Assembly (NCBI GenBank): GCA_051362555.1
Contig: CM120640.1
Span: 35,855,967-35,919,966, forward strand
Reading direction: 5' to 3'
From: Lingula anatina
Lineage: Eukaryota; Animalia; Brachiopoda
Length of the DNA: 64,000 nucleotides
The translations under genes and the position numbers were made by a program. The notes below the pieces were generated by a model. That model did no database searches. It saw only the letters and a program-made list of their open reading frames with translations, and was not told the origin of the DNA. The stretch's first letter is position 1. Each line of letters begins with the position of its first letter. Shown here one piece after another: positions 1-64,000 of the stretch.

Positions 1-57
1 ATGTTTTATCATGTATGATATGATATATAACTAAATAGTTTCTATACTTCCCCCTAG

Positions 58-3000
58 GTGGCAACCCAGCAGCATCACCCAGTCGTGCTGTGGAAATTCA
101 TGATGGAGAAAATGGTGGAATTGTTATGGATGTTCACGTCAGACCAAAAGGTGGGAAAACACATGTATCAAAGGATTATATTTTGCATTAATTGAGTCAG
201 ATAGTGGATAAAACAGAACTTTTCCTAAATGATTTTAGAAAAGTCTACCCTGCAGCTTGTTTGGCTTAATGTGTCAGTTTCAGGTGATTTGGTTCAAATG
301 TTATACTTTCTATTTAGACAGCTTACGTTTTTTCTTTTTGCAGTGCTTTGTTCCAAGATAATCACTGCATGCGTGTGATTTTATTTTCTTCACATTTTTT
401 AATTACTGTAATATGAAATTTAAAAAAATCACATGAAATAGAAATGCATTATCAGTTTGGAAGTTTAAGAGGGAGAGGGAAATGATGTTGCGTGTAAAGA
501 ACAAATTCAATATCAAGAATATACTGCAGTCAAATCTACCACTCCTAAGGTAGGTTAGATATTGACTTTGAATTCAATATCTTCGACTATTACAGGCCCA
601 ATTTTAGAGAAAAGACATAGCATTGGAGCAATGAATTTCTCAGAGAAGGACAATCTGTATACAGGTGAAAACAGGATATAGTATACATGTGAAGTGTGGT
701 AGAAAATATCTTAAGAAATGGGTCCTCATTTCATAAGTTTGTTCTTGATTTGAAATCTTCATATTTTCTTTCTGATCACTTGCTTCTTCTGTTTAAAAAT
801 CTTCAGACTTTGTATTTCAAGTTTGAATTACTGTTGATGTCTGTACCACTCTTGGTGTCTTTGAAAAGGGAAATGAAAACGCTATGCATGCTTATATGTA
901 AAACAATTTTATTGGTGTTCATGTTAAAAATATCATCGAAATCAAGGCTCATAGCAAGATTAATTACACCACCAGGAAAAATATTTAGAATAAGATTTGT
1001 TAAGAGTTGGAATGTTATACATGTGGATGTTCTGTGCATAAATCAATGTCTATATAGCATATTTGGATTTCCATGTGCTGTGTATATAATTTCCTGCCTT
1101 TCTGTTCATAAACACTGCACCTACTAATGTCAATGCACTGGACACAAAGGGCAATTACACTGTACATTAACTGTCATCTGTGGTATTCTGCACAGCTGCA
1201 CTTCATTAGCACATAATATAATTTTATAAGTATGTTATATGCATCACTCTTTTACAGCTTGGAGGAAGTTGCCATGCCAAATGCATATCTTATCCTCTGA
1301 TTTTTTTTTACCCTCCGCAACTTGGAGAATATGCAATGATTTTCCTGTTTTCACAAGAAAGATTTTATTGTAGCCAAGCACACAACTGCTATGACTAAAG
1401 CCATATACTAATTTAAAACTGTAAGACCATCACCTGGGCTAGGAAAGCTTACTTGGACATATTGTTTCCACGCAGAAGGCATGGTAGTTTTTGATGTCTC
1501 CTAATATTTAGTCTTCTTCTGTTTTTGCTTTTGATGTCCTCTAAGGTGTTGATAAATTAAAATGTTTTGTGCCTAAGTCAGACTTGTAGTACATCTCTAC
1601 TCTTTTTGTACTTTGAGAAAGGGTTTGTGACACTGAGTGAAATTTATATATCTTTTGTTTATGTATGTATGTATGTATGTATGTATGTATGTATGTATGT
1701 ATATAATATGAATTAATATTTTAATATTTTTAGCCTTGTGTACTATGCAGATTGCTTTTCCATCTATTTGCTTGATGCCTGCATATGCTAACTTATGTAT
1801 TATAATTGTGTTGTCATTTTTGTAAGAAAAGTGAAACTATCTATCATATCTACAATACTTTATTTTATGGATTAAAGTCTTCAGAATGCCAATTAGAAAG
1901 ATAAATTAATATAAACATCAAAAATAAGCTTTGTCATTTGTTTGAAATAAAAAGTTCAAAGATAACGTTTAATTTTTCACAAAAAACTAATCTCAAGCAA
2001 AAAATTTAGTTGAATTTAATTTACTTTAACATGAGTTATATTTCATTTCAAAACTGCTTGCTTTATTTATTTCAGAAAAGCAAGTTGTACCTCGTGTGCC
2101 ACTGAAGCCTATGGAGCGTGTCCATCAAGCAGTGGCCAGGCTAGAGCAAGATCAAAATGAAAGACTTTTGGCAAAAAGAAGAATTGGGCGTATCACCACT
2201 CAGAGAAGTGACAACAACTGTCACTTGCATATGAGGAGGGTGCATTTTAAGTGGCAAAGGGGCAATAAAATTGGTAAGGTTAACATTGGACAGTGGAATT
2301 TGAAAATGTATACCAGTCCACTTATTGAATATTTATATGTATCTTGAAGCAGAAAGAAATTATACTATACATATGTTTTTAATGAGTGTATTTTGGTTGT
2401 GTTTGAGTGGCTTTTAAATATTATAGTAATTTTAAGTTAAAAAGTACAAAGTTCAATATAAGCCTTTTTAGTAAACAATTATGCTTTTGTCTGACATAGT
2501 GTTACATATAATTATTGATGGACATTTTGATTTTTCAGGGGAGGGGCAATTTGGCAAAGTATATTGTGCAGTCAATATGGACAATGGAGAACTTATGGCA
2601 ATGAAAGAAGTAAGTAAAATCGAGAAAAGATCAAAGTTGTGAGCATGGTTGATGCAGATTTACCATTGCTTAAGTCCTAATATTATTTTCATTGGCATTT
2701 ATAACCATCAGGCATATTATACAGTTTAATTGAATGTTTTATATTCACTTTGCTCATATCTAATACCTTCTTCAGATTGGAATAACATGAAACTTTGTTT
2801 AATCAGATCCGTTTCCAACCCAATGACCACCAGACAATAAAGGACATAGCAGATGAGATCAGTCTGTTTGAAAGCATACAGCACCAAAGCTTGGTGAGAT
2901 ATTTTGGGGTGGAGGTTCACAGGGTAAGTTAACAAAGATCAATTCATCTTTATAATTTGTTTCTGTGCTGAATTATTCGGAGAGGGCAATTAAGTATTTT

Positions 3001-5423
3001 TTTTTTTTTTTTTTTTTTTTGCAATTTTGATTAAATATTTTTCATCAATTATCAAACTTTAGATAAACTCAGTCCAGGACCTCGTCTAGTGGGTCTATAT
3101 TATAAGAACACACAGAATGAAAATCAAATGATCTGCCTCTAGACCAGACATGGTTGGATCCTTTCCACCTGATTTTCTCAGGCTTTTTGTAGCGGCAGTT
3201 ATCAACAGAGTGAACTGATGATCCTCATAAATGATCAGAATGAGTTTATGATCCTCATAAAGACTGTCCATGATGCAAAAGTCATGGGATGGTAATGTAT
3301 ATTTTTCTTGCAGGATGAAATGGTGATCTTTATGGAATACTGTGATGAGGGCACAATAGAGGAAGCAGCAAAGATGGGTCTCACTGAACCACTCATCAGG
3401 AAGTATACCAAAGAGATTCTAGTAGCCATCAGCTTACTACATGACAATAAAATTGTACACAGGGACATTAAGGGTAAATAGACCTTGACATTTTTTATTT
3501 ATTTATGGTTTTTGAAAAAATTTGTATCAATAAAAATGTGTTTTTTTTTTCTTTTACTATGTACACAAATAATTTAAAACTCGCAGGCACCAAATTTACT
3601 GCTTCTTTTCATATTTTGGCATGTATAGTCACTGAAAGGGTATAGAATTCAAATTTGTTAAAAATAGTTTGTTAAAAAAAGTTAGCAAATATTTATAAAA
3701 CAACTTTCTTATGCAAAATTTTGAAACAAAATTTCAGTTTAGATTACTTATGGATACAAGATTTCTTGATATAAAAAAGACAAAAAAAATTTGTTCCAAA
3801 TCTGCCCTCAAGGAATATTTTGACAAGATTTTTATCAAAAAAAAATGACAAATTGTAATATTAATTAAAAATTTATTCCTACACAGGTGCCAACATTTTC
3901 TTACAATCAAAAGGACCATTGAAACTTGGAGACTTTGGGTGTTCAGTGAAATTAAAGAATCACACCACCATGCCTGGAGAAATCAACACTCTAGTGGGAA
4001 CTACAGGTAAGAACTTGCCTGAAATTATGCTAGATGTGAAATCCTTAAAGGAGAAGTTTTTAAAGGAGAAGAGAGATGAATTTTAAGGTGATAAAAAAGG
4101 ATAAAAGTGTAATGAAATAGAAAAGCAAAGATGATATTATGTGTTGCTTGAAAATGTCCCATGTGTTATAGAAGTGTAAAATTGCCAGTTGAAATAACCT
4201 TAACAAAAGGAATCAAATTTTCAGTAAGTTACAACATGAATTCTGTTTTAAAAATAGACATTTTAGGTTTTACAATTGAATAGTAAATTTTACATTTATT
4301 TATATGTGTAAAACTAAAATGTACAATTAAGGGTATCCTTTAAATAAAAAGTGTTAGCACATATGCCCATTAAATAGCGCAGTTGTTCCAAATATTTTTT
4401 ATTTTCCTCCAGCTTACATGGCTCCAGAAGTGATCACCCACAATGACCGGGAGGGCCATGGCCGTGCTGCAGATATCTGGAGCCTTGGATGTGTGGTCAT
4501 TGAGATGGCTACAGGCAAGGTAGATATTCCATCCTAATTTGGTGCAAGAGACTGACATTTAATTGGTAGAATGGTCAAGTTTTTTGTATGCATTTGCATT
4601 TTATCAGGAAATGTATTTATTAAGTTTCTAATTGATATCTTGAGCTTCAGATCCAAATCTCCTTATGTGCATGCCTATTGGGCTCTATTCTTCAGCTGTC
4701 TTTACATATATATATATATATTATGCGTCTCTTATTTGTTGCATCTGCATGGGTATTTCTCATTCATTTATGGAAGAACACACATTTTAATGTTAAAACA
4801 TACAAATATGCTTCTGTTTCAGAGACCTTGGCATGAGCTTGAGAACAACTACCAGATCATGTTCAAAGTTGGTATGGGGTGTAAACCTGCCATCCCAGAC
4901 ACCCTGAGTGAGGAGGGGAAGGATTTCCTGTCACATTGCCTGGAAATTGATCCCCGGGAAAGGTGGACTGCAAGCCAATTACTAGGACATTCCTTCACTA
5001 AGGTAGGGCTTATAAGTAAATGCATCATATAGAATCTGTTTTGTGATTATGACCAGGGGCTATGTGAATGCTTATAATATAAAAGTTAAATAGAAAAAAT
5101 ATACAGTTTGAAAATAATGACTTGGAATTATTATTTAATTATTTTTCATATAGACTGCTAAAATGTGTCATCAGAATGAGATGAACTGTGAACCTAAACA
5201 TTACCAGCAGTTTATTCCCTTTGGAATGTTGCAACATTTCTAAAAAAAAAAGGAAAGATTTGCAGCAAATGATTGTGCATTCTTCATTAATTTAACAGAA
5301 TAACAAATATAAGACATGTTTTCTTTCAAGTTTGCCTTGGATGATGAAGTTGAAGAACAAGAAAGTCATCAACCTAGGGTTTTAGCCATGCCACATGCTA
5401 TCAGTGAATCCGAGGAAGCCTGA
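58..5423 (+). CDS. MAP3K4: Mitogen-activated protein kinase kinase kinase 4 (MEKK4), 3' part; 5' exons lie before the window
   Basis: Phase-compatible GT-AG exons: 58-150, 596-664, 2076-2273, 2539-2609, 2807-2923, 3314-3473, 3887-4006, 4413-4519, 4823-5002, 5331-5423 (TGA). The spliced product has an intact STE-type kinase with MEKK4 signatures: [124 protein letters not shown]. The first two exons and the last exon are less certain. Confidence 0.93.
1660..1702. repeat. (TATG)n tetranucleotide microsatellite in a MAP3K4 intron
   Basis: About 10 TATG units read directly. Confidence 0.9.
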
Positions 5424-8400
5424 CTTGTTTATTAAAACAGCATTCAGGTTCTGAGTGCTAATTTTAGTCTAACTGATTGAACTAGCCACAGTTTAGTGCT
5501 GTTCCTTTTTATTTTGGCCAATGAAATTCACAGCTTAAATATTTAAGTGTATGTGTAACATAATGTGATTTAATTTAATAATGATTTTAATGGAATTTTT
5601 TTAGGGCTGGCAGGTGTAAGGATATGTTAATTTCTGTCTTTTAATGCTAGTCTGGATAAATCTATTATTATTGTGATACTAATAATGGATGTGAATATTT
5701 TCCATGATAAGGATGTAATTGAATTAAGAATATTGCTGGCACTGGTTGGGGGGGTTCTTTCACATATGAGTGGGAGATCACTGATGGACTGAATTGGGAA
5801 TTGTGTAATTTGTGAGCTAATAATTAGATCTTTTTGGTGCTCATTTTTGACATTTTTTATCAGCTGTTTAATGATGTGCCAAAATTAATAAACAAAACAA
5901 AATTGAACAATGGAAGTTAATGTATCATAGTAAGAATGTTAAGTCGGATTGCAAGCTAATATCTGTACTGATGTTTGCTACCCCTTCGATTTGCCGAAAA
6001 TATTTGATATTGAAGTTGTCTATAAAGATTTAATATGAAGCAAAATTTAAGATGTAGGAACAAGCTTAAATTGAAGGGAAAGGGACATAGATGTAAAATT
6101 AATCTGTTATGATTTAATCAAAAATTCCAATCTGTGGTACTTAAATTTTATATATCATTTGCATCTCAATTGTAGTCATAAAATCTGTCAATATTGATTA
6201 CATCCAGATAATCTTTACATTAATACATAATTGAATTATGGCTTGATTATGGTGAAATATAATAATTTGTTTCAACTTAATATAACAAGTATGGTCTGGT
6301 ACCAAAAGAAAAAAGAATTTTAAATCTGGACAACTGCCATGATAAAGTTTCAGTGTTCACTTTACAATGTAGCAGTTTTTAATAGTATTGTTCTGTATTA
6401 TACAGCTTTTTTCAATTTTTTTTCTATGTTAAAACAGTCATAATCATACATTTGATCATTTAAAAAACAGATTCATAATCCAATAATGACATTTTTTTAA
6501 TGCACTTATAGTTATAGACAGGCACATCCATTTTGTGACCCTGAGTTTCAGAGTCTAACAGACTTTCTCTATACCAGTATACTGGTAGCTGGAGCTGTGC
6601 AGAGGAGACTGCAGGAAACTCAGGGTGATATTGTGTTTAGGAAAAATCTGATGTGTTTAGATAAGAAGTTGGTTGTGCCCCTGGGAAACTGTTCAACAAA
6701 TGTCATTTCTGATTGTTTAACAAACGTTTCAAAATCATGGTGAAAGTGGATTTGGCATTTGCTGCCCAATTAGAGGTCAGTTAGTAAAGGAAAGACATTA
6801 AAGGGAGAATTGCATATAATATACAATTAGACATTTTTCCTTGGAGTAGGATATTTAAAAGATGTATTTGACAGAGCTGTAGATCTCTATAAGTAATGTC
6901 AGGGTCATAGGCTGCAGGTTGCCCCCCCCCCCCCACCCCCCCTCCCCCCCACCCCAGAGAATTTGAATAAAAAGGGAGGGGTGTATTCAAATATTGTTAT
7001 CATTTTCTCTTTCCATAGCCCTCAGAAGCCTTACTTTTACAAATAATCTGTTTGAAAGTATTGTAAAGTATTGTAGGCCTTTGACAGCAGGTCTCCAAGC
7101 ACTTTGTCAACCTATGGCCCTGCATGTTACAAACAGAGCATGTCATTATTGTTCAAGTTTTTATTTCTATATATACAGTTTATGTACAGAGGTGTCAGTA
7201 AAGAGAAACTACAAATTGTGATAGATCATGTGATAAACTAGGCAACTTACCTCTCTTGAAAACAATGTGTTGACCATATGGCTGGATCCCTAACACTATC
7301 TCCTCTTCAATAGCATGATACATGGAAGTGTTCACATTTTATGTGGCATACTGATTACCTTGGACATACTTCACTTTCTTTGATGGGAAATTTGAAAAAT
7401 GCTGTTGTTACCTGCAAATCTTAGCTGCAGTGAAAATCCTGTGACAAACGTGATAAGTTGTCTTCAGTTAAAAGGCCATGACCTTTGGATCCATGGTCAC
7501 TGTTGACCTTCAAGCAGTAGGAGGGATCAAGTTCACATTTTTTCAATGATTTCATGGTTATTTTTTTTAAAGTTGTGTGAAATTGAATTGTTGTTAAATT
7601 TGACACAAAAGCAATTTTAATAGATTTATTATCATGGTCATAATATTGTCATACATAATAGAGTATATCAATTTATGTCGCAGATGCATTTACTTGTTTT
7701 TCTGCACGAGATTAATTTTTAATACACTTGAAATATTTTACCCTCTTTTATCATGATGGGAGTTAAGAAAATGCTACATACACTGGTGTACATGTTATAT
7801 TGTGTGTAGTTTTATTTAAAATCATGTAAAATGTAGACAGATGCACAGTAATGAAATGAAAGTGCATGGCAGTTCAAAGCAGAAATAAGCACATTTACAA
7901 GAGTACTTTTTTCATTTCCAAAGTTTATGTGTATTTTTGTTGTAACTTTTAATTATTGTAAGATATTTCCCTTCTCAAATAAATTCTGGAAGCGAATTTT
8001 TCTTGACCACCCCCTTGATTTTGTATGATTAATCATGATGTTATCATAACTTACAAATCAATTCCTCATTTCTATTTTCATCTCTTTTAAAGATGTCTTC
8101 TACTAAGTCATTTCTACTTGATAATATATTTTTCATCTTGAAAATTATTAAAACAAATTTTTAATATTCAATGTCTGTTTATTAGCATAAGTAATAAATT
8201 TACAGATTTCTCCAATGGGTGCCATTGTGAGCGTATTCACATTTCAGTAAAATATTTAAAGACCATCTTGAACAAGTATTTCATGATAAATCTTTTTGTG
8301 TAATTGCACACGAAAAATGCCCAATTTATGACAAGTCATTTGTTTAAAGAAAGGCAAAATTCAGAATTGAGAGAAACTTAAAACACTGAGAAACTTTAAT

Positions 8401-8697
8401 AAATCACTATTTCTTTCCTGACCTGACATGAAATTCAATACAAGTTCACATATAATTTTCTTTATATCTTGTATATAGTCCATACCGAAGTGTCTGTTAA
8501 TGGGCCTTAATTTTGCCAAAGTAAATAAATAATAATAGCCGTTTAAGTTGTAGAATAATTCCAGAGTTTTGAAATGTTTTCCTCCCTTCCTGAGAAAAGT
8601 GAACGCTACAGCAGCTGTGATAGGCAACCATGGTGGTCATACTTGCATGTATGTTTGTACGAGTCTAGCTGATTGGATGAGAATATCCACTAATATT

Positions 8698-11600
8698 TTA
8701 TATCCTGAGACCAAATTGGCTAGCTAATGAGAGTGCATGGTCCAATGCATGAATATTCACTAAGAGCTTGCTGACTTGCTTGATGAGGTCCCTAGAGTTA
8801 AATATAGATAAATATATAATATAAACAGTCTCGTCCACCCTTGAAATAACACTATGCAAAGGTCATTATAATCAACTTCCTTTAACATCTACTCTTCCAA
8901 TATCAGTGCAAGGAAGAAAATTATTTTATATGCAAAGTCTTATTATACTAATCAACAACTTCCCCATCTTCTCTTCCAAAATCTGTGCCAACAAAAGATT
9001 GATAAATGTGTGTTACTCTTGAGTGCTTTCCACTGTTTCATTTCAAACACCATGTGCTCAAAACTAATATCACAATTTACATACTAAAATGCTGCTATTC
9101 TTGTCTCTCTGTACACACTGCCTCTTACCTGGTTTCCTTTTTATCACTTTCTTTCCCAGTATCTGCCTTTTTATCTAGACTATTGGCTGCATGTACTAGG
9201 AACCTACAGAGAGACTGTAGCTGTGGAAGAGTATTATCATCCTGCAGCCCACTAAACCAATCTTTGGGAAATGTGGATGTAATCTGGAAAGTAAACAAGT
9301 TGCACGTAAAGACAGACATTGTATGTTACTTTGTGTAGTTGATGAAATGTTAGTACATTGAATTTGAAAAATGACAGTCAAGCATCTTTTAAAATCCATT
9401 TATTGTTCTCATTTAAGAACATTTTTGTTGAAACCATAGGCTGTGGATCTAATTGCCAACTACTTCCCCAGTTCAACCTGTCAATTTTGACAAGTAGAAA
9501 TGTTTTTTGTTTAAAAAAAAAGAAAAGAAACGGTGTTCAGAACAAAGCAAAATCACTGCCACTGCAAAAGAGTGATCGATCACTTACCACCTGGACTTTT
9601 TCTAATGTACTGGAATTGATCTCGGAGTTGGAAAGCCCCAGCATAATATATCTATTGAGAAGACTGTCCAGGGCCATCTCTTGTAGGACACCATCATCAC
9701 AGATGCCCGACCATTTCAAAATGTTGTTTAATAACTAAAAAGGAATAAATATATCAAAACAATCATTTATATCAAATTGATTATAAATCCATAATGGTAA
9801 ATGAACATTAAACAAAACCATTCACTGTCTGAACAAAATTTCACATTAAATACCTAACAATAAATGCAAACTTTTATCAGAGATGGAATATAATGGAGTG
9901 AAGACAATTGTGAAAATATTTTATTCCTAATATCAAAAGATATTTACCTTTATACAAGTCCACATCTGTCTATTGAAAAATGCACAGGCCCCAGATTTTC
10001 TATCTTCTAAAACTCTGAAACAATTAATATTCCAACATTTTACATAAAGTGAATTCAACCATATTTATAACAAGATAATTTAAAAAAAACAATGAAAAAT
10101 AATCAAGTTAGAATTAAAATCTACCAATATAATAATCACATAAAATTCATCTCTCTCTTGTCCCCTGAGTAAAATGAACCCTCCAAAGCAACATCAATTA
10201 ACCCAGACTTACTGTTTTGGATATAGAGGCATAAATACATCATCATCCAGTGTTTTCCTCATCCTTTTCACTACTGCCTGTACCAAGGCCTGCGTATTCT
10301 TGCTATCTGATGAAAACGAGGGATAGTCTGTGGCCAGTTTCCTAACTGTTCTGACCAGGTTTGTGGTTTCTGAACTGGACATGGGGTCCCAGACATCCTC
10401 CACTAAAGCTATGGAGAAGACAATAGTTGTAACCATTACTTTTGTATGCATGATTCATCATTCTTTTTTTCCAACAACATGCAAAAGTTGATCACCTTCA
10501 CACAAGCTAGCAGTTTTACACTTTTAGACACAAACAATAATTACTTTCTAATTTTCGTTAATTATATCAATAAGAGTAGACAATAACACACATGTAAATT
10601 CCAAGGCCACATTATGCTACAAAAAGTCAACATTATTTATTTCAATACTTGGATAAACATTATGTTATACAAAACATTCAACAGTTTTTGTTCCATGTGC
10701 ACCAACTTTGCACAATATGCCATCTCTTACCTTTTATTCTAGAAAGAAGTATTTTGTCCACTATAGTGGGGAGCAGCTTTAAGTCTTGATCACTATCCTC
10801 CAGTTGTTGGCCCTCCTTGTAACCATAAAACATTAAAGTCTCGTACCACCTCATTTCTTCAAAGTCAGGACAATTAACCTGAAATTTGCAGAATATTTAA
10901 GTGTTATAAAAAAATAAAAGAATTTGTTAACCCACAACTTATACAAATTCCAGCATATAAATTTTTTCTGGATAAGATGATTTTGTTAACCAAAAATTTA
11001 ATGTATAATTTTTAGCACCTGCAATCTATTTCTATAATACAAAATATCATCTCATTTGCCTTTATAGTCCTTTTATAAAACAAGACAACTCCTAACTAAT
11101 GGTTCACAAAGTTGAGGCAAAATACATACTTGTAAAGGGTTCCATTCAATTAATTCAAGTCTGATTAAGGGGGAAAATAACTTTGGTAGACAAAGCCCTA
11201 TGTAGGCTTCATTATAAGTGTCTCCATAGAGATCCTTCCACTCTTCAAACCTGGCTTTGATCAGTTTTAGTTTACAGAACTCATCGACCACATCTTCAAA
11301 AAGTTTTTGGGACTCAGTCCGTATGCGATCTGGAAAACAATATTTCAACAAGTGATTAGACAACTGATAGAACAGACAAAGGTAGCAATATTATCTAATC
11401 CAATCAATGATCACAATATATTCAGAACAATATCAAAAGTTTGAAGAACTTACAGTTGGCTTGCATGTGGGGCTATCAATTACACTTCAATGGGACAATG
11501 TTGAAGTAAAGGCATGTACACCCATTCCAAAATTATTTGGTCTCATTCTTCACTAGTGCTCTTTTTCAATTTAACGATGTTTACAAAAATACCTATATAA

Positions 11601-14600
11601 ATACACTTCAGAGTCTAGTGTGGCTTTTCAAAAGCAATATATCAACCAACCTCTTTCTACTATAGCCTTTGTGATATCCAACTGACTTTCTTCATCATCA
11701 GAAGATAAACCTTCATGGTGATTGGCTATGTTCTGACTTTGACGAGCCCTTCTTCTTCTAGCCCTAAAAACAGTCAATTTAACTGACAGTAAAAAATATT
11801 ATAAAAAAATTAAAAACCAGTAGTTCTTTTTTGTTGTTGTTTCTCAATTAAATCATACTTTTTACTGTCTGAAATAGAATTATGCAAGATTTATCTTCCT
11901 GATACTGCTGACTCCAGGACAAAGTTTTTTAACAGTGGGGTTAGTTCCTGAAACCCCCCCCCCTCATTATTTCCCCCTAGCACCTGGTAAATCTTACCTC
12001 CTTGCCTCTCTTTCAGCAACTCTTCTTTGCCTAGCCTCTTCCACTGCTGGAACCTGGGCTGTGGAACTTTTGTCTGGAAATAAAAGGTATTTAAAGCTTT
12101 AATTTCCTTTCAAAATGTCCTACTTCCCTTAACACAGAAGTATTGGATTTTTCTAGGATGTGGTGTTTTCTGGTGTTTATAGAAATACTTCAGAATTATT
12201 AAAATAGCTTAATTTCAACTGACCATTGCAAATATTTGGCAACGAACAGTTGACCAGCTTTAAAAATACAAAACCAGGGAATGGACAAATTAATATTATT
12301 TTCAAGCAATTACTTGTAATGTATTCCTGAGACTGGTCTTTGACATCTTCTTGTCTCCTTTTCACCAATTTCTCTGCCCTTTGCTTCAAACAGTTCAGCA
12401 TGCTAGCTTCCAAAGCATTAACAGCAGGTACCTACAAGATGAAGGGTTAAAATGGTTATTTTAAGAACCAAAAGGATCCCACATGACAAAACTGATTGAA
12501 TTCATGATACCCAATGTTTATTATGCAAGATTATTAAGCAAGGTAAAATCAATTCAATCTAGTACCCATCTTTAAAACTATACAAAATCTATACTTGATA
12601 ACCATTTTAATACATAACATTCAGTAAGCATTAAATTTCAAAAAGGAAAATATTATTATGATATCTCGTTTGGTCAATAGCACTTACATTGCACAACTGA
12701 CTCTGCAGCAGCACAATACAATTTTTATTACGTTTCTAGTTCTCATCAGCCAATTCATATATTAATCATCAATGTATAATCAAGGAATGTAATTCAAGTA
12801 TCCCACTTATTAGACTAACACCCAATGAGTTCTGCTTGAACAAAGAAAATCTTCCCATTTCAATTCAGTCCTAATTGTAACAAAGAAAAATGCATGCACA
12901 TCATGTGCGTTTTAAGGTGAGTGTGCATTGTAAAGTTTAAATATAAAATGTGTTCTAAACATACTGATTAAATGACATCCGACATGAAACATTTTAGAAC
13001 TGTCTTCAATGTACATGATAGTGAAAACTTAAGCAATGGCCCCTGCTAAACCCCTACGATTTAGGATGTCACTTAGCAAATGGCCCCCACGCAACCCCTT
13101 CCCAAAGACAATGAGCCTCCCAAAAAAATAAGTCACTGAAACCCACCTTCTCATTAAGACATTCAACCAAGTCGCGAACATACCCCCTCATTTCTTGGAA
13201 GAACTTATAACGTTCTTCCAAAGCACCGATGTCTCCTTCACATTTTGTGATGGTGCTTTCACTGAACTTGATGTTGTCCTCCATTTTTTGGACATCTAAG
13301 ACACGGGCCCTGTGAACCTGCTGCAAAGATTCAAGCCTGAAAAAGCAGACACATATTAAATGACATTTGATACCAAGAAAATGTCAGCTAATACTGAATT
13401 ATCCGTTATTCCATTTATTGGTTCTATTTCTATTCATTTTTTTTATTTATTTATTTTTTAAATTCAGTAAATTCAAGTAAATGATCTCTGAAATCAATCA
13501 ATGATTTATTGTAGTGCATCTGCATGGATTTGTTTATAATATCTGACCATCTGATCCTCAATCTTACAAGTAGTGTTTTTTTTAAGAAGAAGACTGAGCA
13601 TAAAACTACGTAATTATCATGTATTCATTTTCATTTCGCTTCTTTTGACAGAAGTTTCTCAAGCCTACCAAGCCCACACATAACACACAAGAATATGTAA
13701 CATAATCTGGGTATTTCATACCTTTCCTTCAGCCTCCTTGTCACATCCCCTACAGTAATTGGGGGGAGTTCTTTGGGTGGACCCACCCGCTTATCTCCTG
13801 CTCCCACATATGTAACAGACCCGCTGAAACCTGCTGGCACCCCTGCTGGAGTTGACCCATTTATGGCTCCCTGGGCAGTGTAGGGGGAGGGAGAGGAGGA
13901 GTAGGAATCCTGCACAGCTGCTGACTGAGAGTAATACTGGTCATAGCTGTAGGAAGGCTGTTGGTTTGATTGAATCTGGAATAAGAAATGTCCCAGAAAA
14001 TTATTTTAAAGATAAAGAAAGAAAGAAAAAAAGAAGTGAAAACTAGAAAGGAATCCAAATCAGAAGTAAAACACTGAGTGTTTGAGGCAAAAATTATAAC
14101 ATAAAAAAAACAACAACTGTGTACTAACTTCATCTACAGCAGTTTTATGATGAAGATCCCTTTGATAGGTCAACAGATTAAACTGACAGATGACCCCCTC
14201 CTCCTACTTAGATATCTAACAACAAGATGAAAAGTGTGAAAAAAATGAAACATCTTATGAAATTTCCTGATAAAAAAATTTTGTTCAAATTCCAATCCTT
14301 GTGGCGGCCTTGAATGCTGGCCTAACTAACCCCACCTGTGGCAGGCTGACCCCTTTCCGTATTTGCTGTTCTTCCCATTCTCTTTCATGGTCGCTATCAT
14401 CACTACCTATAAAATGAGATAACAGTCTAATACACAGATTTCAAACGAGATCATAAACTTGATATAATTGACACTATTTTAAAATGTATTTACTGAATGT
14501 AGATGCTATATGTAATCAACTAGTTTTCAAAATTATCTAATACAATTTTCATCAACATTTATTATATGTGGTAGATCGATGATAGAGCCTTCCAATAATT

Positions 14601-17600
14601 AGAAAATTTTAGAGGAAATATATTACAGATACCAAGAGTACATTCCCCGATTTCAATCACATGAAAACTTTCAAACATAAAGCTCATCAAATGCAATGAT
14701 ATTATACATCAGCATGTGAAACAGAGATCAATATTTTACAAAATATAAACAATATAAATTGAAACTACACAAAGCACAGAGCTTTTCCCAAAATATGCCA
14801 TTAAAAAGTAAATGTTCCAATGAATCTAATAAAAAGCAATAACCATCCTTCCAGTTTCAGTAATGTGTCTAAGATGGTCAGTATCAGACACAACAGAGAA
14901 ACATAACTGAACAAATACGTAAGCAAATTGCATACAGACCATGCTCTGCTGCTAAGAAATCATCCTTAATTTTCTGTCTCTCCTTGGCCAAGGTGTTCAC
15001 AGTGAAGTCAATTCTCTCCTCTTCTTCGTCACTTACATCATTTTCATCATCCCTAGAAGTGGAAAAAAAAAGATTAATAGATTTATTTAAGCCTCATCTT
15101 TAAAACAGACCAGTTAAAGTTCACAAAATTCTTACTTCTTTAACCGCAGTCAAAAACTGTAAGAGGAAATTGCATTCAATCAAAGTACACTTATAACTAA
15201 ATGTACAATGTACTGCAGTACCTACCTAACCAGTCTTGAATTAGCCTTTTCCACTTTCACAGTGTCATCCAGTGGTATCACATCCCCCATCTCCCTAGCC
15301 ATCTGCCTTCTCTTGCGAGCCATGTGGATAAGATGAGCATCAGGGATTTCACCCCCTAAAATATACATGAAATAATTCACCACTAAAAAGTTGAAATTTC
15401 TCACAACAGGACATTTTAGGCAAGTGCACAAAAAAGAATTTACAGTAGGATTTTAAAACAATTGTGGTAGTTGTGTGCATGCCTGTGCGGGTGCATGTGT
15501 GTATTGCACCATGGTTGGCACTTACTTTCAAGCACCGCTTTGAACACATGTGCGCCACCTCCAGAGCGCTTTGGTTTGTCCCCCTCGCTGTCCTCTCCAT
15601 TACTGTCCACATCCATGTCATCACCACTGTAAATGTCACCATCTTCTGTCTGAAAATACAGACAACAGTCCCATCTGCTAATGTTACTCATAAAAGAGAG
15701 TTTTTGGCTTGGAAATCTGCCAACAGACAGAAAAATCTTATTACTGTTGTAAGCACCAACTGTGAACGTCCCCCCAAAAGACCGTCAAAAGACAGAAAAA
15801 TTTAATCTCTGGTTACTTACTCAGGTTGAAACAAAATTGTTCATTTTGACTCGAGTACACTTAAGTTGACCTTTTTGTTGTTTATATTAAGCATATCAAC
15901 TAGGAACAACAAAATCTTCTAATATCGTATCTTAAGTATTTCTTTTTCAGTTTATTAAAGTACCATTCAGTGTTTTGCTTGTGAACAATCACCTTTTCTT
16001 TCTTTAATTCTTGTTCTTTTTCCTTTGTTTCAATCTTCTCTTGTTCTTCCTTCTCCTTTTTTCTCTCCTTCTTCAACTGCTTTGCAACTCTCCTGCTGTG
16101 GCTAGGTTTCTTCACCTTAAAAACTTCACCTTCTGTAAAAAAATAATAGTAGGAATTGGAAAACTATTTAAATAACATGCCTCCTTCCTAACCAAAACAT
16201 TTCATTCTCACACTATAATCCAAAAGGGTTTTCAAAGGTAAATAAAACAATAAATGTTATGTGCAAAAATGCTCAGCTCGGCACTCAGCACGTGGAGGTT
16301 GAAGCAAGAGCAATTACCTGGCTTGTTATTATTTGTTTGCTAGCTTTGATACGGTAGCCAGGCTGTATCCTACCCAGGGAAGCGAGAGCGTAACCACCCA
16401 GAGTGTATCTTGACCAGGTGCCCATTATATATATATATATATATGTTATATGTTATATATGTTATTATATATGTTCCATGTACGACTTCAACCAGATAAT
16501 AATGAAATTGTATATTATATAAATAGCACTCAACTTCCAAGAATGACAATGCCACTGATAGTGGACACAAACTCCAGAGAAGAATAGAATATCATATCAC
16601 TGTTTTCAATTCTAATAAACAGTCTCACCGACTTGAACAAGATCCAGACTTGCAAATCTGTTTCAAAGATACTATATCTTGACAATGGCATCTTGCCATT
16701 TGCACAGATTCGGCCAACTTTACTATAACTCGCTGGTATTAGGTCAAGCACAACACTTCAAGCAAAGCACAGGCTGCAAGTAATTACTGCACTGCTTCAG
16801 ATCAAGTGTTGTTCAACTTAATTGTCAAATGTAAAGAAATGGAAAAGACCTTACAACTGATAAAAAATATGCTCTGAATAAGATGTTTCAAGGAGTTTTT
16901 GGCAACCAGTAAAGAATTGCCATGTTAGATTCCTCTCATTCTATTTGACGGTTAGAACACACATACAGTTGTCAACTTGTCAGACATTATTCCCTGCCAC
17001 TCAACGTCATAACTGTCATTGTCCACCATTCAGAGCTTAAGACGTTTAAGACAACCTCCAAAGAGTCAGTATTACAGAGAAAACAAACCCATGACTGACG
17101 TATACAGCAAATTTACAATTGCCATACCTATGAAGAACCAGACAGCTCAGACAGTTGCAAAAGCCCTTGTGCGGGAATGGTTCCTATGTTATGGAGTGCC
17201 TCAAAGAGTTCACTCAGATCAAGGGAAATCCCTGGATGCAAGATAGTGAGCAAGTTGTACAAAATTTATGGGATTGATAAATCCCGCACAACAGCATACC
17301 ACCCGAGAGGGAATGGACAGTGCGAGAGATTCAACCGCACAATGCATGATCTCTTACGTACATTAACACCAGCTCAGAAGACCAAGTGGTCAGACTTCTT
17401 TCAATTACACTTAGTAAGTAGAACCAGAGAATACCTCATTGGCAATGAGGTATGTGGATTCTGTGGTAGCAGTCTTTAAAGATTTGAGGGAGAAGAGTGT
17501 AGTGGCTGGCAGGGGTCGACTTGGGGAAGCTCATTTGAAAGAGCAGTGGCAAATCCACTATTTCCATCAAATCACTGCAATATGCAAGCATGGCCAAGAA

Positions 17601-19806
17601 GGCATGATAGTGCAGAGACAAAACAATTAAAACCAAGGCAAATGTCCAGAAAAAGCAAAGAGTAGCAGAGATTAGGAGTCATGCTCTCTTCTGACCTGAA
17701 ATGGTCAATTCACTTTAACAATTTATGTAAAAAAAGCCAGCAGTACATTAGCCCAGCGCCCACATGAAAGTCAGCATACATAGCCCTTGTCCACTCCACT
17801 TTGGAGTACAGTGCCATCATATGGGACCCTTACTTACAATAGGACATTAACAAAATAGAAAAAATTCATTGCAAGGCTGCACAGTTTATCACTGGGGTTT
17901 ATATGTCACGGTCTCCAGGTAGTGTTACCTCCATGTTAAAATCATTGGATCTCCCTAGCTGCAGTTTCGGAAGAAGGAAGGAACTGCAGCTAACTTTTCT
18001 TTTTAAGGTGGTTGAGGGGTTTGGTACCAGTGATAACTTCTGACACTTACTTAATACCAGCTTCAAACAAATGTCGCGTAAGTGTTCCCTGTGTTACACG
18101 TCGTTGCGACTGATGACGTGCAGCGACCTGCATGGCCAATGACGTTGCTCACGCATGGACTGGTGAGGCCGTGATGCTCTTGGCGTTGTTTGGATGTTGG
18201 AGTTTTTTTTTTCAATATCTGACGTTCTTGTAGCTTCTTATTACTTATTATAATTATTTGTTGCTTCTTACAGATATCTCTGAAAGCCTTATTTTTATCT
18301 CAAAAGAATAAATATATTTGTAAAACCCATGTTTTGTTTATTGCCTGCTTACATTTGGTACCAGAGTCACACCAAATGGAAGAAGCATCGAACGTACAGA
18401 AGAATTGTCTGCCTCATATGTCTGCCAACGTTAAAGACTGGATATCAAACCGTGAAAGGTGTAATCTGGCCAAAATGCCATCACGAAATATTCATACTCC
18501 TATGCAAAGTATCATAGCTCATGAGCAAATGGAAATCATCACCATTGATTTCACAGTTTTGGAACCAGACAGAAACAGACTTGAAAATGATCTAGTCAAG
18601 ACTGACGTATACAGCAAATTTATAATTGCTGTACCTATGAAGAACCAGACAGCTCAGACAGTTGCGAAAGCCCTTGTGCGGGAATGGTTCCTACATTATG
18701 GAGTGCCTCAAAGAATTCACTCAGATCAAGGGAAATCCCTCGATGCCAAGATAGTGAGTGGGTTGTACAAAATTTATGGGATTAATAAATCCCGCACAAC
18801 AGCATACCACTCGAGAGGGAATGGACAGAGCGAGAGATTCAACTGCACAATGCATGATCTCTCACGTACATTAACACCAGCTCAGAAGACCAAGTGGTCG
18901 GACTTCTCGCCAGAACTAGTATATGCTTACAACTCTTGTTGTGATCAGAGTTTTTTTCCTTCCTCCACCTGGTCTGCTCTTCATGTGGAGCCACAGGTGA
19001 GTGAGTTAGGCCAGGTGGAGACAACACGCCCCCTGCAGGAGATCGTCTACATTGTGACATCATAACTGTCACACATTCATTGTCTCAGATCTCCCACTCC
19101 GAATCAGACATGCTACGATCGATGATCCCTACAATATTCTCACAGAGCCTAACAATAGCAACAGCGATCACTCACCAATTCAGTAAGTAGACACAGTGAA
19201 TACTTTAGCCTGAAGACTAAAGAAACCTGGTGCCCCAACTAAACAGAAGGAACAGGCAATACACTCAGAGAGTAGCAGAAGTGTATGGTACTACTATAAG
19301 AACAGAGTAAAACACGTTAAGAAGCAGAGGTTATTATAGAACTTAGTGGGTCCAACATACAGTTACCGTTAGAACTCGGCCTTACATTTAGAGCGCGAGA
19401 ATTCGCATCATTATGACATCCATCACTAAGGAGAATCATATCAATAACAAGAGTAGTATTTATTGACATTATTTCATGTATATGAATTATTATTGGATCA
19501 AATTCAATATAACTGAAATTTGGAGAAAGACCCCGTTCAAAATTGATTATTATTTGCACACCTGTTTAACCTACCTTCATTTTCGTCTTCAAAACTGAGG
19601 ATACTCGCCGGCACTACAACCTTGCTTTTCCCGCTCTTTTTCTTCTTCTCCTTTTTAACAACAGCTGTCTCAGGAACTTCAGACGAATCTTCGTTATTTT
19701 CTGCTTCACATGCATTACTCAAATTGCTATTTTCTTCATCTTCCGAATCATTAACTTCAACTTTCCGCCGAAAGTTCCTTTTCGGCTTCCTAAACGTGCT
19801 CGCCAT
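8698..19806 (-). CDS. PAXBP1: PAX3- and PAX7-binding protein 1 / GC-rich sequence DNA-binding factor (GCFC family), ~855 aa, 18 coding exons
   Basis: Minus-strand exons: 19575-19806, 15993-16132, 15526-15649, 15226-15355, 14940-15052, 14336-14406, 13722-13975, 13147-13336, 12314-12431, 11998-12073, 11651-11763, 11130-11329, 10731-10878, 10213-10408, 9948-10014, 9588-9734, 9129-9283, 8698-8791. All phases join; total 2568 nt. Family motifs: [130 protein letters not shown]. Confidence 0.93.
17093..17399 (+). mobile_element. Gypsy/Ty3-type integrase (rve) fragment, frameshifted copy
   Basis: [39 protein letters not shown], then a 1-nt deletion relative to the second copy (gatgcaag vs gatgccaag), then [21 protein letters not shown]. 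Confidence 0.88.
17691..18075 (+). mobile_element. Degenerate non-LTR retrotransposon (CR1/L2-like LINE) ORF2 C-terminal fragment
   Basis: Translation gives [14 protein letters not shown]..., [51 protein letters not shown]. This matches the post-RT motif Y..LVR..LEY....W.P.......LE.VQ..A.RF of these clades. It contains a stop and frameshifts. Confidence 0.8.
18092..18367 (+). mobile_element. Probable LTR (18092-18353) with primer-binding site (18356-18367)
   Basis: Begins TGTTACA and ends TTACA. It contains CCAAT, three TGACGT motifs and AATAAA. Two nt later comes TGGTACCAGAGT, a PBS-like sequence one mismatch from the animal tRNA-iMet complement TGGTAGCAGAG. Confidence 0.65.
18400..18935 (+). 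mobile_element. Gypsy/Ty3-type integrase fragment (degenerate Zn finger plus DDE core)
   Basis: ORF 18334-19065 has [22 protein letters not shown] (decayed CxxC), TIDF, IHSDQG and NGQSERFN, i.e. the D-D-E triad. 18600-18908 is a close paralogue of 17093-17399. No gag or RT is attached. Confidence 0.9.
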
Positions 19807-20063
19807 GTTTTCTTTACAAAAGTATGATGGGAAAACATTAATTATCACATACTTATTGTTTTGGTGAGTAAACCAGTGTATTTTTTTAAAAATCTGTATA
19901 GCTTTTTTTAACTCATTATTATACATAAATACAACACAAATTGTATGCTTATTTGAAAATTGTAAATCTCGTTTGAAAGAGACTAGCAAACGAGATAAAT
20001 AAGTAAACACAGCGGTCTCGGTTTCATTTTCAAAACTTGGATATAAATTTTTCTGAAATTAAG
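19807..20063. promoter_or_regulatory. Probable bidirectional promoter shared by PAXBP1 and the C19orf44-like gene
   Basis: Divergent start codons at 19806 (-) and 20635 (+). CpGs are locally retained in an otherwise CpG-depleted region. A plus-strand donor (aag|gtaact, ~20063) could join the acceptor at 20633, implying a non-coding first exon. Confidence 0.55.
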
Positions 20064-20634
20064 GTAACTACATCTAGATAGTGCAAATAGATTTGTATTT
20101 CTATATATCTAAATTTCATAATATTTTAATACTTACTTTGGAAAAAAATTAATATCTTATATTTTGACTTTATACTGGAGCTCTCTTACTAGCACTACAG
20201 TACACTAATTTCATTAAATAGATCTACAGTAGATCAACATTTTAAATACTGCCTTTTGATACTTTGGAATATTTTACAATTATTTTGTAATGTCTGCTCA
20301 CACTCATAGTTCTGAATCGCCTTTTTTCTTTCCCTGATGTCACTTAAGCCTTATCACTATTTGGCAATCGTCAGATCACTCATTCCATTTTTTACATGGT
20401 CTTAGAATCTTATTACCAAAAAATCAAGTTGTCAAATATTTTAATTTTTCTATTTAAACTATATAAACTATTTATTAAAGAGCTTTCACAATTATCTGTG
20501 TTGGCAGTAGAAGTTAATTCTACAGTATAATGTGCTTTACCAAATTACAACATGCATTTTATTTTAGTAATAAAGCAATAAACAATTTTACTTTTTGTTA
20601 GGGAATTGATGTAGCTTGGTGTTTATCTTTCAGA

Positions 20635-23600
20635 ATGAGAAGATCAAATGTTAAGAATAAAGGGCCGGGAAGCTCTTTCAACAGAACTTCTGGAAGTCTT
20701 CTAGATGATAGTGATGATGATCAGAATGAGCTACAGGTGATTATATCTTAATTTCATAATTTATATTTTTATTTAAGTTAATTAAACTCATAAATAAGGC
20801 CAGGATTTTTTCCTAAGGCCAAAGTGTATAATTTTTCAATCAGTTGAAAATGTGCAGGTTAAGAAAAAAATTCCATGCAAATGAAACAAACAAACAAACA
20901 AACAAACCAAAATTTTCCTAGTCTTAAGGCCGTTGGTATTTATCTTCCAGAATGATCCCTTTTCTTTCTACTTTTTCTTACAACTGGAATCATGTCTGAC
21001 GTAAACCCTTCAGGGTATACAACAACCAAGCATATTAAAGGCAAAGAACCACATTGATATTGTTGATAATGTCTTTCTAAATGTTCCAGGCATACTTAAG
21101 CTCTCTAACTAAAAAGAAAGCTCCTGCTAAGAGTCCAGACCTAAGTGACATATCCATCTCCAGTGGTGATTTGAGTTTTAAAGGGGCAAAAAAGCAGACC
21201 AGTACCAGTAAATTCCTAAAAAATAAAGCGGGTGGTCAAAATAATGCAGAAAAAACAGCAATAAAGTCAGGGGCAGGAAATCTCAGTGGCTCATTGACTA
21301 TAGGAGGTTCACTCCGAGATACAGGACGTCTTGGAAATTCTACTGGGTCATCAGCATTAGACAAGGTGGCAGCACTGAGTAGCAAGTATGGAGGGAAAGG
21401 AATTGTGGCCAAGAAACAGCCCACTCCTATGTTGAGTGACAGTGATATGGAGATGGATATTAGTTTAAGTGATGACAATATGGCAGGTGCTTCATTGATG
21501 AACAGTAGAAAGGTTCTGACAGAGAGGAACTCTGACCAAGATTCTGCAGAGCCTGGAACTTCGAGCAATAGATTCTTAAAGAAAAATAAACAGGCTGACC
21601 AGAAGAAAACCCCTGAAAAGAATGATAAAGAAAATCAAAAGGATAAAACACGAGGAATAACTGATGGTGCAAATTACCCTGGACACTCTTTGACTAAGAT
21701 AAAGAGCTTTGAAGGATTGAATGAATTGAGTGATAGTGACAGTCACAGTTTAGAACAAGGTAAAAGCAGCAGGAAATTTCTCAAAAAGAAACCACTAGGG
21801 GGCAGTGCTAAACAAGGAATCACTATTCCACAAGCTCAGATTGAAAATGAAACAAGCTCATCAGAGTCAAATACTGCAGAACTTATGAAAGGGATTGAAG
21901 GCATCAGTGACATTTCTATTAGTGAAGAAAATACAAAGAGTGCTAAAAAAACAACTGTTAAATCTCAAAAGGCTAATCGTGAAGTTCATTTTGATGTTAG
22001 CGATGATTCAGAGTCTGTAGCAAACATTCGCTTAAAGAGGTCAAAAGACAACGAAGTAGTCAAGACCTCTACTCCAGCAAAAACTGGTAAGGTGATCAAC
22101 TACAGATCTGGGTAGTAACACTGTACTTTTCAATAGATTTCCTTAAAAATTCCATCAATATGTCGAACTTGAGCTAGGCTCACTCATGGAATAGTAAATT
22201 TGACCAAATTCTAAACACCCTATCTGGCCAAAGATGATGTGAAATATTTTACTGACAAAAATATCTGGAATGTACATTAAATTTTAAATTTTGCAAAAGT
22301 TACTCTCCTTGGAAAAGAAATATTTTTGGGTGAGTCCAGTTTATGGGTTTTTAAGACAGAAAATTTTCAAGATTTTAGAACACTTTGTTTAATGAAATAA
22401 GAATTTGCTGAGAGAGTTACAATTTGCTGGTTATATGGCATTGAAGCTCATTTAACACAGACTTTTGAAAAGGAGGAAAAAATTAGCTATGGGATGAGGC
22501 GTGATATTTCTACAATTTATTTTTATTATTCTTTGGGTCTAAATGTCTTTTTTCATTAAAATAAATAGAATAAATTACAATAATCTGTTCTTACATAGAA
22601 CCAATTACATGTAAGAAAACCAATTATAATTTTTCTAAATTAATAGAAAAGTTTTTAACATAAAGGGTTTATTGTACTTTTTTTTGCAATACTGAATGTG
22701 TTTCAACATATATTGGATGCCTGTATAAAAATGTTAAAATGAAGTTAGATTTTATCTTTTAAAATTCACATTTAAATGCAATGTACAAAAAATACAATTT
22801 ATATATTAGTTTAATTTTGTATTATGTACAGCCAAAAAGCCTATAGTCTTTGACAGTGATGAGGAAGAACTGCAGGAATTCATTGAGGGGCTATCCCCAA
22901 CACCAACACCAGACAGTGCAGCTAGACACAAGGTTGGTGACATTTCTTTTTCTACCTTTGTTTTGATATCATGTAATGTGTGTTTTATACAATTTCTGTT
23001 TACAGTGAATAATGATATTTCAATTTTTTATGAAGTGGGAATAGTATTTTTGCATATTGTTATTTATTTATTTATTTATTTATTTATTTGTAATTTTGAA
23101 CTGAATATTTTTGAAATTTTGAAAGTTCCAGAGAGCAAGTGGTAAAAATACTGGAGTTGAAAGTCCAAGCTTAAAAAGAAGTGGTTCAGCTAGCAGTGTT
23201 TCAACCATAGGAGAAGGTATATTCAGAATATTATCAAGATAATCATGCTATTCTGGTGACAACACCATATAAAGATGATGCTTTAAATTTTTTTTAAGGA
23301 ATTGCTGCTCCACTGCTGGTGATTTTTCAAAACCTTTTTTTAAAATAAGTAGAAATTTTAGGTAAAAAGTTATTATGTGATTTTATTTTAAGGGATTTAT
23401 GTTCAAGATTTGCATTAAAATTGTTTGCAATTAATAATGTATGTGTGTTTTAATAGGTCCAGCATTCAATTTGGTTACCCTAGATGACATTTTAGGAGAT
23501 ATGGAAGCAACACCAACGGCTCCTTTAACCAAGTCAAAGAAGAATGAAGAGAAAGATATTCAAGCCAAAAGTTATGATCAAGCTAAAGACAAAAGACCTG

Positions 23601-26106
23601 TGCCAAAACCCAGAAAATCAAAACAGGACTCTGTTAGTGTTGAATCCCCAGAGCCTGACCCATTAAGCAGGATGGGACTGCAGACTTTAGACGACGTACT
23701 TGATATTGACAATGATCCATCGGTTCCTGTTACCCAGAGTTATCTGACAAAAGAGACAAAAGATGAGAGCTCGTCAAGCAGCTCTGAAGAAATCATACTT
23801 GATATGTCCCAACAAAGTGATATTGTTTATGAAAATGACTTTAATAAGGGCAGGAAATCTAGACCTATAACTCCTAGGTCTGAGGCACTTACTCCTAAAT
23901 CAGAAATTGTTAGTGAAATAAAGTCAGAAATTCAATACCAGAGTGACTTTGAAAGATCTCAGTCCAGAATTAGCCCAACACCAACTCCAAGATCACAAAG
24001 CAATAGATATTCAGATGATTTTGAACACAGTTATCAGGATAAGTCAGATATGGGTAGGTCTAGGTCAGCTAGTCCTAAGAGGTCAAGGTCAAACTCTCGA
24101 TCAAGTGAGCAGAGGTCAAGATCAAGATCCAGAACTGACAGAAGCAGTAGTGGAACCACATCTCTGAGGTCTAGCTTTTCACAGTCTGTGTCAAGTTCAT
24201 CAAAAACTGAAACCTCGTCCAGATCACGAAAAAAACACAAAGGTTCATCTCGGTCACCTACAAGCAGGAAAGCATCCTATTCACCTAGAGGAAAACATGA
24301 TAGATCGAAGCATAAAGATTCATACTCTAGTAGCAGATCTGGAACTAGTAAGGATGATGATTATTCCAGAGATAGCAACACTGAGAGTTACAGGTAAAGA
24401 CAGCCATCCAGGGTTTTAAACTTATTTTAGTGATGATAATCTTCTTAAGATATGGATTCTGCTTTGTTGACGTTTTTATGAGAAATACACATCTTCTCAG
24501 ATTTGAACAGACCACACAGGACAGATGAAGTTGAATTTAAGTTTGAGAACAATTTGTTACTGTATTCAATAAAATAAGACAATTGTTTTATCTATGCTGA
24601 TGATGACGCATATCTTTGGTCAGTTTCAACAGAGTTTGCTCTATTCAGGTTCTACTTTCATTTTAAAAATGCAAAACGAAACGAATATTGAAAAAGAAAC
24701 TTACACATACTCCAATTTAATGATCATTTTTATGTTTTACTAATTTAACACACAAAACAGTCAGAACAATACCCTACATACATTACAGGTCCAGTAGATC
24801 TCGGAGAGGTCACAGAAAAAGCCGCACGAAGACAGTTAGAGTCCAGACTGACCACGACACCTCTGCGCTGCAGTACCAATGGAACCCCTACACAGCGGGG
24901 ACAGCCGTGGAGGGTGCTGCCCTTGGGATGCAAGTTGTGGACCCCACTCCTGTTGCCACCCATGCTGTTAGTGCAGAGGCACTGGAAGGTCAGTCTTCAT
25001 TAGCAGGGAATGGTTTTCAAACAAGAATGCAAGAAAGGAGCATGGTTTTAACTTTAAGAGGAAACATTTTGTTGCATGATTCAGTAGCAGTCTACTTAAA
25101 TTACGTAAAAATTCTTCATTTAATCTTTTTTTATATAACAGGTACTATGTTCCATTTACTTCGACTACAATTGATTTATCTGGGGTCCAGGTAGATTAAA
25201 ATGTTGGTCTTAAAGTTTAAATCAACTTTACCTAAGGTCTGAAATGTATTTTATGAAACAAGGGCTAACTGAAATAAATAGAGAGATAAAAAAGTCAGCT
25301 AGTTCAGATTCTGTTTATTTTGACAGTTTTCTTCAAAGCACTGAACACCAAAGATGCAAAATTTTCCCATAAAATTATTAAAATTTGATGTATGCTGTTT
25401 TGTTTTAATGGTATATGATTTAAAGTTATCATTAATGACATCACTAATTAATTATCATTAATGTCAGTACTCAGAAAAAACTACTATATTCTAAATAGTC
25501 TTATGATCACATGAATGACTGCAATGTATTACTAATGAAGATAGTACAATAATGACTTAAATTTACCATATGTTCTAGTTCTTTAAAAATTATTTTGTTT
25601 TATTTTATTATGTTTATTTTCATTGCAGCAATGACGGGCTATAGCCCTAGTGTCCTTGTGCTCAATGATATGTTAAGACAGCAGTTACAGCTGACTAAGT
25701 CCTTCCTAGGGGTCCAACAGAGAATATATCATTCACTTATGGGAACAATTAATAATCAGTACCAATACACAACATTGGAAGATACCAAAAAGGTATGTAT
25801 TTTGATATGTTCTCCTTGTGTCAATGCAATTAGAAGAATTGAAATATGGCAAACATTTTAGTGTTGTGTCATCGCCATTGCATTGTGTAGAATTGATATG
25901 GTTAAATATCTCTAGCTTTGAGCTGTTGCTATTTTCCATCATAGAGATGTGCAACATGGTATGAAATAAGTGAAATAGAATTGTTTGTGTAATTAAAGCA
26001 TCTGTTATGATATTTTCAGTATATTCGAAAACATCGGAAACCAAAGTTAACTTTTGATCAAGCATTGAAACTGGTGAAAGCAGAAATGGGGGAAGATGTT
26101 AGGTAG
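20635..26106 (+). CDS. C19orf44: Uncharacterised C19orf44-like protein (C-terminal DUF4614), long disordered Ser/Arg-rich protein
   Basis: Exons 20635-20736, 21090-22086, 22832-22932, 23126 (or 23132)-23216, 23457-24393, 24789-24988, 25629-25792, 26020-26106 (TAG); phases are compatible. The C-terminus [40 protein letters not shown]...YQYTTLEDTKKYIRKHRKPKLTFDQALKLV matches the DUF4614 pattern I recall from C19orf44. Confidence 0.85.
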
Positions 26107-29100
26107 AGTTGGATTGCATGGGAAGACTTTCATAGATTATTTATGAACGAAGACATTTACCATTGAAGAATTGGTAGATTTTGCCTGAAGAAAATAAAGC
26201 CAAAGTGATAGTCCATCAGGTCTGGCTGAAATTACATCTAAAATGAACATGCGATTCCATTTTTGCCAGTGTAAAATATTGTGAGTGTTATGAACTCCAG
26301 ATGCCACAAACAATTACTTTTGGGTCTGTTAACTCCACATTCCTCGCCAATATCCCTTGATTTCAAGAATTTAAACTGGAACTTTTTTATCTGTCAATGT
26401 GGTGAGTTGGCCAGCCAATGACAGCTGTCAAATTGAGGCCTACTCTCTTGTGATCTTGACCGTTACTATCATAGCAAAGCTGGGAGAGCATGAGTACAAC
26501 TCAAAAATTAAGCCAGACCCATTGAAAACCCCAAGGTCAAATTAGCCTTATTACTGACAATATAGGCCTTCCTATTGGTTAGAAGGTGTAAATTGTTCCG
26601 AAAAGACAAGTAGTTTTGCTTTTTATTGATGACTGATGATAATTTGGCACATTTAGTGTTGTAATCAACCTTAAATATTTCTTAATTTATCATTGTTTTA
26701 TCAAAATCTATACACAGAAATTACACTTGGGAAAATGGAAATGGTTTGAAATTGTATTTAGGGGTACCTTATAGGTCCCTATAGACTAAGGCTTATTGGT
26801 GCTTAGGAAATGTGATATTTATGATATTTTCAATGGAAATTGTAAAGTTAAACAAAAATTTACATATTATTTATGTTGTCTGAAAAATAATCAGCAAGTA
26901 AGAATTGTGCTAGAATAGTGAACTTCCACGATCAAATGGTTTCATCCTTTAAAATTAAATTTGCTGCTTTATTATTAATAAGAAATTACCTCAAGGCCTT
27001 AACTTTGAGTGATTTCTTGCTTTACTTAAATTTATTTTCACATCATCATTTCCTTCATGATCTATACTTATGAAACTCTGATGCTACTTTCAGTACTTTG
27101 TGTCAAACAATTATAAGAAAGGCTTGACCTGAACAATACAAACCATTTGTTATGCTGATATTGTTTGCATACCAACTGCTTATCTTTTACAGAAGTTTAT
27201 TTATATCCTTTTATTTTGTGCAAATTAATAGTCTAATAATACATTTACTAAGGAAATGTTTAGTTTCTTTTTCAGAACAGATTAATGTATTTCTGAGTTA
27301 AATAATTTGAATTTAATTAATGTTATGACCTTTTTGAAATTCATTAGTCTTATTGTGTAAGCTATTCTGTAAAGTTTAAATTGTGTATTTTAATTTGTTG
27401 GCTTTAAACAAAATTACCCAAAGAGTACCAGAAGGAATTAAATAATCAATAATCATTAAATAAATTAAATTATTAAATACAAGCAGGAAGTAAAGCGTGT
27501 AATCAAATGCAGGGCTTAAGAATGCTTTTTTATCAACAGAAATGACGTTGTGTGCATTTATCTGTAGATAACATCAAATTCTTATATGGTTTAATTCCAT
27601 CCACTTCCAAATGCATCTTGGATATGCTAATGTATTTGACAACATGCTATTCATTTAATTTTTTAAAAACTATTTCTTTGTGATAAAGTTGCTTGTATTC
27701 CACAGTTTAAGAAGACATTTGGATTTTGTAGAAAAATAGTTCATAATAAAAGAAGTGTTATGTAGCCTCTAGTCACTGTTAATTTTATGCAACATCCTGA
27801 ATGATATATCACACGTAAAATGAAAGAAAGAAGAAAGAAATTACTTTGGGGAAAGTGTCCACATCAACTTGAATTGGAAGGGTACATTTATTTTAAAATG
27901 ATCAAAGAATTTGAGAATAAACAAAGAAGATTATGTAGTATTTACTTATAAACATTTGGTTCTCCATTATTATATAGCTCCTCATTTAACGTCTTGCTGC
28001 AGAATGTTCTGCATTCTTCCCTACACCATTATTTACTTATGTTCTTATCTTTCAGGAAACAGTTACGTTGAAAGGAACTGGTGAGGGGAATTTTCCCTAA
28101 ATGATTGGACTATGCGCAAAGACCTATAGAAATGGGAGTGCCAATAAACACGATGGTGTCAGCAAAATTTTTATTTTGATTTGGATTACATTATTTTCTA
28201 GAAAAAGATCGTATTTCATCTCGTGAGTACAGAGATTTTGTACCATTAGAAATACTTGTATAGGATTTTAACTGTTTGGTCTTTGCCCAAATACAATAGC
28301 ATCCATCAATGTCAGCCTTTGGAAAATTGAATAGATAATAGAGCATAGACTTTTAGACGTGCAAAAATGAAGAGCAGACAGCGCCTTTTTAACACCCAGG
28401 GATCTGTTAGACTGACATTCAATATAATACCATAGAGTTTATTTACCATTGCTTCTAAATACGATCACCAAAATTTTATCAATCTATTTATAGAACACAT
28501 TACTGAGCAAAATCTAAATATTTACTTAGCATTATAGTCCATGTGATGTCAAGTTAGGCGATACTGATAGGCAAGACCAAGATGACTCTCCGTGGTGGAT
28601 TAAGGAAACAAAAGAGCAGTAGATGTGGTAATTGTTGTTTTAAACTAGAAGATGCAAATTTTGATAAAAGTATTTATTAATAGATTTTGTTACAATAGAC
28701 AGGAGTTTTCATCAATAATGTGACAGGTGCTTATTTACTTGAATATAATACCAACGTTGAGGACAATACTTGCTGTTACAGTTGTACAGCAGGCATTTGT
28801 GCCCTTAGTTGCCACTGAATTCATGTAAATTTTAATTGTTTGTCTTTGCCCAGATCCTCTATATAAATTTTTTGAAAAATTGAAAAGATTGCATAAAGCA
28901 TAAGCTTCAGGGAATGAAAGGGTGGAGAAAAAAAGCAGATCATTCTTTAATTCTGTGAATTCATGGTTCTGATTTAAATTGTATATAATCATCAAGTTAA
29001 TATTTATGACAGTAATAAAAATGCCACCTAATAAGAAAGCCTTATTTGCCTTGGTCCCCAGTAAAGGTCACTAAAAATTTACCAATCTATTTATAAAATG

Positions 29101-30049
29101 GGTGGAGTAGAATAACCCCACAAAACAACAAAAGTGGGCATAAAAGTGTTCAGTGGAACGTGAAGTTATAGCATTGGCCAGGTGACTTTAAAAAAGAGAT
29201 GAAGGAAACTCAAAAAACAATAGATATGATAATTTGTGTGTTTAATAGTTAAGAAAACGTTAACCTTAAACTAGATAGGCCCCCAAAATCAAAGATAAAA
29301 ATCCCCAAATATAATCTAAATTCAGAAATGTTTGCATTAACAAGGAAGTAAGTGAATAACACAAAGAAAAAAAAACAAAATAGTTATTGTCAATTTAGTT
29401 CAAGTCACAAAGTTATTTATGTCTCATGAAAATAGGTCAGGAATACATGTTTTTACGATTAACTAGGGTGGGAAAGTTTTGCAATATCCCACTGAAAGCT
29501 GAAACAGAGAAGTCCTAAGAAAATGGACAGAGGTTATTGAATATGATAAAAATGAAGGCACTGTGCTTCAACAAGTATTTAAATCTTCCATATCTGGGGG
29601 ACTTGTAATACCCATGCAAAATTATCCTGCTTACTGAAACGTGAAAAGCTAATAACTATTTACTTCTCTGACTTAATTAAGATGCTCTATCAGTTGTAAT
29701 GCCCTAAGTAAGTGAACCCAAGTAGTAGATATGTGTGAAGGGGGGGGGTGATATAAGACCACAAATTTTCTTCAGAAGACTTAAAGACAGAGCTATAAAT
29801 GTGAAACTTAATGATAAGTAAACAGTAGGTGTAAATGGTAACTTCAGTGATAACAAAAATGAATAGTTGATGAGGAAAGGAGGGTTGATTTTTGGATTGA
29901 GTTGGATTATAATGATGTGCACTTCAGTCTGAGCAAGATACTCTACCTTGCTAAGGTATCTACCCTGAACAGTGAAACGTCTGACGAGGAATATGTTAGA
30001 AGTGGGAAACTAAAAGTAGGTAACTGAATCGGCATAACATGTGCCCATG

Positions 30050-30350
30050 CGATATCTATTAAATTTCGGGACATTGTGTCCGCCTATGTCATCAGGTGAC
30101 TGGAGATTCTACACGCAAGGACCCTTAATTTCTTTGTGCAGTCGCAGTGACCGCTATCGGAGAAAACAAGCGACTCTTGGATAAAGAACATATTGTCAAC
30201 TGCAACTGCTAAATAGCTAGAGAAACTAAAACTTACCGCATTCATGTAACAGTCAGCAATTGTACTGTTGATCCTTGCTTGAAGTTGTGCAGAATCTGTC
30301 ACTGTACGCTTCAACAGATCGAGTGAACTGCTGGAAAGTTCTCATAGAGG
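30050..30350. promoter_or_regulatory. CpG-retaining putative promoter and non-coding first exon of the TIR-pseudokinase gene
   Basis: Local cluster of CpGs. A plus-strand donor (gag|gtaaaa, ~30350) lies upstream of an acceptor at 31399. There is no in-frame ATG in the phase-compatible frame of this exon. Confidence 0.4.
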
Positions 30351-31758
30351 TAAAATGAAATTTTTTGAACTGAAGATTTCAGTTGCAGATTTGAGATAAC
30401 TTGTAGCTCAATTGTATCATGCTCGTGAACAGAATGAATCAAGCAAAATGAGGCCAGGCAGTGATGCCCCATGGTATAAGTAGCAACATGTGCCTCTAAG
30501 GAGATTACCCCTCTAAGGCACAATTGAGCATGAGCAGAATGCACATGTGCTTTAATAAGCTCTCTGGAGATTGTTGTCGCCATAAAATGTTGTTTGACTA
30601 CGCCAAACTTTCCTTTCTTAACCTTTTTTTTCAATTTGAAAGTACAGACTTTTCAAATAGCACCTGCGTCTGTCATAGTCATTGCCATTGGCAAGCACTT
30701 TCAGAGACAACATGCTGTGTGGAAAACTGTTTTACCTTCTGTGTTCAAACTTACAGAACTGATGGATATTTATTAATATCAGATTAAGTTTGAAAATCAG
30801 CTTGATAGGACCAATTTTACAAAAGTTATTATTTTTTTCTTTGCTTTTACTAGCATGTATCCATACAGATAACTAATTAAATGAAAAATCGTCTTGTTTA
30901 AAACTTACAGGAGTGATCAATACAGGTCCAGTTTGAAAACCAACCTGATCAGATTACTTCTCTTGAAGTTATGCATTTTTTTTTGGGGGGGGGGATGTTC
31001 ATATTTCACAGATTGGCATTTTCAAGGTGTGACTTTTAGCTTCCATCTTGGACATAATAACATAATTTTGTCCATGCTTCCATGGACATGAGGACCTTTG
31101 CTAGTCACTTTTTCTAAATATATATGTTAACTGCTATGCATAATTAAAAATTGGTGGTGATTATGCTGTTAAGCATTATGCAATATTACATCAAAATTGA
31201 CAAAAAAAAATTTTTGGGGCACTGCCACCATATTTACCATGTTGCTTATGATTCTCAGACTTACAAAAAAGATTCACAGGACTGAAAAAAGTATGTGTAA
31301 TTCAAGGTCTATCATCAATATTACTTAATGTTTAATAATATTTAATGAATTTTCATGAAAAATTAAATCTTGCAAACGTGGACAATTTTTTCTTAAAAGG
31401 AACCAAGAAGCGTTCCACCAATGGAAGAGGCTGTCACACTCCAGAAGGTATGAATTAAACACCTATATAAATGGGGATGATTAATATGTATAGAACATAT
31501 CATATTTAAGACCATCTCATTAGAAAGCTAAAAGATGCAGAATAAAAGAGTAGAAAAATAAGATATTTTGCACTAGGCATGTTTTTTGGCAGTTAAATGT
31601 ACGTAGTTGCAGCTTTGCCTTTCATATTATCCCACCAAATAAACTTAAATTTCTGTCTAACAAGAGGATTTGATCAGATTAGACCATTGATTTTTATATA
31701 GATGGTATTTTTCTTCTTATTATTTTACATTATTTTAGTTGGTAACAGGAGTGGTTCC

Positions 31759-34700
31759 ATGAGGGGATTTCAAGTTTTATCCCAAAATGGTAAGGCATGC
31801 TATAGAAATTAATAGAACATAAAGAATTGAAAGGATAGTGAAACTTTTCAGAAGTCAAGCAAAATAAACAACAATTTAACAAAATGTATATTTTTAATGC
31901 ATGACTCTGAAATATTTAGTATAATATTAAGTGAAGGCATCATTCATGTATCTTTTTTATATGGAGAATTTATTATTATTATTATTATCGACCTGGCACC
32001 CCAAGAAGGGTTAGATAAACAGCATAATCAAATAGAACTTCTTACTTATAATATTAGTCATATAGATAAATATGAGGAATAAAAATAATGTTTGAAGCAT
32101 CTTACATACTGCAAATTTGCATATTTCTTCTTTCATAGCATACGCAGGATTCAAATATGATTTGTTCATCTGTTACACTGAAGAAGATGATGACATGGTA
32201 GACCATAAGCTGATAAGTTTCTTAGATCAGGAACGCTCTGGCGGTGGACAAAATACATGCACATATGAAAAGAAAAATTTCTTGCCAGGAAGACATAATG
32301 TTGAAAATGTGTGCCAAGCCATGAAAGAAAGCCGCAAGACATTACTGGTCCTGACCTCCAATTTTGTGAAGACAGAATGGTGTAAATATGTTGCAGGGTA
32401 CAGGTTTGAAGAGGAATTCAAGAATCGTATACTCATTGTTCAGCTGGAGGAGTGTAATGTAAATATAAATATATAAAATTACCTTGATTTTTTAATATCT
32501 TAATTACTTTTTGTCATAGGGACTATTACTAGTCCTGAGCCTGTTTTACAATACATTTAATATTAGCCAACAGAATTTTGCTTCCTATTTTGATTGATAG
32601 CTAGTCTCACTTTAAATTAAGTGCTGAATTGGTCACCAAAAATAAACCATCTTGAGACTGTCCAGGAACACAAACAGAAGCAACTTTAATGTTTCTCTAC
32701 ATTTTTGTCAGACAGATTCACATGGGCCATAAACTTTCATTGTGAGGCAATTTTGTTTTATATCAGAAATGCTTTATAATATAGAAACATTGATTTCTGT
32801 GTATATTTTAAGATTTCCAAACGCCTTAGACAGTATATCCACGGGGTTGAGATCCTGAAATATGGTGAACCACCAGGAGATTTTTATCGAACCCTTCAAT
32901 TTTTTATTGACCATGATATTGATACAAGTACATCATCTTCATTTGGCAGACATCTACACATGGAAGGCAAAAAATATGACAGTATGTATTAAACATTGTA
33001 ATATTTTTAATATTATAATTTCTCATATTGCTGTTTTTATTGCGCCCATCCCGCCCGTACTTAAAGCTATGAACAACATTTTTATACCCCCCTTTGATCA
33101 TATGGCGGGACGATATATATTGCTTTGCAATTGTCGTTCGATCAATTCATCGGTCCCTCAGTCCAACCAACAAGGAAAGAATGATTATGTCTATATTCCT
33201 CATATTTGGGAGGAAGGTTTGTCATCATGGGTAGATAACTTCTATTATTTTTGAGGTCAGTAAGCAAAATGTCAAGGTCACAATGATCTTAAGCACAAAA
33301 AAAACTTAACTGACCAATAAATTGATTGTAAGATTTTGCCTATATATGGTCCTTATATTGGGTAGGGAGGTTTGTCATCACATTTATATGAACACTATCA
33401 ATTTGGAGGTTTGTAGTCAAAATTCAAGGTCACAGTCATGTTCAACACAAAAAATTTGTCTGACTATAATAAATATAGCGAATAATGTGGCAAATTGGAC
33501 TGCATGTGTGTTTGACTAACACCTTTTTTTCTAACCATGCATGTGCCAATAAGCCCTAGTCCCTTCCCCTTCATAATGTAAAATTCTGAATACATTATTA
33601 GTTATTTCTGCTATAAACCATTTTACAGCTGGAACTGAACCAAACAATGATTATTATGGTGAGCAGTTCAAAGCAGCTTTGTCAGATGCAAACTATTGCA
33701 GCCAAAATAATACAGGTACTTATACAGCTACTAGTTTGATACAGTTTTGTAAACAGTACAGTTTTTAGGTGGTCATTTATAAATGGATATTATTTTGCTG
33801 CAAATACTAGTAAGTTGATGAGTGGTTTGCATTCCCTGAGCCTTCTCAAGTAAGTATCATTGAAGTAGGTCTTATTTTTTGTATAAGCATGTTGGAAATT
33901 TTGTGAAGCAAGTCTTCTTTCTGCCTCTGTTATGCATCTAGCTAGAAAAATTGCTCAAATACTGACTAACCATGCTGTTTTTCTTGCAGATTTGGTAGAT
34001 AAAGCTGTTGCAGAAGGAAGTTTATGTAGCTTCAATAAAGATCCAGAGTCATACGTGGAAAGAATGAATAAGATGGTGGAAAACAGCCCAAACTATTTAC
34101 TCCATAAAAAATCCTTAAGAAAAGCAATGCTTTCACAAAACTTAAACTGGGATATTCTGGCTGTTATTAGCTGTATTAAAGATGCAGATTTAAAGGAAAT
34201 AGCTTTGAAAAAATTGGAAGGAGTTCTGCTGGAAAATGATCCTCTTTCTGATGAGCAGGCAAATGACAGGCTACTTGAGGCTGCTGTCAAAATTGAGCTT
34301 TCTTTGTTTTCTGAAACAAACAGTAACTTTCTGACAAAACGATTGTCAGTTTATGGATGTCTATTGACATGCATTCTTTTGCATGTATGGGAGCAGCATA
34401 TCTATCCACCTAGTCATTGGTTGTCTAGGCTAGGTGAAAAAGTTCTGCCATTTTTAGAGGATGCCAAACGAAGTAAGAGTGCTAGGAACAAAAGACAAAA
34501 ATACACAATTGATTTTTGTCTATTCATCATACGCAGTTTGAGGTTTGACAGTGGGCCTGAAATGCAGAACCAGTGGAAAGTATTCCACAAATTTGTAACA
34601 TCTGATGATATTTCCCACCATACCATTAATTGGGAAGATGTTCTTGGGACACGTCTGATGAATAAAAACTCAGAGTGTTGGTTTTATTTCATTAAGGTGA

Positions 34701-37700
34701 TTCTCCAGGCCTTCACAGGACTCCAGGTATATGTTATATTTTAATTCAGATGGGGGGATGGGGGATATCTGGATATACATATAGAAGTAATTGAGGATCA
34801 CTAGTCTTAGAGTAAAAAGTTTGTTTAAAGTCTGTATTGGGTTGAATTTTCATGGCAATCAAGAAAGATGGATGCCCGACTGTCTCTCATCATAATTTTT
34901 AGACTAATGCACCATCAGACAACTGAAAATGTACACCAATAACCTCAAATAGTTCTTTTCTTCTTTTGCAAAAATTTCAGTCATGAACAGCATAGATTTG
35001 CATTCATTAGAGCATTTGCTAGCATAGTTTAAAATTTTTGTCATTCATGTTAATTTTGATGTTAATTTTAGTTGGATTTTTTATGCACATAGGCAAGAAA
35101 AAAAGTACAGGAGACGAGAAAAAGAAGCTTTGCATGCCTTCCCCTTCATGCAATGGCATACATGCTGAAAAAGTTCAAGCCCAACTGCTTGTACCATGAA
35201 GAAACTATTCTTCAGTGTGCTCATATTTTGAGTAGGATGGCATGCCAGCCAAAAAATGGTCAGTTTATCATTAAAAAGAGAAATTCTGTATTGCTTATAT
35301 GAATTTTTTTCATTTTCACATTAGACTTTTTTCTATATTTTATATCAGTTGGTCATTCCTGGTGTTACTTTTCATTGGTTGGAAATTATAAAACAGTTGT
35401 GTTATTTTCAGATCTATATGAAAATGACAAATAATTACATTAATACTTTTAAAGGGGTTAAGTTTAGAGCTTTTGTTCTATTTATGAGTAGAAATAATTC
35501 AGATAATGCCAATTTCATCAATATGTTTTTTTATAATTTTGATATTTCAACTTTTTTCTTGGATACGGAGTCATTTAATTTCAAAGGATATGTTTGAACA
35601 TATCAATCTTGAATCAATTTCATATCAATAGGCAGTATTGATTTTTTCTATCTCCAGAAATGGCACAGTCTGTGGTGTTTGGCTGTACAGAAGCAGGTTC
35701 CCCAGATAATGGTCTTAGGCATCTGTTTGATACTGTCCAAGGGAATAAGTCCTTCAAAGAAGCTCTTTCAGAAGTCATTAGACCCATCTTATCTACATCA
35801 GAAGATCAAACAATCAAAACTGTACTGCTTGAAAAAATTTTACCAAGAGATTGCAGTACAGAAGAAAAGAGGAAAGATTTAGTGATGACCGCAATTGTCG
35901 AAAAATTAACTGAGCATTACACCCTTATGGGTCAAAGTTTGGCAATTGACTTGAAGCCACAGTTGAGTCAAGCACAAAATGATATATTTCGCCTTGATGG
36001 AAAATTAAATGGAAACCCAGTGACAGCTGTTATTTTGAATACATTTAAATGTGGTGATGTTTCTCAGATTAAAAAGGAGGAAAAGCTGATCAAGAAACTT
36101 ACACACAAGAACATCCCTAAATTGGTGGAAAAGATGGAGGGAGATGGAATTCCATTCCATTTTATCACTGAAAGAGCAAAGGGAGAAAATCTCCAGACCT
36201 TTCTTTTGCAGAAACGCAAAGATCCAGATTCATTTCCCTTGCCTGATCGCATGAAACTGGCAACAGGGCTCTGTGAAACACTTCACTATACCACACATTC
36301 AGAGTGTGTACTTAGAAACCTTTCTGCCCAGACCATCATGATAATGAAAGACGCCCGGAGGCAATATCAGCCTAAAATTGTAAACTTTCAGCAAGCTTTA
36401 ACAGTGCAAGGAGGAACGCTTGCACCAGGAACCATGAGAGACAAAATACCCGTGAGATGTTCTGCGCCAGAAGCTTTCCTAAAAAATGAATTTTCAGAGA
36501 AAACAGAGGTGTACATGTTTGGATGTCTGTTGCTTGAGATTTTCACTTTAGGTAGCCCAGCCTTTCAGGAACTTGCTAAGCCAGAGGATGTTCAGATAAT
36601 GGTTTGTATTATTTTTTATATAAAGTTCTGTAGAGAGTATTGGGGGGTGTCTGTTAATACCCCCTTATTGGCCCAGCTTGAGAAATGCCATAGTATCTAT
36701 AGATGAAGTTTTGATTAAGATCACAGCTATTCCAAACAAAAGGCCATCCTTGTTACCTCCCTTGAATTTATATTTGTTGTAAATGTGTAGAACATATGAC
36801 AGAACTGTACTATCCCTGATGAGTTTAAACCTGTTAATCTTATGTTTATTTAAATGTGTTTCTGGAAGTGACTAGCATAATGTGATTATCTTGTACTATA
36901 TGTATTTATATTTTTTATTCAATTTTATTTTATGTTTCATCTACATTTGCACAGGTTGGCTGCATTGATTACAAAGTAAAGAAACCCCAGTGTATTCCAA
37001 GTGATATTTTCAATGTAATTTTGGCATGTCTCTCAAGGGCACCTGATAAAAGGCCTTCTTTTGGGGCCATACGCAGTTCATTGCAGGATATACTAAACAA
37101 GGCAAAAGGTATATCAGCAAATACCATGTATACCATCTGATATGATATATTTTGTAAGGAGTAGCCATCCCAACTGTCACCAACCATATCTTTGCATGTT
37201 CATCCTTCAACAAATTAAAATACCTGCTTAATTATCAGAATTATCTCATTACAACTGTGTGTAAAGGAAATATCTTATCAGTTTTGATATACCCTTTTTT
37301 GCAGCTCAAAAACACCATGATCCAGAGGAGAACGGTTTCCCAAGGGTGCCCATGGCAGGGGATTTTCTCAAGGTATGTGCACTGTTTTGATATTTGTCTA
37401 TATTATTGTTTTAAGGAGTTTGTCTGTTTTCTGTGAATAAGCTGATTTAATCATGAAAATATTGGTATTAATATCAAAAATTATCAATGAAAGTCACTGA
37501 ATAGTTCTCAAGCCTACATGAATTTTTAATACAGATAATAGGAAATAAATTGGACTAGACATTTTACTTAATCATTTTGCAAAATATATTGGATATTATT
37601 TTGCATTTTATAGAGAACAGAGGAAATTGTGACAAAAGTAAGCAGTGCCATTAAAGAACACAAGGTAGTTATTACACCACTGTAATAATCATAAAAATTA

Positions 37701-40700
37701 AACAGAGTAGCCATCACTCCTTTACTGTGCACATCTTTTTCTTTTTGTCTGTAAATCAACAAGTTGCTGAATCAGAAACAAAATGGAAAACAGCGCATTA
37801 TCCCTGGCAAAGGTTTAATGGTTGGCCAGCAATGTTGTTCATAACAAACTTATATAATGTTGACAGAAAAAAACTTTGTACTTTTTCAAATCTTCCATAT
37901 GGCACAACCCCAATGCGCTGGCGGTACACATGGTTTCGGTCCCGTCTGGATCGTTCCGCCGGCTCTGCCGGCTCCGCCGGACGGCTACCGTTACCACTTC
38001 TCCTCGTAGACGGTAAGGGCCCCCGTACCCATCTCTTGGATTTAGGTCACCTATAATCTCAGCTCGTTCCACGTAAAATTTGGGCTTTGCCGGTATTGGG
38101 GTCTGGGTGTGGCACTCATTGCAATGCACCCTTGTCCAAAAATGGCAAAATTAAATGCTAATTATCTACCCTACGGAAGGGGTTATGGGAAAAATTTCTA
38201 CAGGAGGCTTTCCAAAAGTCATATGTGTAGATTTCAAATATGCCCTTGGATTTGACCTTTGACCTTTACTTCAAGGTCAAACGGGCCAAAATTTTCAAAA
38301 AAATAATATTTTTTATGAAAAAAAATTTTTTTGCCCTGTTATTCAGACACCACACAGACTTAACCAATAATATAATTGGAAAGTGTTACCCTTCAGGTCA
38401 TCTTTCATCTCCGTGAATTTGGGGTCAATCGGTGCATTTTCACTGGAGTAACGGCCATAAGATGCCGAAACTGAAAACTGTCTCTAATTCGGGAACCGTT
38501 AATGCTAGAGACCCATTCTTTTTTGCATTTTGTAGAGCATGTAAAGCCCAACACTGGAAGTGGTCTCCGTTTTTTTGTATTCCAAACGGTTTTCGAGTAA
38601 CGCTATCAAAAAGTACATATTGGTGGTGAAAGCAAAATGTGCAGTACGGTATAGTCAGGTGGCTAAGTCCAAATTTTATCCAGAATTGTGCAATAGATGA
38701 TAAAAGCATGAAACTTTCCCCGATGAATAACCATTGGGTGTTCATCTATTTTGGATCAGGGGGTTGACAAACACCCAATGGTCATTCATCGTGGAAAATT
38801 TCATGCTGTTATCATCTTTTGCACAATTCTGGATAAAATTTGGACTGAGCCGCCTGACTACTTTTCACCATGAACTAACCTTTGCAAATTTTGTTTCCCT
38901 TTTATCTCCAAAACTGGCAGAGATAGGTCCATAGTTACTATTGAACTTGAATGGGAAGTCATATACTGGCAATCTAAATGTGACCTTGAAATTGACCTTT
39001 GACCTACTTTTCACCATGAACTGAATTTTGCAAATTTTGCTTCCCTTTTATCTCCCAAACTGGCAGAGATAGGTCCATAGTTACTATTGAACTTGAATGG
39101 GAAGTCATATACTGGCAATCTAAATGTGACCTTGAAATTGACCTTTGACCTACTTTTTACCATGAACTGAACTCTGCAAATTTTGCTGCCCTTTAATCTC
39201 CAAAACTGGCAGAGATAGGTCCATAGTTACTATTGAACTTTAATAGGAAGTCATATACTGGCAATCCAAATGTGACCTTGAAATTGACATTTGACCTGCT
39301 TTTCACCATGAACTGAACTTTGCAAATTTTGCTGCCCTTTTATCTCCAAAACTGGCAGAGATAGGTCCATAGTTACTATTGAACTTTAATAGGAAGTCAT
39401 ATACTGGCAATCCAAATGTGACCTTGAAATTGACCTTTGACCTACTTTTCACCATGAACTGAACTTTGCAAATTTTGCTTCCCTTTTATCTCCAAAACTG
39501 GCAGAGATAGGTCCATAGTTTCTATTGAACTTGAATAGGAAGTCATATACTGGCAATCTTAATGTGACCTTGAAATTGACCTTTGACCTACTTTTCACCA
39601 TGAACTGAACTTTGCAAATTTTGCTTCCCTTTTATCTCCCAAACTGGCAGAGATAGGTCCAAAGTTACTTTTGAAGTTGAATAGGAAGTCATATACTGGC
39701 AATCTTACTGTGAAATTGACCTTTCACCTACCTTTTGATGAACTTTTGATATATTTTTTTGCATATTTTGAAAATTCTTGTTGATTGCATTTTTACAACT
39801 TGTCAAGCAAAAGACTGGTGGCTGTGTCCCTTATTTTGTGTATGTGGGGGTCTATATGAATGCGCTTGCTCCAGCTGGTGGTACAATATTCGGAGGCGGT
39901 ATCGCCTCTCTGATCCTCTAGTTAAAAAAACTGAAATCTCTTTGCTCTTACATATGGTTATGTGTGTTTTTGTATTTATAAATATTTTTTTGCATGTTGG
40001 AACATTTGAAATGTCAGTTCCTTTTCAACTTGTCAGAGGTGATTGTATTAGCAAGACAAGGAGTAAAAATAGAAGCACAATTCAGATGAAAAGTAATGAA
40101 ATTTGCAAAAGAAATGAAAATTCATTTTGACAATTTTCAAGTAGTTTTGAAATGGAAACACTTGTATCATTACAGAAATGGATGAAGGGGCGCTTTGCTG
40201 CAAACTTGAAAGTAAGTATGTTTTGTTTCAGGTACTCTCCACGAGATTTACCCACCAAAATGAATTTCCCTAAAGAACAGGACCATTTTTTGCCTATATT
40301 CAAATATCATTGCTTGACCTGTCCCTTTCACTTATATTTAAGGCCTTATGCCATTTTTAATATAATGATTTAGATCTAAATGACTGCCCAGTCATTAAGA
40401 TTAACATGTGCTTTTGGCATTCATGGGCATGGATATCAACTGCGTAATGAAGAATAAGTTTACTCAGAAAGGACTTTGTTTAAGCATTTTCCTACTGAAC
40501 TAGGAATTAACACCTAAAATATGTACAAGATCTGTTTCTTTCCTAGGTCACAACATTTCCAACACCACAAAAATCAGTGGAGAGGTGTTTGCTGGAATGT
40601 AAGAAAAGAGCAAAACTAGTGCCCGGAAAGGTAAAAAACTTAACACTAAATAGATGCGGTATATATGATAAAATCCAAACAGTGTGCTGTGTAATTTAAT

Positions 40701-42018
40701 GTTTTTTATTCATTCCATAAATAGTAAAACATGATTTGACTGATAAGAATCTCTTAGTCTGAAAAGTCTCAGAAAACTCTTGCTCTAATTTGAAAAATTG
40801 AGCAATATGTTTCTGCCCAAAAATGAAATTTGTAGATAATGGAAAAATTAATTTTACACCAGTCTTCTGAACAAGCAACTTGAAATAGTAATATTTTTAC
40901 TAGTTTTATGCAAAGTTTACTGACCAGTAGCAAAGTGCACCCTTTATATATGTTTCCTCCAGTATTATTTGCAAAATCACCAAAGATTATATTTTTTACA
41001 GGGCCTGAGAGAACACCTACCACCAGACCCAACGCTCGTTAAAGTTCTGAGGAGCTTAGTCAGCTTTGGAAATGAAAACAGAAATCTGGCAGCCATTTCT
41101 TTCCCAACAGATGGAGATCTGTTATATGTATGTGTATGGGATGGTCAATTTCATTTCATGATGTTTTTTCATCTAAGTTACATTTTGTGTCATTTTGTTG
41201 TAATGTTTTACCCTTCCCTGCATTATATTGTTAATCTTAATAATCTATTAATTTGAAAAGTATTTTTCATGTACCAACACAATGTGTTTGTACATATACC
41301 CATCACATTAATTCATCTGCTCTTTAAGTTATGGCCTTTTTTTGTAAAATGTTCATTTTTCACACTATTGGCGTTTTCAAGGCGTGACTTTGAAATTCCA
41401 TGGTTCTGAAGCTCTTTGCTATTACATTTTCTTACATACATGTTACCTGATGTGCAAATTAAAATTTGGTGTTGATTTTGCTGTTAAACATTATGTGATA
41501 TGGCATCTAAATTGACCAAAACCCTGTTCTGTACACTTTAAATGTTATTTTCTGCATTGTGTCTGTATATTTGACAGTTTTGCTGCCTTGTTTCTGAAGA
41601 ATATTATTTGACTTAAACAAAAAGTACAACAATTTTTTTTTTGTTCCCCTACCCCTAATTGATTAAGAAATGTCATGAAACTTTACATAAAAATATATTC
41701 TCTCATATTCTAATGGAAATTAATGTGTAGTATTGTTACTCATATTGAGAAAAATTTAGACTTTTCAATTTCTACACTAACTGAGAGCATACTTGTAAAT
41801 TCTGTTCTCTTTTTGTTATGCATGAACAGGTAGAGATATCTACAGAAGCAAAGATGGACATTTTGGAATATATACGCGATAACAAAGTAGATGTTAATCA
41901 GATAATTGCATGGACATGTGACATTGGCGAAACTATGGATTTTCTTCTTGAGAAACGAGTCTTGCTTTGGGACATTCGACCAGAATGTATCTTCATGGAA
42001 AAACAGGAGGTTTGTAAA

Positions 42019-42093
<75 letters not shown>

Positions 42094-45000
42094 ACGCGCG
42101 TGTGTGCAAAATATGTAAGTGCATGTGTGCATATTTTAGTGTGTGTTTAGTCAATAACATCATAGATATAAAACTTAAATTTAACCAGTTCTTTTATTTT
42201 ATGACTTGTTACAGTACAGCTGTATATATTATAAAGATAAATATAAAAATTATAGCTGCTAGAATATCAAATAAGCACAGTTCAAATCATGTGGCATGCT
42301 CAGAAGAAAGACAAGAGTTGGAATTGCTTCTACTCTAGATCTTTAATTTCTATCCTTTATTATTGATCAATAAATCTTTGACCATTTTAGTGGGTCAAGT
42401 TTGAGTGGTCATCTGGTGCACACTAGATACTCTGAAGGCTTGCTAGCCTCCTTATTCAAAGCACCCCCTGCTCTTGTGAGTTTGTTTGCTGTTGTGAATT
42501 TGTTTGCTGTTGTGAGTTTATTTGGTGTTGTGAGTTTGTTTGGTATTGTTTGTTTGGTTTTGTGAGTTTATTTGCTGTTGTGAGTTCCTTTGGTGTTGTG
42601 TGTTTGTTGTAAGTTTCATGTGTGTTGTTGTGTCGTCTGTTTGGTGTTGTGAAGATCTTGTGTGTTGTTTGATTGGTGTTATGAGTTTGTTTGGTGTTGT
42701 GAGTTTGGTGTTGTGAGTTTGTTTGGTATTGTTAGTTTGTTTGTTGTTACTTTGGTATTGTATTGTTTGTTTGGTGTTGTGAGTTTGGTATTGTGTTGTT
42801 TGTTTGGTGTTGTGAGTTCAGTTGGTGTTGTGAGTTTGTTTGGTGTTGTAAGTTTATTTGGTGTTGCTGTACGTGCTGTTTGTTAGGTGTTGTGTATTTG
42901 TTTTGTGTTGTTGTGTAGTTTGTTTTGTGTTGTGAGTTTCTTTGTTGTTACTTGTCCCTAGTGTTGTGACTTTTGTTTGGTGTTGTGACTTTCATGTGGT
43001 GTTGTACATAATCCATACAAGCTTCAGACATTATTTAAATCAATTTGTTTTAATGGATTTTTCCATTTTCTTTAACTAGCCTTTTATATTCTATATTCAT
43101 ATTGCAGAGTCTAGTTAACATTAGTGGATTTTAGATTTAAATAAATATTAACATTATTATCAATTTTATTAACATGATTTGAGATTGAATTGATCATATG
43201 TATGTCATTTTACTTAAAGAATCGTATGATCCCTAAAATTTCCAATTTTGGAAGATGTAAGCATCTGCATGCAGAGAATAATGCTGAAGGCAGTATCTCC
43301 GACCCAGGGGTGATCCCTGCAGATTTTGAGTGGTAAGTTCTCAAATAATGAAATAAATAAAAGTATAGTTACACAGGCATGCAAACAGACAGACGTCTTA
43401 TTGAAACAATATTTATCACTTGCCTTTTTAAATCATGATGCAGAGATTTTGTTAAGGAGGGGGGTCAGGAAGCTTTGCTTGTGGTTGTATTAAGTTTTTG
43501 TTTTATATCATTTCTCTGATTGGCCACTTCTGAATTCAATATAGATGCAAAGGATTATTTTTTCAATAAAAGAATAATATTCTCAGGTATCCAATAGAAA
43601 TTCTTCTGGATTTGGATCATCCATACATCTGTTGTAAAACTAGCAGCTACATGCTAGCAATGCTCTGCTGGCAAATGTTCAATGAAATGAGTCCAAAGGA
43701 TAGAAGAAGGCCTTTTGGTTGTGAACATGTAGATGAAGTAAGTTTAATTTCAAACTTTCATAAACTTTTAGCAAACTTTTTAATGTAAGACATGTTAGCC
43801 CTAATCTCTACAATAAGTTTTTTTACTTACTTAATAGTCACTTGATGTTTTAACTTAAAAGTTTTTGTTATATTGAGTAATCAGTTACCTTTGCTATATA
43901 ACTTTTAAATCAAGTGCTTGTAATGATAACTCTTCTTTTAATAAATATAGTAGTTTTCTTTAAGTTTGGAACATTCATCTGTGCACCCCATAGCCAAACA
44001 TCAACTAGAGCAGCTTTGAAAGTCAAAGAATTTACAAAGCAATATCCATACCAACAAATGCATTTACTTGCATTGCCTTATGATTCTGATGTGGTGTGCA
44101 ACTAGAAATATTATAAAACATTTTGTATATATAGCAGACATGTGTCATTCATGTGGCTCATTGCAGGTTTTTGTGTGTTCTCATTTTCTTAGGTGAAAGA
44201 ACTGCTCCTGAAGAAAATCACACCAGAGCAGCCAACAGAATGTCCTGAGTGGTTATACCTTTGGATGAAAAAGGCCTGGAGAGATCTATCTGTCCGCCCT
44301 GCTTTGAAAACACTTATTGCTTGGTTAAAATCAAGGTAAAACATAAACAATAGCTCTATGCCTATGTCATTCAATGGCTTTGTTTCTTAGATATACATGT
44401 TCATGTGTGGTCAAATCCTTTGATAAAATATTGTATTTTTTTTTTTTGTATAATTTCAGAGAGAAGTTAGAAAATGAATATTTGAAGATATTTAAGAATG
44501 CAACAGTTTTGAATGCTGTGACACTTACAGCACAGAAGACTTGCACAGAAGATGGTAAAAATACACATGATTCCACTGATAGATGCCTAGAAGAGGCACC
44601 TGAATACTACTTGCAGGGTTTAATATGGTTTAAACCCACTATGGAAAACACAAATGCCTCTGAAAAATCCCTTCTTCAGACATATACATATGCATATTGC
44701 AAAACAGCTACTGGTGAAGGTCAACATACTGGATGGCAACCACCAAATTATTATAGTTTTGTTGCAAGTCATAAGGAAGATGATTGCTCACTAAGTGGCA
44801 AGTGTTATGTAGGTGAGACAAAAACATGTCAGAACAAAAATACTGTGTCCCAAATGTCAAATTTATCGAACCCAATAATGGAAAAGACTGTCCAGCACCA
44901 TTACTTATCAATCCCAAGTTTTCCAAGACCAGAGTGTGAAAATGGAAATACACTTGGAAATCAACAGGAGGATGTTTATGAAGATATTGATACAGTTATG

Positions 45001-45840
45001 AACAATAACAAACAAACTGATCAGGAAGTTCCCATTTTGACTGACATACAGAAATCATTACATATCAATGACAGTCCATTGATGATGTGCGCAGATTGTG
45101 CTTGCACAAATGGAAATGGTGAATACAAGACAACAGCACCACGCAACAGCATGACTGTTAACACTTCCCTTCCATGCGATGTTGAAAATGCCAGTGCATC
45201 GCATCAGAAGACAGACATGGCTGTTGAGGAATTTTACAATGATGATTATGACTATGTGGATGAATCAACACAATATGAAAAATTACATGCAATTAATGGG
45301 GAGAACACACCTTCTGATGATGAAGAACCAATTTACACAGAGTTAATTATAGATCCTATAGAGGAAGAGAACACTGAAAGTGCTGGCAAGAATTTCAGCA
45401 CCCAACCTCAGAACTTACAGGAATTCTCCACTGTGGATCAGGAGGCAAACGGAGATGTAGATGTTCATAGAAAGGAAATTTGGAACCCATGTGAAACTGT
45501 GTGGAAGCGTGGAGAAACAGTGAGGTGCCCTATACAGCGAGGCAGGCGGCCAAAATTTAAGGTAGACAGGACCAGAACAGAGGAACCAGGATGTTGTGAT
45601 TATGTCAATCAAACTAGAAAACTAGATCAATCAACTACAGTCAACCAAGAAAAGAACAGTAAACCCTCTCAAAGTTTACCCAAGACCAGTCCAGAAACAT
45701 TTGCAAATGACAGCTTAGGTGATGGAACCTCAAACAGTCTGAACAGCAATTTTTCTATTAGAGATACTGATACTGCAGATGATTACGATGATGTTTTCCC
45801 TGCAAACCTGAGTAAGCTATCACATCCAAGGACCAAATGA
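31759..45840 (+). CDS. TIR domain + two tandem tyrosine-kinase-like pseudokinase domains + Tyr-motif-rich tail, ~1637 aa, ~18 coding exons
   Basis: Exons 31759-31789, 32139-32458, 32813-32981, 33629-33715, 33990-34726, 35093-35258, 35658-36601, 36955-37108, 37305-37372, 37614-37637 (or 37664), 40176-40211, 40547-40630, 41002-41127, 41830-42009, 43220-43332, 43587-43737, 44193-44335, 44460-45840 join into one stop-free frame (4914 nt). TIR: KYDLFICY, NFLPG, SRKTLLVLTSNFVKTEWC. Kinase-like 1: LTHKNIPKL, IPVRCSAPE, FSEKTEVYMFGCLLLEIFTLG, CLSRAPDKRPSF. Kinase-like 2: KISNFG, WYPIE, PEQPTECPEWLYLWMKKAW..RP. The start codon and micro-exons are uncertain. Confidence 0.78.
33105..33470 (+). mobile_element. 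Degenerate short non-autonomous element (Helentron/HINE- or pearl-MITE-like) in an intron
   Basis: Starts TTTTTATACCCCCC...GGCGGG..TATATTG, followed by a decayed CGTC-type tract and two units containing GAGGTCA..TCAAGGTCACA. This layout is common in invertebrate HINE-like repeats. Termini are not resolved. Confidence 0.4.
38652..38860. repeat. 91-bp inverted repeat with 27-nt loop (MITE/foldback, TA-flanked)
   Basis: Arm 38652-38742 is the reverse complement of 38770-38860, with 7 mismatches by manual comparison. Both outer ends are TA. Confidence 0.9.
38861..39730. repeat. Tandem array of six 146-bp units
   Basis: The unit start CTTTTCACCATGAACT recurs at 38861, 39007, 39153, 39299, 39445 and 39591, an exact 146-bp period. 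The last unit is degenerate. Confidence 0.95.
42023..42086. repeat. (TG)n microsatellite
   Basis: About 32 TG units just after the exon ending at 42009. Confidence 0.95.
42474..43005. repeat. Degenerate ~18-bp minisatellite (TGTTGTGAGTTTGTTTGG)n
   Basis: Repeated GTGTTGTGAGTTTGTTTG variants over ~530 bp, almost entirely G/T. Confidence 0.88.
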
Positions 45841-46051
45841 TATACCATGTCATGATATGAAGGGTGATATTCACAGGTGATTGTTTCTTTATCCTTGTCT
45901 GCATGGATCAAGAAACATAGATCTTGACTGATAAGACCAGGCGAAGACTAATTGATTGGGCTGAACGGCACCCAGAGCTTACTGCATGCACCCTTGCTCT
46001 GATAGGTCATGACAAGTAATAAGAGTAAAAAATGTTGACGCAAATGAATAG

Positions 46052-46265
46052 CCTCACAAGAGACACTGGGTTCTGTAGTGTTTAAAAAATGCAAACATTG
46101 ATGGAAAACTGGGAGGAGTGGCACCAAATATTTTGTGCTTCACGTTGGTGTCCGATGCCCCCCTCACAAGAGACACTGGGTTCTGTAGTGTTTAAAAAAT
46201 GCAAACATTGATGGAAAACTGGGAGGAGTGGCACCAAATATTTTGTGCTTCACGTTGGTGTCCGA

Positions 46266-46297
<32 letters not shown>
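46052..46297. repeat. Perfect 110-bp tandem duplication ending in a ~30-nt poly-C run
   Basis: CCTCACAAGAGACACTGGG...GTCCGATGCCCC starts at 46052 and again at 46162. The C run spans 46268-46297. Confidence 0.9.
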
Positions 46298-46298
<1 letters not shown>

Positions 46299-49245
46299 AC
46301 TGGACTACACTCGACTCAGTTATCATAGGGCATTTCAGAAAAATTATTTATTGTAAACATTGATTGTATTGTTTTGGAACCAATGGGTAATTATGATAAA
46401 GATAATGAAATGCTATGAATTACCTTGCTCAATCAAAAGAAAGAAAATAAAAATATTTTATGATTAATGATGTTTTTGCATTCTAAAATTTTAAATATCT
46501 ATATTTTAAATCCTTAAGGTGTGTCTAGAGTAAGTGTTACTGTTGTTATTGGGGCATCTTTTTCCACGCAGCAGTATTTACGCAGCATTTTGTATTATGA
46601 ATCCAACTATAAATGCCATGAGAGAAAGCATTTGTCATAAGTTAGCAAAGCCACTTATGTTTAGTTCTTAATATGTACATTGCACTAGAATATAGCCATT
46701 GATATATTTTGTCACAATAAAGATTTTTAATTTTGTAGACATCTGATTTTGAAAATATTTATAGTTTACAAAAGAAAGTTTTGTGTGTACATGTATATAA
46801 TATTATATGCTTAGGCTTGTGACGTATATGAAGTTTGAAGTTTCTAAATGAAGAAATGTACTATTTTAAATAGGTGTTATTATGCACAGTTTGATGTATT
46901 CTGATAATTTCTTACATATTGTCATCCATTGCCACAGAAAATGGACTTCACAAAAAGATTAAAGATGTGACAACATAACAACAGGATGTAAGTGAAGTTA
47001 ACATATTTCAAGATGAAGGCTATAGGTTTCATAAGATCTATATATTTATATACATATTTCTATGTAGTTATATTTATGATTATTTATGTACTCTTGAGCT
47101 GCATTAATATTATTTATTTTATTGTTTATATTTATTCATTGACAGCATACCCTATACTTGTAGATGTCTGAAGATTGTGCAGTTTTTATGTTAATGAAAC
47201 CACTGGTTACATCACCATAATGCATTACACTTTATATATATATATATATATATATATAACACGTATTTTTTTTTTTTTAGGAAAAACTGAGAAGAGTAAG
47301 TTCCTCTTACTTGACTCAGAATATTGGGCCTTCTCACCTACAAACATTTGCACACCATTTCTGTTTCACACATATGAAGTATTTGAGACTTTCAACAAAA
47401 TTTTCATGATATTAGTAAAATTATATAGCAAAATTGTTTCCTTTAGTATGGTTTATATTTCTTTGTATTGAAGACTTTCAAAGTAAATGCCTTTAAAGAT
47501 CAGCACCTACATCAACTGTACATTGCCTCACTTTCCATCAGTTGTCAGAAGACTGCCCCCAGAACCCATAATACAATACCATAGCTTTCCGCAAGGCAGA
47601 TGTCTGAAGCCTATGCTCCTGTCACATTATAGCAATGTTCTTTTTCATATTAGTCAAATAAATTATTAAGACTTAACAGTAGGTTATGCAATTTAATGGA
47701 CACTGCAGGGCATAAGATTTGTTATAGCCTTGAGTAATGTTCATATGGTTGTGAAACTATTTACGAAATGGTGAATTTCATTGCAACTTAAAATGAAATG
47801 TTAGCATTTATGCTGTTATAATGTACAAGTATGAATGTGATGCTTTTTATTCTTTATATTCCTTTGTTTAAAAACTTTTTACTGTTATTTTTTACATAAA
47901 ACTTATTATTAAAGAGTTGCCACTTAACTGGCATTTTTACGGTTATGTAGGTAAAATAAAACACAGGTTTTACTTAAGTCTTTTTAATGGCTCTCATTGA
48001 AAACTTATAAAAATATTTGACAGCTGCTACTATGTACAATGTGATGAAACAACCCTGGTGATATGGTTACAAAGAAGGTTCTGTGCCAATCAAATGCTTT
48101 AAATATACAGTGGGAGTCTTAACAGTAAAACCAACCCAGGTCCTGTGTACAAATACTTCACATAAAATACTGTTGGTTAAACTGACTCTTGTGTCAGTAC
48201 AAATGAAAAAAAAAGTGCATAGCCATATCAAAATGATTTACATTGAGTCTATACATTATTAAGAACTATACAACATTGTTTGAATTTAAAAAAAAATTAA
48301 AACAAATGAGAAATATGCATTTCTTTAATGTGTCACATGATCCTCATATTATCTCATCACATTCCTATTCAATATTAAAAATATATATATAAAACCTTAA
48401 TTTTCCCCCTGGCTTGCAATGATCTCATATGTAACATAACGTTTCCACCTGAATTGAGTATTTCAATAAAAATAGACCACAGTTACAAGGTAATTTCATT
48501 TATGAGTACAAGCGGTTTGTGGCCACATGGTACAAATGTAGTCCACATCAGTTTTAGAACCTATGGACTAATATAATAACAAACATAAGTAACAACGCCT
48601 CAAAGTAGATTATTGCACACTTAAATAACAGTATGATGGAACAAGAACCTGATGAAATGGGAAAATGAATAGAAATTACACAAATAAAACACTTCACACA
48701 ATGATGCTCAAATTTGAATTTAAAGCTGAATTTCAACTGTGGTCAAATCTTTTTTTTATCAAAAGGGCCATACAGTAGCATACAGAATTGTTTAACAAGA
48801 CTGAATGCATTTAGAAAAAAATCTGCCCTTTAATCGTCAACTTACAATGTAAAAAAAAATCATCTCATTTTTATCTATATTCACAACATGGTTTTTCTTT
48901 GATTTGTGGTTATTGTTCACAGCTATGCTTTGTATCAACAAGAGTAAAGTACTGATACATGAAAATGAATTATTTGTTCTTTGTAAACCACCTCATAAAT
49001 ATATGGAAGTGTGCACTTCAGATCTGATATTAAAATTGCCCCTAAATATAACTAGAGACCAATCATAACCTCTGCCACAGTAGCTTTTTTAAATGCTTGT
49101 TTTGATATATGCTTAGGAACACAAATTTCTTGAATGATGCACAATATTGTAGAACTTAACAACCAGATTTAACCAAGAGCACAGCCTTAGTTCCCACTTT
49201 CCTTGAACAAAAGCTGATATCATCTACAGTGAAATCATCTGACCA

Positions 49246-52200
49246 TCAAGGCATATTAGGCATCATATTCATGTATGGCTGATTGGGCATGTTACCTGCC
49301 ATGTTTGGGGGAGGCATCTGGCGTGGACGATTTTGTGCATAAAGTTGCTGTTGGAACTGGTGAAAATTGGCATTGTTATAATTTGGATTCCCACCATTAG
49401 GTGGCCCTAGCATACCAAAGTCTTGTGATCCCATCCTTGGAGATGGACTCCAACCAGGGGGCATCCCTGAGGAGCCCCCTGGAGGACCTCCTGGCATCCC
49501 CATGGGCATCCCCGATCCTGGACCCATCCCACCAGGTCCTGCTAGAGGTGGGGAGTGCATCACTTGGTTTCCTGGTGGCATTCCCATGCCAGGCTGTGGT
49601 CCTGGACCATTGTGGCCAAAAGGTGGCATGTCACCCCCTGGCCCTGGGTTTCCAGGCATCATCCCCATCATCCCCATATGCTGACCTTGCATGGCTCTAC
49701 CTCCTCCTCGGCTCATCAGAGGGAAGCCCTGGTCTTGGGGCCCATCTGGGAAATAACTGAGTTTAGAAGAAGGTACTTTAGAGTCCATGTTAGCCAGTGG
49801 ATTAGAGAACCTCTGCATCATATCAAAATGCGGCTGGTCTGGTGTTGGCCCTCCTGGTGCACCTGCCCTGATATGTGCTGATGGATTGGACTGAGCAGGA
49901 GGGTTGGCAGGAAGGTACTGAATGGTATTGGGTGCCTTGGCTTGAATCTTCACATTAGCATTGCCCATACCCTGGGGAGGTGGACCTGGTGCCCTGTATC
50001 CTGGAGGTGTCTGTTGAGGTCTATCACCAGGTCCACCAGGAAAAGGCGGTCCCCTAGGCCCAGGGTAAGATCCCATGCTTTCGGGTTGACCTGGAAAATG
50101 ACCTCCAGGTCCCTGGAAGTGACCACTGCTGTTCTGGGGCATTCCATTGGGAAATGACCCCATGACCATGCTGGCAGATTGGTGGTTGGTTGGTGGAAAT
50201 CTGCCCATCATTCCCTGCTGGCCTCCGGGAAAGTTACCCATTCCTGGTGGAGAATCAAAGAACTGTCCTGGCCCCTGAGGTGTATGGGGAGGGCCTCCAG
50301 GGAAAGGCCCTGAATTTTGTCTGCCCATAGGCCCAAAATCTTGCCCTGAATCCATGAAAGGCCCACCAGCTGCTTCTGGAAAAGGCCTGTGAGTAGGATC
50401 ACCTTCCATTGTGCTCATGAATGGATGCTTTTCTGATACTGACGTTGCTGTCATAGCAACACTACTGTGCGGCATTGTGGGTGCCATAGACATTGTCATT
50501 TGATTCATATCATTATTCATTTGCTGCACTTGCATAGTGGGATAGTTTCCAGGTGTAGTCACATTTTGAATGTTCAACTGTTGTATTGACATTGTTGCAT
50601 TTACGTATGTATTGTTAACACTAGGAGTCTGTTGTGATGTGCCACAGCTTCCCTGTGGCATTTGTCCTTGGTTTAGATGATCTGGGAGGGGTGGGTGACC
50701 AGCAGTATTGGAGCTGGTGGACCCTCCCACACTTCCTCCCTGGTTAGTACTTGCACTCTCCTGAACACTAGTCATTTGACTCTGAATTTGAATGTTATGA
50801 AAAGGTCCACCCTGCATCATGTTTTGTTGCATTTGATTGGATAAATGTTCCACTCCTTTGGCGAGATTAGCAAGACTGGCAGAGGTGATGTTGGACATAG
50901 TGGACTTTGATGATGATGTGGTAGATGTGGATGTTGCACCAGCAGGACTGCTGCTGACCGGCGGAGGATCAAAGTGGGATAACCTACGACCACCAGATGT
51001 CACCGACCTAGGAGAGGATATTGCTTCTGATGCTGGCATTGGGCTTTGGATGGATTGTGCCTGGCTGCTCTGACCTGTACTTGATATAGGGCTTGGCAGT
51101 GGTGCAGCTGTGGACATTGTAGGTGTGCCTGGTAAAGAACCATGCCGTGACCTTTGACCGCCTTTGGAACTTTGCACTGGCCCTGACAGTGGGCTTGCTA
51201 TAGACTGCAGTGGTGAGTGGATATTCTGGTTGTGAGGATACTGATCTGACCTTGCTTGTTTTTGTGCAGGAGAGTCTGGTGGACCCTGATAAGCAGTGTT
51301 CAATTGTTTGGTTATTGTTAACTCCTGGCCTTCATACTGATTCATATAATTCATTTGTTGCGGCGATGGAGTTGGTTGAAGATTTTTGTACAAATCTTCG
51401 AAATCATCCCTTTCTCTTTTCCTCTTGGTAGACTGGGCATAGCTTGGTGGTGGTTTTGGAGGACCACTGACACTGGAGACTGGAGGAGGAGATGTGATCC
51501 GGAACTGCTCTGGATTGCCTACTTTCCCTATCATCACATTAGCATTCTTGGGTGGATTCGGTTGCCTCATCATGGGACCCATACCAGGACCAAAGTTCTG
51601 CCCCATATTTCCCATCATTTCTAAAGAATTCCCAGGAGGGGGAGGTCCCTGAGGTCCAAACATCTGGTCAGGCATTGGGTGCCTGGGTACTATTCCTCCC
51701 GGACCAGGTCCTGGGAACATGAAGTGGCCTTGTCCATCAGGGCCAGGTGACATATGACCATGTGGGGAGGTTAATGCTGGCCCTCCAGGGTGTGGTGACA
51801 TCATGGGTCCACCATGGTGAGGGGAAGGTACAGGGCCACTGTGGTGGGGAGATGGCATTGGCCCCCCTGGGTGTGGGGAAGGCATGGGTCCACCTGGATG
51901 TGGGGATGGCATTGGGCCACCAGGGACTTGTCCACCTGGCATCATACCTCCTGGCATAGGTCCACCTGGCATCATCCCTACAGCTGGGTCAGGAGACTGC
52001 ATGGGGCCTCCTGGGAGAGCAGGGGATGAGGTAGGGGACAAGGGAGGCATTCCCTGTCTTCGCTGAGATATAGAACTGTAGTAAGATGGAGGAGGACCCT
52101 GGGCAGAGTTTGGAGGAAAATTCATCCCTGGTTGACCTGGTGGTCCTGGTTGTCCACCTGGCTGACCATACATCTCCTGCATTTGCATCTGCTGATACCT

Positions 52201-55200
52201 CCTCTTCTCCATATAGAACTGCTGCTGTAGCCTCATCCACTCTCTCTGTGCTGCTGCCTTGCTAGGCAGTCCCTCAGCATTTTGCATACTGACTGTCTGC
52301 TGTTGCATCATCATATTTTGCTGTGTTGTCATCATACCCTGCTGTTGACTCATCATAGATTGTTGTGACATCATACTCTGGTGAGAATACATAGCTCCTT
52401 GCATACCCTGCATGTTCTGTGCCTGCGATGAGGCTGCTGCATTACTTTGCTCTAAGCCAAGCATCTGCTGAATCTTCCGTAAACTGGCCAAGTGCTCTTC
52501 TCGCCTTTGCAGTTGCTCAGGGGTCAAGTTTTCATTGGGGACTTTGCTCTGAGACAAATTACTGTGCATATTAGCAAAGTTCTGATTGGCCTGTGCCATC
52601 TGTTGTAAACTACCCATGGCAGACTGTCCTCCCCAGGGTCCCATCCCAGGGCCTGAGCTTGGGGGACAAAAGTCTGGGTTTAAATATTCTCCACTCATAC
52701 TCATATTATTTAAATTTGGTGGCCCAATAGGGCTAGAGTTATGAGGTTGCTGCATCCACTGTGAGTTGGGTGCCATACTGTTTGCTGGCAACATTGGATT
52801 GGATGACTGCATTGTACTGGGAGTTCCTCCCTGCATCTCTGCCATTGTGTATATAGGCATCCCTGATGGACCAAACTGGTTCATCTTCATTGGCATTTTC
52901 TGCAAATAAATATCAAGACATCCGTTTGTGTGAGGATTAGATAAAAAAAAAAGAGCAAACTGTATATGTAGGACAGCAATGAAAAGTTAAATGGGCCTCA
53001 ATTTTCTGCTTAATGACTGTTCAATGTCATTTTAATGACTGAAAAAATTAACACTTGTCATTACATGACTTTAGTCTTTTACAAGGCTTCCAATTCATTC
53101 ATTCATTCAATACCTCGTATCAGCAAAAACACAATCCATAACTTATACATGCTTTGGATTCTGTCTGCAATGTGTAGCCTATCCTTGTATCTTTAGACCA
53201 ACCAGCAAACAAATGCACAAATGAATGGAATCTACCAAACAGAAACTCATTTTATGATCCATTCTAGTCCAAAATAACTTCTCAGGTGTATTATCCCCAA
53301 TGGCACATATCCACTGATATATAGGCCACCAAAGAGATCATCTCTCCCCTTGCAGCTTCCATAGCAGTTAAAAGCAGGCAGGTAATGGTAATTACTCAAT
53401 TCTGATTTATTTCATAGCTCGGTAGGAACAAGTCAGTTACCAGCACCAAACACATCACTTCTGGCATACAGATGAGTTGATGAGATATCTTTTTTGTGCC
53501 GATGTCTTGGAGTACTCTCACATTTATCTTATAAAGTGCAGTAAAATTTGAAGAGAAAATGTGCTGTGCACTCTGAATAATTGCCTTTAATCATGACTAT
53601 AAATCTAAGCCTGACTAACAACTATTTCATTATGTTCCCCGCACTACCTAAATCTCTTTTGCACAACCTGAATAATGTATGAAGCAAGATATTGCACTTT
53701 GAAAATTGTCTCCTATCCTTCAGTGTGTCTGTCATCTCATGTGTGAAACAGTTGTTTATGTTTGTGGTTCTCATCCATGAGTTGCATTTGCATATAAAAC
53801 AGATGAACTGTGAGGTCGATGAATGTAAAAGCAAACTGTAATTCTCGCTGCAAAATCCTATCCCATCTTTCAAATTTATATGTAGCGATGATGTGTTAAT
53901 GTCTCTTTCTTACAGTCTCCAGAGTGACCCCCCTCTGTTCTACCTTGACTATGAAATTACTTCTGTTGACAAATGGCTAGCTGCAGAGCAATAAATATCC
54001 CAGACAGCTTTGCCACAACTCACTACCTCCTGGCGCACATTATGTTGTCTGCAAAAATTAACATCACTGTCACACCAAAAGCAATTACCGTCTTTTTTCC
54101 CTCTATTTGAATACAACGCAGAGTTGTTTAATGAAGCCTTGCATGAAAAAGAGTTGCATCAAAACTCAAAGATTTTTTTTCACTCTAGTTTAATTAAGTA
54201 TGTTGGGTTCTTGCTATGCAACATTCATCATTTTGGAAAGACAGTTTTTAAAATTAAAACATTATTATAGGGATGGATTCAATTTTGAGACCTTAATAAA
54301 GGAGGAAATACTTATTTCAAACCATAATTTCCACTGTAGCCCTGATATAAGTTACATAACAAAATATATCCCTATATCTTTGAATAACTAAGATTCCTAT
54401 CCATTTATAAAATGGGTTTATAACCCAAATTCCAAATCCTTAGAAAAACAATGCATAACAATTTTGAAAGATTTTCGCTTAAAAAAGACCCAAGGTATTG
54501 GCATACATAGGTAAAAGTCCGATAACAAAATCATTCCAAAACAAAATGCTGGCATGAAGTGTTTTACAGTCTTCTTAGTAAGGGCTGTCCTTCTGACTTG
54601 AGACGCCTATATACCCAGACGATAATTATATTTTCCAGAAAAATAGGGATTCATCCTTTCCTATTAAGGTTACAAAAGAACAATGAAGCAAAAGGTGTGC
54701 CTCCGTTTATACAGAAGGGTGAGTGTCCTCTACAGCCATACTATTGCAAAAACAAAGTATCACCACATCTGGGACTTAATATGTGAGAAAGAGTAAAGTG
54801 GTCCAAGGGAAAATTGAATAAATGCACTTTAAGTACAATATTTCCGAATGTTGGGAAGACAATTCCTAGAAGAGGTCAGGACAAGGACTTATTCATTTCA
54901 AAGGGGGTTAAAAGATGAATGGGTGAAAAGATGAATACTCATTTAACATATTTAGGAGAGGTTTTGCTGAAGAAATGCTATACTGAAGGATTTTTGTATT
55001 ACAATTCCGTTTAAAAAAACAGGATGACCACAGAGGGCTTTTCATCTTGTTTGTAAAATATTAATGACATCTGTGCAGAATGCAATCCCATTTACTTTCA
55101 CCTTCTGGGTATCATAATTAAGACAAAAATGTGAAAGTAGGTAAAATCTATTTTTAATTCAGTAACCCTTTACCTGCAATGTTTCCTTTGTTCCTGGCTG

Positions 55201-56641
55201 ATCCATGTGAAAGGCAAGAATAGATTTATATTGTCCATTCATCACAGCCTCAGAGGCTTTGTTGGCCAGAGATGTTGAGAACACAAATATCTGACTTTGC
55301 TGTTGCACAAAATTCCCTTCCATTGTGGTCATATTTTGTCCCGGTTTCATCCCGGCTGCCTTGACATTTTTGGCAGAACTGGTGCATGGAGTAGTGACAG
55401 CAGGTTTTACGTCTGTAAAAACAGTGGGGGAAAAAATATAAGAGTTGCGTCAATTTATTTTATCAGACATACAAGAAAATTGAAGGGGTTAAATGTGATG
55501 TAAAACAAATTATTGTTAGATATTATTTGCAGATTCTCATAAACATCTGCTGGCAGATATTTTATCAAATACATTTAAGTGTGACATTTGAGCTATTATA
55601 GAACATCACAAAACCGCCTGTTTGTATATTTTGTCCAAATCACAAGAATCAGACATGAAAATAAAATACATTTTGCCTTTGGCATCTATCTACATGGAAG
55701 GTAAAACAAGCAAAATCAGCTAACTCCAAAGACTACACCAATCTGATCAGAGCCATGCTTTGGTAATTTACCCCATGCCCATCTCATTGTGCCGCATACG
55801 TATTAGATCTTTCACCTTAAACTGGGGCTTCATAAGGTCAACCTGTGGTTCGGGTGATATTTAAATACACCTAAACATTTTATTCAAGACACTCTTTTTT
55901 ACAGTTCACTACATTCACACATCATGCGAGTTTGAAAAAAAGTTGCTGGTGTTAATGTATGGCAGATATGTACACATTCTCTTCTCTTTTCTGTAACTAT
56001 TGAATTAGATAAATTCAGGATATTACAGAACAGGATATTATTATATTGAGGAGTTTGGTTTTGAATTGGATAGGCAGATAAACAGAATATACTATATCAA
56101 ACAGAATAATGAAGTAATCTTGCTAATTCGCAATCATAATTGGGATATCCAATTCCACAACAATGCAAAGGTATGTCCAGGTTTGTTTTTTATGCATATC
56201 TAGCCAGGCGTGCATGGGCATGAAGGTTCCTGCACACTGGAATACAATTGGAATTCCATTTAATCAAACTCACCTTGTACGGTGCCATTTTCAGCCTTGA
56301 CCTCAGAAGTAGAGTTGTGCATATCTGTAAAAATGCAAAAAAAAAAAGAATAATAATAATAATAAATAAATATAAAATAAAAAAATAACAACCATTTTTC
56401 ACTCGTCATCAAACAATTTGTAATACTTCAAACAAAATAAAACCATATTTACACGTGTGAACTTCTTTCATACATACTTTATAATTGTCAAATTGATTGA
56501 TATGATAAAGGAATGTGAATAACCTTTCTTATCTGTCCCATTTGTTTGTCCTGTTTCAGCACTTGCAGTGGCTGGAGCAGACTCCATTTTGAGAGCTGTG
56601 TCAGCCATGTTGGGCTTGTCTTTGTCCTTTTCGTGCAACAT
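49246..56641 (-). CDS. BCL9: B-cell CLL/lymphoma 9 protein (BCL9/legless), Wnt/beta-catenin co-activator, at least ~1353 aa
   Basis: Exons 56524-56728 (first ATG at 56641; frame open up to the acceptor), 56274-56324, 55174-55412, 49246-52899. HD1 (Pygopus-binding): IFVFSTSLANKASEAVMNGQYKSILAFH. HD2 (beta-catenin-binding): ENLTPEQLQRREEHLASLRKIQQML. HD3: AQREWMRLQQQFYMEKRR. The remainder is Met/Pro/Gly-rich. Confidence 0.92.
51759..51921 (-). repeat. Coding 27-bp repeat in BCL9 encoding (GGPMPSPHP)-like units
   Basis: GGPMPSPHP GGPMPSPHP GGPMPSPHH SGPVPSPHH GGPMMSPHP GGPALTSPH in the 1219-aa ORF. Confidence 0.8.
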
Positions 56642-59600
56642 TCTAGTCACATCTGCAATTTGTCGTTTGAGGATACCGTCCTTGTGTAAATCTGATGCTT
56701 CAGAATTGTCTGGATTTGATTCTCGACTCTGAAATTGTTATCAGCAAATTAGCAGAGAAAAAGACACTTTTATTGGTATTCTCAGCTTCTAACTCTGGCC
56801 TTAAGATTTATTGACAAGTCATCATCCTCATAAAATATGGATATAGATACAGGAAGAATGAAAAAACATTACAATAATTAACAGCATTCAATGTTTTTAC
56901 CATGAGCAGTCAATATAAAGCAATTACAGCAATTTGAGTTTTCTACTGTTCCTTGTTTTGTATTGTTATTATGCCCAAACATATTAAAAGACCCAATAAA
57001 CCTATCATGTGGCTAAATATGGACCTTTTGTGGAATTCAACATTACATAAAATCACAACACAGCATTTTAGCCACAGAAACACAGCTAAGGGACTCCTTT
57101 CACCAATTTAAACTGTCAAAGTAAGTGACAGAAAAGACAAAATCTACTGCAATGAGTAGAGCTTTACCAGTCAAACTGATGTATTAATTTTGTTTTCAAA
57201 AATTTGTTGGCCTTTTAGTACCAATATGTAAGTACCTTATCATTGATTTTTCTACAGTAATAATATTCTATATAAATAGTGATGAGCACTGAAATCTAAA
57301 TACTGCTATCACAATCTTTTAACTTATACACTGCATGTTACACTTTTGTGGGTTCATTCTCTTTGAAAAACTACCCCTCATGCTGTTAACATTAGAACTC
57401 AATCTATTTCTGAAGACTGCTAAATTCCTAGTACCTGTGATACCTTTAACAAAAAATGTCTACTTACAAAACTCACATTTCAGTTACAGCATAAAATATA
57501 TAGCTAGTAAAAAACTGATTATGATCTATACCTGTAAACTCTCACTCAAATAAAATAAGAGATTCTGAAAACCATCAGATAGCTTCAATGCACATCATGA
57601 CCCAACTTGCAAAAACTAACCACAAAATCACCTACGTCCACTGTTTGACACTTCTGATATTAGCCTCCAATACCTTAGAAGACCAGAGGAATACAATTAC
57701 TATGACACAGCAAAAGATACAGTTTATATGGATCATTTCCCAAAGACAATTTAAATTAAACATAATTTTCTGCAATATCACTTTTTTTAGCAACTTCCTA
57801 TGAGGGTGAAAAGCATTATTGGCTCTTATGATTATTTCATTCTGTAAAGATTTGTAAAAATTATGCCACATCTGCTGGTATTGAAATACTGTTCTGTGTT
57901 CACCACTGATGGTGACATCCTTTCCCTATACTAATTGTGCAACATGATATGACAGAATAGAATTTACTGGTAGAGATTCTGTTCTAATTGGAAATCAGTA
58001 GTTTAGGTAATACATACACACTCACAACTCTTCTGACTCTTCTTCTAACTATAGGCCTCTTTCTACAGGTGTAAATCTGAAGAAAGAAGAGAAACAATAC
58101 GTCACTCTCACTGAAGATTTACAGACGTCTTTTGTGAAACAAAGAATTCATGCTGGTATGGAGTTTTGCAGAATTGTTAATACAGTACACTGCGCCTTCT
58201 GCTGTCAGTATACTTTAAGGAAATCAACTTCATCAAATTTTCTAAGGGCAAACTTTATAAAATTTACTAGAGTTTACTTAAACTTCACTAAATCAAATAG
58301 GTTCCATGGAAATGAAGCACAGTAGACTTGTAAATCAAACATCTCTAAAGACATCTCGAAACTGAGAAATTATCATCAAGAAGCTTCGAATCCATGCATT
58401 TATACCTCCACATTAATACACCCAGATACCAGTATTCCACTGTGAGAGAACCTTTGGGAACAATAAATAAGGGCCTGATATTGCCAATGCCATGTACTTG
58501 GGAAGAAAAGTGCCTCGTGTTTAATTACCTCGAGCTTCTGTTTCTGCCCAAGGTGACAGATATTGACTAGCTAATCTGTTTGGCTGCTCATTAAACAAAT
58601 CAAAGGGCAGGATAAATGGGTGAACCTAGCAAGACATATAGCATGCTTGCTATGCTTCTCTTATAAGCTAGAGTGACTTACATTGTGTACAAGGTACAGG
58701 TTACAATTGAGTGAGTAAACTAATCCAATAGAATAAAACACTACTTAACATGTTGGCTGCAGCGTTAAGGGGGGGGGGGGGGGGACTGACAAGGCGGTAC
58801 ATTATCTTTGACAAAAGACAAAAAAGCATCACGAAGTAATGTTAAATTTTCAGTCAATATATGAACTGATGTCACAAAAGCTACATGTCAACTGTTTGCA
58901 TAACAACACAAGTTTGTAGTCTAGCATACAGCCGCAATGTCACTGAGATCCTTCGTGCTGTTTTACCATTATGCACTGCCATTATTACACCTTAAGTATT
59001 ATATCATAATAATAAAACAAAACTCCATTACAGTTTCAAATCTAGACTGATTCCTCAAACAAAAAGGCTAATATGGAAGGAACACGAGTTAATGTAGCAT
59101 GCTTTCAAACAAATGCATCCTATTAGATAAGAAAGAATTTTTTTAAAATGGGACTCAACTTGCAAAAAGAGTCTGTGAGCAAGGAAAGAGAACCTTCCAC
59201 GCAACAATTACTCCATGTCTGACATAGTAGAATTCAAATCATTTCAGTCTGTTTTAGGAAGGAACAGCAACTCCTATCCAACCTGCCATGGAGAAAATGG
59301 CAACTGTGACCGATAACATAAATCAATATCACACGAGATAGATTCAAATAAACAAACCTCGACACAATGCACTCAGTCTTTTCAGTCTAAATAATAACGA
59401 GGACAAAAACCCTGGAGCAGATCTTCCACGTGTCCCCAGCCTGTGATAACTCTGCACTGATCAACTCTGCGACGACGTGCCCTGTCCCAGATCGCTTTCA
59501 TTGCCATTGCATGCCTAACACAGGACTTGTGCAACTTACACTTCCATTAAGAGGTACAGAGTGCCCCAGTTAAGTGGTACTAGTGCTACCTGTTAAAGAA

Positions 59601-60243
59601 AACAACTGCAAGAACTATATAAGCACTAAGTTCTTTAAAAGAGGTCAAGAAATTGAGGAAGAAATAAATAAATAAAGAACGGAGGTTAGGGTGATATGTT
59701 GCTCTTTTTCATCTCTGTGTGACACGCAACTCTTAGACACAACTAAAAATGTGCTTACTTTGGAAAAATAATGACTCGTTGGTGACAGTAACATTGCAGG
59801 TTATTCTAACTGAATATAGATGGTTAAATTTGCACCACTGAGACTTTTTAGCATATACATCAATAAAAAGTTAAGGGCAACAAAGAAAAACACAACTGTA
59901 AACTAACACTATCATAATTTAACTCTACCACTTAAAATCCAAAATATTCAAAGTTTGTAAAGTACTGCTCACTACCCAGTTTATTTTTTACTTTTTTTAC
60001 TTAAAGGACAGATGAGGACATATAAAACTCATCTTCATCTAGAACTGCTCTCAACTTCAGAACAGATGATCAGTACCTTGCTGCCCTACTTAACCCAAGT
60101 GCAATACATACATATTAATAGCAGAAGAGGTGTGGACTTCCACTTGCTTCAAGTGCCATCCAATACATTCAGAACAGCTGATCCATGTTGTATCCCTAAC
60201 TAAACACAAGTGGAGCACATGCACATTTACACCAGCTCATCCG

Positions 60244-60548
60244 TGTTATGACATCTATAACTTATTACTTTAAGTGGGGCATGTGATCATTAATCAAGAC
60301 CAATATGTGTTACATTTTAACCAACAGCGATGCACCATATGCTTTTTTCAAAGCACTTGATACTAGTAACTTCACTGACTAGCACCACTGTATCATGTTA
60401 CGCCATCTAACTTATTACTGTAAGTGGGGCATGCAATCATTAATCAAGACCAATATGTGTTACATTTTAACCAAGGGTAATGTACCATATGCTTTTTTTA
60501 AAGCACCTGATATTTGTAACTTGACTGACTAGCACCATAGCATCATGT
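60244..60548. repeat. Diverged two-copy tandem duplication, ~152-bp period
   Basis: The core TAAGTGGGGCATG..ATCATTAATCAAGACCAATATGTGTTACATTTTAACCAA occurs twice; units start at ~60244 and ~60396. Confidence 0.88.
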
Positions 60549-61454
60549 CTAACTGGCTCACACCAGTTCTCGGCACTTAACAGGATCTACACATTTGTTT
60601 GAACTGATCCATGCGGCCTTTTTAGTACAAGTGCAACATATACACATTAATAACAGCTGATCCTTGCAGCTTGTCACTACTACTTTACCAAAATAACCCA
60701 ATACTTCTTAATGATAAAACCATGAAACTGAGCTTTTTTCCTCACTTCTGCTCCCTTGTGGAATCGGAATCCATTTCTTAGGTGCCTCACGCTGATATAT
60801 ACTGTCTCAGCGGGCCTAGTCACTGCGAAGAGCAAGTACCCTAAATTTCTAGAATCAATATGCTGTTCACCTTCAGCTGAACACAGCTACAATTATGTGT
60901 GCAAATTCAACCTCACTTCCTAACTGTGTTTTCCTTCTCTCCATTGACATTGTTTGCATTATTTATACAATGTGCTTGTGTCTCGGTGTAAATGCGACTG
61001 AGAGTACTATATTGATCATATCTGTTTTGAGCAAAATACGCACCATTTCAAAAATCAGATTCACTGCCACTTTGAATACACTGTGACGCTGGCTGGGCTC
61101 AATACTCCCTGCTTTGAATCCAGCGCTGAGCTTGTTTTTTCAACATTTACCCCAACCACAGATTGTTTAACTTGAGAGAGCCTGAAGGGGCCAAGATGTT
61201 TTAAAAGGTTTATAGGTACACCAGCAATTTGCTAACTGCACTCATGTGTTTAAGGCACTTTGTATTTGCAATACAAAAGAAAGATGTATTGATCTCTTTT
61301 ATCCATAGCATCAGAACAGCACTATAAAACAGAGAGGAGACACTTCCTGGCGAAGAATTAAGACAAATCAACATGGCCATAGTCTCTCACATAAGTGACA
61401 GGTGACAGAGAAGACAAACAAAGACGATAAATGTGCTGATATATACCTTAACAC

Positions 61455-61625
61455 CTCTCTCTCTCTCTCTCTCTCTCTCTGTATATATGTCTCTAGTTTG
61501 CACACACACATACCGCACAATATGAACAAAGGTAGACAATGAATTTCTCTCTCATTCCCTCCTCTACTTCCCCCCTCTCTCTCCCTCACATATACACACA
61601 CACCCACCCACACATGCACACACAC
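61455..61625. repeat. (CT)n and (CA)n-rich simple-sequence tract upstream of the BCL9 coding exons
   Basis: A (CT) run at ~61455-61479 and CA/CT-rich tracts to ~61625. A minus-strand donor (aag|gtatat) at ~61447 may mark a BCL9 5'UTR exon. Confidence 0.7.
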
Positions 61626-64000
61626 TACAGACTTCCCCCCAGTCATGCCCTCCCACCTCCTTTGACTTATCAAGAACCATCTACTTGCATCAGCAAACCC
61701 ACTGACATTCACAAGGCACCAAGGACACCTCCATTCTGGGAGTGCCATGGCAATATTTTCGAAACCACTGACAATCTATAATGGCACAATTACGAGGTGT
61801 TGTTTTCTAGAAACCAAGGACAACCTTCTGCAACATCAATAACCAGATTGCTGTTCAAATATTGCTTCCTTTGTTAACAGCTATCCAGTTACTTTGAATG
61901 TATGTGACAGAAGGTGTAACAAAGAGGCCTGGCTGCGTTTATAACAATTGCCAACATACCTTATCTTTTTTGATAATTGCAGAGGAATAAGGTACTAAAA
62001 ATAATTCATGCTTCCAACATTGGGTTTATTGTTGTTTTCCTTTGTTAAACAGTTGGTTTAAATGATTTCTTATCCTGAAAAATATACCAATCAATAATGC
62101 ATTCTTTAAAAAAAAAAAAGATGAATTTTCCCAAATCAATTGAGCAGTTGCCAATCTGTCTAAATACAGTGAGAGATGCTGTCAAACTGCCTTGCTGTTG
62201 CCATTTAAAGAATAAAGCATGTGAGCTATCTCCATATTGATCAAGCCTACAGGGGGAGTCAGGTCAGATAGGTTGTGTGATTCTGGATATAATGAAATGC
62301 ATGAATAATCTGAAGAAATCATTCTACAAACTAAAATCAATTCTTTTGCAAAGACCAATTTTGGCATGCTCTACCCTGCTTGGTCTGCTATGAAAGGCAT
62401 CCTGTCCATTTCTATATCTAGATATTTAATTTTCATATTCTACTCAGATTGCCTGAAGTGATATTCCAAAATCCATAAAATCACTCCACAATGGCTGTGT
62501 TCTAACCATTAAGTCTAACGGACCAGTCATCAATTATGAAAACAAAACAAATTTAATCTTAAGCTATCCCATCTTCTCAGTTAACAAAACACTATCGTGT
62601 CTATTATTCTAATCCTGTCTCTAACAGTATTTTTCCTCCCGTCTCCAGACCTTATACCTCTCTAACACATTCTCTCCTCCTCTGTCACAAACCTTTTTAC
62701 AAGCTTATCTAATATGGCACCCGCCCCCTTTCCAATCTTTTTTTCTATCTCAAGCTTGCTGACATCTTATATTCCAAGTGGAACTAGTACCTACATTTTC
62801 ACTGGACATAATTTTCATCTTGATAGTAAGCTCTGTCCTGCCTAACACACATCCCGAGTACCTTTACTTTCATTGAGCAGATGATCCAATACATTTTAAC
62901 ACCCTTGAGTTTATAACATTTTTATGATTATGAATATTATTTATCTTGTATCACAACTTCAGTAGCATTGTTCTGTAATAATTACCCCCCCCCCCCCAAA
63001 ACACATAAACACACACACATACACACACACCACAAAGTCAAGGAAAAGAAAGGCCTTAGAATTCATATTCCAGTAATGTCACTACCTGCCTTCAATGGTC
63101 TTGTAATGCATGACAAACATTAAATTGCTGTCTCCTTGTCAAAAGTGAGTTCTATTGTCTACCAACATTAAACCTAAAACCCTAGTACCCACAAAGTACC
63201 TTTTCCTGTAACCAGCCGAGATGTAAGTTTTCAATTAATCATTCCTAAGTTAACAAAGAACTGTGGGCCTAACTGCACATCTGTACTCAGTGTAAATGGA
63301 TGACAGTTGCTTTAAAGCCACATAATGCAGTGTTAACTACAAGCATCACTCTCCCTAGATCAATGTTAGGACCATACATTAAGCAATAATGTTAATACTG
63401 GTAATTGAATTATGACCAAAAGCAATCATCAACTCTGTCACCCGAAAGATCATCATTTCTCCATGCCTGCCCAGGAACATTAGACAGTGAATGAAAAATA
63501 TTGAATTGGAGCCTTACTAGGGAGATTGATCAACTTACCATCAAAATACCAATAAGTGTTGTTCACTGCAACCATCCCCACACTGCTTGCATGCTGGAAC
63601 GAGAGAAAAGCAATCAAGAGTACTGTACACAATCACTGCTACCCTGTCTCTATGCTCCCCACTGTATAAATGTGTGTGTGAATGTGCTGCTTCCCTGTAA
63701 TATGAGGAATAAGCATGCAGATGAGCTGGCAACATATTCCTGGGTATTGATCTACCCAGTAAATCATATCTTCTAATTTAATTTCACACGGATGTCACTT
63801 TTCATTTGACTGAATCAACAATTTTCACACTCTGCTTATTTGCAAACAGGAGTAAGCATCAGACTTGGGAAGACTGGAGCAAGGCTGAAGAATTTAAAGA
63901 CAACATTTGTTTGCTCAGTGCAGCATTCGTGATGAAGTTAATTGCAGAGAGAAAATAAAGATAATTATTTGTGCAGAGAACAATTACCATCTAATAAACC

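Follow-up and report, generated by a model that had tools for sequence, protein, structure and literature searches.

JAK proteins combine tandem kinase folds with FERM and SH2-like domains, possess an active C-terminal kinase, and carry no TIR. A pseudokinase is familiar in TLR signaling from IRAK2 and IRAK-M, with IRAK/Pelle proteins beginning with a death domain. PEAK1 and Pragmin are scaffolds that display tyrosine motifs and a split helical dimerization region around an SgK-type pseudokinase, again with no TIR. As described in the available text of PMC5241739 and PMC6937578, BCAP, an adaptor built on a TIR, recruits SH2 proteins, links TLRs to phosphotyrosine signaling, and dampens TLR output. 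BCAP (PIK3AP1) and BANK1 resemble the Lingula anatina protein described here in being cytosolic, with an N-terminal TIR, an oligomerizing middle and, in BCAP, SH2-recruiting Tyr motifs (PMC5241739, PMC6937578, available portions). The Lingula protein differs in that it has no Pfam match to DBB or ankyrin and no YxxM in its tail, and carries two pseudokinases instead. BCAP is likely a functional analogue only.

Other described proteins join a kinase or helical repeats to a TIR. The choanoflagellate Kinase TIRs contain a kinase and a TIR with no transmembrane segment, and Richter 2018 (PMC6040629) reports the class as choanoflagellate-only; their kinase precedes the TIR, whereas in Lingula the TIR comes first and is followed by two degenerate tyrosine-kinase folds. 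The sea anemone Novel Gene 3 is likewise a metazoan protein with kinase and TIR, but displays SH3, Roc/COR, and death domains and a C-terminal TIR according to the accessible part of PMC5094078, and none of these was found in Lingula. Members of ecTIR-DC 11 (TIR-Armadillo) share an N-terminal TIR followed by helical repeats and an invertebrate distribution; in the available text of PMC6321704 the Trichoplax members measure 429-499 aa and have no kinase, and the Lingula helical region returned no Pfam Arm match. A description of the TIR-double-pseudokinase architecture was not found in the literature searched, and the surveys Gerdol 2017 and 2018 may list the family. In the available text of the Aplysia immunome paper (PMC9334734), the Aplysia member is not named and appears only in an Aplysia-only orthogroup, while the accessible part of an oyster survey (PMC4346834) names no TIR-kinase class. 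The portion of the TIAMMAt TIR table seen (PMC8662601) gives 28 Lingula proteins in its last column, the label of which is not legible.

The gene lies in a window of 64,000 nucleotides of Lingula anatina DNA. An earlier note, made from the letters alone, had joined 18 phase-compatible exons into a frame of about 1637 aa. That frame holds: from 31759 to 45840, 18 exons of compatible phase, separated by introns that are all GT-AG (17/17), yield one stop-free open reading frame of 1646 aa. The proposed start did not stand, as RNA reads add two more 5′ coding exons, giving a full model of 20 exons, 19 introns, and 1684 aa with the following features.

28582..28627, plus strand: exon 1 (coding part), with the ATG and an in-frame stop 5′ of it (loose ends of RNA reads)
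31400..31447, plus strand: exon 2 (RNA depth; partly present in RefSeq P0002)
31739..31789, plus strand: exon 3, holding the ATG chosen in the earlier note, 31759 (junction to 32139, 8 reads)
32139..32981, plus strand: exons 4-5 (32139-32458, 32813-32981), TLR2-like TIR (Pfam, PDB alignment, junction of 8 reads)
33629..35926, plus strand: exons 6-8 and the start of exon 9, a predicted all-helical, solenoid-like region of about 400 aa (RNA junctions, low-confidence model, leave-one-out profile)
35927..37108, plus strand: putative pseudokinase 1 of tyrosine-kinase type, exons 9-10 (Pfam, structure matches, trees, junction of 5 reads)
37305..40630, plus strand: inter-kinase region, exons 11-14 (37305-37372, 37614-37664, 40176-40211, 40547-40630; frame, with low RNA depth on exons 11-12)
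41002..44481, plus strand: putative pseudokinase 2, exons 15-19 (41002-41127, 41830-42009, 43220-43332, 43587-43737, 44193-44335) and the start of exon 20 (profile scores, trees)
44482..45840, plus strand: predicted disordered tail of 452 aa with 18 Tyr, exon 20 to the stop codon (frame; identical to the RefSeq P0001 tail)

The first exon was placed by the loose ends of five RNA reads at 31399, which align to 28597-28622 with two mismatches; none of 100 shuffles matched. Together, exons 1 and 2 encode a basic N-terminus, with 10 K/R and a single D/E among the first 35 aa. The possibility that the gene continues 5′ into an LRR or transmembrane part was rejected: the two added exons are short, their product is basic, and an in-frame stop precedes the ATG. 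Downstream of the gene's stop codon, at 46052-46297, a perfect 110-bp duplication is followed by 30 C, a possible assembly artifact.

The TIR exon matches Pfam TIR_2 at 1e-10, above the Pfam cut-offs, and PDB alignment places it closest to TLR2/6/1 with the BB-loop proline retained, in agreement with the proposal of an N-terminal TLR/MyD88-style TIR. In the same alignment, a Val occupies the column of the TLR2 glutamate, which is the NADase glutamate position; enzymatic SARM1-type TIRs carry the catalytic glutamate there. Since the residue at this column is required for TIR enzyme activity according to the available text of a preprint (bioRxiv 10.64898/2026.04.20.719644), the Lingula TIR is likely a non-enzymatic, scaffold-type domain. 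Across the whole reconstructed protein no transmembrane-like segment was found (the best 19-residue hydropathy, 1.57, falls within kinase 1), as anticipated for a cytosolic protein, and LRR, Ig, death, FERM, and SH2 domains, all stated to be absent, were indeed missing among the Pfam matches. A separate 336-aa record, P0028, contains the TIR nearest to the Lingula gene (92 bits, twice the score of any TLR) with no helical or kinase part, and may be a TIR-only relative or an incomplete record.

The middle region of about 400 aa is predicted to be all-helical at low confidence by a single-sequence model (pLDDT 47.7), with a further such model reaching pLDDT 35.3. Its language-model look-alikes are HEAT/ARM proteins at 0.77, and its fold matches are to generic solenoids only, with Z up to 9.8; fold searches of the low-confidence models gave no specific match, and the linker exon matched no PDB sequence.

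Both tyrosine-kinase-like folds proposed in tandem were recovered by Pfam or profile scores, and loss of catalytic residues in each bears out their reading as pseudokinases. The large kinase exon matches PK_Tyr_Ser-Thr (1.4e-22), and its best 60 matches among solved structures are all tyrosine kinases (FGFR, Src family, Abl). Kinase 1 is accordingly of tyrosine-kinase type, with the β3 Lys, catalytic Asp, catalytic-loop Asn, and DFG Asp all missing. Kinase 2, which shares 16% identity with kinase 1, scored 27.2 bits against a home-made tyrosine-kinase profile (maximum of 500 shuffles, 4.0), matching from β5 onward only, with the N-lobe unmatched. A profile built from five relatives' second domains gave 45.4 bits for kinase 2 and 30.7 for kinase 1. 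Exon 16 supplies the catalytic-loop segment of kinase 2, and its inclusion raises the score from 4.4 to 22.6 bits; the catalytic Asp is kept and the His, Arg, Asn, and DFG Asp are lost. By these scores, the kinase 2 fold is real and very divergent. An MLKL-like reading returned no MLKL-type Pfam or fold match. A TRAF6-type motif in the inter-kinase region was discarded, since three matches over 1684 aa are close to what chance would give and the motif did not align in relatives.

The tail had been described as acidic and about 460 aa long; it is present, at 452 aa, and is only moderately acidic overall (73 D+E vs 42 K+R). Six of its 18 Tyr have at least three acidic neighbors, vs 1.0 in a global shuffle (p 2e-4) and 1.7 in a local shuffle (p 1.5e-3), an excess that lends statistical support to the idea of a phosphotyrosine tail. 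The same measure fell below p 0.05 in the tails of four of six relatives. Enrichment of Yxx-hydrophobic motifs varied with the residue set chosen (p 0.014 vs 0.06). Several tail Tyr presumably resemble SH2 sites of Nck, Grb2, Src, and Csk.

Lingula anatina RefSeq proteins match the window at 98-100% identity, with the large kinase exon at 98%. P0001 (1560 aa) runs from mid-TIR through the tail in one model with exon 16 in a different frame, P0002 (945 aa) covers TIR to kinase 1 and ends inside intron 12, and P0003 (593 aa) starts within kinase 2. The models thus disagree on how kinase 1 connects to kinase 2, at the repeat-filled intron 12 of about 2.5 kb. Outside the mis-framed part, the three models and the window disagree at 1-2% of residues, consistent with alleles or a recent duplicate, and the Lingula records of the gene form one 90% cluster with no expansion seen. 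Intron 12 itself is filled by a dispersed repeat and a 146-bp tandem array of 5.9 copies (37915-38650, 38858-39713), with repeat RNA depth above 1000 in some runs.

Raw RNA runs were aligned to 26500-38800 (four runs, repeat-dominated) and 31250-37880 (four runs), one common; six to seven of the nine were used. Depth over 31250-37880 is low (under about 8) and tracks the exons. At a listing threshold of three reads, five of the 10 introns inside 31250-37880 are seen as junctions: 31789-32139 (8 reads), 32458-32813 (8), 33715-33990 (11), 35258-35658 (8), and 36601-36955 (5). The other five show no junction at that threshold, two of them between the TIR and kinase 1. With the intron given by the loose ends, the junction check suggested earlier supports 6 of 19 introns, all from exon 1 to kinase 1 (reads on 31250-37880). 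A single transcript likely runs through both kinase folds; the 20-exon frame is open, and the single-chain models of several relatives support joining both folds and the tail.

Among the 40 RNA variants shown of 44, 27 are synonymous vs 11.4 expected (p 4e-7). The gene is under purifying selection; non-silent variants cluster in the N-terminus and TIR, while changes in the linker and kinase 1 are mostly silent. In runs X7-X9 on 31250-37880, reads are mostly 95-99% alike and carry many fixed differences from the window, which suggests that they come from a divergent population carrying the same species name.

Word-index searches retrieved no relative outside Lingula; relatives surfaced only with a full HMMER scan of 1.84 billion representative proteins, of which the best 150 of 10,172 matches were examined. 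Searches of viral, prokaryotic, and metagenome contigs found none. Two other proteins with TIR and kinase occur among these 150: Ptychodera flava XP_070555818, a single protein with the full architecture of TIR, helical region, two kinase folds, and Tyr-rich tail, and Branchiostoma floridae (amphioxus) XP_002612392, with TIR, helical region, one kinase, and tail. Mollusc relatives are helical-kinase-kinase-tail forms with no detectable TIR, and a second Ptychodera protein has an SH3 and no detected TIR. Besides XP_070555818, both kinase folds and the tail occupy one chain in scallop, mussel, Aplysia, and the second Ptychodera protein. Judged by sequence similarity, the family spans protostomes and deuterostomes (brachiopod, hemichordate, amphioxus, molluscs), and the claim that the protein is lineage-specific, subjected to the architecture search of protein databases proposed with it, did not survive.

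In a tree of 259 kinase domains from the scan, Lingula kinase 1 groups with ten others (SH 0.917) and kinase 2 with five others; the groups also hold the second Ptychodera protein, Glandiceps, scallop, mussel, pearl oyster, Aplysia, and two unnamed records. A second tree of 47 domains (17 family, 12 other degenerate, 18 random intact), built under a mixture model, recovers the first kinase domains of 11 proteins as one clade (support 98/82), while the kinase 2 group has long branches, is mixed with unrelated long branches, and is not clean. At least one of three catalytic residues is missing from 16 of the 17 family domains, the sole intact domain being the deepest branch. A leave-one-out profile of the helical region beats all 200 shuffles in six of seven proteins, narrowly for Lingula and Ptychodera; this linker homology is weak (Lingula 8.9 bits vs 5.8 for the best shuffle), and one of the seven fails. 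The three family TIRs score 17 and 33 bits with one another vs 45-47 bits to TLR TIRs and are no closer to each other. Because no TIR was detected in the five other family members tested (5/5), the conserved core appears to be the helical-pseudokinase part, not the TIR. The scan also returned P0010-P0017, a separate multi-pseudokinase group whose members carry between 3 and 10 tyrosine-kinase folds in tandem, many of these folds being degenerate.

The architecture was said to fit neither JAK nor IRAK, and with FERM, SH2, and death domains absent and no active kinase, it does fit neither. JAK identity was rejected on the lack of FERM or SH2 (no Pfam match at E up to 10) and of the DFG Asp and catalytic-loop Asn in kinase 2, whereas JAK-like proteins among the scan matches do show FERM or SH2. 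IRAK/Pelle identity was rejected in view of a TIR at the N-terminus, no death-domain match, and kinases that match FGFR/Src/Abl types.

The reading we favor, at a probability of roughly 0.55, is that one gene encodes a 1684-aa cytosolic TIR/solenoid/double-pseudokinase/Tyr-tail protein that would act as a non-enzymatic scaffold, connecting TLR assemblies to phosphotyrosine signaling. Because TIR-less forms exist among the molluscs and in the SH3-bearing second Ptychodera protein, a general receptor-tyrosine-kinase scaffold for development or adhesion, with an optional TIR and a role not mainly immune, was weighed; the surroundings, which are housekeeping genes with no immune cluster in the window, point the same way. 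We nevertheless consider it unlikely, as members from three phyla share a TLR-type TIR in the same N-terminal position and some TIR-less records are partial models. The neighbors in question (1-26000 and 49246-55450) comprise a protein kinase exon, which we take to be MAP3K4-like, a GCFC gene, a DUF4614 gene, and BCL9; a broken retrotransposon integrase (rve) lies on the plus strand at 17099-19065 inside the minus-strand GCFC-family gene.

The disagreement among gene models raises the question of whether the main product of the locus is a shorter protein (TIR, helical region, pseudokinase 1) that terminates within intron 12, with the second half separate, alternative, or decaying. RefSeq splits one copy into 945- and 593-aa models, an ATTAAA lies just 3′ of the read-through stop, none of the three RefSeq models reads exon 16 in the reconstructed frame, and the amphioxus relative has one kinase; against this, no RNA read covers the sequence immediately after exon 12 in any of the four runs, though nearby depth is low, exon 16 restores the catalytic-loop segment with the score gain given above, and both folds share a single chain in five relatives, making the short product quite improbable. 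A sensor, in which the pseudokinases would serve as baits or switches for pathogen effectors and release the TIR to assemble, finds precedents in the tandem kinase-pseudokinase receptors of plants and would suit a fast-diverging dead kinase pair fused to a signaling domain and a solenoid. It is quite improbable here: kinase 1 shows purifying rather than diversifying change, the Lingula records show no expansion (one 90% cluster), and such a model leaves the tail motifs superfluous.

For the favored scaffold, the TIR would enter membrane-associated TIR assemblies of TLRs or adaptors, possibly helped by the basic N-terminus. The solenoid and pseudokinases would oligomerize or recruit, in trans, a catalytically active tyrosine kinase; that enzyme would phosphorylate the tail and so create SH2 docking sites, as for BCAP. 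The effect on TLR signaling could be to raise or to dampen it. Of the proposed TIR-to-SH2 adaptor role, the Tyr-tail idea has gained statistical support, and the principle is not new, given BCAP (PMC5241739, PMC6937578, available portions). The protein is best read as an ancient bilaterian non-catalytic TIR adaptor that probably works like BCAP and is not BCAP, JAK, IRAK, or a choanoflagellate Kinase-TIR. It apparently belongs to an unnamed bilaterian invertebrate family, TIR adaptor scaffolds as such being already known. More tentatively, and with the odds somewhat against it, this could be an undescribed family from the protostome-deuterostome ancestor, with a TIR, a novel solenoid, and two tyrosine pseudokinases combined into one scaffold wiring invertebrate TLRs to SH2 signaling.

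Invertebrates possess many TIR proteins with no assigned role, and the route from their TLRs to tyrosine-phosphorylation pathways is poorly understood. To our knowledge, two adjacent dead tyrosine-kinase folds are unusual among animal proteins. The family is easy to overlook because database entries give its members no name or a wrong one (ABL1-like in one case), and such a signaling branch may have been missed because vertebrates, flies, and worms appear to be without it among the best 150 of 10,172 matches. The TIR double-pseudokinase family provides a concrete candidate for a TLR-phosphotyrosine link, testable in amphioxus or bivalves, and if the reading is true, it would represent an overlooked branch of TLR signaling.
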